Below are positions 1 through 24,000 of a DNA stretch of 24,000 nt, one piece after another. The notes below the pieces were generated by a model, which worked only from the letters and a program-made list of their open reading frames with translations, was not told the origin of the DNA and searched no databases. Where the stretch lies: assembly GCA_963754285.1 (NCBI GenBank), contig CAVWFN010000004.1, positions 214,151 to 238,150 of the forward strand. The letters run 5' to 3'. Each line of letters begins with the position of its first letter. Position 1 is the first letter of the stretch. The position numbers and the translations under genes are program-made. This DNA is from an uncultured Actinomycetota bacterium. Lineage in GTDB: Bacteria; Actinomycetota; Actinomycetes; Mycobacteriales; Jatrophihabitantaceae.

Positions 1-790
1 GCCGCGCGAGGGTCGCGGCGGCCTCCGCCGGCGTGGTCGCGGGGAGAATGAGGACGAATTCCTCGCCGCCGTAGCGGGCGCAGTAGTCGTTGCCCCGCAG
101 CGTCGCGCGCAGCATTGCCCCGAAGTCGGCGAGCACCTGGTCGCCGACGTGGTGGCCCTCGGTGTCGTTGAGCACCTTGAAATGGTCGAGGTCGCACAGC
201 GCGAAGGTGTCACCGGCGACGGCACCGCTCAGCCGCAGCTCGAGATCGCGGCGATTCGCGACACCGGTCAGGACGTCGGTGTGTGCAGCGGCGCGCAGCG
301 CGTCCGAGAGAGCGCTCTGCTGGGCGGTGAACCGTGACAACAGCTCTCCGAGCAGCGTCCACACGCTGGCGCCGATGAACAGCCTGATGCACACGGCCGT
401 CGACCAGCCCCCGTTGATGAATATGAAGGAGGCACCGGCGACCGGCAGCATCGCGAACGTCGTGCGCGGGGGCTGGGTCAGCCCGATGTAGGCGAAGCTG
501 AGCGAGAGCAGGCCAGCGAGCGGTGAGTAGGCCGGCGCGGCTGAGCTGCTCAGGAACACCAGGGCGAGGCTCACCACGGTGGGGAACACCAGCGTGGCGC
601 GCGGGCCGAGCCGCTCCCAGGCGACGACGAACGAGAGGCCGAGCAACCCGAGCAACCCGGCACAGATGCCGCTCGCCCGCACCAGGGCGCCGGGGGCCGA
701 ATCGAGCACCGGGACGGTCAGGGCAGTAAGCCCCGCCGTTGCCGCGAGCAAGACGCGGCCGAGCAGCACAGGGTCAGCGCGCAACGCCAT
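1..790 (-). CDS. Membrane-anchored GGDEF-domain diguanylate cyclase (3' end runs off the window start)
   Basis: Absent from the ORF track because there is no stop in the window. Reverse translation from ATG (790-788) gives MALRADPVLLGRVLLAATAGLTALTV..., several hydrophobic helices, then DVLTGVANRRDLE...LCDLDHFKVLNDTEGHHVGDQVL...RYGGEEFVLILP (GGEEF active-site motif). AGGAAAG lies just upstream of the ATG. Confidence 0.85.
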   Translation of the reverse strand, partial: MALRADPVLLGRVLLAATAGLTALTVPVLDSAPGALVRASGICAGLLGLLGLSFVVAWERLGPRATLVFPTVVSLALVFLSSSAAPAYSPLAGLLSLSFAYIGLTQPPRTTFAMLPVAGASFIFINGGWSTAVCIRLFIGASVWTLLGELLSRFTAQQSALSDALRAAAHTDVLTGVANRRDLELRLSGAVAGDTFALCDLDHFKVLNDTEGHHVGDQVLADFGAMLRATLRGNDYCARYGGEEFVLILPATTPAEAAATLAR

Positions 791-797
791 GGCTTTC

Positions 798-2000
798 CTA
801 TCGGCGTGTCGCCGCCATGGCTTGAGCGTTCAATCGGGCCTTTTCTGTCCGAATCGGCGTCATCGGCACCGCCAGCAGCGCGAAAACGCCCGCAAATGCG
901 AAGGCGAGGCCGTATCGCGCATCCCCGATCACGGCGGCGAGCATGGGCGCCGTCGCGACCGCGGCGATGTTCTGGACGGTGTTCTGCACGCCGAGAGCCC
1001 GACCCGACCACGACGTTCCGGCGAACTCCGCAACCGCCGTGTACCCGAGCCCGTTGTCGGCCACCGTGACCACAGCACCCAGCGCGAACCCGACCACGAT
1101 CCAGCCCTGGTCGAGCTCGGCGGCGAGTGCGATCGCCGCCATCAGGACGGCGCTGGCCACAGCCAGTTGGCGCATCGGGCCGAGCCGGCTGCGGACCCGG
1201 TCCGACCACACTCCGGACGCGATCCGGCCGGCCGCCCCGGCAGCCTGGAACGCGAAGATCCACCGGCCCGCGACGGCGCTGTCCCAGTGCCGCTGGCTGA
1301 CGAGATAGGTCAGCGTGAACGTCGCGACCGCGAACTGCGGGACGACGAGCAGCGCGCTGGACACGTGGATGCGCGCGAGCGTTCTGGCGCCCCGGTACGG
1401 CGAGCCCGGTTCCGGCGCGCCCGGAGCACGTTCCGGGCGTGGCGGGTCGGCCACGACCGCGTACACCGCGATGGACGCGAGCAGGCACAGCACCGCGGGG
1501 AACAGCAGCGCATCGCGGGCGCCCACCGAGTCGGCCAGCGGCGGCAACACCAGCGCGGCGAGGGCGACACCGAGCGGTTGCGCTGTCTGCCTCGTCCCCA
1601 TTGCCAGCCCGCGCTCGTGCACCGGGAACCAGCCCATCACCACCCGTCCGCTCGCGGCGTTGACCGAGGCGGCCGAGGCGCCGGCGAGGGCGAGCAGCAC
1701 CGCGACCGCGGCAAGGTTTGTCACGAGCGGGACTGCGCAGAGCAGGACGCCGGCACCGGCGACGCCGGTCACGATGACCAGCCGCTCGCCTGCGCGATCG
1801 GCCAGCGCGCCCCAGGCAATGAGCGTCGCCAGCAACCCGACGATCGGCGCGGACACGAGCAGGCTGGCCTGGACGAGCGACAGCCCGTCCCGGGAACGCA
1901 GGACGGGGACGAGCATCGGGATGCCGTAGAGGAACGAACAGGTCGCGGCCTGTGCCAGGGTGCCGACGGCGAGGATCGCCCAGCGCTGCCGACTTGCCAC
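798..2000 (-). CDS. MFS transporter
   Basis: C-terminal 400 codons of ORF 798..2837. GTG at 2000 is in frame. The part of the ORF upstream of 2000 overlaps the hydrolase gene and is Arg/Pro-rich shadow sequence. Many hydrophobic segments; GALADRAGERLV resembles MFS motif A. The exact start is uncertain. Confidence 0.8.
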   Translation of the reverse strand: MASRQRWAILAVGTLAQAATCSFLYGIPMLVPVLRSRDGLSLVQASLLVSAPIVGLLATLIAWGALADRAGERLVIVTGVAGAGVLLCAVPLVTNLAAVAVLLALAGASAASVNAASGRVVMGWFPVHERGLAMGTRQTAQPLGVALAALVLPPLADSVGARDALLFPAVLCLLASIAVYAVVADPPRPERAPGAPEPGSPYRGARTLARIHVSSALLVVPQFAVATFTLTYLVSQRHWDSAVAGRWIFAFQAAGAAGRIASGVWSDRVRSRLGPMRQLAVASAVLMAAIALAAELDQGWIVVGFALGAVVTVADNGLGYTAVAEFAGTSWSGRALGVQNTVQNIAAVATAPMLAAVIGDARYGLAFAFAGVFALLAVPMTPIRTEKARLNAQAMAATRR

Positions 2001-2047
2001 GCCTCCACACGGTAGCCGCAATCCCAGGATCAGGGATGTTCGTCCTA

Positions 2048-2890
2048 CTAGGTGAGAACGAACTCGGCGACCGCTTTCGCGAACGCGGCCGCATTGCGCC
2101 GATGCGGCTCGTGCCCACCGCCGGTGAACACGACAAGTTCGCTGCCGGGCAGGTGTTCGTGCGTGCGATGCGCATGGGCGACCGGGATGATCACGTCGCG
2201 TTGCGACCAGACGAGCAAGGTCGGCACGTGCGTGGCGAGGTATTCCATCTCGAGGAACGAGCCGAGTTGCCCGCGCGGGCCGATCACCCCACGCAAGGAC
2301 CGGAAGAACGCCGACCGCAGCTCGGCACGGAACAGCGTGCGGCCGATGCGACGCAGGTTCACCAGCCGCGCCGGCGTGACGCGGAACAGCCGGTGCACCA
2401 GTCGGCTGCGCAGCACCCGCTGCACGAACCGACGTCCCATCACCGCCGAGGTCAACGCCTCGGCGCCCGGCAACGCGAGCATGCGCAGGGCGGGGCTCAC
2501 CTCGCGTCCCAGCCCGCCTGCCGAGACGAGCACGAGCGCCCGGACGCGCTGCGGGTAGTGATAGCCGAAGTGGACGGCGATCGCGCCGCCGAGCGAATGG
2601 CCGCACAGCGTCGCGTCGGACATGCCGAGCGCAGCCATGAAGGCGTCCAGCAACAGCGCGAAGTCGTCGAGCAGGTACAGCCCGGGCGGCGCGTCCGATC
2701 GCCCGTGCCCGAGCAGGTCGACGGCGATCGCGCGTAGCCCGTGCGCGGCCAGTGGTTCCAGTACCTCGGCCCATGTACCGCTGTCGGACATCAGTCCGTG
2801 CACGAGCAGCACCGGTGGCGCGTCGGCGGCGCCGCACTCCAGGTAGGAGACGCGGTTGCCGTCGACGACGACGTCCCGACGCTCGATCAC
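2048..2890 (-). CDS. Alpha/beta-fold hydrolase
   Basis: ORF 2048..2890 (280 aa). PPVLLVHGLMSDSGTW region, nucleophile elbow GHSLGG, C-terminal GGGHEPH. This is the typical alpha/beta hydrolase layout. Confidence 0.9.
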   Translation of the reverse strand: MIERRDVVVDGNRVSYLECGAADAPPVLLVHGLMSDSGTWAEVLEPLAAHGLRAIAVDLLGHGRSDAPPGLYLLDDFALLLDAFMAALGMSDATLCGHSLGGAIAVHFGYHYPQRVRALVLVSAGGLGREVSPALRMLALPGAEALTSAVMGRRFVQRVLRSRLVHRLFRVTPARLVNLRRIGRTLFRAELRSAFFRSLRGVIGPRGQLGSFLEMEYLATHVPTLLVWSQRDVIIPVAHAHRTHEHLPGSELVVFTGGGHEPHRRNAAAFAKAVAEFVLT

Positions 2891-2921
2891 GGCCGAGACG
2901 CTACCGACCCTGCCGGCCGCG

Positions 2922-3368
2922 TTACGGAGTGGCGACGGCGACCGAGCTCGGCATCACCACGACCGGGCAATCCGCCTTCAGCACGACCTGCGGCGCGGTG
3001 AGGCTGCTCATCATCGACGCGAGCCGCCCCGGCCGTGGCTCGCCCACCACCAACAGGTGCGCACCGCGCGCGGATGAGAGCAGCGCGTTGACCTCGCTGC
3101 CGTGCACGACGACGCAGTCGACGCCGACATCGCTGCCGAGCGCGCTCTGCACGAAGCCGCGCAGAGCGAGGTCGGCATCACGTGCGTAGTCATCGCTCGC
3201 GCCCGCGGTCGATGCCGGCGGACGGCCGCCCGGTGCGGCCGGTGGCCGCGGTGCGCGCCAAGCCATGACGGCGCGCAGCGGGACGTTGCGAAGCCGCGCT
3301 TCCGCCGCGGCCCACCGCAGCGCGCTCGGCGAACCCGTCGTCGGGCTGACCGCGACGACGATGCTCAT
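2922..3368 (-). CDS. Universal stress protein (UspA family)
   Basis: ORF 2922..3368 (148 aa). MSIVVAVSPTTGSPSALRWAAAEA... then ...LLVVGEPRPGRLASMMSSLTAPQVVLKADCPVVVM, the characteristic Usp C-terminal pattern. Confidence 0.8.
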   Translation of the reverse strand: MSIVVAVSPTTGSPSALRWAAAEARLRNVPLRAVMAWRAPRPPAAPGGRPPASTAGASDDYARDADLALRGFVQSALGSDVGVDCVVVHGSEVNALLSSARGAHLLVVGEPRPGRLASMMSSLTAPQVVLKADCPVVVMPSSVAVATP

Positions 3369-3426
3369 TCGGGGCCCCCGCGAAAGTGCGAAGCGTTCTT
3401 TGCGGAGCAGTTTCGTGGGGTGTTGG

Positions 3427-4932
3427 TCATGTCTTTGCCGCTTCCGGCGAGATGCCTTGCTCGGGACGTTTCGTCGCCGACAGCGGGTTGGCGATGTCCT
3501 CGAGCGACTTGCGTTCGGAGTCCACGCCGATGAACCAGGCGACCAACGCTCCGATGAGCATGATCACCGCGCCGATCACGTAGCCCCAGCTCAACGGTCC
3601 CGGCTTCACGTGCGCGTTGTTCGCACCGCCGATGAGGTGACCGAACAGGAACGGCGCAACCACGCCGCCCGCGCCTTGCGACAGCGCGAAGAAGTACGAG
3701 ATCGCCTGGCCACGAAGTTCCAGCGGGAAGATCTCGCTCACCGTCAGGTACGCCGAGGACGCTCCTGCCGAGGCGAAGAAGAAGATGACACACCAGACGA
3801 TCGTCTGGGTGGTCGCGGTGAGATCGCCCTTGTCGAACAACCACGCCGAGATCAGCAACAGGATCGACGACAACCCGTAGGTCAACAAGATCATCTTTCG
3901 TCTGCCGACCACGTCGAACAGATGCCCGAGAAGCAGCGGACCGAGCAGGTTGCCGATGGCGAACGGGAAGAAGTAGTACGGGATGCTGTCCGTCCCGACC
4001 TTGTAGAACACCGACAGCACCAGCGCGTAACTGAAGAAGATCGCGTTGTACAGGAACGCCTGGGTCACCATCATCGTGAAGCCGTAGATGGAACGCCGCG
4101 GATACTTCCCGAAGAACACCTTCGTCAGCTCGACCAGGCCCAGCCTCGGTGGCTCGGTCACCTCGAGCGCCTTGCTCTCGTCGACGGGCTCGAGCTCGAC
4201 GCCCTGCGCCTTCACTCGCTCCTCGATCTCGTCGACCGTACGCTCGGCCTCGTCGTTGCGGCCGTGGGTCATCAACCAACGCGGGCTCTCCGGGATCGAG
4301 CGGCGCAGGAAGATGATGATCAGACCGAGCACCGGGCCGATGAAGAAGCCGATGCGCCAGCCCCAGTCGATCGACACGTGGCTGGAGAACAGATACAGGC
4401 CCAGACCTGACCCGAGTGCCGCGCCGCCCCAGTACGTGCCGTTGACAGCGATGTCGACACGACCGCGGTACTTGGACGGGATCAGTTCGTCGATCGCCGA
4501 GTTGATCGCCGTGTACTCGCCGCCGATGCCCGTACCGGCGACGAAGCGGCAGATCAGCAACGACCAGAAGTTCCACGCGAAGCCACCGAGCCCGCTGCCG
4601 ACCAGGTAGATCGCCAGCGTCACGATGAACAGCTTCTTGCGGCCGAGCTTGTCGGTCAGCCGTCCGAAGACGAGTGCACCGACCACCTCGCCGGCGAGGT
4701 AGACCGATCCGAGTGCACCGACCTGGCCGGTGCTCAAGGCGAGCGTCTTCGGGTCGGCCAGGATCGGCGCGACGAGGGCCACGATCTGGATCTCGAGGCC
4801 GTCGAGGATCCACGAAACTCCGAGGCCGACCACGACCAGCCAGTGGAATCTCGTCCATGGCAGGCGGTCCATCCGGGCCGGGACGAGGCTGCGGACCGAG
4901 GTGGTGCCGGGCTCAGCTGTTGTTGCGGTCAT
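3427..4932 (-). CDS. MFS transporter, sugar-porter / metabolite:H+ symporter type
   Basis: ORF 3427..5091, with the start trimmed to ATG at 4932 (MTATTAEPG; GAGGAA 6 nt upstream). Motifs GRLTDKLGRKKLF, PESPRWL and PLELRGQ; 12 hydrophobic segments. Confidence 0.9.
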   Translation of the reverse strand: MTATTAEPGTTSVRSLVPARMDRLPWTRFHWLVVVGLGVSWILDGLEIQIVALVAPILADPKTLALSTGQVGALGSVYLAGEVVGALVFGRLTDKLGRKKLFIVTLAIYLVGSGLGGFAWNFWSLLICRFVAGTGIGGEYTAINSAIDELIPSKYRGRVDIAVNGTYWGGAALGSGLGLYLFSSHVSIDWGWRIGFFIGPVLGLIIIFLRRSIPESPRWLMTHGRNDEAERTVDEIEERVKAQGVELEPVDESKALEVTEPPRLGLVELTKVFFGKYPRRSIYGFTMMVTQAFLYNAIFFSYALVLSVFYKVGTDSIPYYFFPFAIGNLLGPLLLGHLFDVVGRRKMILLTYGLSSILLLISAWLFDKGDLTATTQTIVWCVIFFFASAGASSAYLTVSEIFPLELRGQAISYFFALSQGAGGVVAPFLFGHLIGGANNAHVKPGPLSWGYVIGAVIMLIGALVAWFIGVDSERKSLEDIANPLSATKRPEQGISPEAAKT

Positions 4933-5006
4933 CGGGGGTTCCTCACTGTCTGCGGTGACAGGTCTGCCCCGGTTTATCCCCGGATGTTTCGCTGCGTAAC
5001 AGCTGC

Positions 5007-5906
5007 TTACGCGTCGATGTGCAACCGCACCGTCGTCCCGGCGGGCGACGACCGCAGCTGGACGAGGTCGCAGAGCTGGTTCACCAGCCACAGACCCCGG
5101 CCGCTCGGACGGTCGGGATGCGGCGCGATGCGCCCGGCCAACGGATCGCGGATCCAGCCACGATCGCGAACCTCGCAGGTGACCGAACGGTCGGCATCGT
5201 CCACCCAGAAACTGACGCGCGCACGACCTTCGCCGTGGCAGATGCTGTTCGTGACGACCTCGTTGACCGCGTAGACCAGGTCGTCGACCCGCTCGTCATC
5301 GAGACCAGCCTTCGACGCGCGTCCCTCGATGAAACCGCGCAATGCGCTCAGCGTCGTGCGGTCGACACCGAGTTCCTCGCTGTCGATCGGTCGGATGGGC
5401 AGCGGTTCGGCGCGTGCCCGATCGACCGTGTCGGCGGGATCGGAAAGGTCGTCATGGCACGCGTTGATGCGTGCGACGACCTCGGCGTCCAGGGCCTCGT
5501 CGTACGCACAGGACAGGTGGCAGTTCCAGGCGCTGAACGCGGGTAGTTGCAGGATCAGCTCGTGCAGCGCGACTTCGGTGCGCAGCGCCGCTGTGTCGTC
5601 GGCGCGCACCGGCTCACCGACGCAACGCACGCCACTCGTGCGGTGGGCATCGACGAGGTTTTGCAATGTGGGGATGACGCGAGCCGGATTGCGGCCGGCG
5701 ACCGAGCGGTCGATCACGACAAGATCGCCACCGTCCTTGCCGAGTTCGCGACGGACCTCGGCGATCTGATCGGCGTCGGCGAACACGACTGCGGCGGCTC
5801 CGTCGGACAAGGCAGCGGACACCGATGCTGCCGCGGACGCAGCGAATCCCCCCGGACCGGAATACGGGAGGAGATCATGCTGCAGCGCAGGGATGGTCAT
5901 GATCAC
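5007..5906 (-). CDS. MEDS-domain / HATPase_c (RsbW-SpoIIAB-like) anti-sigma-factor-type serine kinase
   Basis: ORF 5007..5906 (299 aa; GTG at 5906, alternative ATG at 5900). The N-terminal half resembles MEDS sensory domains. The C-terminal half has DDLVYAVNEVVTNSICHG...VEVRDRGWIRDP...GRGLWLVNQLCDLVQL, typical of anti-sigma regulatory kinases. Confidence 0.75.
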   Translation of the reverse strand: MIMTIPALQHDLLPYSGPGGFAASAAASVSAALSDGAAAVVFADADQIAEVRRELGKDGGDLVVIDRSVAGRNPARVIPTLQNLVDAHRTSGVRCVGEPVRADDTAALRTEVALHELILQLPAFSAWNCHLSCAYDEALDAEVVARINACHDDLSDPADTVDRARAEPLPIRPIDSEELGVDRTTLSALRGFIEGRASKAGLDDERVDDLVYAVNEVVTNSICHGEGRARVSFWVDDADRSVTCEVRDRGWIRDPLAGRIAPHPDRPSGRGLWLVNQLCDLVQLRSSPAGTTVRLHIDA

Positions 5907-6011
5907 CGCCGACCTGCGCCGCCGGCCGATCCGTACGGGGGACGGATCGGTCCAACGCAGCAGCGAGGGTCCGAGCCAACGGCCGGCCGCAGGGTCGACC
6001 GGCCGCGGCGC

Positions 6012-6272
6012 TCAGGCGGCGCGGCTACGACGGCGGCGCGGCTCCGCGGGCGGGCGGATCTCTTTGCGCGCGGCGAGTACCACGTCCTGATCCAGACCCA
6101 GCATGTCGAGGAGCATGCGAGCGTCATCGACGTCGTGTGAGGCCGCGGCGATGATGCGTGCGGCCTGACGCTGCCGTTCGGCATGCAGTCGCTCCTCTTC
6201 CGCCATCCGCTCGATGTCGGCCTGGGAGACGAGCGTCCCATCCATTGACAAGGTCGTGCTGCGTCCGGTCAT
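6012..6272 (-). CDS. Small hypothetical protein (86 aa)
   Basis: ORF 6012..6272. High third-position GC like neighbouring genes; helical, charged sequence (ADIERMAEEERLHAERQRQAARIIAAASHDVDDARMLLDMLGL). No family recognised. Confidence 0.5.
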   Translation of the reverse strand: MTGRSTTLSMDGTLVSQADIERMAEEERLHAERQRQAARIIAAASHDVDDARMLLDMLGLDQDVVLAARKEIRPPAEPRRRRSRAA

Positions 6273-6305
6273 GGCTCGACCTTTCCCACGACCCCGGGCC
6301 GTCTA

Positions 6306-6322
6306 ACCGCGCTTTTCGCGGT
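6306..6322 (-). terminator. Short hairpin downstream of the kinase / response-regulator operon
   Basis: accgcg-ctttt-cgcggt: 6-bp stem with a 5-nt loop, 22 nt beyond the response-regulator stop (6344). Only a weak U tract follows on the minus strand. Confidence 0.3.
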
Positions 6323-6343
6323 GTTTCGACGAACTTCTGGAGA

Positions 6344-6799
6344 TCAGTCGTTGGGCAATTCGGCCAACCTGCCGAAGAAGTCGTCGATCTGCTTCACCAC
6401 GCCCGCGAAGTCGTCGAAGTCGACCGGCTTCGACACGTGCACCGAGGCATGGAGTTCGTAGCTTCGCGCGATGTCTTCGTGCGCTTGCGAGGTGGTCAGA
6501 ACGACGACCGGGATCCGGCGCAGGGCCGGGTCCTTCTTGACCTCGGCGAGCACCTCGTGGCCCGACATCCGCGGCAGGTTCAGGTCGAGCAGGATCAAGT
6601 CAGGACGCCGCGCATCCTTGTAGCCGTTCTCGCGGCGCAGGTACGCAATCGCCTCGACACCGTCGGTGACCACCTCGAGGGTGGTGTCGAGCTGGCCCGC
6701 GGCCATCGCCTCGCGCGCGATCAGTACGTCGCCCGGGTCGTCCTCGACGAGCAAGACGGTCAGTGGCCGCTCGTGAATGTGCATCGGTTCAGTGCTCAT
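6344..6799 (-). CDS. Single-domain (REC-only) response regulator
   Basis: MSTEPMHIHERPLTVLLVEDDPGDVLIA...DLILLDLNLPRMSGHEVL...VVVLTTS...HVSKPVDFDDF (151 aa). Its ATG (6799-6797) overlaps the TGA (6798-6796) of the alternative-frame kinase C-terminus as ATGA. Confidence 0.9.
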   Translation of the reverse strand: MSTEPMHIHERPLTVLLVEDDPGDVLIAREAMAAGQLDTTLEVVTDGVEAIAYLRRENGYKDARRPDLILLDLNLPRMSGHEVLAEVKKDPALRRIPVVVLTTSQAHEDIARSYELHASVHVSKPVDFDDFAGVVKQIDDFFGRLAELPND

Positions 6800-8381
6800 T
6801 CGGCGTCCACCGTCTCTGCAAGGTCCGCGCTGAAGTCTGATTGCGGAAGGGAATGCTCCGGGAGCAAGAACGCAAACGTAGCACCGGGACCTGTCGCTTT
6901 CGGCGAGCCAGATCTTGCCCCGATGGAATTCGACGATCTTGCGACACAAGGCGAGCCCGATGCCGGTGCCGCCGTATTTGTCGCGCAGGTGCAGGCGCTG
7001 GAAAATCGTGAAAATCCGTTCGGCGTATTGCCGGTCGATGCCGATGCCATTGTCGGCAACGGTGAACTGCCAGTTCGATCCGGCGCGGACGGCGGAGATC
7101 TCGATGCGCGGCGGATGGTCCGGGTCGCGGTACTTCAGCGCGTTGCCGACGAGGTTCTGGAACAGAGCAGTGAGCAGCGTCGCGTCGCCGTCGACGGTCG
7201 GCAGGGCGCCGCGGATGATCTGCGCATCGGAGGCAGCGATGCGATCCTCGAGCGTGACCAGGGCGCGGCTGAGCGCGATTCCGGTGTCGACGGCGGCGAA
7301 ATTCTCGGTGGTGCGCCCGACCCGCGAGAAGGAGAGCAGGTCGGCGATCAGCACCTGCATGCGCTTGGCGCCGTCGACAGCGAAGGCGATGTACTGCTTG
7401 GCCTTGTCGTCGAGTTCTTCGCTGTACTGGCGCTCGAGCAGCTGACAGAAGTTCGCAACCTTGCGCAGCGGTTCGGACAGGTCGTGCGACGCGACGTAGG
7501 CGAACTGCTCGAGATCGGCGTTGGACCGCGCGAGATCTTCGCCGCGTTCCAGCAACCCGATCCGCGCCCGTTCGACGCGCGCGAGTTCGCTGGCGATGCG
7601 CGCTCGCATCGAGTCGACGTCGCGCCCTAGGGCCGCGATCTCCGGCGGACCGCTGGGACGGATCTGCTTGGCAATCGCACCGCGGGCGACTTCACGGGTC
7701 TGTGAACCGAGGTCGTCGATCGGGGCGAGCACCTGACGGCGCAGCCCGCGCCACAGCACGTACTTGCTGCCGAGCGTCAGCACCGCAGCCGCAATCGTCG
7801 CGATGAAACAGAACAGGATCGCGGCGTGCCGCTGGCCTTTGAGGTCGTCGCGCACTGCCGCGATGTGATCGCTGAGCGTCGCGGCGCGGCGTCTGAGCTT
7901 GTCGAAAGCTGCCTTGCCGGCCAGATCGCTCACCAGTCCGGACGCCTTCGGATCGCCGCGCCGCACCTCGGCGATGTACTTCGCAGCGATGTTCGTGCGC
8001 CACGCACGTGCGGCGCTGTCGAAGGCGGCCAGGTCGGCGGTCAGGGCGCGGATCGCCGGCGAGCAGCGCAGTCATCTGTCGTTCGTGCGTTCGTTGCAGC
8101 GCCGAGTACTGGCGATACGGCTGCAGGAAGACCTGACGCTTGCCCAGGACGTAGCCACGCAAGCCGGTCTCCTGGTTGACCATGTCGCTCAGCAGCGTCT
8201 GGCTGGTCGCGTACGCCGGCTGCCAGCGATCGATGATCGCGTCGCCCTTGTCCTTGAACTGCAGCGTCGCGTAGAGCACGGTGGCGAAGGCGATCACCAG
8301 CAGCACGACCAGGGTCAGGAACCAACTGGCTACGCGTTTGCGCAGCGGCCAGTCGGCGAACAGCGCGTGTCGTTCGCTCAC
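6796..8381 (-). pseudogene. Sensor histidine kinase (TM-CHASE3-TM-HAMP-HisKA-HATPase_c); reading frame interrupted twice
   Basis: The N-terminus is in the frame of ORF 7692..8381: TM helix plus CHASE3-like LQFKDKGDAIIDRWQPAY...FLQPYRQYSAL. The middle is in the frame of ORF 6344..7966: AFDSAARAWRTNIAAKYIAEVRRGD, TM2, HAMP, H-box FAYVASHDLSEPLRKV, N-box NLVGNALKY, DNGIGID, GTGIGLALC. The C-terminus is in the frame of ORF 6796..7059: TGPGATFAFLLPEHSL...VDAE*. The span is 1586 nt = 3n+2, consistent with two extra nucleotides. Confidence 0.8.
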
Positions 8382-8389
8382 CCGTCCGC

Positions 8390-9562
8390 CTAGCTGTGAA
8401 CGGTGATAGCAACGACGGCGGTGTCATCGGCCGAGCGGACCGGCGCGCTGCCGACGATCACCGGCAGCCACGACCCGACCTTGCTGCCGCGGGCCACGGC
8501 CTCGCTCGTCGCGTCGAGAAGCTCGTCGACGCCCAGGCTCGCGCGATTGGCGGGCACGCGGTATGCGTCGAGCAGGCCGTCGGTGTAGAGGATCATCGAT
8601 GCTCCGGCAGACAGCAGCGTGCGCGACACCGGCCAGCCGCCGCTCTGCGGCCATCGCCGCGCCGCGCCGGTCAGCCCTTCGATCCCCAGTGGTGGACCGA
8701 TCTCGGGATCGAGGTAGGTGACGCGACCGGCAGAACAGATCAACGGCGGCGGGTGCCCTGCTACTCGAAGGGTGACGCTGCGATCGACGTCGATCGTGAT
8801 GTCGCAGGCGGTGACGAACCGTCCGCCGCTCCCGGTCTCGGCCGACAGCAGCCGCGACATCGACGTCAGGATCGTCTCGTCCGGCACGCCGGCCAGCACG
8901 AGCGTGCGCCAGGCAACGCGCAGGTGGACGCCGAGCGCGGCTTCGTCGGGGCCGTGCCCCATCACGTCACCGACCACGGCACGCACGCGTCCGTCCGGAA
9001 GCTGCACGACGTCGTAGAAGTCGCCGCCGAGCACGGCGAGGTTGCGGCCGGGCTGGTAGTAGGTCGCGCACTCGACGAAGTCGTCACGCAACAGCGGTCG
9101 CGGTAACAGGCCGCGTTCGAGTCGGGAGTTCTCTGCCGAGAGCATCTGCTCCTCGCGCAGGGCGAGCTCGGTCGCCTGCGCGCGGCTGCGTTCGACCGCG
9201 TATCGGATCGACCGGTCGAGCAACTCCGGCGTGATGTCGTCCTTGACGAGGTAGTCCTGCGCTCCGGCGGCGACGGCGTCGACGCCAGTGCGGTCGTTGC
9301 GTCCGGTCAGGACGATGATCGGGATCCCGATCGCCTCGCCCACGAGACCGTGCAGCGCGCCGAGACCTTCGGCGTCGGGCAGGCCGAGATCGAGCAGGAC
9401 GCAGCCGGGCGCCTCGGCCAGGGCGTTGATCCCCTCGGCGAGAGTTCGCTGCCACAACACGTCCACCTCGGGGACGCCCGCCTCGATCAGGCACTCGCGC
9501 ACCAACAGGGCATCGCCCTCGTCGTCTTCGACGAGGAGCACGCGCGACAGGAGGTCGCTCAC
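8390..9562 (-). CDS. Response regulator receiver fused to a PP2C/SpoIIE-type phosphatase
   Basis: ORF 8390..9562 (390 aa). LLVEDDEGDALLV...VLLDLGLPDAEG...IIVLTG (REC), then GGDFYDVV...VGDVMGHGPDEAALG...ILYTDGLLDA...DDTAVVAI (PP2C/SpoIIE motifs). Confidence 0.9.
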   Translation of the reverse strand: MSDLLSRVLLVEDDEGDALLVRECLIEAGVPEVDVLWQRTLAEGINALAEAPGCVLLDLGLPDAEGLGALHGLVGEAIGIPIIVLTGRNDRTGVDAVAAGAQDYLVKDDITPELLDRSIRYAVERSRAQATELALREEQMLSAENSRLERGLLPRPLLRDDFVECATYYQPGRNLAVLGGDFYDVVQLPDGRVRAVVGDVMGHGPDEAALGVHLRVAWRTLVLAGVPDETILTSMSRLLSAETGSGGRFVTACDITIDVDRSVTLRVAGHPPPLICSAGRVTYLDPEIGPPLGIEGLTGAARRWPQSGGWPVSRTLLSAGASMILYTDGLLDAYRVPANRASLGVDELLDATSEAVARGSKVGSWLPVIVGSAPVRSADDTAVVAITVHS

Positions 9563-9646
9563 GCTGCCCTCCTGTCAATCGCAGTGGGTCGACCTCGGCG
9601 AACCCTACCGGTCCGGGGTCGGAATATCGTGCGTTGCACGCTGTTG

Positions 9647-9697
9647 TTGACACATCAAGCAGATAGGACTAGGGTCCTAGTTGAACGATCAACTATC
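9647..9697 (+). promoter_or_regulatory. Putative promoter (TTGACA-17 nt-TAGGGT) overlapped by nested palindromes, upstream of yceI-like gene
   Basis: TTGACA at 9647-9652 and TAGGGT at 9670-9675, with a 17-nt spacer. Inverted repeats: actagg-gt-cctagt (9668-9681), gttga-acga-tcaac (9680-9693) and gatag...ctatc (9662-9666 / 9693-9697). The stretch is locally AT-rich in a GC-rich genome. Confidence 0.4.
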
Positions 9698-9713
9698 AGG
9701 AAGAGGCAGGTCC

Positions 9714-10274
9714 ATGACCAGCACACTCACCGACTTCAGCACCCTGACCGGCACCTACGCCATCGACGCGTCGCACAGCCGGTTCGGCTTCGTCGCCCGC
9801 CACGCGATGGTCACGAAGGTCCGCGGCGCGTTCAACGAGTTCGAGGGCACCGCGACCATCGACGGCGCGAACCCGGACAACTCGACCGTTTCGGTAACCA
9901 TCGCCGTCGACAGCATCGACACCCGCAACAAGCAGCGCGACGACCACATCCGCACCAACGACTTCCTCGACGTCGCGACCTACCCGCAGATCACCTTCAC
10001 GTCGACCGCCATCAAGCACCAGGACGGCAACGACTTCGAGGTCACCGGCGACCTGACGATCCGCGGCGTCACCAAGTCGATCACGATCCCGCTCGAGTTC
10101 CAGGGCGCGGCAAGCGACCCGTTCGGCAACGAGCGCATCGGCTTCGAGGGCTCGGTCGCGATCAACCGCAAGGACTGGGGCGTCAACTGGAACGCCGCGC
10201 TCGAGGCCGGCGGCGTTCTCGTGAGCGAGAAGGTCACCCTCGAGTTCGAGATCTCGGCGATCAAAACCGCCTGA
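9714..10274 (+). CDS. YceI-family (polyisoprenoid-binding-like) protein
   Basis: ORF 9681..10274 trimmed to ATG at 9714 (GGAAGAGG upstream). YAIDASHSRFGFVARHAMVTKVRGAFNEFEG...DTRNKQRDDHIRTNDFLDV..YPQITFTS...GDLTIRGVTK is the classic YceI pattern. Confidence 0.9.
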   Translation: MTSTLTDFSTLTGTYAIDASHSRFGFVARHAMVTKVRGAFNEFEGTATIDGANPDNSTVSVTIAVDSIDTRNKQRDDHIRTNDFLDVATYPQITFTSTAIKHQDGNDFEVTGDLTIRGVTKSITIPLEFQGAASDPFGNERIGFEGSVAINRKDWGVNWNAALEAGGVLVSEKVTLEFEISAIKTA

Positions 10275-10286
10275 CCCGCGCAGATC

Positions 10287-10323
10287 GTGCAACTTCTGCG
10301 GCGACTGACCGCAGAAGTTGCAC
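10287..10323 (+). terminator. Perfect 15-bp stem / 7-nt loop hairpin after the yceI-like gene
   Basis: gtgcaacttctgcgg (10287-10301) and ccgcagaagttgcac (10309-10323) are exact reverse complements. The hairpin starts 13 nt after the stop. No T tract follows, as is common for actinobacterial terminators. Confidence 0.55.
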
Positions 10324-10333
10324 AATCAACGGT

Positions 10334-10798
10334 ATGGCAGACCGAGGCGCGTTACGCGCGAAGTATCTGCATGCCGATCGTCCACCGAGCACTGCTCGCG
10401 GACTGCATCACACCGCCCTGATCAGCAGCGACGTCGAAGCGACGATCCGCTTCTATCAGGACGTGCTCGGGTTCCCGTTGACCGAGCTGATCGAGAACCG
10501 CGACTATCCCGACTCGTCACATTTCTTCTTCGACATCGGCAACGGGAACCTGCTCGCCTTCTTCGACTTCCCCGGCCTCGAGGTGCAGCCATATGCCGAA
10601 GTGCTCGGCGGCTTGCACCACATCGCGATCTCGGTCGACCAGCAGCACTGGGACGGCGCAGTGCGCCGCCTGAGCGATGCCGGGGTCGACCACGAGGTGC
10701 ACAGCGCGGTGTCGGTCTACTTCCGTGATCCGGACGGCGCGCGACTCGAACTGATCGCCGACCCATTGGGCGAGATGTACGGCTCGCACGTGCTCTAG
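10334..10798 (+). CDS. VOC / glyoxalase-bleomycin-resistance-dioxygenase family protein
   Basis: Last 154 codons of ORF 9350..10798, from ATG at 10334. GLHHTALISSDVEATIRFYQDVLGFPL...GGLHHIAISV...VYFRDPDGARLELI are the paired beta-alpha-beta-beta-beta VOC motifs. Confidence 0.9.
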   Translation: MADRGALRAKYLHADRPPSTARGLHHTALISSDVEATIRFYQDVLGFPLTELIENRDYPDSSHFFFDIGNGNLLAFFDFPGLEVQPYAEVLGGLHHIAISVDQQHWDGAVRRLSDAGVDHEVHSAVSVYFRDPDGARLELIADPLGEMYGSHVL

Positions 10799-12021
10799 CT
10801 GCCGACTCCGTCCGGCCAATCAATCCGGTCGAAGTCCGCCCGGAGGCGCGCGGCGAACCGCGCGTCCAACGCGCCGGCCGCAGCGATCCGTCCCAGCAGC
10901 CGCTCGCGCGACACGTTCTGTCCGGGCACGCCGTGCACGCGACAGTTGTGCACGATCGCGCGCAGTCGATCACGTTCGTCGCGTGGCAGCGTCGGATGGT
11001 CGTTGACCACTGCGCCCAACGCAGCAAGCCGACCAGCGTTCGTGCGCACGGACGTCTTGTGCGCCGCCAACACGAAACCCTCGTCGCGCACGATGCCTTC
11101 GACGGCGGCGAGGAATCCCGTGCGCGCACGATGCAATGGCCGCGCGCCGCTGAAGACGAGATCGTCGACATAGCGCGTGTACGTCGCGTCGAAACGGTCG
11201 GCGAGCGCGGCAAGCCGACGATCCAGCCCGAACGCGACTGCGTTGGCCAGCAACGGCGATGTCGGTGCGCCCTGCGGCAGGTGCGGAACGACCAGACGGT
11301 CGCGGAGCCTGCGCTGCGCCTCGATGCCGACCATGTCGCGTGCTCGCGGAACGTCGCGCCACACGGGTGCGGGCATCGCCGTCGTGCACAGGCCGGCAAT
11401 CGCATCGCCCACGGCGGGAGCCACGTCGAAGGCTCGCAACAGACCCCGCACTCGTCCCACCGTCACTGTGGGGAAGAAGCTCTCCAGATCGAGGTGCACG
11501 AGCACCGCTGCACCTGCATGCGGTGTCAGCGCCGACGCCACCGATCGCGACCGCACCCCGCCGTGCGCGCAGTCGTGCAGCGGGATCGCCGCGGTCAAGC
11601 GCCGCAGCAGCCGCCGCTGGATCTGTTTCAACCGCGACTTCGGCGCAGCCACCAGCCGCACGCCGCCACGCTTGGGCAGAGCCCGCCACCGGTAGTGCTG
11701 CAACTTCGGTGCGGCGCGGCGCTCGCGGCTTTGCAGATCGGCGAACCACATCAGCTCGCCGAGATCGACGGCGAGGATCTGGCACAACGCCGAGAGGTCC
11801 GTACGCGGATCGAGCAGGCCAGGCGGCTCGGCGAGGAAGGCTGTCAGCTCCTCGCGCGCGGGAGGTTCGGCGAAGCGGCGGCGCAGCGCGCCGGCGAGGG
11901 CGACCACGTCATCGTCGATGAGCAGCCGCCGGCGCGCTCGGGCGATCCGCAGCTGGATCGCATCGACCTGCCACGGCCCGTCCAGAATGACGTCGACAAG
12001 ATCGTCGTCGCCGGAGGTCAT
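10795..12021 (-). CDS. Retron-type reverse transcriptase (RNA-directed DNA polymerase), stand-alone
   Basis: ORF 10795..12108, with ATG at 12021 preferred (MTSGDDD...). RT motifs: ALPKRGGVRLVAAPKSRLKQIQRRLL (RT1); HLDLESFFPTV (RT2); LPQGAPTSPLLAN at 11254-11280 (RT4); RYVDDLVFSG with YVDD at 11161-11172 (RT5); GRLAALGAVVND...LRAIVHNCRVHG, which resembles the retron VTG / thumb region. No maturase, endonuclease or DGR-type motifs. Confidence 0.9.
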   Translation of the reverse strand: MTSGDDDLVDVILDGPWQVDAIQLRIARARRRLLIDDDVVALAGALRRRFAEPPAREELTAFLAEPPGLLDPRTDLSALCQILAVDLGELMWFADLQSRERRAAPKLQHYRWRALPKRGGVRLVAAPKSRLKQIQRRLLRRLTAAIPLHDCAHGGVRSRSVASALTPHAGAAVLVHLDLESFFPTVTVGRVRGLLRAFDVAPAVGDAIAGLCTTAMPAPVWRDVPRARDMVGIEAQRRLRDRLVVPHLPQGAPTSPLLANAVAFGLDRRLAALADRFDATYTRYVDDLVFSGARPLHRARTGFLAAVEGIVRDEGFVLAAHKTSVRTNAGRLAALGAVVNDHPTLPRDERDRLRAIVHNCRVHGVPGQNVSRERLLGRIAAAGALDARFAARLRADFDRIDWPDGVGS

Positions 12022-12023
12022 GA

Positions 12024-12178
12024 AGCGGGCCGGGGGCGGCTGTTCCCTGACTTGCGCGCCCCGTGCTTCATCTCGTGAAGGTTGAGGGCGTGCGCTGCAA
12101 TGCCACACTCACCGAACTGACCTCGGGGTAGCCCCGAAGTGGTCGACGACCGCCGACCGTCCCTCCCCCGGGCCCGCT
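12024..12178 (-). ncRNA. Candidate structured RNA immediately upstream of the RT (possible retron msr/msd-like or RT-template ncRNA)
   Basis: Long-range inverted repeat: 12162-12178 (cctcccccgggcccgct) vs 12024-12040 (agcgggccgggggcggc). It forms 8+5 bp with one bulge, plus 2 more bp after a mismatch. It encloses three hairpins at 12119-12144, 12081-12113 and 12066-12080. No convincing protein coding. Structure only; no homology evidence. Confidence 0.3.
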
Positions 12179-12320
12179 CCACGCCTTGATTGGATCACGA
12201 GCCGACCTTGACGAAACCGTAGGAGATATCCGGCGCTTGCCGGGATAGCTTGCGTTCGCGGGAGGAATCGGACGTAACCACCCGCGCGAATTTCCCCCGA
12301 ACGCGTCGAGGTTGTTGCGA

Positions 12321-15023
12321 GTGAACCGCCGGATGCCACGTGCTCTGACCGCGCTGTGCGCTGCGGTCATCACCTTTGTCGGCGTCGGCATCTGCACACC
12401 CGCGTCGGCCACACCGACCGGCACGTTCTACGTGTCGAGCGGCGGCCACGACAGCAACACTTGCGACTCGCCGACCTCGACGTGCGCCACGATCGCGGGT
12501 GCACTGATGCAGGCGAGCGCCGGCGACACGATCATCGTCGGCGACGGCACCTATCCCGACCCGGTGACCCTGTCGATGGGGATCACCGTTGAAGGTTGGT
12601 CGTCTCAAACACCTGTTATCACCGCACCGATCACGATCGATGATGCCGGCGCGCCAGTGACGGTCAGCGGCCTCACGTTCGGTGACGGCGGCGGGATCGA
12701 GGTCGACGACAACACCGGGACGACGGCGTTGACGGGCAACACGTTCAGCGATGTGACCGGCCCCGCGATCACGCTGAACGGATCCAACGACCCGAGCAAC
12801 CCGATGGGCGTCACGGTCAGCGGCAACACCGGCAGCGTGCCGGCTGGCGCGCAGCCGATCGCCAGAGCGGCTGCGTCGCGGTGTCGACGGGCGGCGTGCC
12901 CAACGCGATCCGCATCGACGGGGCGACAGTGCATTGCCTGGATCGCCGACCGGCATGACCACCGACGAGGCGCCAACACGCGTCTCGGTGACGGCGGCGC
13001 CGGAACGGCATCTCGACTCGGCGAGCCTCGACGTCGCCGTCACCACAAACTCGGTGAGGCGCCGTCACCAGTCGGATCGCCGATCCGAGCGGCGGCACCA
13101 GCTACGCGCCTGTCCCGCTCACGGGGAGCAATGGGTCTTTCGGCGGATCGCTGACGTCCGCGGATCTCCGTTCGCGGCGACCGGTTCGCTGTCGCCCGGC
13201 GTCACGATCTCGGCCGCGTTGACCGCACCGACCGGTCGCGCCGACGGTGCCGCTCAAGCCTCGACGAGATCGACGGTGGCGATCAGTAGCCCGACACCGT
13301 CGCGACGAATCGTTCCGCCCGACACTGGTCACGCCAACAGCCCGCCGGTCGTGTAACGACCAGAGCGTGACCATCGCGCACGGACAATCGCCACGTCGCA
13401 TCACGCTTCAGCAAGCGACGCTGACGGAGACGGTTGAGGAACTCGCAGACTCCCAGCGGCCGCGCACGGGACGGGCAGTGTCAGTGGGACCGCTCCGAAC
13501 CTGACCTATCAGGCGCCGCGTCGGGGGACTACAGGCCGCAACCGCCTTCACATTCACGGTCACCGATGGAAATAGTGACCCCGCGACACAAACTGTGACG
13601 GTTAACCCGGCACCAAACAGCGTGCCGAGCTACACCGGCCAGAACCTCACCATGGCGCACGGGGCAACCAGCATCGACATCGTGCTCTCAGCTACCGATG
13701 GGGACGCCGGCGACACCCTCGCCTACAGCCACACGCAACCCACCGCCGGGACCGTCACCCAAGGCATAGACGATCACCACCTCACCTACCACGCACCTGT
13801 AGGCGGGCTGCACCAGGCAGCGACGTTCACCTACGCCGTCACCGACGGCTACAGCAACCCGCCCAGCCAAACGATCACCATCAATCCGCCGCCGAACAGC
13901 GTGCCGAGCTACACCGGCCAGAACCTCACCATCCCGCACGGGGCAACCAGCATCGACATCGTGCTCTCAGCTACCGATGGAGACGCCGGCGACACCCTCA
14001 CCTACAGCCACACGCAACCCACCGCCGGGACCGTCACCCAAGGCATAGACGACCACCACCTCACCTACCACGCACCTGCAGGCGGGCTGCACCAGGCAGC
14101 CACGTTCACCTACGCCGTCACCGACGGCTACAGCGACCCGCCCAGCCAAACGATCACCATCAATCCGCCGCCGAACAGCCCGCCGACGCTTAGTACGTCG
14201 TCCCAATCGATCGCGATTGGCGTGCCGGTGAATTCGAGTCAGACGATCACAGTGAATGCGACCGACTCCGACGGCGACATATTGACATACACGCCGTCGA
14301 GCACCGCATTACAAAAGGTGGCGACGAACAAGTTCTCGTACACAGCACCGGCCACGGCCGTGGGCCACACACTCCAGTTCACCGTGACTGTCAGCGATCC
14401 TTACGGTGGTACCGCGATCTCCCAAATAGCGATCTCGGTGGTCCGAGCCGCGTCGCAGGTGACTAAGATTTCGATGTCGCCGTCGCATCCGTCAAGCGCT
14501 GATCACCCGGTGGTAACGGTGACGATGAACTCGGCCGGCAATGAGTCGAATGGTCTTGTCACGATCAAGACCGGCGGGTTCGGCACACCGACGGCAAAGG
14601 TGGTGAACGGGAAGGCGACCAGTCACGTTGCCGCAGTTCCCCGGCGGCGCGCAGAGCATCACCGCGGTCTACGGCGGGACGGCGACGACGGCACCGGCCA
14701 CGTCCAACCAGTTCGGCTTCACGGTCACGAAGGTCGCGAGCAAGATCGCGTTCAAGACCTCTCCCACGCAGTTGACGACGCGCACCAGCAACGCGACGGC
14801 GACGGTCACGGTCACGGCCGGCCCGTTCCGTCCGAGCGGTGGCACCGTGACCATCGACGAGAACGGCAACCGGCTCGCCCAGGGCACGCCGAAGGTCGGT
14901 GTCGTGACGCTGCACCTGCCGCGCTTCTCGCTCGGGCAGCACAACCTGACGGTCGGCTACACCGGTACCGACTCGATCGGTGTCTCGAGCGTCGTCGTGA
15001 TCGAACGCGTCGGGCTGGCCTGA
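12321..15023 (+). pseudogene. Secreted right-handed beta-helix + cadherin-like/Ig-like repeat surface protein; reading frame broken many times
   Basis: GTG at 12321 (GAGG 9 nt upstream). Signal peptide VNRRMPRALTALCAAVITFVGVGICTPASA. Beta-helix-type N-terminus GTFYVSSGGHDSNTCDSPTSTCATIAGALMQASAGDTIIVGDGTY. Protein-like translation then hops between all three frames over 12860-13600, with in-frame stops at 12956, 13152, 13354 and 13502. It continues in the frame of ORF 13595..15067 (93-aa repeats) and shifts at ~14625 into ORF 14628..15023 (LPQFPGGAQSITAVYGGTATTAPATSNQFGFTV, an Ig-like repeat signature). Confidence 0.65.
13616..14173 (+). repeat. Tandem direct repeat, 2 x 279 bp (93 codons), 271/279 identical
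   Basis: Unit A is 13616-13894 and unit B is 13895-14173. I aligned them by eye and found 8 substitutions and no indels. A diverged upstream copy (~13330-13615, frame-broken) and a diverged downstream copy (14174-~14450) flank them. Confidence 0.95.
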
Positions 15024-17555
15024 TCACTCCAACGGGCGCCTCGCGATCGCGGCGGGTGTTCGGCTGAGCAGCCAGGCCCCGGCCGCCGCGACGATCGGCA
15101 GTCCGACGACCAGTGCCGCGAGATCGAGATACGGCGGTTGACCCAGATAGCCGACATCGCGCCAGTGCCACGCGATCAGCGCGAGGTACGCGCCGGCTGT
15201 ACCCAGGACGCCGGCCAGCAGGCCGAGGGCTCCTGCCGACGTGGCGTGCAGCGCACGTCGAGTCCGTCCACCCGCGCCGGCAGCGGTCAGCGTGCGCAGG
15301 TCCTGGGTCGTTTCGCTGCGGATCAGCCCGAGCGTCATCGCGAGCACACCGAGTGCGACGAGCAGGCCGGTGAGCGTCGAGTAGTCGCGCAGCTTGCTCA
15401 GGCTGTGGTCGGGCGACGTCCGCGTCTCGATCGTGATTCCCGACGCCGCGGCGCGGTTGCGTGCGTTCGTGATCTGCGCCGTTGTCAGCGCGCCGGAGGT
15501 CTGGATGAGCCAGCCGACCGGTTCGGCAGTGAACCGTCCGGCGCGCATCCCGGCCGCAGTGATCAACGTGTTCGGCGCCGAGGTGTACACGGGCAGCTTG
15601 CTCGAGTGCTGCACGGTGACCGACGTGAACGTGCGCCCGATTGCCGAACCGAGTTCGGCGTTGCTCAGACCCGACCTCGAGGTCACGATGTCGGCGCCGC
15701 TGCTGATGTCGGCCGGGGAGATTCCGTAGAACCGGAGCACCGCGGAATTGACCACCAGGGGGACGGTGATCTGCATGAATCCGCTGTGCCCGTTCTCGGT
15801 GATCGGGTGGACGAGGCTCACCTGCACCGATCCCGGCGGGGCTCCGGCCGGGGCGGGCGTGGTCAGGTCGTCGGCACCGTCGAGTTGCACCGTCGTGGAG
15901 CTGCCGAGGTCATGCGCGATCGCGGTCGCCACGCCCCGAGCAGCGGTCACAAGGCGCGCGTTCGGCACAGCCGGGTTGCCGGTTTGGCCGCTGGTGGGCG
16001 CTGCGGCAACGGCCGGGCCGTTCTGAGCGTTCGGGTCGCTGAGCCAGACGATGAGCTGGTTGTCCGGCAGATTTCCGGCGGACGAAGACCGGTCGTTGGA
16101 TTGAGTCGCGGCCGCAGTGATCGCGATGGTGGCGGCGATCCCCACAGCAAGGCTCGCCGCGGCGAGCGCCGCGCCCGAGCGGGCTTGGTACCGAGCCAGA
16201 TCACGCAAGGCGAGCCGGACGGCGACCGGTGCGCGGCCGGCAAGCGCGGCCAGCCCCCGGATGCCGAGGGGCGCCAGCAACAGCATCCCGGCCGTCGTGG
16301 CGACGATCCCGCCGACGATCAGGGCGGTGCGCTGCGTGTGCGCGAGAACGAGGCAGACGAAGCCGCCGGCGGCCAGCACCGTCCCGAGCAGCGCGAACCG
16401 ATGCGCGGGTTGCGGTGGGGCAGGTCGGCCCGACAATGCCGACACGATCGGGATCCGCGCAACGCCGCGCGCCGGCCACCACGACGCGACGATCGAGGTC
16501 ACGACGGCGAGCACCCCGGCAGCGAACACCGCCCACCAGGGGAGGTCGAATTCGTCGTACCGGTGCCCGACGACGTTCTCGAACGCCGGGGTGAGGGCCA
16601 GCCAAACGCCGAGGCCGAGGACGACGCCTGCGCCTGCGCCGACGACGCCGACAGCGGCGCCGTTGGCAAGCATCACCCGTCGGACCTGCCGATCGGTCGC
16701 GCCGATCGCGCCGATCATGCCGAGGGCCCGCAGTCTGCGCTGAGCCATCACGGTGAACCCGGCGACGGACAGCAATCCGACGAAAATGAGCCCGATCGTC
16801 GCGAGCAGCAGCACGGCGAGAGCCTGGTTGCGATGCTCCTGCGCAGAGGTGGCGCCGGAGGACGCGATCGACTGGATCGTCCCGGACGGCAGGTGATACG
16901 AGTCGAGTGCGCCCGGATCGGCGTTGAAGAACAGCGACAGGGCGCTCGGTCGAGTGATCGCGCCGGGCGCGACGAGGCCGAACCCGTCCTGCAGGTTCGC
17001 GGGGTCTTCGACCGTGCCGACGACCCGCAACGGCCGGCCGTCGACCGTCCACGTCGCGCCGATCTTCACGTTCAGCACCTGGGCGACCGCGCTCGTGACC
17101 GCGACTTCGCCCGGCCCGGTGGGGTAGCGACCCGACACCAGACTCAGCATCGGCGCGCTGAACGCACCATGCGGATCCTGGGCACGAAGGTCGATCGGCG
17201 TGATCGACCCCGGCACCGGCACCGCCTCGTGCACGATCGCCTCGACCGTCCCGAAGCGCTGCCGCACCGCTGCGATGTCGCGGGTGATTCCAACCGCGCC
17301 AGGACTCCCGATGTCGATGCGCGCATCGGCGTTGCCGAACATGCTTTGGTCGCGACTGTGGACGTTGACGACCAGGCCGAGTCCCACCGTGGTCATGCCG
17401 ACCGACACAACGAGCAGGATCAGCACAAGCAGTTGCTGGCGCCACTCGCGGCGCAGCATCCGCCACGCCCATCGGCGGATCGCGCGGCGCGCCGCCCCGC
17501 GCCGTCGCACCGGTTCGACCGCCTTCATCGGTGGTGGCGGCGCGAGGGTGGTCAT
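15024..17555 (-). CDS. ABC transporter permease, FtsX/MacB-like, with two FtsX domains
   Basis: ORF 15024..17708 trimmed to ATG at 17555 (MTTLAPPPPMKAVEP...), which overlaps the ATPase stop as ATGA. 843 aa with two blocks of TM helices separated by large extracytoplasmic regions; WRMLRREWRQQLLVLILLVV is a typical FtsX N-terminus. Confidence 0.9.
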   Translation of the reverse strand: MTTLAPPPPMKAVEPVRRRGAARRAIRRWAWRMLRREWRQQLLVLILLVVSVGMTTVGLGLVVNVHSRDQSMFGNADARIDIGSPGAVGITRDIAAVRQRFGTVEAIVHEAVPVPGSITPIDLRAQDPHGAFSAPMLSLVSGRYPTGPGEVAVTSAVAQVLNVKIGATWTVDGRPLRVVGTVEDPANLQDGFGLVAPGAITRPSALSLFFNADPGALDSYHLPSGTIQSIASSGATSAQEHRNQALAVLLLATIGLIFVGLLSVAGFTVMAQRRLRALGMIGAIGATDRQVRRVMLANGAAVGVVGAGAGVVLGLGVWLALTPAFENVVGHRYDEFDLPWWAVFAAGVLAVVTSIVASWWPARGVARIPIVSALSGRPAPPQPAHRFALLGTVLAAGGFVCLVLAHTQRTALIVGGIVATTAGMLLLAPLGIRGLAALAGRAPVAVRLALRDLARYQARSGAALAAASLAVGIAATIAITAAATQSNDRSSSAGNLPDNQLIVWLSDPNAQNGPAVAAAPTSGQTGNPAVPNARLVTAARGVATAIAHDLGSSTTVQLDGADDLTTPAPAGAPPGSVQVSLVHPITENGHSGFMQITVPLVVNSAVLRFYGISPADISSGADIVTSRSGLSNAELGSAIGRTFTSVTVQHSSKLPVYTSAPNTLITAAGMRAGRFTAEPVGWLIQTSGALTTAQITNARNRAAASGITIETRTSPDHSLSKLRDYSTLTGLLVALGVLAMTLGLIRSETTQDLRTLTAAGAGGRTRRALHATSAGALGLLAGVLGTAGAYLALIAWHWRDVGYLGQPPYLDLAALVVGLPIVAAAGAWLLSRTPAAIARRPLE

Positions 17556-18274
17556 CGCGACGCGTCCGCGTCCAGCAACGACTCGGGGCCGGCGGCAGGT
17601 GCCGTCTGGTCGACGATGCGTCCGTCGCGCAGGAAGACGACGCGGTCGGCCCACGAGGCGAGCTGCGCGTCGTGCGTGACGACGACGCCGGCGACGCCGC
17701 CTTGGCACGTCTGGCGCACCAATCGCATGACTGCTTCGCCGTTGACCGAGTCGAGGGCGCCGGACGGTTCGTCGGCGAGCAACAGGTGACGGTCACCCAC
17801 GATCGCGCGGGCGATGGCGACGCGTTGGCGTTCGCCGCCGGAGAGTTGGTCGGGGAACCATTCGGCGCGGTCGGACAGGCCGAGCCGCTCGAGAGCATCG
17901 AGGGCGACGGTCTTGGCGTCGCGTGCGGCCGTGCCGTCCAGTTCGAGCGGGAGTGACACGTTCTCGGCGGCGGTCAACCCGGCGAGCAGGTTGAAGTCCT
18001 GGAACACGTAACCGATCGAGCGGCGTCGCAGGGCCGCACGTTGGTTGCGCGAGAGCCGTGCGAGTGACACGTCGCCGACAGTGACCTCGCCGTCCGTCGG
18101 CTCCTCGAGGCTGCCGGCGATCGTGAGCAGCGTGCTCTTGCCCGATCCGCTGGGACCCATCACCGCGACGAGCTCGCCCGGCTCGACGCTCAGGTCGACC
18201 TCGCGCAGTGCGTGCACCTGCGTTGCGCCCGTGCCGTAGAGCTTGCTGACCTTGGCCAGCCGCAGCGCGGTCAT
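17552..18274 (-). CDS. ABC transporter ATP-binding protein (MacB/LolD-like)
   Basis: ORF 17552..18556 trimmed to ATG at 18274 (MTALRLAKVSKLYG). Walker A GPSGSGKST, Q-loop, signature LSGGERQRVAIARA, Walker B LLLADEPSGALD, H-loop VVVTHD. Confidence 0.95.
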   Translation of the reverse strand: MTALRLAKVSKLYGTGATQVHALREVDLSVEPGELVAVMGPSGSGKSTLLTIAGSLEEPTDGEVTVGDVSLARLSRNQRAALRRRSIGYVFQDFNLLAGLTAAENVSLPLELDGTAARDAKTVALDALERLGLSDRAEWFPDQLSGGERQRVAIARAIVGDRHLLLADEPSGALDSVNGEAVMRLVRQTCQGGVAGVVVTHDAQLASWADRVVFLRDGRIVDQTAPAAGPESLLDADASR

Positions 18275-18881
18275 CGGTGCGCCCTGCGCCTCTCGCGCGC
18301 GTTGGCCGGGCCGGACGCGGAGCGGGCTTTCGTCGGCTTCGGCGACATCCGGCGCAGTCGCGCGTCGGCCGCGTCGAGCCAGCGGATCACCGAGTCGAGC
18401 CGGAACAACTCGGCGTCGAGCACGAGCGAGAGGCTGACACCCTCCGCGGCGTCGGCGGAGCTGCCGGTGCGACGTCTCGTTTGACCCGCGTCCATTCCTG
18501 CATCTGCTCGACCACATGGCGGCGGTGCGCCTGGATGACGTCGGCGACATCGACACCGGGCACCTCGATCGCGACGAGAACCTTGATCACGAGTTCGTCG
18601 CGAGGCGGCGCGTCGACATCGGGCGGGGTGCGCAGCCAGGTGTCGAGCTCGCTCGCACCGTCGCCGGTGAGCCGGAACGATTTCTGCGGCCCGGCCTCGT
18701 CGCCATCACCGCCGTCGGACTCGATCAGCCCATCGCGTTCTAGCCGCTGCAAGGTCGTGTAGACCTGCCCGACGTTGAGCGGCCACACCTCGCCGGTGCG
18801 CTGCTCGAACTCGTCGCGCAGCTGCAGGCCGTACTTCGGGCCTTCGCTCAGCAGCGCCAGCAGTGCGTGTCGAACGCTCAT
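18271..18881 (-). pseudogene. PadR-family transcriptional regulator; frame interrupted once (-1) near 18460-18490
   Basis: ATG at 18881: MSVRHALLALLSEGPKYGLQLRDEFEQRTGEVWPLNVGQVYTTLQRLERDGLI (PadR winged helix). The expected C-terminal domain (GSSADAAEGVSLSLVLDAELFRLDSVIRWLD) is in the frame of ORF 18271..18495, whose TGA overlaps the ATPase ATG as ATGA. The span is 611 nt = 3n-1. Confidence 0.8.
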
Positions 18882-18884
18882 CGG

Positions 18885-18937
18885 CCGTCTCCATCCCGTG
18901 GTATACCCGGTATATATACCACGTATTATGGAGACGG
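18885..18937 (-). promoter_or_regulatory. Nested palindromes upstream of padR (putative PadR operator; the outer repeat may also terminate the upstream gene)
   Basis: Outer perfect 10-bp inverted repeat: ccgtctccat (18885-18894) / atggagacgg (18928-18937). Inner repeat: cgtggtata (18897-18905) / tataccacg (18915-18923). Perfect palindrome ggtatatatacc (18909-18920). The AT-rich core sits 4-57 nt upstream of the padR ATG. Confidence 0.5.
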
Positions 18938-18948
18938 AACAGCTGCGT

Positions 18949-19647
18949 TCACAGAACGAAGCAGGCGATGGCAACGTAGTGGCACGCAGCGGCCGCAGTG
19001 ACATAGCCGTGGAACACCTCGTGGTATCCGAAGACCGCAGGATCCGGATCGGGTCGTCGGCGGTGGTAGCTGACGGCACCAACCGTGTACAGCACCCCGC
19101 CGATCAGGAGCAGCACGGCCGGCGCGACACCGGCGTGCAGCCATACGGCGGGCACGGCCAGCCCGCCCGCCCAGCCCAAGCCCACATAGATCAGGCCGAC
19201 GAGTCTCTCCGGGGCGCTCATCCAGGTCAGGCGCACGATCGCGGCGAGCAGCGCAGCGCTCCATAACAGCGACAGGTCGACGATCATCACAGTGCCGTGG
19301 AGGCACAGAACCACCGCCGGCGTCGCCGTCCCCGCGATCAAGTAGATGATCATGAAGTGATCCAGCTTCTGCAGGCGACGCGACGCGACCGGCCCCCACG
19401 TGCCGCGGTGATAAAGCGCGCTCGCGCCGAACAGTCCGACGACCGCGCCGGCGTAGATCGCGGCGAGCGTTGCATGCAATGCTCCGCGCGCGTCGACGAT
19501 GACCAGAGTGCCGACCACCAGGGCCACCTCGAGACTGATCAGGTGTGCCCACCCGCGCAGGCGCGGCTTGTCGTAGCTCAGGTCACGACGCGCGTCGAAC
19601 AGCGAAGGGCGCCCGAGCGGCTCCGTCGGAGCACTGTTCGCGGCCAT
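18949..19647 (-). CDS. Hemolysin III / PAQR-family membrane protein
   Basis: ORF 18949..19665, with ATG at 19647 preferred. 7 TM segments; SALYHRGTW, LDHFMIYLIAGT-like LDHFMIIYLIAGTATP, and C-terminal FGYHEVFH are characteristic motifs. Confidence 0.9.
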   Translation of the reverse strand: MAANSAPTEPLGRPSLFDARRDLSYDKPRLRGWAHLISLEVALVVGTLVIVDARGALHATLAAIYAGAVVGLFGASALYHRGTWGPVASRRLQKLDHFMIIYLIAGTATPAVVLCLHGTVMIVDLSLLWSAALLAAIVRLTWMSAPERLVGLIYVGLGWAGGLAVPAVWLHAGVAPAVLLLIGGVLYTVGAVSYHRRRPDPDPAVFGYHEVFHGYVTAAAACHYVAIACFVL

Positions 19648-19822
19648 GCGTACCCGCCCAGACAACCTCGGTCACCGGCATTCCCGACAGGGCGGCCGGT
19701 TGGCCAAGGAGTCCGCGTGCGGCGGGAACTCCGTCCTCAGGAGGCTGTATCCCAGCGCGTCAACTTTCCCATTCGAGACGTCGGTCGTCCAGCACGGCGA
19801 ATGCCGCTCACAGGTGTCTGCG

Positions 19823-20596
19823 TCAGATGGACTGGTCCGGCCGCTGCGCGGCGCGTGCGAGCGACGCGATGTCGGCGACGATCGCCGGGCGGGCCGCCGC
19901 GTCGGACATCAGCGTTCGCGCCAGCTGAGTCAGATGGGTGCCGGAGTCGCGTGCGTACATGCGGAGCAATCGAAACGCGTCGGCGACGGTAACGCCCAGC
20001 CGCTGCCGGAGCAGACCCTTGGCCTGCTCGACGACAATGCGGCTGGTCAGCGCGCTGCGTAGGTGCGGCAGGACTGCGTCCTTGGTCGGCGGGTGTTCTT
20101 GCACGATCGCAACGCTCGCGACGTGGGCCAGGCTGCGCCCGACTAATAGATCGGCCTCGTTCAGATCGCCCACCTCGGCGCCGAACAGTCCCAGCGCTCC
20201 GAGGACGCCGCCTGCCACTGTCATCGGCACGGCATGCACCGAGACGAACCCGGCCTCGCGAGCTGCCGGCACGAACCGCGGCCACCGATCGAGCGACGCG
20301 CTCAGGTCGGCGACGGACACCGCTGCGCCACTCGTGTAGCTGTCGCGGCAGGGTCCTTCGTCGGCCTGCAGCTCGAACAGCTCGATCTCCTGCGTCTTGT
20401 CCGAGGTGGCGGCCATCAAGCGCAACTGCCCGAGCGGGTCGGCCAGCAGCAGCCCTGCGGAACTCACATCGAGCAGTTGGGCACACCGCTCGGTCAGCTC
20501 GGTGAGCAACTCCACGACGTCGAAGTCGTGCAGCAGGCTGTCGACCAGCGTGACCACCGCATCGAGCACACGTGCTTCACGTGCGTTTTCAGTCAT
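19823..20596 (-). CDS. GAF + ANTAR domain RNA-binding antiterminator-type regulator (paralog 1)
   Basis: ORF 19823..20596 (257 aa). DFDVVELLTELTERCAQLL, EGPCRDSY (GAF), then RIVVEQAKGLLRQRLGVTVADAFRLLRMYARDSGTHLTQLARTLM (ANTAR). Confidence 0.9.
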   Translation of the reverse strand: MTENAREARVLDAVVTLVDSLLHDFDVVELLTELTERCAQLLDVSSAGLLLADPLGQLRLMAATSDKTQEIELFELQADEGPCRDSYTSGAAVSVADLSASLDRWPRFVPAAREAGFVSVHAVPMTVAGGVLGALGLFGAEVGDLNEADLLVGRSLAHVASVAIVQEHPPTKDAVLPHLRSALTSRIVVEQAKGLLRQRLGVTVADAFRLLRMYARDSGTHLTQLARTLMSDAAARPAIVADIASLARAAQRPDQSI

Positions 20597-20639
20597 CGCT
20601 TACTCCGCCCCTTCCGTCGACCGGTGACGATCGAGCCGA

Positions 20640-21368
20640 TCAGCGGTCGTCATCGAACACAAGCCGGTGCTCGAGGATGTCGCGCGCAACGTCGGTCGCG
20701 CTTCGGCCCACCGAGTAGGCGTACGCGCGAAGCCGCACCAGCGCGTCCGCCGGCTCGATCTCCAGCTGCCCGACCAGCATTCCCGTGGCCTGCGCGACCT
20801 CGGACCGCGTGATCGAATTCAACTCGGTCCACGCGAAGCTGTCCGGATCGGCGATCGCGGCCTGCAGATCGCCACCGAGCAGATCCAGCAGTGGAAGTTC
20901 CGCCAGTTCGGCCGCAATCAGCGCGCCGGCGAGTTCGTCACTGCCGAGTGCACCCGGTCGGGAACGGAACAGATCCAGCGCGCCGATGTACTCACCGGCG
21001 ACAAGCACGGGCACGGCGAACACCCCATGCACACCGCGCGCCAGCATGGCCGGCCCATATATCGGCCAGCGCGTTTCCTCTGGCCGATCGGGGTCGGCGA
21101 GATCGATCACCAGGACCGGCGCTCGTATCGACACCGATTCCAGACACGGCCCCTCGCCGAGAGTGAACTGCAACTCGTCGTACGACCGTGCCTGGGCATC
21201 GCTGGCCCCCAGGGTCCCGGTATTCGATCCGTCGAACACCAAGGAGATGGCAGCGGCGTCCACCTCGAACAGGTCGACGCAGGCGGCACACAACCGGTCG
21301 GCGGCCGCGACGCCACGGCGATCGCCTACTGCGCGTACGAACGAGTCCTGTGCCGACGTCACCGGCAC
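20640..21368 (-). CDS. GAF + ANTAR domain regulator (paralog 2)
   Basis: ORF 20640..21368 (242 aa). GEGPCLESV (GAF), then SEVAQATGMLVGQLEIEPADALVRLRAYAYSVGRSATDVARDIL (ANTAR). Confidence 0.9.
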   Translation of the reverse strand: MPVTSAQDSFVRAVGDRRGVAAADRLCAACVDLFEVDAAAISLVFDGSNTGTLGASDAQARSYDELQFTLGEGPCLESVSIRAPVLVIDLADPDRPEETRWPIYGPAMLARGVHGVFAVPVLVAGEYIGALDLFRSRPGALGSDELAGALIAAELAELPLLDLLGGDLQAAIADPDSFAWTELNSITRSEVAQATGMLVGQLEIEPADALVRLRAYAYSVGRSATDVARDILEHRLVFDDDR

Positions 21369-21459
21369 GCGCCGCGCAATGTCATGTGCTCAGTGTGCGC
21401 GATGTCCAGCAGCGCACGACAGCCGCATGGTCACGCCACCGCAAAACGGTGATACTTGG

Positions 21460-22282
21460 ATGGTGACCGACTACGACGCCCAGTCCGGTCGGGACATGCC
21501 CGCCGAGCCCTTGCTGAGCGACGCGGAGGCCGAGTCGCAGGACCAGGACGTGCTTTCCGCGGTCCGGGGATTGACGGGGCTGGTCGCCGATATCGACGAC
21601 CTCGACGAGGTTCTTGTCCACATCGCGCGGTTCGCGGTGTCCTCGGTCCCAGGCGCCGAAGGCGCTGGGGTGACCCTGATCCGTGCAGCAGACGGTCCGC
21701 CGTCGGTGGTGGCGTGGGCAGTGACCGACGCCTTTGTCCGCGAGGTCGATAACCTCCAGTACGACATCTGCAAGGAAGGACCCTGTCTTACCGCGATGCA
21801 GACCGGGCGGTCGCTCATCAGCGGGTCGCTCGGCAGCGACGCCCGCTGGCCGCGCTTCGGCGGCCGGGTCGCTCGCCTACGGGTGCACTCGGCGTTGTCG
21901 CTGCCACTCGTCACCCGTGGTGAGGTGGTCGGGGCGCTCAACATCTACGCCCATGAGCGGGACGCCTTCACCGAACACGCACTCCGTCTCGGCGAGCAGT
22001 TCGCCCGGCCCGCTGCCGTATCGGTCGCCAACATCCAGCTGCTCCATGCGGCGCATACGCGCGCGATCCAACTGCAGACGGCGCTGACCAACCGTGCGGT
22101 GATCGATCAGGCGATCGGGATCATCCGCAGCAGGGCCGGTGGTACCGCGCAAGAAGGCCTTCGACAGGCTGCGGCAGATCAGCCAGGCGGAGAACGTCAA
22201 GCTCACCCTGGTCGCGCAGCGGCTCGTCGACGAGGCCGTTCGCCGAGCCCACGCGCGACACAGTCAGTCACGAGCGCGCTGA
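21460..22282 (+). pseudogene. GAF + ANTAR domain regulator (paralog 3); +1 frame interruption at ~22153-22157
   Basis: In-frame ATG at 21460 within ORF 20785..22287. DLDEVLVHIARFAV, KEGPCLTAM (GAF), RAVIDQAIGIIRSRAGGTAQE. The rest of the ANTAR helix hairpin (AFDRLRQISQAENVKLTLVAQRLVDEAVRRA...*) is read only after skipping one nucleotide in caagaaGGcc. The stop in that frame is at 22280-22282. The span is 823 nt = 3n+1. Confidence 0.8.
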
Positions 22283-22500
22283 TATGACGCCTCAGCAACG
22301 CACGCGCCTTCGACTGCTACCGCGATGCTGCGCAAGGCCTTGGCTACTGCAGCGCCAACCGCCTGTCGTGGAGCACCCAGCCGCTGTGCGACCTGATCCT
22401 GAGTCAGACCGTGCACGTAGATCATCGTGAGGGCGCGGCGCTCGAGCAGATCGAGCGCCCGGACGAGGCTTGTCCACCCATCGGATTCGTTCGTGGTCAA
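22264..22500 (-). CDS. Small sigma-70 region-4-like helix-turn-helix protein (78 aa)
   Basis: ORF 22264..22500 (TTG start). LLERRALTMIYVHGLTQDQVAQRLGAPRQAVGAAVAKALRSIA matches the region-4 pattern (xRxxLxLxxxxGLSxxEIAxxLGxxxxTVxxxxxRA). No region 2 is present upstream. Confidence 0.55.
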   Translation of the reverse strand: MTTNESDGWTSLVRALDLLERRALTMIYVHGLTQDQVAQRLGAPRQAVGAAVAKALRSIAVAVEGACVAEASYQRARD

Positions 22501-22584
22501 GGCCGAGCCTCGGGTGCGGCACTACCGGGACGCGATTGTGATGTGCCGCTGGGGCCTAACGGCACGTCCACGTTACCTCTGACG

Positions 22585-22791
22585 TCACCGAACGGCGGCG
22601 ACGACGGCCTGGCAGATGCAGCGTCTGGTCAGCGCATTGGTCTGGGACGCGTCGCAGTAGCGCCGGCTGATGACGTCATGGCCATCCATCTCATGCTCGC
22701 AGACCAGACAGACCGGCCGTCGCGCGCTGCCGACGCGGCTGTCGAGGTACACGAATTCCTTCACGTCGACGCCGGCGACGCCGCTGGTCAT
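22585..22791 (-). CDS. Cys-rich small protein (68 aa), translationally coupled to the DUF5994 gene
   Basis: MTSGVAGVDVKEFVYLDSRVGSARRPVCLVCEHEMDGHDVISRRYCDASQTNALTRRCICQAVVAAVR. CxxC...H...H...C...CxC spacing. Its ATG (22791-22789) overlaps the DUF5994 TGA (22790-22788) as ATGA. This is the C-terminal part of track ORF 22585..23160. Confidence 0.45.
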   Translation of the reverse strand: MTSGVAGVDVKEFVYLDSRVGSARRPVCLVCEHEMDGHDVISRRYCDASQTNALTRRCICQAVVAAVR

Positions 22792-23276
22792 CGCGAGGGT
22801 CGGGACAGGTCCGGCCCGACGCCGTTTGCCGAGGAGAGGATCTCGGCCGCAGTCAGTGCATTGCCCTCGACCGCAGCCAACATCAGTGCCCGTTGCGCGA
22901 CGTCCGGATCGGTTTCCGGTGGCACGACGAGCACATCGATGAGTTCTCGACGCCACGCGTCGCTGAGTCTGACAGTGAGCGGGTCGCTCGTGGCGAAGCC
23001 GCCGAGACGGATGGTTCGGCCGTGGACGAGCAAGCGGCGCGGGGCGTCGTCCCACGCCGCCAGGCTGTACGTGATGCGCGCGATCGGGCGGTTCGCGGCC
23101 CAGAGCGCCTCGACCAGCCCAGGCAACTCCGTCGCCAAATCCAGGCTTCGCGGCCACCATGCCGCGTCGATAGCGCCGGAGGTGGAGATGGGCTGGCGGA
23201 AACTGATCCGGACGTCGCGGTCCGCTGCGTTCGCGGCAGGCCTTACCCGTGTCGCTTCGCGGCTGCTGATTGTCAT
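22788..23276 (-). CDS. DUF5994-family protein
   Basis: C-terminal 162 codons of ORF 22788..23786, from ATG at 23276. SGAIDAAWWPRSLDLATELPGLVEAL...ITYSLAAWDDAPRRLLVHGRTIRLGGF...DVLVVPPETDP matches the conserved DGAWWPRS...VIPPET signature of actinobacterial DUF5994 proteins. Confidence 0.8.
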   Translation of the reverse strand: MTISSREATRVRPAANAADRDVRISFRQPISTSGAIDAAWWPRSLDLATELPGLVEALWAANRPIARITYSLAAWDDAPRRLLVHGRTIRLGGFATSDPLTVRLSDAWRRELIDVLVVPPETDPDVAQRALMLAAVEGNALTAAEILSSANGVGPDLSRPSR

Positions 23277-23485
23277 GGCACGCCTACAGACAGTCCTCAT
23301 CGGACCAGGCATTTGGTTCGCCAAGGGCGAGGCCGGAGTGATCACCGGCGTGCGAAAGAGCCTCAGCAAGTTCAACTCTACGCTCGTGTGCGTCCGCCGC
23401 GCTCGGATGCGCTGTAGAAGCGACGCCTTGTTCACCGCGCCTTGGGACGTCATCCGTGGACGCGCGCGCAAGATCGTCGCCGGCT

Positions 23486-24000
23486 TCAAGCCGGCGTCAT
23501 GCCGGCGGCCAGGACGTAGTTCTCGGCGCTCGTGGAGTTCATGTACTCGAGCACCTCGCGAGCAGTCTCCGGGTTCGCCGACCGAGCAAGGACGGCCCCG
23601 CTGAAGGTCGAGCGAATTGCAGCGCTGCCCGGTAACGCGCCGAGTACTCGTATCCCGCCGAGGTTCGACAGCTCGCTGCGCTGCTGGAATCCGAGGTCGG
23701 CTTCGCCGCCTGCGAGCAGGCTCCCGACCGATGTTCCTGGCGGCGCCTGTAACAACTTGTGGTCGACGGCGTCGACGAGTTCCCAACGCGACACGAGGTC
23801 GATCAGCGCCTCACCACTCGGTCCGGTCGAGTAAGCGATCCGATCAGCGTTGAGCAACGCCGTCCTCAGGTCGTCTTCTGTCGACAGCGGCACTGATGAC
23901 ACGCGTTCGGGGACGGCGACAACGACATCGGACACGAACAACGCTCGCAACGTGCCGCGCTCGAACAACCCGTCGGCGTCCAACTCGGCCATCGCTTCTC
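23486..24000 (-). CDS. ModA-like (PBP2) periplasmic substrate-binding protein, 5' end beyond window
   Basis: ORF 23486..23992. ...AYSTGPSGEALIDLVSRWELVDAVDHKLL...LLAGGEADLGFQQRSELSNLGGIRVLGALPGSAAIRSTFSGAVLARSANPETAREVLEYMNS is typical of molybdate-binding-like solute-binding proteins. The N-terminal half is missing, so the gene continues past 24000. Confidence 0.7.
   Translation of the reverse strand, partial: EAMAELDADGLFERGTLRALFVSDVVVAVPERVSSVPLSTEDDLRTALLNADRIAYSTGPSGEALIDLVSRWELVDAVDHKLLQAPPGTSVGSLLAGGEADLGFQQRSELSNLGGIRVLGALPGSAAIRSTFSGAVLARSANPETAREVLEYMNSTSAENYVLAAGMTPA

What the first reader, a model, noticed from the sequence alone, without database searches (positions are those of the whole stretch)
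10795..12021. Orphan retron-type reverse transcriptase with no co-oriented effector gene
The 408-aa protein has the full RT palm set:
- RT1: ALPKRGGVRLVAAPKSRLKQIQRRLL
- RT2: HLDLESFFPTV
- RT4: LPQGAPTSPLLAN
- RT5: YVDD

The retron-like accessory regions are variant. RSVASALTPH sits where retrons have RSxxxNAxxH. ALGAVVND sits where retrons have VTGLxVN. This is followed by LRAIVHNCRVHG.

It lacks group II intron X/En domains and lacks the DGR IGNxxSQ motif. About 70-100 N-terminal residues (MTSGDDDLVDVILDGPWQVDAIQLRIARARRRLLIDDD...) match nothing I recognise.

The gene stands alone. The downstream neighbour is convergent (VOC protein) and the upstream neighbour is divergent. Canonical retrons and most DRT systems carry an effector in the same operon. 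The known single-gene exceptions rely on an upstream ncRNA. That makes this a candidate minimal or novel RT system.
Basis: partly seen in the sequence, partly recalled or inferred. Interest (0 to 1): 0.75.

Follow-up and report, generated by a model that had tools for sequence, protein, structure and literature searches.

The report
Effector-less clade-11 retron with ncRNA
This is a retron, a bacterial reverse transcriptase with its own structured template RNA just upstream, from an already catalogued actinobacterial lineage (clade 11) that carries no partner "effector" gene and whose cellular role is still unknown.

Summary
A 408-aa retron-type RT is encoded at 10795-12021 (minus strand).

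The gene is not truly alone. The ~160 nt directly 5' of its ATG (about 12023-12182, minus strand) form a conserved structured RNA with retron msr-msd architecture:
- covarying terminal inverted repeats (a1/a2)
- a conserved G after a1
- two short hairpins
- a template hairpin

The RNA lies upstream of the RT in 68 of 81 loci by nhmmer and in seven more by covariance model. 94% of cells are paired, against 39-50% when partners are slid.

The ncRNA I derived for relative L047 (Blastococcus DSM 46838) is 99.4% identical to the ncRNA published for retron "terminal 1856". That retron is listed as RT clade 11 with no effector type. [quoted passage not shown] Several members make RT-DNA in E. coli.

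No gene family is linked to the RT across the family. The neighbours are housekeeping genes, and synteny indicates vertical inheritance.

Verdict: a new member of a known kind. The "minimal" reading is right and the "novel system" reading is not. The biological function remains open.

The parts
10795..12021 (-). Retron reverse transcriptase gene (408 aa, clade 11). An N-terminal six-helix, family-specific domain (aa 1-95) is followed by the RT fingers/palm/thumb. It contains YVDD, region X as ALTPH and region Y as LGAVVN.
   Evidence: ORF and translation. RVT_1. PADLOC RT_other 404 bits and RT_outgroup 383 bits. AF2 model pLDDT 88.6. Foldseek and HMMER top hits are retron RTs Eco2, Ec86, Eco7/Ec78, Ec83 and Eco8. 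dN/dS 0.19-0.34 against close relatives.
12023..12182 (-). Retron msr-msd non-coding RNA (about 160 nt), ending 1-2 nt before the RT ATG.
   Evidence: blastn and nhmmer conservation in 68 of 81 sequences, always 5' of the RT and on its strand. RNAalifold gives 38 pairs, 25 with compensatory changes. 94.3% of cells paired against 39-50% slid, and 0/500 shuffles reach the observed values. Single-sequence MFE -88.2 kcal/mol, z = -3.58. Covariance-model hit at window 12010-12188(-), 126 bits, the only copy in the window. The homologous RNA of L047 is 99.4% identical to the published clade-11 ncRNA of terminal 1856.
12162..12178 (-). a1, the 5' arm of the terminal inverted repeat (AGCGGGCCCGGGGGAGG). 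It has one bulged C and one A-C mismatch against a2. In the window's own fold the stem extends outward to 12182.
   Evidence: Helix 1 of the consensus structure: 14 of 15 pairs show changes on both sides. Window fold.
12161..12161 (-). Candidate branching (priming) G, the first unpaired G after a1 in the conserved G-G-A-C/U-G context. This is inferred.
   Evidence: Alignment column 51 is invariant G and column 52 is a nearly invariant G. The position is analogous to the G that follows a1 in clade-11 ncRNAs whose RT-DNA starts at the base 5' of a2. The 2'-5' chemistry was not tested.
12141..12158 (-). msr hairpin 1 (GGUCGGC-GGUC-GUCGACC).
   Evidence: Helix 2: 96% paired, 4 of 7 pairs with changes on both sides.
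12121..12139 (-). msr hairpin 2 (CUUCGGGG-CUA-CCCCGAGG), the most conserved element. The same CCGGGG-NNN-CCCCGG hairpin is present in all published clade-11 ncRNAs that were read.
   Evidence: Helix 3: 99% paired. Census ncRNA sequences. Still detectable by blastn in a Rhodocyclaceae locus.
12040..12117 (-). Predicted msd (template) region. The outer limits are inferred by homology. It includes the covarying hairpin 12058-12089 (tip CUUCA-CGAGA-UGAAG at 12066-12080). The predicted msDNA is about 64-78 nt, complementary to this stretch, with its first template base at 12040.
   Evidence: Helices 4 and 5 covary. Measured RT-DNAs of clade-11 retrons 1840, 1894, 1913, 1914 and 1928 map from 3-17 nt after hairpin 2 (within its 3' strand in 1840) to the base 5' of a2 (about 5 nt short in 1928, a few nt into a2 in 1840 and 1914). 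The projection onto the window is inference.
12023..12039 (-). a2, the 3' arm of the terminal inverted repeat (CCGCCCCCGGCCCGCUU).
12189..12194 (-). Position of the family's conserved -10-like hexamer. It reads TCCAAT here (preceded by TGA), whereas most relatives have TANNNT.
   Evidence: TANNNT lies 9-10 nt upstream of a1 in 53 of 66 loci. The window, L001 and L002 lack the A at position 2. The generic sigma-70 scan finds nothing. Promoter function is inferred.

Best explanation
The locus is a complete stand-alone retron of RT clade 11: an msr-msd non-coding RNA gene (about 12182 to 12023, minus strand) followed directly by its reverse transcriptase gene (12021 to 10795). There is no effector gene.

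Shown here:
- The RT belongs to the retron clade and keeps the catalytic YVDD and every family-invariant residue.
- The upstream RNA is conserved and covaries in the retron layout: a1/a2 terminal stem, a conserved G after a1, two msr hairpins and an msd hairpin.
- The same RNA-RT pair recurs across Actinobacteria and in some Betaproteobacteria.
- No protein-coding gene is linked to the pair across the family.

Inferred mechanism, from established retron biochemistry and from RT-DNA sequenced for other clade-11 members:
1. A promoter just upstream of a1 gives an msr-msd-RT transcript.
2. The RT binds the msr hairpins.
3. The a1/a2 stem places the 2'-OH of the G after a1 (about 12161) next to the template base 5' of a2 (12040).
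4. The RT copies the msd back towards hairpin 2. This yields an msDNA of about 65-80 nt that stays joined to the msr RNA and bound to the RT.

What that RT-msDNA complex does in the cell is not established for any clade-11 retron. My ranking is as follows:
- A chromosomally fixed, vertically inherited function that does not need a cis-encoded toxin is somewhat more likely.
- A guard complex for an unlinked effector is somewhat less likely.
For: RT identity:
- PADLOC RT_other 2.4e-121 and RT_outgroup 5.4e-115, with typed retron RTs next.
- NCBIfam retron St85, TIR and Ec67 models are the best hits, though below their cut-offs.
- Foldseek top 18 hits and HMMER top 14 hits are all retron RTs.

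ncRNA:
- Conserved 5' of the RT in 68 of 81 sequences.
- 25 of 38 pairs are compensatory.
- 94.3% of cells are paired against 39-50% when slid. There are 390 double-change cells against 44-84, and 0/500 shuffles reach the observed values.
- The window RNA folds the same way alone, z = -3.58.
- The covariance model finds one copy in the window and copies 5' of the RT in seven betaproteobacterial loci.

Clade assignment:
- L047 is Blastococcus DSM 46838. Its ncRNA is 99.4% identical to the census ncRNA of terminal 1856, which is listed as clade 11 with a blank type.

msDNA synthesis by relatives that were given only RT plus ncRNA in E. coli:
- Rhodococcus 1928 reaches 2.5x Eco1 by PAGE.
- Gordonia 1894 reaches 0.16x.
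- RT-DNAs were sequenced for 1840, 1894, 1913, 1914, 1925 and 1928.

No effector:
- No gene family other than the RT is present in more than 18 of 81 loci.
- The window neighbours are housekeeping or signalling genes with no PADLOC hits.
- The method does detect WGR_XIII and SWIM_XIII next to the type XIII outlier L080.

Selection and inheritance:
- dN/dS is 0.19-0.34.
- RT identity tracks the identity of flanking housekeeping genes, Spearman 0.26-0.58.
- There are no close relatives on phages, and plasmid matches are at most 44% identical.
Against: - No experiment was done on this locus.
- The closest tested relative (terminal 1856, 52% identical RT) gave no RT-DNA by PAGE or sequencing in E. 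coli. Several other clade-11 members were also PAGE-negative, so activity cannot be assumed.
- The window and its two nearest relatives have a degenerate -10 hexamer (TCCAAT), and the window's a1/a2 stem has a bulge and an A-C mismatch.
- The RT genes of the two nearest relatives each carry a 1-nt frameshift. These are probably assembly errors but could be decay.
- The retron-specific motifs are variant (ALxPH for NAxxH, LGA for VTG).
- Clade-11 membership rests on linkage through L047 and on architecture. It does not rest on a phylogeny with the reference set.
- Only 24 kb of the genome is visible, so an unlinked effector cannot be excluded.
Confidence: 0.82

Rival explanations
1. Functional sub-hypothesis A: it is an anti-phage retron whose toxin or effector is encoded elsewhere in the genome. 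The RT-msDNA complex guards that effector in trans.
For: Nearly all characterised retrons are tripartite defence systems (PMC7736814). [quoted passage not shown] Only 24 kb of the genome can be inspected here.
Against: Defence systems are normally co-inherited as compact operons in variable islands. Here the RT sits among housekeeping genes at lineage-stable positions and co-diverges with them. No defence or mobile-element genes lie within about 10 kb. Mestre et al. note that most genomes with orphan retrons lack homologues of the known retron-associated proteins.
Confidence: 0.25
2. Functional sub-hypothesis B: it is a domesticated retron. The RT-msDNA ribonucleoprotein itself performs a cellular, non-defence role such as regulation, nucleic-acid sequestration or stress response, so no toxin partner is needed.
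For: The family shows lineage-stable synteny with housekeeping genes and co-divergence with them. The RT and its family-specific N-terminal domain are under purifying selection. The family is essentially absent from phages and small plasmids. Mestre et al. propose vertical inheritance and domestication for such clades. The window's RT start codon is buried in the a1/a2 stem, which suggests self-regulated expression.
Against: No phenotype is known for any clade-11 retron. Synteny is conserved only within sub-lineages and the genomic site differs between them, so relocation or transfer has occurred. Related RTs occur in Betaproteobacteria and on a few plasmids.
Confidence: 0.35
3. The window copy is an inactive or decaying relic that no longer makes msDNA.
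For: The -10 hexamer is degenerate in the window, L001 and L002. The RT genes of L001 and L002 are frameshifted. The tested relative 1856 gave no RT-DNA in E. coli. The window's a1/a2 stem has a bulge and a mismatch.
Against: The window ORF is intact and keeps every family-invariant residue. dN/dS is 0.2-0.3, including within this sub-lineage. The sequence after each frameshift is still conserved at protein level, as expected from long-read consensus errors. The ncRNA scores 126 bits against the family model, close to the other full-length members tested in the same search (129-152 bits).
Confidence: 0.1
4. The conserved upstream RNA is a cis-regulatory 5' leader (riboswitch or attenuator) of the RT mRNA and is not an msr-msd template. 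The RT would then work on some other substrate, which would make this a novel non-retron RT system.
For: The RNA abuts and partly sequesters the start codon. Rfam has no matching family.
Against: The architecture is point-for-point that of retron ncRNAs. Homologous clade-11 ncRNAs are experimentally reverse-transcribed from exactly the predicted msd segment when co-expressed with their RT. The RT is nested among retron RTs by sequence and by fold.
Confidence: 0.03

Closest known systems
Retron RT clade 11, the stand-alone (msr-msd)-RT cassettes of Mestre et al. 2020 (NAR 48:12632). Examples are census terminals 1807-1928, such as Blastococcus sp. DSM 46838 (1856), Nakamurella (1840), Gordonia (1894), Nocardia (1913) and Rhodococcus koreensis (1928).
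   Same: It has the same RT family: 52% identity to the RT of L047, which carries the ncRNA published for terminal 1856. It has the same ncRNA architecture and the same conserved CCGGGG-NNN-CCCCGG hairpin. The ncRNA lies immediately 5' of the RT. No effector type is assigned. The hosts are actinobacterial and the context is chromosomal.
   Different: This particular sequence comes from an uncultured actinobacterium, and its nearest genome representatives are 81-82% identical. The -10 hexamer is degenerate. The a1/a2 stem runs into the start codon. The msd sequence differs from those of the tested members.
Type XIII retrons (RT clade 10: Mx162, Mx65, Sa163, Ne144).
   Same: It is the next-best typed PADLOC RT profile (RT_XIII, 241 bits). 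These RTs are also long, with an N-terminal extension. Mestre et al. also report signs of vertical inheritance for them.
   Different: Type XIII retrons carry WGR/HEAT-ARM and SWIM/DEDE accessory genes. These were found next to L080 (937 and 736 bits) but are absent from the window and from every clade-11-like locus. The RT_XIII profile matches only from residue 76 onwards, so the N-terminal domain is not shared.
Retron-Eco5 (Ec107)-like branch of clade 2, the other effector-less retron group.
   Same: [quoted passage not shown]
   Different: It belongs to a different RT clade (PADLOC RT_Ec107-like scores only 133 bits here). It has a different ncRNA and different hosts (Gammaproteobacteria and Bacillota).
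Retron-Eco1 (Ec86) and other structurally solved retron RTs (Eco2, Eco7/Ec78, Ec83, Eco8).
   Same: It has the same RT fold and the same region X/Y positions (HMMER E 5e-36; Foldseek E about 1e-15). The presumed priming mechanism, from a branching G after a1, is the same.
   Different: Identity is only about 20-23%. Those RTs lack the N-terminal six-helix domain, have canonical NAxxH and VTG motifs, and work with cis-encoded effectors.

Membership tests
Retron (general) | The reverse transcriptase belongs to the retron RT clade. | tested here: met
   The best PADLOC, NCBIfam, PDB-sequence and PDB-fold matches are all retron RTs. Group II intron, DRT and DGR models score far lower.
Retron (general) | [quoted passage not shown] | tested here: inconclusive
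   Aligned to Ec86, the motifs read ALTPH and LGA. Only the H and the G, which PMC7736814 calls the most conserved residues, are kept. The motifs are variant but positionally equivalent.
Retron (general) | A contiguous ncRNA has terminal inverted repeats a1/a2, msr hairpin(s) and an msd stem-loop. | tested here: met
   covariation supports all five helices, and the RNA is always directly 5' of the RT on the same strand.
Retron (general) | A conserved branching G lies at the 3' end of a1 and primes through its 2'-OH. | tested here: inconclusive
   An invariant or nearly invariant GG follows the a1 stem (alignment columns 51-52, window 12162/12161). The branch chemistry cannot be tested in silico.
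Retron (general) | It produces msDNA (RT-DNA). | not testable with these tools
   Published data cover relatives only. Clade-11 members 1840, 1894, 1913, 1914, 1925 and 1928 gave RT-DNA in E. coli. Members 1856 and 1912 gave none.
Retron (general, tripartite definition) | An associated effector gene or fused effector domain is present. | tested here: not met
   No conserved linked gene exists in 81 loci. The window neighbours have no defence-model hits. The N-terminal domain has no enzyme-like or known fold. The positive control L080 was detected. Lack of an effector is itself characteristic of clade 11.
Retron RT clade 11 (Mestre et al. 2020) | The RT groups phylogenetically with the clade-11 reference sequences. 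| tested here: inconclusive
   The link is indirect but strong. L047 is a family member from Blastococcus DSM 46838, and its ncRNA is 99.4% identical to that of clade-11 terminal 1856. No tree with the reference set could be built because the supplement is not held.
Retron RT clade 11 (Mestre et al. 2020) | [quoted passage not shown] | tested here: met
   The architecture and the conserved hairpin 2 and msd-tip motifs are shared with the census clade-11 ncRNAs. No accessory gene is present.
Retron type XIII | WGR/HEAT-ARM and SWIM accessory genes lie adjacent to the RT. | tested here: not met
   They are absent from the window and from the clade-11-like loci, and present only in L080.
Group II intron RT / maturase | A maturase (X) domain with or without an En domain, plus intron RNA. 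| tested here: not met
   Pfam finds RVT_1 only. TIGR04416 scores 27.6 bits against a 300-bit cut-off. No Rfam intron hit was found.
DRT / UG-Abi RTs | The protein matches Drt/UG profiles. | tested here: not met
   Drt2 scores 28.6 bits against a 390-bit cut-off, and Drt3a 16.1 against 200. DRT structures rank below the retron RTs.

The most novel reading that the evidence does not exclude
Clade-11 retrons, this one included, may not be defence systems at all. They could be vertically inherited, chromosomally fixed msDNA-producing modules with a cellular role. In that reading the family-specific N-terminal helical domain replaces the effector as the functional interface. RT synthesis would be self-limited, because the a1/a2 stem of the ncRNA occludes the start codon, or because the RT is translated from a leaderless mRNA after processing.
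Probability: 0.3. Interest if true: 0.65.

Novelty: new member of a known kind. Interest (0 to 1): 0.3.

Why it matters
On its own the locus adds one more member to a catalogued retron lineage.

Its value is as a clean example of the unresolved class of effector-less retrons:
- It has an intact RT under purifying selection.
- Its ncRNA has strong covariation support.
- It sits among housekeeping genes and appears vertically inherited.
- It has no toxin partner.

If such retrons have a non-defence function or a trans-acting partner, that would broaden the current view of retrons as tripartite abortive-infection systems.

The compact ncRNA with a short msd (about 65-80 nt) may also interest genome-editing work. 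Several clade-11 retrons outperform Eco1 in human-cell editing in the published census.

Tried and rejected
- Rfam finds nothing for the ncRNA, either at gathering thresholds over the whole window or in E-value mode on 11950-12330. The single hit has E = 8.5 on the opposite strand. There are no tRNAs.
- The generic sigma-70 promoter and intrinsic-terminator scan of 10600-12500 gives no hits. The conserved TANNNT box was found only by comparing loci.
- The first related-loci run failed, and the repeat worked.
- The look-up of encoding contigs for the identical protein P0001 returned "not on record", so the source contig could not be retrieved.
- The Mestre et al. supplementary tables are not held, so no reference-set phylogeny was possible. 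Signature peptides were absent from the census supplement, which lists ncRNAs and no RT proteins.
- The longer GTG start at 12108 was rejected because it would read through the conserved structured RNA.
- Sub-lineage neighbours were considered as effectors. These were IMPase-like, radical-SAM, small membrane protein, LLM oxidoreductase, GGDEF-EAL and HrpA genes. They were rejected because they are housekeeping and lineage-restricted.
- The ABC-ATPase match to PADLOC mad3/mad8 (17552-18556) was judged to be generic P-loop similarity in a transporter operon.
Full report
**1. Observation**

The minus strand carries an ORF from 12021 (ATG) to 10795 (TAG), encoding 408 aa. A longer GTG start at 12108 is possible on paper.

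Pfam recognises only RVT_1 (residues 116-327, E 2e-16). The group II intron RT/maturase, Drt2 and Drt3a models score far below their cut-offs.

The downstream gene is a convergent glyoxalase/VOC protein, and its stop codon overlaps the RT stop (10795-10798). Beyond it lies a YceI gene. The upstream ORF 12312-13154 is divergent. The description is accurate.

**2. What the protein is**

Against PADLOC the best profiles are RT_other (404 bits, covering residues 8-404) and RT_outgroup (383 bits). RT_XIII follows at 241 bits, and then the other typed retron RTs.

A profile of the family hits Ec86 RT at E 5e-36, and its 14 best PDB sequences are all retron RTs. An AlphaFold model (mean pLDDT 88.6) matches retron RT structures (Eco2/Ec67, Ec86, Eco7/Ec78, Ec83, Eco8) at Foldseek E from 1e-16 to 1e-10. 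G2L4, DRT2, group II intron and DGR RTs match at about 1e-8 or weaker.

In the Ec86 alignment the retron region X motif NNATPH corresponds to the family's TALAPH, and region Y VTGLVIS to LGAVVN. The H and the G are kept, and Mestre et al. call these the most conserved residues. The catalytic YVDD and 70-odd other positions are invariant among 29 diverse homologues.

**3. The gene is not alone: an msr-msd RNA lies directly upstream**

*Conservation.* blastn with the 700 nt upstream of the ATG showed that the proximal ~160 nt are conserved far beyond the close relatives. Iterated nhmmer found the element in 68 of 81 sequences (the window plus 80 genome loci). It is always on the RT strand and always directly 5' of the RT.

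*Layout.* The alignment has the retron ncRNA layout:
- Terminal inverted repeats that covary. The window has GGGCC(C)GGGGG...CCCCCGGCCC, L061 has GGGACGGGGG...CCCCCGTCCC, L007 has GGGACGCAGG...CCTGCGTCCC, and the Geodermatophilaceae have a 20-bp GTGCGCGGCGGGGAGGGCAG...CTGCCCTCCCCGCCGCGCAC.
- A conserved GGAC/U just after a1.
- Two short hairpins.
- A loosely structured linker.
- A hairpin whose tip covaries (CTTCA/TGAAG, GTTCAC/GTGAAC, CTGCG/CGCAG, GTGCGC/GCGCAC).
- A short spacer, then a2.

*Formal tests.* RNAalifold predicts 38 pairs, 25 of them with compensatory double changes. On that structure 94.3% of cells are paired, against 39-50% when partners are slid by 1-3 columns. Double-change cells number 390 against 44-84, and none of 500 column shuffles reaches the observed values. 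The window RNA folded alone adopts the same structure (-88.2 kcal/mol, z = -3.58).

*Wider search.* A covariance model built from the alignment finds one copy in the window (12010-12188, minus strand, 126 bits). It also finds copies directly 5' of the RT in seven betaproteobacterial relatives. Rfam has no matching family.

**4. It is a known lineage**

*Prior description.* Mestre et al. 2020 divided retron RTs into 11 clades. They state that clade 11 is essentially restricted to Actinobacteria and has two to three msr-msd consensus structures. [quoted passage not shown]

*Census listing.* The retron census of Khan et al. lists terminals 1807-1928 as clade 11 with the type column empty. These include Blastococcus sp. 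DSM 46838 (terminal 1856).

*Link to this family.* My locus L047 is from Blastococcus tunisiensis DSM 46838. The ncRNA I delineated there without prior knowledge is 99.4% identical over 163 nt to the census ncRNA of terminal 1856. The RT adjacent to it is 52% identical to the window RT. That ties the family to clade 11.

*Recent survey.* A 2026 survey treats clade 11 as an established lineage with ncRNA families A and B. It assigns the lineage low novelty priority because it lacked consistent distinguishing features.

**5. Experimental knowledge on relatives**

In the census, RT plus ncRNA alone were expressed in E. coli.

| Terminal | Organism | RT-DNA by PAGE, relative to Eco1 |
|---|---|---|
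| 1928 | Rhodococcus koreensis | 2.5x |
| 1894 | Gordonia | 0.16x |
| 1925 | Rhodococcus corynebacterioides | 0.06x |
| 1913 | Nocardia | 0.02x |
| 1875 | Myxococcus | 0.02x |

- 1840 and 1914 were PAGE-negative but still gave sequenced RT-DNA.
- 1856 and 1912 gave none.

Mapping the sequenced RT-DNAs onto their ncRNAs gives consistent template limits. The 3' limit is usually the base just 5' of a2. It lies about 5 nt short of a2 in 1928, and it reaches a few nt into a2 in 1840 and 1914. The 5' limit lies 3-17 nt 3' of the conserved CCGGGG-NNN-CCCCGG hairpin, or within its 3' strand in 1840.

Projected onto the window, the template would be about 12117/12103 to 12040. The msDNA would be about 64-78 nt, and the priming G about 12161. 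This projection is inference.

**6. No effector**

ORFs from all 81 loci were clustered. Apart from the RT and ORFs overlapping it, no family occurs in more than 18 loci. The larger clusters are lineage-specific housekeeping synteny:
- Jatrophihabitantaceae-type MAGs: an IMPase-like gene upstream, and a small membrane protein plus a radical-SAM futalosine-type gene downstream.
- Modestobacter: a luciferase-like monooxygenase.
- The window's subgroup: a response-regulator-SpoIIE phosphatase and a hybrid histidine kinase.

The whole 24-kb window encodes ordinary genes. None of the neighbours tested against PADLOC matches a defence model, except for generic ABC-ATPase similarity in a transporter operon. 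There are no integrases or transposases.

As a positive control, the most distant locus L080 (30% identity) has neighbours that score 937 bits against WGR_XIII and 736 bits against SWIM_XIII. It is therefore a type XIII retron, and the approach does detect partners when they exist.

The N-terminal six-helix domain has no Pfam match and no PDB fold match. It is found only at the N-terminus of this RT family (397 of 1.84 billion representatives; the short hits are fragments). Some members, such as L003, lack its first ~70 residues. Nothing marks it as an enzyme.

**7. Evolutionary behaviour**

Within syntenic groups, RT identity correlates with the identity of flanking housekeeping genes (Spearman 0.26-0.58). 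The pairs are not independent, so this is a trend only.

dN/dS against close relatives is 0.19-0.34, both for the N-terminal domain and for the RT core.

No close relatives are on phages (at most 30% identity). Plasmid matches are at most 44% identical and sit mostly on megabase replicons.

This fits long chromosomal residence with occasional relocation, and differs from the island-hopping typical of defence systems.

**8. Mechanism and confidence**

I commit to the following. The locus is a functional-looking clade-11 retron. It transcribes msr-msd-RT from a promoter abutting a1. It should synthesise a branched msDNA of about 65-80 nt, primed from the G after a1.

- Identity as a clade-11 retron: about 0.85.
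- msDNA synthesis in the native host: about 0.7.

The downstream biology is unknown. I rank the options as follows:
- a self-contained or domesticated role: 0.35
- a trans-encoded effector: 0.25
- an inactive relic: 0.1
- a non-retron system: 0.03 or less

**9. Verdict**

That check shows a canonical retron ncRNA and places the locus in a lineage described in 2020. The finding is a new member of a known kind and is of modest interest. The real open question is what effector-less retrons do, and it is shared by the whole clade.

Noticed in passing
window 12189-12194 (-), and the equivalent position in L003-L079: A TANNNT hexamer (TACGGT, TAGCGT, TAGGGT and similar) sits 9-10 nt upstream of the a1 stem in 53 of 66 related loci. 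This fits a dedicated -10 box that starts the ncRNA at a1. The window, L001 and L002 instead have TCCAAT preceded by TGA, with no A at position 2.
   Followed up: partly
window 12019-12025 and 12178-12182 (-): The RT start codon lies 1 nt beyond the last a2 pair. In the window's MFE fold the A and U of the AUG pair with the 5' GUGGAG extension of a1, and there is no room for a Shine-Dalgarno sequence. Across the family the start codon is 1-19 nt after a2 in most loci. This suggests translation gated by the ncRNA fold, or leaderless translation after processing.
   Followed up: partly
L001:6001-7240 and L002:6001-7240: In the two closest relatives (81-82% aa identity) the RT gene carries one 1-nt insertion, at a different site in each. 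The shifted frame then continues with a well-conserved C-terminus. These are probably long-read MAG consensus errors, but recent inactivation is not excluded.
   Followed up: partly
L003:~6060 onwards; also homologues P0009-P0015 (334-351 aa): Some family members start at the LCRLLDID...ELAWFAD helix and lack the first ~70 residues of the N-terminal helical domain. That part is therefore dispensable or variably annotated.
   Followed up: no
L080:675-5418 (+), upstream of its RT: The most distant locus retrieved (Parvicellaceae, 30% identity) is a type XIII retron. Its co-oriented neighbours score 937 bits against WGR_XIII (a WGR/HEAT-ARM protein) and 736 bits against SWIM_XIII. It served as a positive control for effector detection.
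   Followed up: yes
L062:7114-9009 and L064:7250-9124 (+): In two Candidatus Methylophosphatis MAGs a GGDEF-EAL protein is encoded co-oriented about 230-290 nt downstream of the RT. The window itself has a GGDEF fragment at 2-829 (-), which is not adjacent to the RT. This is probably coincidental synteny within one genus.
   Followed up: partly
window 12312-15067 (+): This region encodes a secreted protein with no Pfam match (12312-13154). It also encodes a Big_9/cadherin-like protein with near-identical tandem repeat units (13595-15067). The translations degrade into Arg/Pro-rich sequence while another frame (14628-15023) continues Ig-like sequence. That suggests frameshifts or one larger broken surface-protein gene. 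The region coincides with strongly negative GC skew (-0.15 to -0.22 at 13000-14500).
   Followed up: no
window 19823-22287: Three GAF-ANTAR RNA-binding antiterminator-type regulator ORFs are clustered here: 19823-20596 (-), 20640-21368 (-) and 20785-22287 (+). The last two overlap on opposite strands, so at least one call is probably spurious.
   Followed up: no
H14: plasmid NZ_CP046569.1 (Dietzia sp., 46.8 kb), 3339-4148: A 41%-identical RT of this broader family sits on a small actinobacterial plasmid. The lineage is therefore not exclusively chromosomal.
   Followed up: no

Follow-up and report, generated by a model that had tools for sequence, protein, structure and literature searches.

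The window, that is, the whole 24,000-nt stretch of DNA analysed here, carries on its minus strand an open reading frame (ORF) that runs from an ATG at 12021 to a stop codon at 10795 and encodes a reverse transcriptase (RT) of 408 residues with a YVDD motif. Downstream of the RT lies a convergent gene of the VOC family, and upstream of it a divergent gene for a secreted surface protein with beta-helix and Ig repeats. For the latter, located on the plus strand, the most likely start is the GTG at 12321 (MNRRMPRALTAL..., encoding a signal peptide), with GAGG in front of it at 12307-12310; a TTG at 12312 is a weaker candidate. The interval between the two divergent genes comprises a structured RNA next to the RT and, beyond it, an intergenic region that includes the presumed promoter; the coordinates of all these elements are collected in Table 1.

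Table 1. Features of the RT cassette (window coordinates; a dot marks a feature without assigned strand).
Feature	Position	Strand	Basis
Retron-type RT with helical N-terminal extension	10795..12021	-	PADLOC, Pfam RVT_1, PDB profile, AlphaFold2 fold
a2, 3' arm of P1, abutting the RT start codon	12022..12039	-	MFE fold and covariation
J4/1 joining region, 14 nt, ending in conserved G 12040	12040..12053	-	Median 14 nt
P4 stem (12093-12085 with 12062-12054), enclosing P5; msd-like domain	12054..12093	-	Covariation
P5 hairpin	12080-12066	-	Covariation
J3/4 joining region, 26 nt	12094..12119	-	Median 26 nt, 90 loci
P3 hairpin, ACUUCGGGG-CUA-CCCCGAGGU, most conserved element	12120..12140	-	Conservation in 91 sequences, covariation
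P2 hairpin, GGUCGGC-GGUC-GUCGACC, first msr-like stem-loop	12141..12158	-	MFE fold and covariation
Candidate branching (priming) G, unpaired, directly 3' of a1	12161	-	Column 25, G in 80/88
a1, 5' arm of closing stem P1	12162..12180	-	MFE fold; pairs with 12039-12022
Divergent intergenic/promoter region, outside the conserved RNA	12183..12311	.	Folding z; alignable to same-genus loci only
-10-like hexamer TCCAAT, presumed ncRNA-RT promoter	12189..12194	-	Comparison of loci

The order of the VOC, RT and surface-protein genes is syntenic within the genus (window positions 10422-12311 and loci L002-L004). Among these loci the VOC protein is 87-95% identical and the RT only 63-81%, which indicates that the RT evolves faster than its neighbour. 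The RT of a further genome of the same genus (G004) is 52% identical to that of the window, and neither the VOC nor the surface-protein gene is found within the 1.5-kb flanks of its locus. The occurrence of the cassette at one locus in four genomes of the genus shows signs of vertical inheritance. The closest RT homologues, with 80-81% identity, are those of L002 (G006:C4, near 131,520) and L003 (G003:C24, near 63,830), in each of which a single-base insertion of its own just after the YVDD motif splits the RT ORF (equivalent to window positions 11090-11135); the RNAs beside these split RTs are 93-94% identical to that of the window, and the splits reflect either independent decay or indel errors of assembly.

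In terms of gene content, the cassette is regarded as stand-alone, because no neighbouring gene is conserved. When ORFs of at least 70 codons from 80 homologous loci with 4-kb flanks were clustered, no shared effector family emerged beyond the RT itself and its antisense shadow ORFs, and the other recurring family reflected nothing but Amycolatopsis-specific synteny. Likewise, a domain search recognised no further enzymatic domain in the RT, and genes for SWIM/winged-helix or HEAT-repeat proteins were not found near it.

Concerning the RT, three approaches place it among the retron RTs, namely hidden Markov models, a profile search against the PDB and the predicted fold. In addition to the Pfam match to RVT_1, the PADLOC models returned RT_other (2.4e-121), RT_outgroup (5.4e-115, matched end to end) and RT_XIII (4.8e-72), while the scores of the NCBIfam retron models stayed below their cut-offs. 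A profile built from 14 RT sequences retrieved retron RTs first from the PDB (1e-42 to 1e-16), with Ec86 as the best match (1e-42) alongside Ec67, Ec78, Kva2, Ec83 and Eco8, and, among non-retron proteins, group II intron RTs at 1e-9 and DRT2 at 1e-7. The same ranking is obtained with the AlphaFold2 model (61-sequence alignment, pLDDT 94.1), for which Foldseek gave retron RTs at E = 1e-17 to 1e-12 and DRT2, G2L4 and group II RTs at 1e-9. According to this model, the first ~75-100 residues would form an extra helical region. The histidine of region X and the glycine of region Y are the most conserved residues of those motifs (PMC7736814), and both are invariant here. Region X reads SALTPH in the window and TAxxPH in its relatives, with H168 invariant and the sub-lineage departing from NAxxH, and for region Y the window has ALG, most of its relatives VLG and two of them VTG, an invariant G336 being followed by VVN.

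Directly upstream of the RT, the sequence-only reading had proposed a structured leader of ~290 nt in which an inverted repeat encloses three hairpins. The pairing of its arms on the RT strand, 12178-12162 with 12040-12024, is confirmed both in the sequence and in the fold, since RNAfold predicts a long outer stem for 12000-12320 on the minus strand (z = -2.83). Its extent, in turn, had to be revised. The 159 nt bounded by the repeat (12180-12022, minus strand) fold with -85.2 kcal/mol and z = -3.24, a value reached by none of 200 shuffled sequences, whereas the distal 129 nt (12183-12311) give z = -0.19 on the RT strand, equalled by 80 of 200 shuffles, and z = -1.73 on the opposite strand. 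It follows from this contrast that more-than-chance structure is limited to the repeat-bounded part, which reduces the structured unit to ~160 nt. Two further hairpins that had been suggested 5' of the repeat (12255-12290 and 12231-12246) fall into the region that folds no better than shuffled sequence and are located upstream of the promoter position. Furthermore, alignment of 12183-12311 succeeds only with loci of the same genus, in which the VOC and surface-protein genes flank the cassette as well; taken together with the z of -0.19, this genus-limited alignability ruled out the upstream 129 nt as a part of the RNA.

The strongest evidence for an RNA at this position comes from comparison of the regions upstream of homologous RTs, a check that the sequence-only reading had put forward and that showed the RNA to be conserved and its helices to covary. 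In BLASTN comparisons of the leader with the loci of relatives, similarity is confined to the part matching window positions 12181-12026 and persists where the RTs share only ~50-60% amino-acid identity. A first alignment of 17 loci was made with MAFFT without reference to structure, and a covariance model was derived from it. The RNAalifold consensus of these 17 sequences contains 37 pairs, 20 of them with compensatory changes, and 92.4% of the cells are paired, compared with 39-47% in controls in which the pairing partners were slid. In the larger alignment of 93 sequences, the corresponding values are 92.5% against 36-52%, with 33 of 37 pairs compensatory and a covariation score of 0.545 versus at most 0.07 in controls. 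As the 93-sequence alignment was fitted to the model, the count from the 17 sequences serves as the independent control. The a1/a2 arms vary in sequence between homologous loci while keeping their complementarity, with compensatory changes at seven of nine pairs in the structure-blind alignment and at all nine in the 93-sequence one. An all-against-all mutual-information scan placed every strong pair inside the model and revealed neither pseudoknots nor extra helices, apart from small extensions of P1 and P5. The segment thus specifies a folded RNA that is conserved, shows covariation in five helices and, lying on the RT strand, abuts the start codon of the RT.

This RNA accompanies the RT over a wide phylogenetic range. 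With the covariance model, it was recovered from 93 of 100 homologous loci, which span several phyla, and in each case it directly preceded the RT on the same strand. Matches comprise 21 of 22 loci from relatives, including four outside the training set (L004, L015, L006 and L021), as well as 75 of 80 loci from many phyla, taken from a set of 185,579 species genomes; of the five unmatched loci among these 80, three have weak matches (E ~0.002) at the expected place, one a marginal match (E = 0.045) and one is truncated by a contig end. Hosts include actinobacteria of the Jatrophihabitantaceae, Amycolatopsis, Nocardioides, Arthrobacter, Curtobacterium and Solirubrobacterales, together with members of the Acidobacteriota, Planctomycetota, Myxococcota and Pseudomonadota. 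Among 61 related genomes, 22 encode an RT homologue and 21 carry the RNA, all of them RT-bearing, while none of the 39 RT-less genomes has it; the single RT-bearing genome lacking a strong match encodes the most divergent RT and retains an RNA match of 30 bits. The source genome contains one copy, according to a whole-genome search. In one related genome, G012, a second, high-scoring copy (G012:C106:465-635, 138 bits) is found on another contig, and the weaker copy adjoins the RT of that genome. No Rfam 15 family was matched in 12022-12311, even at E <= 10.

From 5' to 3', the RNA is organised as a closing stem (P1, formed by a1 and a2), two small hairpins (P2 and P3), a joining region (J3/4), a stem-loop domain (P4 enclosing P5) and a second joining region (J4/1). 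In P1, 88-91% of the cells are paired and compensatory changes occur at all pairs across 93 loci. Two guanosines face each other at its inner end: the residue following a1 (12161) is G in 80 of 88 sequences (91%), and that preceding a2 (12040, column 242) in 77 of 88 (88%). The former occupies the position of the retron priming G (PMC7736814; 10.1101/2024.01.25.577267), and by this analogy we infer that G12161 is the priming guanosine, whereas J4/1, ending at G12040 opposite the branch G, would presumably provide the first templated bases. According to a published retron census, functional retrons typically have a priming G and a G as the first templated base.

P2, overlooked in the sequence-only reading, is paired in 92.5% of the cells of the 93-sequence alignment, with compensatory changes at six of six pairs. 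It is followed by P3, a yCGGGG-NNN-CCCCGr hairpin present upstream of nearly all homologues. Across 91 sequences its GGGG/CCCC core is almost invariant; 96.5% of the cells are paired, the two closing pairs covary and the closing pair alternates between U-A, C-G and G-C. The conservation of a U·G pair (81 of 91 sequences) fixes the strand of the RNA. P3 is probably the stem-loop recognised by the RT. It corresponds to the inner six pairs (tcgggg-cta-ccccga) of the first hairpin proposed earlier, which therefore stand, while the gacc/ggtc extension assigned to the same hairpin was rejected, as it competes with P2 and, although 87% paired in 17 relatives, shows changes on both sides at only one of four pairs, against six of six for P2. 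The 3' strand of P2 (GACC, 12141-12144) is nevertheless able to pair with GGUC at 12119-12122, just after P3; as this pairing excludes P2, a conformational switch is possible, but sequence conservation alone might just as well produce the pairing.

Another correction concerns the second hairpin suggested earlier (12113-12081), both helices of which are only ~46% paired among homologues, the conserved alternative being P4. The third (12080-12066), by contrast, coincides with P5 and was upheld, with 96.5% of cells paired and four of four pairs covarying in the 93-sequence alignment; for P4 the corresponding figures are 94.4% and seven of seven, and no other pairs in the alignment surpass those of P4 and P5 in mutual information. 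The joining regions are nearly constant in length (25-26 nt for J3/4 and 13-16 nt for J4/1 in the 30 loci listed). In the fold of the window sequence they contribute 7-8 extra pairs, which are not conserved: neither the 93-sequence alignment nor the mutual-information scan disclosed any consistently conserved pairing in J3/4, and a pairing between J3/4 and J4/1 that can be drawn in the window was discarded, because the median number of cross pairs is four and 33 of 90 sequences have none.

On these grounds, 12180-12022 on the minus strand is very likely the msr-msd-type ncRNA of a stand-alone retron of the clade 11 or "outgroup" lineage. All sequence-level hallmarks amenable to testing fit the earlier suggestion of an msr-msd-like template RNA bracketed by a1 and a2. 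P2 and P3 suit the msr part; the msd-like part is a P4/P5 stem-loop of ~12 bp, with a joint of 26 nt on one side and of 14 nt on the other, and not a single long stem. In such a system, the RNA and the RT would be co-transcribed, with a promoter that sets the start at a1, the a1/a2 duplex would set the conserved G12161 beside the 3' end of the template, and the RT would bind the P2 and P3 hairpins. Priming from the 2'-OH of G12161, the enzyme would then begin copying at G12040 and continue across J4/1 and P4/P5, possibly into part of J3/4, to release a short ssDNA of ~55-80 nt.

Among the alternatives, the one that survives best assigns the RNA a non-canonical role beside the RT, as a scaffold, as a conditional template or as one used without 2'-5' branching, so that no branched msDNA would be produced constitutively. 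Recently described type VI retrons and the DRT2 and DRT9 systems act in such ways; a preprint (10.1101/2025.10.22.683967) describes type VI retrons as lacking high constitutive msDNA, and the RT-DNA recorded in the retron census outside its best and worst clades is only "intermediate". A 40-nt stem-loop with single-stranded joints of constant length and with several "msd" positions conserved across phyla is, moreover, somewhat atypical for a mere template, and there is no linked effector. Against this, the a1/a2 stem with its opposing guanosines presents the exact geometry of 2'-OH priming, and the RT is far nearer to msDNA-producing retron RTs than to DRT2 or DRT9. We therefore regard a non-canonical role as unlikely.

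The signals that would govern expression of the cassette emerge mainly from the comparison of loci. In ~63 of 90 homologous loci, a TAnnnT hexamer precedes the first modelled pair of a1 (column 12) by 17-25 nt, against an expectation, by our own estimate, of a few percent by chance at this base composition, and its position indicates that transcription begins at the 5' end of a1. The variant TCCAAT, without A at its second position, is shared by the window and its two closest relatives, which are those with split RTs, and this sub-lineage may have a weaker promoter. A scan for sigma-70 and terminator consensus sequences retrieved nothing, and the -10 signal is perceptible only when loci are compared. 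At the other end of the RNA, a2 is separated from the RT start by at most 5 nt in the window, by 1-30 nt in most loci and by 2-10 nt in many, and no Shine-Dalgarno sequence is visible before the start. Since a2 ends at a start codon devoid of such a sequence, folding of the RNA probably also limits translation of the RT, and the proposal that the 3' arm occludes translation initiation is thus plausible from the sequence.

It might be argued that this is all the element does, and that it represents a cis-regulatory 5' leader controlling translation or stability of the RT mRNA without being reverse-transcribed. The short distance of 2-10 nt between a2 and a start without Shine-Dalgarno sequence in many loci would indeed allow the stem to mask initiation; however, this distance ranges from 1 to ~77 nt even among clear cases, and a simple leader needs neither opposing guanosines, nor an invariant P3, nor conservation across several phyla together with an RT of the retron family. 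Regulation and templating are, in addition, compatible with each other, and a purely regulatory leader appears very improbable.

Even less can be said for a small upstream ORF whose TGA overlaps the ATG of the RT (ATGA) and couples the translation of both, an idea to which we attach practically no weight. An A follows the RT start codon (NTGA) in 49 of 90 loci, and almost always in relatives at family level, which creates a stop codon overlapping the RT start in the -1 frame, and in 34 of these 49 loci the overlapping frame stays open back to a1. The A at +4 is nonetheless accounted for by the common Thr and Ser second codons, and is probably a matter of second-codon bias; open frames of ~50 codons are, by our own estimate, expected by chance at 70% G+C, and more distant groups have ATGC and hence no overlap. 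Within the element, moreover, close relatives differ by single-base indels, loops and joints differ in length by non-multiples of three, and substitutions are pairwise-compensatory instead of codon-periodic. Finally, chance pairing of G/C-rich runs in a genome of ~68-70% G+C, a caveat attached to the arms when they were first noticed, is removed by the compensatory changes in every a1/a2 pair, the z of -3.24 that none of 200 shuffles attained and the single model match per genome, always beside the RT, and is not a credible explanation.

Returning to the msr-msd reading, the toxin-antitoxin logic of retrons is not applicable to this cassette, because there is no effector, which raises the question of the role of a retron without one. 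A speculative answer, to which we give a small but real chance, is that the lineage is not an abortive-infection module but a self-regulating RT-RNA unit in which a1/a2 would gate translation of the RT and the product would act by itself or with an unlinked partner. If this were true, that product would be either the complex of RNA and DNA as such or a cDNA whose synthesis requires a trigger.

Stand-alone retrons of this kind are not new as a concept. Mestre et al. [quoted passage not shown] A survey of 2026 named the clade-11 RNA models OutgroupA and OutgroupB and reported the clade from Actinomycetota, Pseudomonadota and Acidobacteriota. The window cassette is a further member of this class and, as the existence and general architecture of the latter are already published, the gain lies in annotation and detail. 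What is added is an exact map of one cassette from the retron lineage that is least understood, with helices, candidate branch G, template limits and promoter position based on strong covariation, as well as a new covariance model that finds the RNA, a family missing from Rfam, in ~95% of the homologous loci searched in several phyla. Our literature search retrieved no experimental study specific to an actinobacterial or clade-11 retron. [quoted passage not shown] Compact RNA-RT cassettes of this type may serve as DNA-producing tools in high-G+C hosts.

When compared with known systems, the cassette resembles DRT2 and DRT9 in combining a single RT gene and an upstream structured RNA with no separate effector, yet its RT is only distantly related to theirs (1e-7 by profile and 1e-9 by fold). 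To our knowledge, a closing a1/a2 stem with a branching G is a retron design that is not known from either. Regarding the tripartite retron defence types I-XIII, which are defined by a conserved or RT-fused effector, the window cassette shows neither. The nearest typed RT profile is that of type XIII (Mx162, Mx65 and Ne144; RT clade 10), a group whose signs of vertical inheritance are paralleled here by the shared locus in four genomes of the genus; type XIII differs in having SWIM/winged-helix and HEAT-repeat genes and a much longer RNA.

With Retron-Eco1 (Ec86), a canonical retron, the cassette shares the fold of the RT (Foldseek E = 1e-17, TM 0.75 on the target), an RNA composed of a1/a2, a putative priming G, short msr hairpins and then a stem-loop, and the presumed co-transcription of the RNA and the RT. 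Unlike Retron-Eco1, the cassette comprises no effector gene, its RT has a predicted helical N-terminal extension of ~75-100 residues, in place of one long hairpin its msd-like portion forms a short, branched domain joined by single-stranded stretches of constant length, and a2 abuts the start codon. The best agreement is with clade 11, the "outgroup" retrons: the RT matches RT_outgroup over its whole length, the ncRNA lies directly upstream of the RT with a1/a2 arms and opposing guanosines, and no effector is associated. This RT profile match and the shared architecture suggest membership of OutgroupA or OutgroupB, evidence that does not tell the two apart. The taxonomic distribution is in line with such a placement, as the RT lineage is frequent in Actinomycetota and is also encountered in Acidobacteriota, Pseudomonadota and Planctomycetota, a spread that agrees with that reported for clade11-A and clade11-B.
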